Below are positions 1-16,276 of a stretch of 16,276 nt of DNA, one piece after another. Under the pieces are notes generated by a model, which saw nothing but the letters and a program-made list of their open reading frames with translations, did not search any database and was not told where the DNA came from. The stretch spans positions 1 to 16,276 of the IMG/VR virus record IMGVR_UViG_3300045988_170116; one strand, 5' to 3'. Source of the DNA: a virus. Both the position numbers and the translations under genes were made by a program. The number at the start of each line of letters is the position of its first letter. Within the stretch, counting starts at the first letter, position 1.

Positions 1-55
1 GCGCCCCCGACAGGACTCGAACCTGCAACCTCGGGATTGGGAGGCGATTAGTTAC
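1..55. repeat. attL core: displaced duplicate of a tRNA 3' segment
   Basis: 55/55 identity with 16222-16276. Minus-strand reading gives T-arm GCAGG-TTCGAGT-CCTGT and acceptor 3' strand CGGGGGC. Sequence beyond 55 (56-100) lacks the complementary acceptor 5' strand, so this copy is a fragment and not a whole tRNA. Confidence 0.85.
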
Positions 56-86
56 GCTGCTAGCGATCCTGAATGCGTGCTGAGAA

Positions 87-920
87 TTGCTGCGTAATCA
101 TCTACTTATGTCCGTCAACACAATTTCGATTGAGTGGAGAAACTCAATCGCTTCATATGAAACGTATCTACTAGCTAGCGGTTGCTCACCAAAGACGGTG
201 AGACTTAGGAAAGATTGGATAGCGCGTTATGTGCGGTGGATCGATGAGGATCCATTCAGTGTGAAAGATACGGTGGTAGTCGAGTGGAGTGCTCATCAAG
301 AATGGTCACAGTCCACACGTCGCAGTGCTCATCAATCTGTCAAGAGCTTCTATCAGTGGGCACACGGGCAAGGGCTCATTGATCATATGCCGATCATTCC
401 GAAAGTTCGTAAGGCTGTACCGTCTCCACATCCTGCGAGTGATGCGGCGGTAGCTTCGTGCCTACTATCGCGGGATTGGAGAGTGAAACTCGCTGCTCGG
501 CTGTCTGTCGAGCTTGGTATGAGGCGCGGTGAGGTCGCGTGCATTAACGTCGATCGAGATCTAATAGATTCGAGCGACGGAGCTGCACTCATCGTGCATG
601 GTAAGGGTGGTAAGACGCGTGTCATCCCTATTACCGAGTCATTAGCGGGCGAACTGCGTAAATATCAAGGATTCGTATTCCCGGGTAACGTCGGTGGGCA
701 CATTAGTCCGGAATGGCTCGGAAAGCTACTCTCAAGGTCGATGCCAGCCGGGGTGTCAATGCATGCTCTTCGGCACCGTTTCACGACGCGAGCATATCGA
801 GCGACGCGGGATTTAGTTGCCGTTCAGAGAGTCCTCGGGCATGCCTCTCCTGAAACGACATTAGTGTATTTGCAGATGTCAGACGATGCTTTACGTAGGG
901 TAGTGGAGGCCGCTGCGTAA
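87..920 (+). CDS. int: Tyrosine integrase (XerC/D-like, SAM-like N-terminal domain plus catalytic domain)
   Basis: Catalytic signature LGMRRGE (Arg), HALRHRF (His-x-x-Arg) and LGHASPETTLVY (His ... Tyr nucleophile). Lies next to the att repeat. The ORF-track start is TTG 87; the first ATG is 108. C-terminus is ...RRVVEAAA. Confidence 0.95.
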   Translation: MLRNHLLMSVNTISIEWRNSIASYETYLLASGCSPKTVRLRKDWIARYVRWIDEDPFSVKDTVVVEWSAHQEWSQSTRRSAHQSVKSFYQWAHGQGLIDHMPIIPKVRKAVPSPHPASDAAVASCLLSRDWRVKLAARLSVELGMRRGEVACINVDRDLIDSSDGAALIVHGKGGKTRVIPITESLAGELRKYQGFVFPGNVGGHISPEWLGKLLSRSMPAGVSMHALRHRFTTRAYRATRDLVAVQRVLGHASPETTLVYLQMSDDALRRVVEAAA

Positions 921-943
921 ACAAATGTTACCAAACAGTTACA

Positions 944-992
944 TAACTATAGCCTACCATGTTGACACTGTCGGCATAGTAGGCTATAGTTA
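944..992 (+). promoter_or_regulatory. Near-consensus sigma70-type promoter embedded in a perfect 14-bp inverted repeat
   Basis: TTGACA (962-967), 17-nt spacer, TATAGT (985-990). Inverted repeat taactatagcctac (944-957) / gtaggctatagtta (979-992): the -35 sits in the loop and the -10 in the right arm. Confidence 0.65.
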
Positions 993-1037
993 ATCATGTC
1001 AGGGAAAACCTGACAACAACTAAAGAAGGGAGGCATC

Positions 1038-1127
1038 TTGACAGTCGGTGACTGGGTACAAACAGCACTAACGATTGTCGTGATCGGTCTGATGATCTAT
1101 CAGATCAGACAAGATAATCAGAGGTGA
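1038..1127 (+). CDS. 29-aa hydrophobic micropeptide (MTVGDWVQTALTIVVIGLMIYQIRQDNQR), single TM helix with polar/basic tail
   Basis: Not in the ORF track because it is too short. Strong SD GAAGGGAGG (1025-1033) lies 4 nt before TTG 1038; open to TGA 1125-1127. It is downstream of the promoter at 962-990 and a 5' hairpin (997-1015), and followed by the hairpin at 1133-1162. Confidence 0.4.
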   Translation: MTVGDWVQTALTIVVIGLMIYQIRQDNQR

Positions 1128-1132
1128 TGTCC

Positions 1133-1162
1133 CGGTAGGGGCGGCGGCAACCGCCCCTACCG
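1133..1162 (+). terminator. Perfect 12-bp GC-rich hairpin (possible attenuator or U-tract-less terminator)
   Basis: cggtaggggcgg (1133-1144) / ccgcccctaccg (1151-1162), 6-nt loop. No T-tract follows, so termination is probably partial. Confidence 0.45.
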
Positions 1163-1180
1163 CCCAGTCTCTCACACGGG

Positions 1181-1372
1181 ATGGAGGGTGACAAGATGAA
1201 CAAGAACATTCAGCTAATCGTTTTCGCCGTAATCTGCCTTATAGCAGCGGTTTTAGCCGTTCGCACAGCTATGGGCGCGCTGTCTATCGTCTCTGCGTCG
1301 GTCCTGTGGGGGCTGTGGGGCATCGCTGGAGGTCTAGCGGCGGCGATGCTTCTACGTAGGGGGTCAAAGTGA
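1181..1372 (+). CDS. Small two-TM membrane protein (58-63 aa)
   Basis: Two hydrophobic helices (IQLIVFAVICLIAAVLAV; VLWGLWGIAGGLAAAMLL). SD GGAGGG (1183-1188) favours ATG 1196 as the start. The stop overlaps the next gene (GTGA at 1369-1372). Confidence 0.6.
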   Translation: MEGDKMNKNIQLIVFAVICLIAAVLAVRTAMGALSIVSASVLWGLWGIAGGLAAAMLLRRGSK

Positions 1373-1593
1373 CAATTTATTATTTGTCTGCGACGGACTT
1401 TGCCCGGCGGGCCGGGCTGGCCGTCGAGACGATCCGGCGGTACATGCAACGGGGGCTTATCCCACCGCCTGATGCGATTATTGGCCTCGACGACGTGAAT
1501 GGCCGTCCAATTCCTGGATGGACGGCTGAGAGCGTAGACCATTGGATGAATAACCGTCTTGGGCGCGGGCACCGTAGCGATTTGAAGAAGTAG
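1369..1593 (+). CDS. MerR/excisionase-like helix-turn-helix DNA-binding protein (candidate Xis or regulator)
   Basis: N-terminal HTH LSATDFARRAGLAVETIRRYMQRGLIPPPD followed by a conserved-looking Trp region, typical of small actinophage Xis/MerR-like proteins. SD AGGGGG lies 5 nt before GTG 1369. Confidence 0.7.
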   Translation: MTIYYLSATDFARRAGLAVETIRRYMQRGLIPPPDAIIGLDDVNGRPIPGWTAESVDHWMNNRLGRGHRSDLKK

Positions 1594-1630
1594 TGTAGGC
1601 GGGCGTTGTGCCCGCCTACACTTTTATTTC
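1593..1630. terminator. Intrinsic terminator at the convergence point of plus and minus transcription units
   Basis: Perfect 12-bp stem gtgtaggcgggc (1593-1604) / gcccgcctacac (1610-1621), 5-nt loop, then TTTTATTT (1622-1629). It sits between the stop codons of 1369..1593 (+) and 1624..1926 (-). Confidence 0.8.
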
Positions 1631-1926
1631 TCCAGCACTGTGAGGCGCTGATAGATTTCCCGATGTGTGTCGTGCGCGTGATCGTCAATTGAGTCGACGC
1701 GACGCGTAATTTGTAGGAGCTGCGCGCTTTGGTGGTCTAGCTGCGTCCCATGCTCGTCTAAGCTGCTTTCAATGCGATTCAGCTGGTCTTTCACGGAGCT
1801 TCCGTGATCCGGTTCGAGCTGCGCACGGGTCTTGCGGGTGGCGAGGAGCGCGGCCCCGCTTGTGAGGGCGGCGGCGAGCCCGCCTAGTCCGCCGGTGGCG
1901 GCGATCACCTCAGCTACAGCGTTCAT
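1624..1926 (-). CDS. Lysis-cassette membrane-anchored coiled-coil protein (100 aa; holin accessory or second holin-like)
   Basis: The real start is probably ATG 1926, which overlaps the holin stop (ATGA). It has an N-terminal Gly/Ala-rich TM segment (VIAATGGLGGLAAALTSGAALLA) and then a heptad-like helical region. The upstream 57 codons of ORF 1624..2097 overlap the holin out of frame. Confidence 0.6.
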   Translation of the reverse strand: MNAVAEVIAATGGLGGLAAALTSGAALLATRKTRAQLEPDHGSSVKDQLNRIESSLDEHGTQLDHQSAQLLQITRRVDSIDDHAHDTHREIYQRLTVLEK

Positions 1927-2138
1927 TGGTCGCCTCGTGGCGTGTGTGCTAGTGCTGTGGCGGTGCCGAGCACTGAGGCCGCTAGGGATATCCACAGGGG
2001 GGCGGTGGTCTGGTCTACGATGCCGTAGACGGTCAGGATCGGGACCAGGGCTGTGATGATGCCGTATAGCCAGGCGCGGACCTGCGGGGTGAGCCACGAT
2101 AGGGGTTGCGGGCTAGCGTGACGCGGGGATTCATTCAC
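1923..2138 (-). CDS. Holin (two-TM, actinophage-type)
   Basis: Two TM helices (VRAWLYGIITALVPILTVYGI; LWISLAASVLGTATALA). Lies immediately downstream of the endolysin, with a GTGA start/stop overlap at 2135-2138. Confidence 0.75.
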   Translation of the reverse strand: MNESPRHASPQPLSWLTPQVRAWLYGIITALVPILTVYGIVDQTTAPLWISLAASVLGTATALAHTPRGDQ

Positions 2139-2896
2139 TTGGATGCTCCTACCTCGATCAGGGACACGAGATCATCAATGCGCTTCGACAGCGCATTGAT
2201 GCCGTCATATACTCGTGCGAAATTGGCTCCTGCCCACTCGATTTCTAGACCTGCGTCGGTTTGTTCATTGCTGATGCCGCCGTCTGTATCACGCTTGTAA
2301 TGTGGGGTGAGGAGGAGCTGTTCGAGCTTTTCAATCCTCATATCCATGTACCCAATCATTGCTCCCACGCTTCCGGTGTGTCCGTCCGGGCGTGTGATGG
2401 TGTCGGTAAGTTGCATGTCGTTCTCACTTTCTTCTGGGTGTGTTGAGAGGTAATCGAGTCGGTCTAGCTTGTCTATGTAGTTGCCGGGGCAAGCGGTAGC
2501 GAAATGGTCGCAGTGGCGCGAGAGTGGTAGGTATCCCCATTCGCTTCGGATAGCGGCGATAAGACGCGCGATAGTCCTCATGTCGCCGTCCGTGGCTGCG
2601 GGATGGCATTCGATTCCGATCGAGCGCGAATTGTTTCCGTAGCAATGCCAGGCGCGATCCCGGTCTGAAACAAGCTGCGTAATCCGTCCGTCTGATACGA
2701 CGTAGTGCGCGCTGGTGGGGTTAGACCGGTTTCCATCACTGAGAAAAGCCACGACTTGATCATGGGTTTGGTTCCATTCTGGGAGCCCCCACCAATGGAT
2801 GACGATTTCTGTGGGGTCGCCGTTGGGGCGACCGTCGTCGTAGTTTGGGCTTTGGTGGATGTCGGTAACCGCATAGTTCGGATTGATGTGGCTCAT
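2135..2896 (-). CDS. Endolysin: N-acetylmuramoyl-L-alanine amidase (Amidase_2/PGRP fold) with an uncharacterised C-terminal region
   Basis: Motifs EIVIHWWG, SAHYVV, AWHCYG..NSRSIGIE and RHCDHFATACPG (Zn ligands His/His/Cys). ATG 2896 overlaps the upstream stop (ATGA); the ORF-track start at 2905 is a GTG. Confidence 0.9.
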   Translation of the reverse strand: MSHINPNYAVTDIHQSPNYDDGRPNGDPTEIVIHWWGLPEWNQTHDQVVAFLSDGNRSNPTSAHYVVSDGRITQLVSDRDRAWHCYGNNSRSIGIECHPAATDGDMRTIARLIAAIRSEWGYLPLSRHCDHFATACPGNYIDKLDRLDYLSTHPEESENDMQLTDTITRPDGHTGSVGAMIGYMDMRIEKLEQLLLTPHYKRDTDGGISNEQTDAGLEIEWAGANFARVYDGINALSKRIDDLVSLIEVGASK

Positions 2897-3354
2897 GCGA
2901 TCCACGCCCCCTGTCCGTAAAACCTCCAGTTTTGCGTAAAGTGAGTGAAGTGATCGACGCGGATTTTAACGGTTCGCCCGGCTAGGATGAGTGTCATTGG
3001 GTATGAGTCCATGCCCGCTAGCATCCCGATAGGTATCCATGCAGAGCCGGTGGTGTCAGGCACTGGCACGCTAGAGGGGATCGTGCATAAGTCCACCTCA
3101 CTGGAAGCACGTTCAAAATCGAAAGCTGTGCGCGCGATTTCGAGCTCAAGAATGTGTAGAGCACCGAGGCTAGTAATTTTCCCTCCTCTACCTCCCCATT
3201 TCCAGCCTCCGTCGAAAACTGGGGCTTGTGCAGTTGCGGGTGTGAATTGTTTTTCGATTGCGGTGGCTGCAGCTTTTGCGATCGTCGGGAAATCCTCGAG
3301 CCGATCGGAGTCGAGAGGGTAGGGGAGGCTGAGGGTAGGTGTTGTGGCTGGCAT
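2893..3354 (-). CDS. Minor tail protein, candidate receptor-binding/tail-fibre protein (153 aa)
   Basis: Likely start is ATG 3354, preceded by GGAGAAAG. The N-terminus MPATTPTLSLPYPLDSDRLEDFPTIAKAAATAIE resembles the conserved N-terminal motif of actinophage tail-fibre-like proteins. It is the last tail gene before the lysis cassette. Confidence 0.55.
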   Translation of the reverse strand: MPATTPTLSLPYPLDSDRLEDFPTIAKAAATAIEKQFTPATAQAPVFDGGWKWGGRGGKITSLGALHILELEIARTAFDFERASSEVDLCTIPSSVPVPDTTGSAWIPIGMLAGMDSYPMTLILAGRTVKIRVDHFTHFTQNWRFYGQGAWIA

Positions 3355-3362
3355 TCTTTCTC

Positions 3363-5126
3363 CTAGTAGGTCAGTGACGATGTGTGTGCCCACGTGAGCG
3401 GGAGTGTTTGGTTCCATGTGAGGCCGGGCGGGAGTTGGTTCCATGTGAGGCCTCTACCGGTTGCGGCTGTCGTTGTCGTGTTGAGTTCAAGACGCCACCG
3501 CTGTTTTTCATACGTGTAGCGGCCTCCGTCGATAAACGCTGTGATCGTGCGTGCTGGGTACCATTCCGGAAGCTCAGTGATGGAAAGCATGAGGCCGAGG
3601 CGTCGTGTCGCGTCGAGGAGAGCTGCGAGAGTATCTGGCTGAGTCATGTCCGGATGTACTCGTGTGTCCCATGTGAGGTGCGGGATTGAGAAGCCTCCGG
3701 GGAGGTATGTTCTAAAGAGTCGCGCGGCGGCTGCTTCGGCTTGAGATTGAATAGCGAGAGAGGTAGACAGGCTTACTGTGCGGTATCCGATCCGGCGAAC
3801 GAGATCGCGGTCCTCGATCGTAATCGTGCGATCGGTTGAGGTTCGTCGTCCGTCGCTGTCGATGCCGGGCTGTTTCCATGTGAGGCGCGCGACGCTCGCA
3901 GCGTCCGAGTTTGACTGAGTAAGCGCTCCTGCGCGGAGTAGCTGCGATGCCGATAGGGAGTGAGCGGCTTTAAGCGCTGTCGTTTTGATCTTCCCATTAA
4001 CGAGAGAGATAATGCCGAGTGCCCCTCGCGTGGAGGGATCCTCCATCCGGATATACGGTCCCGTCGTTTTGTGCGTAGCGGCCCACATGACAGCTCCCGC
4101 GCTTGTAGCTGCAGATTTTAGGAGAGTTGCTGCAGATTGGTTGTCTACATCCTCCCAAATCAGAGTGCGCGCGGCTGGCACGGGGTCGATCACGATATTT
4201 GGGGCAATCGTTGAGGGCAGTGCTCGCGTAATCTTGTCAATTCGCGATTGGAGAGATTCGGTTTCCCAGACCTCGCCTCCGAGGTATACATGCTCGAGAT
4301 CAGCGAGAGTGTCAGCAGCGGTGAGAGAGAGAACGGGCCTGCGGGCCTCCTCGTCGAACTCGAGAGAGATGTCAGTGATTGTGCCTGCGAAAACTTCGGC
4401 GCGGATCGGCGCGGCCTCGCGGGGCCTCTGTAGAGTCACCCGGCGGATAGATCCGGTATTAAGTCCCGTCCATGTGCGCGTGTCTGAGTTCCATGCCTGC
4501 GGGCTTGTTTTCCACGCGGGGCCGGTGGGGGCAAATTGGAAAGCGAGGCCGATCCACGTGCCAGCGGCGGCGGCGGGGATAACCCAGGAGGCCGAGATAG
4601 ATCCGCTTGTATCCGTGCGTGCGACGCGCGGGCCGTAGCTTGGCTGCGCGGCGGGTCCGTGGAAATATGCTGGGAAAATCGACATTACGCCTTGTGCCGG
4701 TAGGCTAATCTCCGCGGTGATAGTCCACTGGGTACCTGCCACGGCTGCGGGCATTTCATCCCATGCTGCGGGATTATCTGAGTGCGCGGCGGGCGGGCAT
4801 ATGATCGTTGCGATATCGCGCGGGGAGTTGGGGTCTGCGTGGATCGCACCTGATTCGAGAGATCCCTCAAATGCTGTCGCGGCGGTGAGAGGCAGCTCAA
4901 TCGGCGTGCCGGTGGTGTACGTCGTGATATCCGAGGAGACAGTTACAGTCCGTCCGATCGTGTATGTTTGCATAGCGGATGCTGCGTCATCTGCAAAGAA
5001 CTGAGCTGTGCATGTAGCTGCGGCGGGTTGCGTCGCGGCGTTATCGCGTCCCCATGCGATCGTGAGGCGATCGAGAGCGGGTACGCGCCTCGAGGAAACA
5101 GAGAGAATGCATGTCGCGGTAGTCAC
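3363..5126 (-). CDS. Minor tail protein (587 aa; distal-tail/tail-tip protein)
   Basis: Lies directly downstream of the tape measure gene (GTGA overlap at 5123-5126). The N-terminal LTIAWGRD... region is typical of siphophage distal tail proteins. The call rests on position and size. Confidence 0.7.
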   Translation of the reverse strand: MTTATCILSVSSRRVPALDRLTIAWGRDNAATQPAAATCTAQFFADDAASAMQTYTIGRTVTVSSDITTYTTGTPIELPLTAATAFEGSLESGAIHADPNSPRDIATIICPPAAHSDNPAAWDEMPAAVAGTQWTITAEISLPAQGVMSIFPAYFHGPAAQPSYGPRVARTDTSGSISASWVIPAAAAGTWIGLAFQFAPTGPAWKTSPQAWNSDTRTWTGLNTGSIRRVTLQRPREAAPIRAEVFAGTITDISLEFDEEARRPVLSLTAADTLADLEHVYLGGEVWETESLQSRIDKITRALPSTIAPNIVIDPVPAARTLIWEDVDNQSAATLLKSAATSAGAVMWAATHKTTGPYIRMEDPSTRGALGIISLVNGKIKTTALKAAHSLSASQLLRAGALTQSNSDAASVARLTWKQPGIDSDGRRTSTDRTITIEDRDLVRRIGYRTVSLSTSLAIQSQAEAAAARLFRTYLPGGFSIPHLTWDTRVHPDMTQPDTLAALLDATRRLGLMLSITELPEWYPARTITAFIDGGRYTYEKQRWRLELNTTTTAATGRGLTWNQLPPGLTWNQTLPLTWAHTSSLTY

Positions 5127-7126
5127 AGCGTCACTCCGTGATTGCGCCAGTCTGCGCGCTGTAGGACGCGCTGGATTTCGCGAGCGGTAGCATCCGCGTC
5201 GAGAGCTCCATTCACGGTGATATTGACAGTCACAGGATTTCGCCCATACTCACGGTATGCAGAATTGCCGTTAAACGGAGCGATCGGCACGTTGAATGTG
5301 GGAGTGGGAGGGACTTCTACAAGGTTCGTGAACGCGTCATGTACCTTATCTGACTGCGATTCCAAGCCGAGTACGAGGCCTTGACCGGTGAAAACACCGA
5401 TCTCCTTAAACACGCGCGACGGGGATGCAATTCCCAAAAAGTTTTTAATACCGTTTACGGCTCCAGAGACGGTGCCCTTAATGCCTTCCCATAGTGCCGA
5501 GGCCATGTTCTTAATGCCATTAATCAGGCCTTGGATCACGTCGCGTCCTGCGGAATAGAGGAGCGAGCCGACGTTTCCGAGAGCGGAGAGGATTTGTCCG
5601 GGGATCCCGCTAATGATGTTCCAGAGGGCAGATGCTCCGTTAGATGCAGCGTTTTTCACCAGCTCCCATGCGGAGGACCAGAGATTACCTAGCGTATTTT
5701 TGATTCCGCTAAAGATGTTCGTAATGACGTTCCACATGTTGCCAACAAGGTTGCCGACAAGGGTAACGACGTTTGAGACGACGTTTTTCGCGGAATTCCA
5801 AGCTGCGGACCAGTCTCCGCTAAACAGTGCGGATACGAAATCTACAACGCTGTGTACAACATTAATGAGATCACCGAGATATGTTTTAACCGTTTCGACG
5901 ACTGCGGAAACTGCGGGCATGAACGCTGCGATAATCGGCTGAACGAACTGCCAAGCCGAGGTTGCCATATTAATAATGGCTTGTCCGAGCGAGAATAGCT
6001 GTGAGGCTACTCCGCTAACCCACGGTCCAACCGTCGCAAGCGCGTTTGTAACGGGCGTGAAATCGATTCCGTCGATAAAGTCCATGACCTTACCGAGAGC
6101 ATCTCCGACAAAGCTAAACAGGCCCTCGGCGATAGGACGCAGCGCCTCCATCCCGCGATTCTTGAGGATCTCCCATTTCTCGGCGGCATCCATCGTTTCG
6201 GCTCCGACCTCGAGGATAGAGTCTCCGGTCGCTCCGATATGTCCCATGAGATCATCAAGATTGATCGAGCCGCTCTTAATGGCTTGCACCATTTGAGCCG
6301 CTCCCTTGGTGCCGAACACTTTTCCGGCAAGATCGAGCGCACCTGCAGTGTCTCCGCGCTGCGTAAACTCCTCGATTTCGCGCGTGACTCGGAAGAACGC
6401 TGCTTGCATATCCTCACCGGGCTTGGCGACAGCGAGCATGCCCTTTTTCATGACTCCGAGCGTCGCGGCGGAGTCTACACCGGCTTTATCCAGCGATCCG
6501 ACGAGAGCGGCGCTCTCCTCGAAACTAAATCCGAGATCGGAAAGCGTCTCGGCACCTGCAGTAATTTTTCCAGCGAGATCGTTGATTCCCACTCCGGTTG
6601 CCTGCGATACCCTAAACAGGTTATCCATCGCTCCGGAGACTTCATCATTCGTGAGATTGAATGCATGAAACGCAGCCGTCGTGCTGTTAATATCGACATC
6701 TTCACCGAGGATGCGACCGGCCTCTAGATACTGCTTCGCAACGGTTTGCAGTTGCTCTCCGGAAAGACCGAGGCGAGTGTTCAGATCGGCTACCGTTTTA
6801 CCGGCATCCGTGAAAGAGGTCGGGATGGAAGTTGCGACTGCATGCGCGTCATCTACAAGCCCTTTGAGAGCATCTCCCGTTGCTCCGGTCCCTACGCGGA
6901 TCGTGTCCTCGACCTCATCAAATGTCGTCCCGATATCCCATAGGGCCTTAGTGGCGACAACTGCGGCACCTGCGAGAGCGGTTCCGATCATTGCCGCTGA
7001 GGGGAGGCCTCCGGTGATCTTAGAGAATAATCCTCCTCCTGCATCCTCAGTTTCGTGCATGGCTTTAACAGCGCTCGACGCGTCACCGAGGATTTTCACG
7101 GAGAGAATCGCGCTTTTACCAGCCAT
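5123..7126 (-). CDS. Tail tape measure protein (667 aa)
   Basis: Ala/Gly-rich helical protein with periodic Trp/Phe repeats (WNSAKNVV..MWNVITNIF..LWSSAWELV..LWNIISGI..LWEGIKG) and a C-terminal GIASPSRVFKEIG motif. Preceded by the G/GT chaperone pair. Confidence 0.95.
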   Translation of the reverse strand: MAGKSAILSVKILGDASSAVKAMHETEDAGGGLFSKITGGLPSAAMIGTALAGAAVVATKALWDIGTTFDEVEDTIRVGTGATGDALKGLVDDAHAVATSIPTSFTDAGKTVADLNTRLGLSGEQLQTVAKQYLEAGRILGEDVDINSTTAAFHAFNLTNDEVSGAMDNLFRVSQATGVGINDLAGKITAGAETLSDLGFSFEESAALVGSLDKAGVDSAATLGVMKKGMLAVAKPGEDMQAAFFRVTREIEEFTQRGDTAGALDLAGKVFGTKGAAQMVQAIKSGSINLDDLMGHIGATGDSILEVGAETMDAAEKWEILKNRGMEALRPIAEGLFSFVGDALGKVMDFIDGIDFTPVTNALATVGPWVSGVASQLFSLGQAIINMATSAWQFVQPIIAAFMPAVSAVVETVKTYLGDLINVVHSVVDFVSALFSGDWSAAWNSAKNVVSNVVTLVGNLVGNMWNVITNIFSGIKNTLGNLWSSAWELVKNAASNGASALWNIISGIPGQILSALGNVGSLLYSAGRDVIQGLINGIKNMASALWEGIKGTVSGAVNGIKNFLGIASPSRVFKEIGVFTGQGLVLGLESQSDKVHDAFTNLVEVPPTPTFNVPIAPFNGNSAYREYGRNPVTVNITVNGALDADATAREIQRVLQRADWRNHGVTL

Positions 7127-7131
7127 GAGTG

Positions 7132-7526
7132 TTACTCGCTTTCGTTACTGATAATTAGGAGAGCTGTCTCTAAGATTTCCGGAGGCTCACTCAGCCATAC
7201 AGAGGCGGGTATTCCGGTCCGCATGGCTAGAGCGACAACTGAGGCTGTTACCCCTCCGACCGGGTAGGGTTTTCCTCGTCCATGTCCTCGGTTCGCGCTT
7301 GATAATCGACGAGAACAGCGTCAACAAACGCCTCGTAATCGTCGGTAATCACGTTCGTGCGCTTGAGGGCCGAGTAGAGCATGATCGTCATCAGGCGCGG
7401 GCCGTCCTCGACGGGCCAACTATGCATGCGGCTTGTCTTTTCTGCGAGGACCTTGTCGGCTGCATAAACGCGCGTGGTTCCTACGGTTCCATCTGTGAGC
7501 TCGTAGTCAATAAATAGACGTTTCAT
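7132..7526 (-). CDS. Tail assembly chaperone frameshift product (GT-like), -1 shift at 7272..7266
   Basis: A -1 frame with no start codon of its own is open for 44 codons from the heptamer A AAC CCT (YPVGGVTASVVALAMRTGIPASVWLSEPPEILETALLIISNESE). It ends at TAA 7134..7132, 5 nt before the TMP ATG (7126). I translated it codon by codon. Confidence 0.6.
7248..7526 (-). CDS. Tail assembly chaperone (G-like, 92 aa)
   Basis: ATG 7526 overlaps the upstream stop (ATGA). Acidic C-terminus. Lies directly upstream of the tape measure gene and contains a slippery heptamer near its 3' end. Confidence 0.7.
   Translation of the reverse strand: MKRLFIDYELTDGTVGTTRVYAADKVLAEKTSRMHSWPVEDGPRLMTIMLYSALKRTNVITDDYEAFVDAVLVDYQARTEDMDEENPTRSEG
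7266..7272 (-). promoter_or_regulatory. Candidate -1 programmed ribosomal frameshift slippery heptamer A_AAC_CCU
   Basis: Plus-strand agggttt is minus-strand AAACCCT. In the zero frame it reads GAA AAC CCT, which satisfies the X_XXY_YYZ pattern. Confidence 0.5.
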
Positions 7527-7975
7527 TGTTTTTCTCCGGTTGCTTCGGCTAGTGCGTTTTCTAATTGGGTGATGTACATACCTACCCACTCCGGTTCGGA
7601 GACTGATGCTGCCTCTGTGAGGAAGAGAGAGGGAAGATAGACTGAGGGATGCTTTTTCCGGCCACTAGCGGGCTTTGGGCCTCGAGTGGAGGGCCAAATT
7701 TTGCGGCCCCATTGGATCATTCCCGCGTATGGAACTCGCTTGCTGCCAGCTTTTACCGTCGCAGCTGTCTTAGATCCTGCGGCGCGGATTGTTCCTGCGA
7801 GCTTTTGGCTCTTTCGCGGTACGAGGTGTTGAGCTTCGGCGACGACGAGCGTTGCAATGTCTTTATGCAGTTGCTTGAGGTCATCGAGGCTGTCGCCTGC
7901 GGCTTTCATGCGGCGGCGGTATTCTCGCGCGTTCGTCACCTCGACGAGCGGGCTTTTGCCGCGTCCCGTTCCCAT
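7523..7975 (-). CDS. HK97 gp10-like neck/tail-completion protein (150 aa)
   Basis: Pattern ...VVAEAQHLVPRKSQKLAGTIRA...VPYAGMIQWG resembles the HK97 gp10 family (aP..tG.L..si ... YA..vE.G). Confidence 0.6.
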   Translation of the reverse strand: MGTGRGKSPLVEVTNAREYRRRMKAAGDSLDDLKQLHKDIATLVVAEAQHLVPRKSQKLAGTIRAAGSKTAATVKAGSKRVPYAGMIQWGRKIWPSTRGPKPASGRKKHPSVYLPSLFLTEAASVSEPEWVGMYITQLENALAEATGEKQ

Positions 7976-7977
7976 GT

Positions 7978-8424
7978 CTAGGCGGGGAGGGGGCCGTATG
8001 AGATATCAGGGAGGCCTCCGACGGTGTTGAAAGTGAAATCCGTCGTGTTTTCCTTCTTGACTTCCCCTCCGATCGCGACGGGCTTGATCTTGACTTTCCC
8101 CTTGAGTGTCATCTGCTCGGTGTTGTTCGGAACGAACGTGTAGGGCATGATCTCGTCTGCGTGCGCGTAGGTCCATGCAACGATACCGTTCTTGTCAAAA
8201 TCCTGATAAAACGTACCGGAGAGTTCTCCGCTGATTTCACCGGAGGGCACAAACTCGCTGCCATCGAGGAGAGGAACGGGGTCCTCATCCTTAATAGTCG
8301 GCGAGAACTTGACGGAGGAGAGGCGCGCGGAGAACTCGCGTGCGGAGGCGGTTTCTCCGAAACGGAGAACTCCGGGGCCGAGCTTAGGGAACTTGGTTGT
8401 CTGCGGTGCCATGAGAGGGCTCAC
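7978..8424 (-). CDS. Major tail (tube) protein (about 145 aa)
   Basis: Small beta-rich protein between the head-tail joining genes and the chaperones (GVLRFGE...SVKFSPT...TLKGKVKIKPVAIGG...FTFNTVG). GTG 8424 overlaps the upstream stop; ATG 8412 is an alternative start. Confidence 0.65.
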   Translation of the reverse strand: MSPLMAPQTTKFPKLGPGVLRFGETASAREFSARLSSVKFSPTIKDEDPVPLLDGSEFVPSGEISGELSGTFYQDFDKNGIVAWTYAHADEIMPYTFVPNNTEQMTLKGKVKIKPVAIGGEVKKENTTDFTFNTVGGLPDISYGPLPA

Positions 8425-8777
8425 TTTCTAAACGTTGTCTCGAAACTGATCTCGAGAGCCGGGTAGAGGGTCCCGGCGAGGTCGATTGTGTCGGGGCGGA
8501 TTGCGGTGAGGGAGAGGCGCGGCTCGAGCTGGCTCGCGTATTCGAGGAGTGCGGGGAGTACTGCGAGGTGATCGCGGAAATCCGGATGCACGAGAGCCGC
8601 TTTCCACGAGCATGTTCCTTGTCCGTAGCCCTCGAACTCGATTGACTCCGGCGCTCCGATCCAGATGCATGATTCACCTGCTGCGAGATGCGGACGTAGG
8701 AGGTCAGGAGCGGTGATCACCGTGAGGCCGGGGATCGTTGCTGATTCTATGATGTCCTCGAGGTCGTAGAAACTCAT
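8421..8777 (-). CDS. Head-tail joining protein (stopper or tail-terminator candidate, 118 aa)
   Basis: The call rests on position only, between the adaptor and the major tail gene. ATGA overlaps occur at both ends. Confidence 0.4.
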   Translation of the reverse strand: MSFYDLEDIIESATIPGLTVITAPDLLRPHLAAGESCIWIGAPESIEFEGYGQGTCSWKAALVHPDFRDHLAVLPALLEYASQLEPRLSLTAIRPDTIDLAGTLYPALEISFETTFRK

Positions 8778-9088
8778 GCGAAAAACGCTTTCATGTACGG
8801 ACGTAGGAGCGGATAGGCGGGAGTGAGAGGATCGAGGGCGGGGCGGAAGAATTGGGCTGTTGAATCTGCGTCGAGAGCGGTTGAGGAATCGCGCGAGGAG
8901 GCGCGGCGGTTAAAGAGGTTCGCGGCTACCTCGAGGATTGCTGAGCGGCGAACAGCGGGAGGGACCGTGCTGTGTCCTATGAAGCGATCGACTAGGGCCG
9001 TCGCGGATTCGGTGCACTCTTCAATAAACGCTGTATCCGCAGCGGCTCCGTGCACGTATGCCGCGACGGCACTAGTCATGTCAGGCAT
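8774..9088 (-). CDS. Head-tail adaptor (gp6-like / QLRG-type connector)
   Basis: Lies immediately after the capsid gene. Pattern ...FIEECTESATALVDRFIG...VPPAVRRSAILEVAANLFNRR is typical of gp6-like adaptors. ATG 9079 is an alternative start. Confidence 0.7.
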   Translation of the reverse strand: MPDMTSAVAAYVHGAAADTAFIEECTESATALVDRFIGHSTVPPAVRRSAILEVAANLFNRRASSRDSSTALDADSTAQFFRPALDPLTPAYPLLRPYMKAFFA

Positions 9089-10625
9089 TGAACTTCACTG
9101 CCTTAATCAGTTCGGGGCGCGGCGTGTAGTGAGCGGCGTATCCGTACACTGCGAGCTGCTTCGTGAGGGAGAAAATCTGCGAGTCCTGCAGACGGTAGGG
9201 CGCACCCGGCGCTTCTTGCACGCGGATTGCTTCGCTCGAGAATCCGACTGCGTGCTTTCCGGTCCAGTTTGGAACGCGTTGCACGGTGATCGTTGCGAAA
9301 TCTCCTCGACCGGTCGGGAGAGTAATAGTGCCTTGGTGGTCAACGGGAGCGCTCGAGAACTGCAGTGCCTTCGGGGAGCGATCGAGAGCGGCGAGCGATT
9401 GGAACACCTGCGGGGAAACTGCGAGGCCGTCGAGGACGTAGGGGGTGGCATCGTATGCGTCGATCAAGGCGAGAACGAAATCGGTCCAGTCGTTGACGGT
9501 GGCAGAGTTGAGGTTCGCGATCGTCTTGAGCGGAGTGTTTTCAGCGGAGGTGACAGCGGTGTTAAACAGCTCGCGTGTCTTGTTCTCAATCGCGGTAGCG
9601 TAGGTAAATGCCTGATCGTAGAGGATATCATCGAGCAGCGAGATCGATGCACGCTCGACGGCCTCGAAACTGATCTCAGCGCCTCCGGCGTAAGTCATGA
9701 CAGCTGCGCTCTTAATCTCGTAGGGCGCGGGCCGACCGGTCGGGAGTGCCTCTGCTTCCTTATGGTCAGAGTCAACACTGATCGTGCTCGCTCCCTTCTT
9801 GACGGCATACTCGACAGTCATGCCCTCGCTGGGGAGATCAAACGTGTGCGTAAACAGATTCGTAACAACCTGCTTAGCCTGCATGCGCTTCTCGAGCGAT
9901 CCGAGCCATGCGGGGCGAGCAACGGCCTGCGCGAGGGTTGCACCTTCATAGGCTTGCACTGCCATTTCTTCACGCGCGGCAAGGGCCTTCGCATAGGCAC
10001 CAAACGAGCGATACTCAAACGGCTTTTCGGCGGAAGCAGACGACGTGCGCATAGAGCGGATTTCGCGCTCACAATCGTCAATTGCGGTCGTGAGCGGCGC
10101 GATCGCGTCGCTGATCTGAGAGCGGATTTCTTCGGGGTTCATTTGAGGCCTTTCGGGCTTGGTCTTATCGGGTTGGGTGCGGATTTCGGAAATTGTCGCG
10201 TCACTGTACGCGGGAAACTCCACTACCGAGAACTCGCGCGCTCGCACGTGCGTGTACGTGATGTGCGTGCCGTCTCCGTCGTCTCGAGTTTCGTACTCGA
10301 TCGGCTCAAATCCGATCGATAGTTTTGTGAGGGCTCCGTCGCGGATCAGCTGCGCAATATCGCGGCCTCGCTGAGTATCGGAGATCCGCGCGGTGATCTT
10401 GCGTCCGTCTGCGGTGTCCTCAGCGTGGGTGATCACTCCGATTGGCTCGGAGTGTCCATACCGGAGGATTGCTCCTGCATCGTCGATGCTTCCGGGAGCG
10501 AACTGCTCATACCAGTTCCCGAACGTAATCTCGCGGTTGAATGGGACTCCGATTCCCTCGATTGTGAGGCCGTCGATTTGCGCGCGGCACTCTAGGGAGC
10601 GTGTCTGCATACTTTCAAGATTCAT
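9081..10625 (-). CDS. Prohead protease :: scaffold/delta :: HK97-fold major capsid protein, single fused ORF
   Basis: The N-terminal domain has HK97-protease (S78) motifs LRYGHSEPIGV and KLSIGFEP. It is followed by a helical linker (MNPEEIRSQISDAIAPLTTAIDDCEREIRSMR) and a roughly 300-aa capsid-like domain, with no stop between them. The likely start is ATG 10625, overlapping the portal stop by 11 nt (or ATG 10610); the ORF-track start at 10763 lies inside portal. Confidence 0.85.
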   Translation of the reverse strand: MNLESMQTRSLECRAQIDGLTIEGIGVPFNREITFGNWYEQFAPGSIDDAGAILRYGHSEPIGVITHAEDTADGRKITARISDTQRGRDIAQLIRDGALTKLSIGFEPIEYETRDDGDGTHITYTHVRAREFSVVEFPAYSDATISEIRTQPDKTKPERPQMNPEEIRSQISDAIAPLTTAIDDCEREIRSMRTSSASAEKPFEYRSFGAYAKALAAREEMAVQAYEGATLAQAVARPAWLGSLEKRMQAKQVVTNLFTHTFDLPSEGMTVEYAVKKGASTISVDSDHKEAEALPTGRPAPYEIKSAAVMTYAGGAEISFEAVERASISLLDDILYDQAFTYATAIENKTRELFNTAVTSAENTPLKTIANLNSATVNDWTDFVLALIDAYDATPYVLDGLAVSPQVFQSLAALDRSPKALQFSSAPVDHQGTITLPTGRGDFATITVQRVPNWTGKHAVGFSSEAIRVQEAPGAPYRLQDSQIFSLTKQLAVYGYAAHYTPRPELIKAVKFNA

Positions 10626-11787
10626 TAGCGGTACTTTCTGGGGCGGCGGAGGCGGGGATTCCTTCGATTTCGCGGGCATACTTTGCGGAGTAGAGGCCCA
10701 TTTCAATCGCTGTTTTGTGAGCGGCGTAGCGCGTGGTCGTATCGGAGCGCAACAGTGCTTCAACGTTGAACTTCACGCGCTGCCCACGCGGGACAATCGA
10801 GGTGAGAGCGTCCTCGAGGCGCGTAATGTACGACTGCAAAGTAAAACGCGTGAACGCAATCCACTCCTGCTCAACATTGGAATAGGTCTGAGCGTTTCCC
10901 TCGACAGCTGCGAGGAGGAGAGGCGCGGGGATACCAAAGATCCGCGCGATCTGCACCGTATTAAACTGCTGCGCTTCAATCCATTGCGCTTCGCGGGGAG
11001 AGATGAGGATAGGAGTGTATGAGAGGCCGTGCGGAAATACTCGGATCCTCGAGGGATTAGCCGACATGTCGAGAGGATTCCCGTCAGCATCGAGATAGTT
11101 CCATGCATTGCGCATAGCAATGAGGTCATCGGCGGAAACCTTCTGATCGGTCGAGAGGATCCCGCTCGGCTGCCCGCTGTTCCTAAACCAGCCTGCAGCG
11201 AAATCGCGGATGTCCTTCGCGGTAGTCAGTTCCGTGTGTGAGGCTTGGATCGGGCCGAGGCCAGTAGCGCTACCGGGGAGAGTAAGCAGAGGCACGTGTA
11301 GAATCTCGTCGGTGCTGTAGCTCTTCCCCTTGTAGACAATAGTTTTCACCCCGGTTGCTTCGTCAATTACTGCGTGGCAGAGCCAAGGATCAAGGACGGT
11401 AAGGGAATCGACGCTATCACCGAAACGCTCGACCTTGATATAGGCGTTTCCAGTTGCGGCGAGGGAGATAGTTGCAGTCTCGACGAAATCTCCGCGCGAT
11501 TGGTGGAGGTTTGGGCGGCGGATGATTGACGGGATATCGGATGCTGCTAGCTGCTCTCCTTGCCTTTCCACGACGAGGGAAAGCTGTCGCATGGCTGTCG
11601 CGATGATGCTAATTGAGCGGTAGACGGCTGAGAGGCTTACTGCGGATCCGAGAGAGAGGTTACCGGGATCAGAGGCGCCGCGCACGCTCGCGAGGCCACT
11701 TGAGGCGAGCGTCGTCACATGCGGGTCATAGGCAGTTGATCGGGCTTCGATCCCGATAGCTGCGAGGAGGCGCGCTGTAAATCCCAT
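10615..11787 (-). CDS. Portal protein (390 aa)
   Basis: Size and position between TerL and protease/capsid. HK97-type portal-like sequence (..AYIKVERF..GKSYSTDEILHVP..WFRNSGQPSGILS..). An in-frame TAG at 11823..11821 fixes ATG 11787 as the first possible start. Confidence 0.9.
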   Translation of the reverse strand: MGFTARLLAAIGIEARSTAYDPHVTTLASSGLASVRGASDPGNLSLGSAVSLSAVYRSISIIATAMRQLSLVVERQGEQLAASDIPSIIRRPNLHQSRGDFVETATISLAATGNAYIKVERFGDSVDSLTVLDPWLCHAVIDEATGVKTIVYKGKSYSTDEILHVPLLTLPGSATGLGPIQASHTELTTAKDIRDFAAGWFRNSGQPSGILSTDQKVSADDLIAMRNAWNYLDADGNPLDMSANPSRIRVFPHGLSYTPILISPREAQWIEAQQFNTVQIARIFGIPAPLLLAAVEGNAQTYSNVEQEWIAFTRFTLQSYITRLEDALTSIVPRGQRVKFNVEALLRSDTTTRYAAHKTAIEMGLYSAKYAREIEGIPASAAPESTANES

Positions 11788-11878
11788 ATGACGATAAAAC
11801 GCGCGCGGGCCGGTGCATGTCTATTAATCGGCATCGTTTGGGTCATACAGGGGTTTGCACGGGCCATGAGAGGCCCTT

Positions 11879-13291
11879 TTATGCGACGAGTACAGGTACG
11901 TAGTTATCTTCGCGGTGCGTATCTGCATACAAAGCGACGCTAGCGGCGATGAGCGAGGGGATAGGAGCGAGGCTCTTTTCTCGATCGAGTAGCTCGAGGC
12001 CGTTCACGCGGCGCACCTGCGCTGCGGATAGGGCTTGTCGCAGCACGTCGGATCCGTCATGAGTGAGAGTGTGATCGTCGCGAGCAGCGGTGATAAACGT
12101 TTGATCGGCGAGGCGGCGCTCTTGAAACTCAAGGACTTTCACAGGGAGACTATCTCCGATTGAGTCGAGGATGCGGCGCACGGGTCCTGCTCCGTCCGCT
12201 GCGAGACGCGTAATCCCGCGCGCGTGCAAATCTTGTAGATAGGGGATGAGCCATGCTGTTCCCGGTGCTTGGTGGATTACTCGCGAGCACGGTCCTGCTT
12301 CTCCTTGCCATGAGGCCACGACAGCGGCGCACGCGTTTTGTGGAGCTACCTCGAACGCTACAGTGATGTCATCGAGCGAGGGAGCGATAATCTCCGTATC
12401 TGCTAGGTCATCCCACATCTGCAGAGGAATGAACGTGTCCTGCACGTCTGTTAGCCGGTTCATGTACGCTCTCATGAACTCGCCTTCACTCATCGAGTCG
12501 AGTTCATCTTTGAGCGCTTGCTCGGTGATCGTATTCCCAAGTGCTGGGTGGAACTTCCACCATGCGGCGGGATCTCGGTAGTCCTCACCTACGGGGAGCG
12601 AGAACTCGATATAACATATGCTCGGTTTGGTTCCTGCGCGGCCTTTTTCCACAAGATCGTTCATGAACTCACTTGCGAGTGTTCCCATCGTTGAGGTGTA
12701 CCAGCGTTGAGCTCGAGGGCCGAGCGTCACTGCGGACGGTCGCACGCCTCCGAGGATTGCGTCTCCCTGAGCTTTGGAGAAATACCAGATCTCATCCATA
12801 TCGACGTGAATACTTGTCTCACCGTGAATCGCTTCCTCGTTTGGTGTGAACTGCGAGAGTTTCGCACCGTTGGCTAGCAGCTCGAGGCCAGCGTCTCCTT
12901 TCCCTCGGCGGGGCTTGAAATAGCTTGATAGGGAGGACTGCTCTACTGCGTCGATCATGTCGAGCATACGGAGACTTGAGTGCTTCGCTGTTTGCGCGGT
13001 AGCAAAGAGGTGAGCGCTTGGATTCTCGAGCATGCGGAGGATACGGATAGGCCTAAGCAGCGTTGTCTTTCCGGATTGCCGAGGGACAGTCACGAGGACA
13101 TCTGAATACTTGTATAGCTTTTCTCCTCGACTGTTTAGCTTGTACTGCGTGCCCACGTCCCACACATACCGCTGCCACGGTTGCGGCATCTTACCGAGAG
13201 CGATCGAGATCGCAGTCAGCTTCGGTTCCTCACTTAGATACGACGGATCGCGGCGAGGACCGAAAGCGGGCGGCGGGAAATGAGTAAACAT
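11879..13291 (-). CDS. Terminase large subunit (470 aa)
   Basis: Walker A VPRQSGKTT and a Walker B-like HVDMDE. The C-terminal nuclease region follows. Lies directly after the small subunit. Confidence 0.95.
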   Translation of the reverse strand: MFTHFPPPAFGPRRDPSYLSEEPKLTAISIALGKMPQPWQRYVWDVGTQYKLNSRGEKLYKYSDVLVTVPRQSGKTTLLRPIRILRMLENPSAHLFATAQTAKHSSLRMLDMIDAVEQSSLSSYFKPRRGKGDAGLELLANGAKLSQFTPNEEAIHGETSIHVDMDEIWYFSKAQGDAILGGVRPSAVTLGPRAQRWYTSTMGTLASEFMNDLVEKGRAGTKPSICYIEFSLPVGEDYRDPAAWWKFHPALGNTITEQALKDELDSMSEGEFMRAYMNRLTDVQDTFIPLQMWDDLADTEIIAPSLDDITVAFEVAPQNACAAVVASWQGEAGPCSRVIHQAPGTAWLIPYLQDLHARGITRLAADGAGPVRRILDSIGDSLPVKVLEFQERRLADQTFITAARDDHTLTHDGSDVLRQALSAAQVRRVNGLELLDREKSLAPIPSLIAASVALYADTHREDNYVPVLVA

Positions 13292-13292
13292 T

Positions 13293-13673
13293 CTAGTTTT
13301 CGCGGGGATCAGCTGGCATAGGGATCATTACGGAGTCGAGAACCTCAGTGAGTTTCTGCAGAGGGTCGTGTGCTTGCTCTGCGGGCCTCGGGAGCTTATC
13401 AGCGATGTCATTAAGGGCCTTGAAGAGCTGAGCGCGTCCACTCGCTGCGTCGGTAGGTTTAATGTCGTCCACGGCGCGCGCGGCTTTGAGCACGAGGGCG
13501 ATCAATCCGGTGTGTGTCTCGTCGAGATATCCAGCTTCTTTCATTGAATCAATCTGAATACGATACGATTTCTCGACTTCTCCGGGATTCTCAGCTAAAT
13601 ACCCGCTATTTTGCCTAAAAATATCGCTATCTAGAGGCACGTCGATAAAGTCCATTTTGAGGTGAAACTCCAT
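13293..13673 (-). CDS. Terminase small subunit (P27-like by context, 126 aa)
   Basis: A small helical protein immediately upstream of TerL and downstream of the HNH gene and a noncoding gap, which is classic HK97-like HNH-cos-TerS-TerL synteny. Confidence 0.7.
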   Translation of the reverse strand: MEFHLKMDFIDVPLDSDIFRQNSGYLAENPGEVEKSYRIQIDSMKEAGYLDETHTGLIALVLKAARAVDDIKPTDAASGRAQLFKALNDIADKLPRPAEQAHDPLQKLTEVLDSVMIPMPADPREN

Positions 13674-13751
13674 TTTTTTTCAGTGTTTTGGGGAGGGACT
13701 TTTCGGCTAGCGCACGGTGTATCACCGTGATTTTAGCCAGAAAAAAACGCA
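13674..13751. other. Candidate cos / packaging-initiation region
   Basis: A 78-bp gap in an otherwise gap-free operon, between HNH and TerS. It contains a homopolymer T run at 13673-13680 whose first base is part of the TerS start codon, ggggaggg (13690-13697), a perfect 7-bp hairpin cacggtg-tat-caccgtg (13713-13729) flanked by ggcta/tagcc, and an A7 run (13741-13747). Confidence 0.4.
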
Positions 13752-14039
13752 CTAACCGGTGAACAATCGAGCTGTAGCGTCATAGATGATCGATGACGGG
13801 CCTTTATATTCACGATCGCGCTTCGCGCTATTGCATCTAATATGAGCGGGCCTGCAGTTCTCTAGCGTTGTCCTGCCTCCCTTGCTCCGTGGGATCAGAT
13901 GCTCGCATGATTCTTCCCCTCTCTTGATCCTTAATCCGCACAAGCAGCAGAGGTTTCCGTACACGCGGATTAGCTCGAGCGTGAATGCCTTCCTCTGCTT
14001 GTGTGAGAGGCTCGTCCAATCGTCCCTACGTGCTCTCAT
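13752..14039 (-). CDS. HNH endonuclease (95 aa)
   Basis: CCLCG...CEHLIPRSKGGRTTLENCRPAHIRCNSAK (Cys pairs plus HNH His-Asn-His/Asn core). ATG 14039 overlaps the upstream stop (ATGA); the first 64 codons of ORF 13752..14231 overlap the upstream gene out of frame. Confidence 0.9.
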   Translation of the reverse strand: MRARRDDWTSLSHKQRKAFTLELIRVYGNLCCLCGLRIKRGEESCEHLIPRSKGGRTTLENCRPAHIRCNSAKRDREYKGPSSIIYDATARLFTG

Positions 14040-14245
14040 GAGACAATCACCGGAGGCGCTGAGCGCGTGGTAGTGGTTGCGGCTTGATCGAGCCAGCGAG
14101 ACACGTGCGCTGGAATGTAGCGGACTCTGCGTCCAACCTTCACGAACGGTGGGCCTCCTCCTCGCTGCCTGAGCTTTCGCAGATACTCCGGCTCGACTTG
14201 TAAGAACAGAGCGCACTCTTCCTCGGTCCATGCTGTCGTTTGCAT
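14036..14245 (-). CDS. Excisionase-family helix-turn-helix DNA-binding protein (69 aa; candidate Xis/RDF)
   Basis: WTEEECALFLQVEPEYLRKLRQRGGGPPFVKVGRRVRYIPAHVSRWL matches the excisionase-family HTH pattern (Lt.eEaa..L.v...l.kl...G..P..k.Gr..ry....v..Wl). Confidence 0.75.
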   Translation of the reverse strand: MQTTAWTEEECALFLQVEPEYLRKLRQRGGGPPFVKVGRRVRYIPAHVSRWLDQAATTTTRSAPPVIVS

Positions 14246-14439
14246 CAGTCCACCTGATTCGTGAGATAGAGCGCGTGCATCATAAGAGCGTGTGCTTCAT
14301 TGAGCTGCGTATGTAGCTGAAGTTGCGTGCCAGAGCATGAGTAAGGAGAATCAGGCAGAGTCTCCTTAGCGTCAATGATGCTATCTAGAACAGCGTGCAC
14401 AGCGAGCTTGATATGATAGCGATCCTCCTCAGTAGTCAT
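14245..14439 (-). CDS. Hypothetical early protein (64 aa)
   Basis: Tightly coupled within the early operon (ATGA overlap at 14436-14439, TGATG at 14243-14247). No recognisable motif. Confidence 0.5.
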   Translation of the reverse strand: MTTEEDRYHIKLAVHAVLDSIIDAKETLPDSPYSCSGTQLQLHTQLNEAHALMMHALYLTNQVD

Positions 14440-15260
14440 AGCCGTGTGCCAACTCCCGTGAGATTCACGTGCTCCGCGCGCATATCAGCTTCAAGACTGC
14501 GTAGATCTTCATAGCTAAGAGCTCCGCATACTGCTAGCTCTTCGGCAACCGGATCAAGATCTACAAGCTCAATCCATCGAGCAGACGGAGTACCGGGATA
14601 TTTCTTCTGCATGTAAGCTTGATACGTGATCATTATCGTCATTGGCTTTGCCTCGCTAACAGCGGCAACGCTAACAGCGTTGCTCTTATTCGTTGGTGGA
14701 ATGGAAAGACTGAGAGAGCGCGAACCGCTTCGCGCGGTCGCTCTCTCGTAAGAGGAGAGGCTAGACGCGGTGTCCGCACGGCCCTTACCGCGACGGTGAT
14801 AGGGCTTAATTCTGAGCAAACGGAGCTTGGCGAGGCGCGCGGCTGTCTTAGCTGCCCTCAGTGGCAATACTGCTTCGTCATACTGAATGCGAGCATCTTG
14901 CACATAATCAACGAGAGCAGCTTTGTTAATCTTCATTGATCCCGGCTGAGGTTTCCCCTCTTCAATCCATCCGCGAGACCATGAGAGAATGCCTAGATCC
15001 TCGAGGATTGGGAGCCAGCGGCGCACGTGCCTCTCCGAGTATCCGGCGCGATCTGCGAGCTGCGAGGCCGTGATTGTCATATAACCGCGCGTATCTGTTT
15101 TGAGAGCACGCATAGTCCCTGCGAGCGTCTCGAGCAGCGTGCGTGCGCAGCGATTTTCAGAGCCTCGGAGAATACCCCAACCAGCGCGGCGCAGAGCATC
15201 CACGAGCTGATAGGCCGTCATCCCTGCATTAGTCATCGGTGCTCTCGCTTTCCGATCCAT
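14436..15260 (-). CDS. Winged-helix DNA-binding protein, putative replication initiator (about 266-274 aa)
   Basis: N-terminal HTH ITASQLADRAGYSERHVRRWLPILEDLGILSW, a basic Ser/Arg-rich linker and a C-terminal domain. It is the only large early gene. DNA repeats lie within the linker-coding region (14654-14747). The start is ambiguous (15260, 15236 or 15221). Confidence 0.45.
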   Translation of the reverse strand: MDRKARAPMTNAGMTAYQLVDALRRAGWGILRGSENRCARTLLETLAGTMRALKTDTRGYMTITASQLADRAGYSERHVRRWLPILEDLGILSWSRGWIEEGKPQPGSMKINKAALVDYVQDARIQYDEAVLPLRAAKTAARLAKLRLLRIKPYHRRGKGRADTASSLSSYERATARSGSRSLSLSIPPTNKSNAVSVAAVSEAKPMTIMITYQAYMQKKYPGTPSARWIELVDLDPVAEELAVCGALSYEDLRSLEADMRAEHVNLTGVGTRL

Positions 15261-15465
15261 CTGTTACACCGAGACCGACGCGAACAAAGTTCGCTAGTAA
15301 AGAGCGCAAATGGTCGAGAGCGTCGTAAGCTTCGTGAGCGTTTCGGAAGAGGTATGAAAGCTTGTACTGAAAAAGTGAGAGTTCGTAATCGATTTCGTCA
15401 ATAGCTTCAATGACGTAATCGAGCTGCTTATCATCTTTGATTTCGTGCAGAGGCTTACCAATCAT
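15229..15465 (-). CDS. Hypothetical acidic helical protein (78 aa)
   Basis: ORF in the early operon with an ATGA overlap to the upstream gene at 15462-15465. No recognisable motif. Confidence 0.5.
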   Translation of the reverse strand: MIGKPLHEIKDDKQLDYVIEAIDEIDYELSLFQYKLSYLFRNAHEAYDALDHLRSLLANFVRVGLGVTDGSESESTDD

Positions 15466-15638
15466 CGGTTCATCTCCCGATTCAGTTCAGAGCCGTACCA
15501 GAGCATCGAGACAAAGAAAGTCGCGAAATGAGGCCACGTCATCGTGTAACCAGCGATATTGAAAGAGGCGATCAATACCGAGATGAGAATCGCAAAGAAC
15601 GTAAGCGAAGAAATGAACAGGGCTTTATTAAGCTTCAT
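15462..15638 (-). CDS. Small two-TM membrane protein (58 aa)
   Basis: SD GGAGGAG (15652..15646) lies 7 nt before ATG 15638. TM helices ALFISSLTFFAILISVLIASF and WPHFATFFVSMLWY. Confidence 0.55.
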   Translation of the reverse strand: MKLNKALFISSLTFFAILISVLIASFNIAGYTMTWPHFATFFVSMLWYGSELNREMNR

Positions 15639-15867
15639 GGGTGTACTCCTCCATAGCAGCGGCTCCGAAAATGTCAAGACCGACCGGGATGCCGATCTGA
15701 ATAAGTCGATCTAGATCGTCCAGCTGCCACCTTGCAGCTCCGCGCATTCGTTGTGATAGCGCGGTTTGAGACATTTCAAGATCAGATGCCAAAGCCTTTT
15801 GGGAAATTGAGTGCTGTTGCATGTGCCGTTTAACTGTGCGTGTTACGGCTGTGTTGTAACTTGACAT
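15628..15867 (-). CDS. Cro-like XRE-family HTH regulator (79 aa), first gene of the leftward lytic operon
   Basis: HTH SISQKALASDLEMSQTALSQRMRGAARWQLDDL. Divergent from the repressor gene across a 100-bp operator region. Confidence 0.8.
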   Translation of the reverse strand: MSSYNTAVTRTVKRHMQQHSISQKALASDLEMSQTALSQRMRGAARWQLDDLDRLIQIGIPVGLDIFGAAAMEEYTHEA

Positions 15868-15967
15868 GCCATTAGTCTATTCGATTTCCAAATAGCTTGC
15901 AATATGAAAATCGAATAATTGTCAATTCACTATTGCATCCGTTTCGATTATCGAATACACTAACCGC
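15868..15967. promoter_or_regulatory. Divergent immunity switch: two back-to-back promoters with three ATCGAATA-type operator sites
   Basis: Rightward: TTGCAT (15933-15938), 17 nt, TACACT (15956-15961), 6 nt, ATG 15968. Leftward (minus strand): TTGCAA (15902..15897), 17 nt, TAGACT (15879..15874), 6 nt, ATG 15867. Operators: tattcgattt (15878-15887), aaatcgaata (15908-15917) and the palindrome ttcgat-t-atcgaa (15943-15955). Confidence 0.6.
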
Positions 15968-16276
15968 ATGAGCACAGCACTTTTAGAACGTTCACTAAAT
16001 GACGTTGTAGGAGAAAATATCCGGATCGAGGCCGCGCGGCGAGGCTATAGTCAATCCGCACTAGCGCGTGAAATCGAGATGTCACAGCCTGCGATTAATC
16101 AGCGCTGGCGCGGCGCTGCAAGGTGGCAGCTAGACGAGCTTGAAGCTATAGCGCAGCTTTTTGGCGTATCTGTGGCCTACCTAGTAAGCGACAATGCTCC
16201 AATGCCTACACCTATAGGATTGCGCCCCCGACAGGACTCGAACCTGCAACCTCGGGATTGGGAGGCGATTAGTTAC
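15968..16276 (+). CDS. cI-like XRE-family HTH repressor; the ORF is open to the window edge and reads through attR (3' end not in window)
   Basis: Absent from the ORF track because no stop lies within the window. My translation gives 103 codons with no stop: MSTALLERSLNDVVGENIRIEAARRGYSQSALAREIEMSQPAINQRWRGAARWQLDELEAIAQLFGVSVAYLVSDNAPMPTPIGLRPRQDSNLQPRDWEAISY. The HTH is paralogous to the cro-like protein. Confidence 0.85.
   Translation, partial: MSTALLERSLNDVVGENIRIEAARRGYSQSALAREIEMSQPAINQRWRGAARWQLDELEAIAQLFGVSVAYLVSDNAPMPTPIGLRPRQDSNLQPRDWEAISY
16222..16276 (-). tRNA. 3' part of a tRNA gene (5' half lies beyond the window) = attR core; isotype unresolved
   Basis: Minus strand reads ...GCAGG TTCGAGT CCTGT CGGGGGC G, i.e. 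T stem-loop with GTTCGAGTC consensus, a 7-nt acceptor strand and G at the discriminator position, with no encoded CCA. A CCTC-N8-GAGG hairpin directly 5' of the T arm fits a class II long variable arm better than an anticodon arm. Confidence 0.7.

Follow-up and report, generated by a model that had tools for sequence, protein, structure and literature searches.

A repressor-integrase-cro cassette in a 16-kb phage genome

The DNA analyzed here (the window) comprises positions 1 to 16,276 of the IMG/VR virus record IMGVR_UViG_3300045988_170116. Its first 55 bases are identical to bases 16222 to 16276, an exact direct repeat at the two ends that gives a unit length of 16,221 bp. The features on which the analysis rests lie close to these ends, as follows.

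1 to 55, no strand: terminal assembly overlap, duplicate of 16222 to 16276
56 to 97, plus strand: continuation of rep in the circular molecule, codons 104 to 116 (AASDPECVLRIAA) and TAA (translation; tail module conserved)
108 to 920, plus strand: int, tyrosine integrase of 270 aa ending in -RRVVEAAA (Pfam Phage_integrase, 3.4e-15, and SAM-like N domain)
1369 to 1593: small MerR/HTH_17-like ORF, weakly excisionase-like, downstream of int (Pfam/PHROG)
15628 to 15867, minus strand: cro-like HTH gene, the first gene of the minus-strand early/structural operon (Pfam and PHROG HTH matches)
15868 to 15967, no strand: rep-cro control region, 100 bp (three copies of TATTCGAWW; inverted repeat I15)
15968 to 16276, plus strand: rep, codons 1 to 103 of a 116-codon viral form (translation, Pfam, PHROG, AlphaFold2)
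16222 to 16259, minus strand: att common core, 38 bp, duplicated at 1 to 38 (exact match to host tRNA-Arg(TCT) positions 37 to 74)
16260 to 16276, plus strand: first 17 bases of the phage P′ arm, duplicated at 39 to 55 (comparison of the window with attR and attB)

PHROG annotation of the minus-strand operon identified a replication-initiator-like protein, an HNH endonuclease, terminase, portal, protease-capsid, connector, major tail, tape measure, and minor tail proteins, and an amidase. The genome is that of a complete small temperate siphovirus; with a 16,221-bp unit, inside the 14- to 18-kb range, and a full structural set, it falls among the small-genome actinobacteriophages of the Cluster AN/CW type. 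The terminase shares 35% identity, across 95% of its length, with those of Arthrobacter Cluster AN phages (∼15.5 kb, e.g., Maggie). A megablast search of the whole window against a collection of deposited phages returned no match; at the nucleotide level the window thus resembles none of the phages in that collection. The host group, Actinomycetaceae, is given by the label of one metagenome-assembled genome (MAG), labelled Trueperella pyogenes; the relatives originate from many different metagenome samples.

The genes rep and int are adjacent and codirectional, and cro diverges from rep across the short control region. Int is armless, with only SAM-like N and catalytic domains identified by Pfam, and is ∼41% identical to integrases of Gordonia and Mycobacterium phages. 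Its C terminus follows the pattern RRV[VI]EAAA, which was found in all eight integrases inspected, at loci about 64 to 69% similar to the window's Int. The cro product is a paralogue of the repressor (42% identity over 71 aa). All three matches to TATTCGAWW in the window fall inside the control region, at 15878 to 15886 (plus strand), 15909 to 15917 (minus strand), and 15949 to 15957 (minus strand), with 0.43 expected over the whole window; we regard these copies as candidate operator half-sites. A σ70 consensus scan of the control region gave no promoter match. Downstream of int, the ORF at 1369 to 1593 gave a weak match to PHROG 66, "excisionase and transcriptional regulator" (E value of 1e-5), and a better one to a generic DNA-binding family.

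The repressor gene reads through the attachment site

The rep product is a Cro/CI-type helix-turn-helix protein (Pfam HTH_3, 1.1e-7, residues 24 to 72) with matches to PHROG transcriptional repressor families. AlphaFold2 modeled the helix-turn-helix domain confidently at residues 10 to 73 (pLDDT of about 90); residues 74 to 116 have no secondary structure and are predicted to be disordered, with pLDDT values below 50 at residues 98 to 116. From its ATG at 15968, the ORF contains 103 sense codons and is open to the last base of the window (16276), where it reads ...APMPTPIGLRPRQDSNLQPRDWEAISY; the reading across the 55-bp repeat is ...PIGLRPRQDSNLQPRDWEAISY. When 16276 is joined to base 56, from which the sequence runs GCTGCTAGCG..., the frame goes on as AASDPECVLRIAA and stops at a TAA at 95 to 97, which gives a protein of 116 aa ending in -RIAA. 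The int ATG at 108 lies 10 nt past this stop, and an alternative TTG lies at 87. In all of this, translation agrees with the first-pass annotation of the window, which had described a cI-like ORF without a stop before the edge, the joined frame and its TAA, and both int start codons. The gap between rep and int (10 to 13 nt) contains no obvious Shine-Dalgarno sequence and no terminator, which suggests that the two genes are translationally coupled.

Eighteen further open codons are not significant by themselves (∼0.4 by chance). The same junction, however, recurs in relatives by the dozen, and an -AA or -VA end is found in 37 of 38 read-through homologues (see below); because of this strong comparative evidence, we consider the junction to be beyond chance.

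The core is the 3′ half of a tRNA-Arg gene

The core boundaries were set by comparison of attP with attB (L050), attL (L034 and L041), and attR. The first-pass annotation had taken the entire 55-bp repeat as an att core antisense to a tRNA. The antisense relationship to the 3′ half of the tRNA was upheld, but the core is 38 bp long and corresponds to tRNA positions 37 to 74, the reference being the tRNA called by ARAGORN in L022. The tRNA-Arg(TCT) gene runs antisense to rep, so that the core spans rep codons 85 to 97 and the first base of codon 98. ARAGORN found no complete tRNA within the window; the reverse complement of bases 1 to 38 forms a perfect T arm, the acceptor 3′ strand, and part of the anticodon arm, and bases 39 to 55 are unable to complete the anticodon stem and are instead matched by the P′ arms of relatives. 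At this boundary GGGATT is followed by gggaggcgattagttac in the window and by agaaggcccttgctcta in the attR and attB forms; past base 38 the window thus reads GGGAGGCGATTAGTTAC, the phage P′ arm, and attR and attB sites read AGAAGGCCC.... A tRNA-Gly(CCC), as the loop in the window would indicate, was considered and rejected: the attR forms give CTTCTAA, that is, Arg-TCT, and this is where the sequence of the window stops following the tRNA.

Relatives provide all four attachment sites, which bears out the earlier proposal that attP lies inside the repressor's 3′ end. The attP arrangement is found in the window and, internally, in the circular contig L048. The attR arrangement, rep followed by the core and then the tRNA 5′ half, is found at L006, L008, L010, L017 to L023, and L044 to L047; in 11 contigs the repressor runs through the same core into ...GGGATT and then AGAAGGCCCTTGCTCTATCCATTGAGCTACGGAGGC, the antisense of the 5′ half of tRNA-Arg(TCT), and ARAGORN called this tRNA in L018, L019, L022, L023, L044, and L045. 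In the attL sites (L034 and L041), a host flank adjoining a permease gene is followed by GCGCCCCC..., the core, the P′ arm, and int. L050 is an empty attB, in which the same host flank as at attL leads directly into the tRNA. L048 and L044 are 96.5% identical over 10 kb and split right after GGGATT; L044 is integrated, with the repressor allele abutting the tRNA, and L045 has the same junction followed by host genes such as that for MTHFR.

Two loci, L002 and L004, have a rep-core-int junction beside host DNA and were considered as evidence against an attP within the core. We rejected this objection because L002 and L010 belong to a contig made up of arrayed prophage remnants, and because clean attL and attB sites exist with the same host flank. 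That contig holds remnant right ends of prophages and then a complete prophage ending in rep-core-tRNA; its order is host, rep1 whose core is truncated, remnants of early genes, cro2, rep2, core, int2, the complete prophage, rep3, core, and tRNA.

Only 38 of the 55 repeated bases match the host gene, and bases 39 to 55 belong to the phage; what the window shows is therefore the free circular attP form already, and its right end holds the attP junction itself, to the extent that this can be read from the assembled sequence. The circularization that the first-pass annotation had called for is not needed. The 55-bp repeat is most likely the overlap of a circular assembly at k = 55, rather than the att core, because identity between attP and attL or attB begins exactly at base 1 of the window. 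A branch point in a de Bruijn graph at k = 55 would behave as the start of the overlap does, and the cut in the contig probably lies at the point at which the graph forks into attP and attL. L048 is the analogous relative: the ends of this MEGAHIT k141 contig overlap exactly over 141 bp, and its rep-core-int junction lies in the interior. Scans of genome contigs and viral contigs for the exact 55-mer returned nothing, because bases 39 to 55 are specific to the arm of the window phage. A genome scan with a P′-arm-specific 37-mer ending in GGGATTGG returned only L004, a rep-core-int junction in the Trueperella-labelled MAG.

Integration shortens the repressor

In attR sites that share the frame of the window (frame A), rep reads ...CGG GAT TAG, with the stop right behind Asp97; codon 98 is TGG (Trp98) in attP where attR has TAG. 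The prophage repressor of the window phage is accordingly predicted to be 97 aa long and to lack the 19 residues WEAISYAASDPECVLRIAA. The TAG is supplied by the complement of the tRNA anticodon loop, and therefore the prophage form would gain no host-encoded residues. The first-pass annotation had anticipated that integration would replace the phage-encoded tail with residues from the host; the stop codon from the anticodon loop speaks against that. Its other expectations, that rep and int form one codirectional unit in the free phage and that integration separates them and changes the repressor C terminus, agree with the 10-nt gap in the window, the circular contig L048, and the attL and attR relatives.

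One allele was seen in both states: P0004 is 125 aa long in the circular contig L048, and P0007 is 97 aa long beside the tRNA and host genes (L044 to L047). The difference between viral and prophage C termini, with the prophage form the shorter, is thus seen in relatives, and the 97-aa form of the window's own repressor is predicted. The prophage form of the exact window allele was not found among the homologues, the nearest prophage forms being 82 to 84% identical, and a metagenome scan with a pattern specific to this allele returned nothing. The predicted disorder of the core-encoded segment and the tail would suit both an exposed degron and tolerance of coding that is antisense to a tRNA.

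Viral-form repressors end in a conserved tail

A search of 5.8 billion proteins yielded 61 homologue clusters. Thirty-eight of these read through the core into a phage arm, and 37 of the 38 end in -AA (35 clusters) or -VA (2 clusters); P0017 is the one that does not. The 18 prophage forms all lack the tail, 12 ending in ...LQPRD (frame A) and 6 in ...SGLEGPCSIH (frame B). The remaining clusters are three truncated remnants and two rep/cro chimeras. A tail module, A-x-S-D-[PS]-E-C-x-L-x-x-A-A, is kept in 12 distinct P′ arm sequences, among which several of its codons show synonymous changes. Tails with no evident similarity to the module (...GSGAAA and ...WTQAA, as well as ...DSAA in Charlie gp35) have only the terminal -AA in common with it, and the -AA or -VA ending is reached in two reading frames.

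The tail WEAISYAASDPECVLRIAA resembles an ssrA tag and may act as a degron. The earlier suggestion that -RIAA is such a tag holds as far as a sequence comparison can carry it, given the 37 of 38 endings, the -DSAA of Charlie gp35, and the predicted disorder. Conservation of the tail-coding DNA could instead reflect an integrase-binding arm or translational coupling of rep and int. Some rep-core-P′ arm junctions (L001, L027/P0017, and the second junction of L002) are out of phase and have tails without -AA, so either the tag is not universal or these junctions are hybrid or tandem.

The core is read in two frames by different repressor alleles

The repressor alleles traverse the same 38-bp core in two frames, one base apart. 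Frame A reads LRPRQDSNLQPRD across the core, and frame B reads PPTGLEPATSGL. Arms starting with ...GGGATTAGTG... carry frame B into the same tail, ...VCIPGFADSDPECILRIAA, as seen in L029, L030, L032, P0011, and P0013 to P0015; at attR, frame B alleles end in ...EGPCSIH (L017, L020, and L021). The lengths of the P′ arms match the phase, and both phases arrive at the same -AA tail.

Repressors and arms also occur in different pairings. P0002 consists of the first 97 residues of the window's repressor with a different arm, and P0029 is a different repressor with an arm whose tail is identical to that of the window at 18 of 19 residues; modules have therefore been exchanged at the core. Mismatched pairs exist as well. 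Frame B repressors with a frame A arm end in ...VETFR or ...VEVFR (L001 and L027/P0017) or, at the second junction of L002, in ...GDCRRLRR, and L037, a frame A repressor with a frame B arm, stops at the TAG and resembles a prophage form. These out-of-phase junctions may represent tandem-prophage hybrids and not viable phages, since at least one of them sits in the prophage-remnant array on the L002/L010 contig.

A tentative proposal, which we think is more probably wrong than right, is that repressor alleles and arms are shuffled when the integrase recombines the core, so that a mismatch in phase yields an untagged viral repressor; in that case, phase would serve as a rule of compatibility, or would give rise to switch variants, when attachment sites mediate phage mosaicism. 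The only aspects of the system that may be new are the two-phase use of the core and the exchange of modules there, and the former offers a way to study module exchange of this kind.

Proposed mechanism and alternative explanations

The architecture of integration-dependent immunity is said to have been set out by Broussard et al. in 2013 for the mycobacteriophages BPs, Brujita, and Charlie. We propose, with a probability of roughly 75%, that the window represents, in its circular attP form, a temperate siphovirus of 16.2 kb that infects an Actinomycetaceae host and uses a switch of this type. As read from the assembled sequences, the core lies inside rep, the repressor occurs in two forms, int and the tail-coding segment are moved to attL, and the tRNA is rebuilt at attR. 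Before integration, rep would encode a 116-aa protein with the disordered, ssrA-like tail WEAISYAASDPECVLRIAA. The armless tyrosine integrase would recombine the 38-bp core with the host tRNA-Arg(TCT) gene, which would bring rep up against the 5′ half of the tRNA; there the anticodon-loop complement gives a TAG after Asp97 and hence a tail-less repressor of 97 aa. The same event would restore an intact tRNA and would leave int, together with the tail-coding segment, at the opposite end of the prophage and away from the promoter of rep. By analogy with BPs, Brujita, and Charlie, the tailed repressor would be degraded by ClpXP or a similar protease. If the -AA tail does lead to degradation of the viral form, only the integrated genome would make a stable repressor, and stable repression, hence immunity, would arise only after integration. 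Int, with its -EAAA terminus, would likewise be unstable, its instability setting the frequency of integration, and an armless Int may work without an excisionase, as in those three phages, although the weakly excisionase-like ORF at 1369 to 1593 would count against this.

Three other readings were weighed against this proposal. The window might be a prophage excised in silico and bounded by a 55-bp attL and attR, in which case the true repressor C terminus would be host encoded past 16276 and the circular join would be hypothetical. The exact direct repeats at the two ends and the precise coincidence of the window start with the tRNA 3′ end are what such an excision would leave. A start at the core boundary, however, is also expected if the graph branches where attP and attL merge. 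Bases 39 to 55 would break the anticodon stem if they belonged to a tRNA, and their sequence agrees with phage P′ arms in relatives; past base 38, real attR and attB sites continue with AGAAGGCCC..., and L048 has the same junction inside a circular k141 contig. We give this explanation next to no weight. It is also very improbable that the read-through is incidental, such that an ordinary repressor gene merely has a tRNA-derived att site over its end and its two forms are functionally alike. Many phages do integrate into tRNA genes, and a run of 18 extra open codons is not improbable by chance, but many heteroimmune alleles keep the layout, the way the tail ends, and the match in phase, the repressor is homologous to characterized integration-dependent repressors, and the whole cassette fits the defining architecture.

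An attP that truly lies within rep is also compatible with a tail that is no degradation tag, kept as an integrase-binding P′ arm or for ribosome coupling from rep to int; both repressor forms would then be equally stable, and the choice between lysis and lysogeny would be made in some other way. The 10- to 13-nt gap without an obvious Shine-Dalgarno sequence fits this idea, as does the conservation of the tail DNA at attL and at out-of-phase junctions, where rep translation does not include it, and out-of-phase viral forms exist (P0017). Against it, the -AA or -VA end is kept in two phases through arms of matching length, and it is kept in tails without evident similarity to the module and in the experimentally studied family of the Charlie repressor. 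Synonymous changes at several tail codons point the same way, and experimentally characterized systems use this type of tag (PMC4557955). Coupling to int and tagging are, moreover, compatible with each other. On balance we consider the no-tag explanation unlikely and retain the degradable viral form as the preferred reading.

Comparison with known systems

In BPs, Brujita, and Charlie, integration-dependent immunity involves int, rep, and a divergent cro, with attP in the 3′ end of rep, and canonically no excisionase gene (xis); the BPs repressor is shortened from 136 aa in the viral form to 103 aa in the prophage (PMC3694055, PMC4557955). The viral-form repressor in characterized systems ends with an ssrA-like degradation tag (PMC4557955). 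The window shares with these phages the three-gene cassette, an attP in the rep 3′ end that overlaps a tRNA gene, a shorter prophage repressor (116 aa to a predicted 97 aa), what appears to be an ssrA-like end of the viral form (-RIAA, compared with -DSAA in Charlie gp35), and an armless integrase with a putative C-terminal tag (-EAAA). It differs in its host group (Actinomycetaceae, by one MAG label, rather than Mycobacterium), in genome size (16 kb rather than 41 to 43 kb), and in its target, tRNA-Arg(TCT) with a 38-bp core. It differs further in the derivation of the prophage stop codon directly from the tRNA anticodon loop, in the clear paralogy of rep and cro, in the use of two reading phases over the core by the repressor alleles of its group, and in the weak excisionase-like ORF downstream of int. 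Unlike those systems, it is known from sequence alone, and at that level, the possible excisionase ORF aside, it appears to carry every defining feature of integration-dependent immunity.

Closer in size are the small temperate phages of Gordonia Cluster CW (Jeanie, McGonagall, GMA5, and GRU3), which have the same switch (PMC5559632), and the Bifidobacterium prophages Bb423phi2 and 689b-1, of about 18 kb, which also have it and whose reconstructed viral repressor has 18 extra C-terminal residues with an ssrA-like tag (PMC6109161). As in the window group, these genomes are small, with int at attL, rep at attR, and an att core of 37 to 39 bp in the 3′ end of a tRNA gene. Eighteen residues are lost on integration in Bifidobacterium, compared with 19 predicted here. 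Their targets are tRNAs for Lys and Met rather than tRNA-Arg(TCT), and the viral form, reconstructed in those cases, is here seen directly in circular assemblies.

The layout is thus already known from mycobacterial, Gordonia, and Bifidobacterium phages, and here it appears in a new host group; full-text searches of a limited library found, among the papers listed, no report of integration-dependent immunity in Actinomyces, Trueperella, Arcanobacterium, or Schaalia. The window would add small phages from another actinobacterial host group to those with this type of immunity, and its relatives supply a clean natural data set, with four att sites, one allele both free and integrated, and many heteroimmune alleles on one core. 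An integration vector or immunity marker for these poorly tractable bacteria might also be made from the compact switch of three genes and its 38-bp site.

In blastp comparisons, the window repressor is 28% identical to Charlie gp35 over residues 1 to 101 (E value of 1.5e-12) and 31% identical to Redi gp38 (E value of 1e-13). Its best tblastn match in the phage collection is the Cro-like gp36 of Charlie, not an immunity repressor; in direct pairwise comparison gp36 scores slightly above gp35 and Redi gp38, although these two also align.

Prophage arrays and out-of-phase repressor junctions

The tRNA-Arg locus is able to carry prophage arrays. In record IMGVR_UViG_3300045988_172259 (L002 with L010), the host flank is followed by a truncated-core repressor ending ..PPTGLEPATS*, a remnant early region (cro2 and rep2), and a complete prophage ending rep3-core-tRNA. 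L004, in a 235-kb MAG contig labeled Trueperella pyogenes, has a full-tailed repressor directly adjoining host DNA, followed by int; we read this arrangement as a remnant right end and then a newer prophage.

The repressor and the P' arm, the phage DNA after the att core that encodes the -AA tail, are out of phase in L001, L027 (P0017), L002 (5736), and L037. Read-through then gives products without the -AA tail (..VETFR and ..GDCRRLRR) or meets a TAG stop, as prophage forms do. Both reading frames are open through the long frame-A arm. These junctions may belong to viable phages whose repressors are untagged, or they may be hybrids formed between tandem prophages.

Two variants of the host tRNA-Arg(TCT) 3' acceptor strand were found. 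CGGAGGC, in the attR (the rep-core-tRNA prophage end) of L019 and L023, is fully complementary to GCCTCCG, the 5' strand; CGGGGGC, in the attR of L018 and L022 and in the empty attB of L050, leaves a wobble pair, U4-G69. In its anticodon stem, this tRNA has only three Watson-Crick pairs.

Paralogy of the repressor and cro

The repressor gene, rep, and the divergent HTH gene, cro, are paralogues, with 42% identity. A 75-nt inverted repeat (15710-15784 and 16069-16143 in the window; 72% complementary) is common to both genes and encodes the motif RGAARWQLD[DE]L. Three database proteins, P0039, P0040, and P0043, appear to be reciprocal chimeras, rep-N/cro-C and cro-N/rep-C, a pattern that would result if the control region were inverted through the 75-nt repeat. 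The source contigs of P0039 and P0043 are equally long, at 15,856 bp each.

Other features of the window

Downstream of int lies a plus-strand cassette (944-1622), with the following features.

Features of the post-int cassette
944-992, 24-nt palindrome containing the promoter
962-990, plus strand, near-consensus promoter TTGACA-17-TATAGT, within the palindrome
near 1040-1130, plus strand, small hydrophobic ORF, read by eye from the sequence
1181-1372, plus strand, second small hydrophobic ORF, as listed
1369-1593, plus strand, MerR/HTH_17-like ORF, weak match to the excisionase family
1592-1622, strong bidirectional terminator, end of the cassette

The cassette could be a prophage-expressed "moron" or encode an excisionase-like regulator.

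Among the structural genes, a 560-aa ORF (9081-10763) has matches to head maturation protease families as well as to major head protein families, which makes it a fusion of protease and capsid genes. With the listed coordinates it shares about 150 nt with the portal ORF (10615-11787), and translation therefore probably begins further downstream. In the minor tail region, an 18-nt sequence, TTGGTTCCATGTGAGGCC, is repeated exactly in direct orientation at 3408-3452, the copies being 27 nt apart; the repeat falls at the overlap of ORFs 2893-3444 and 3363-5126.
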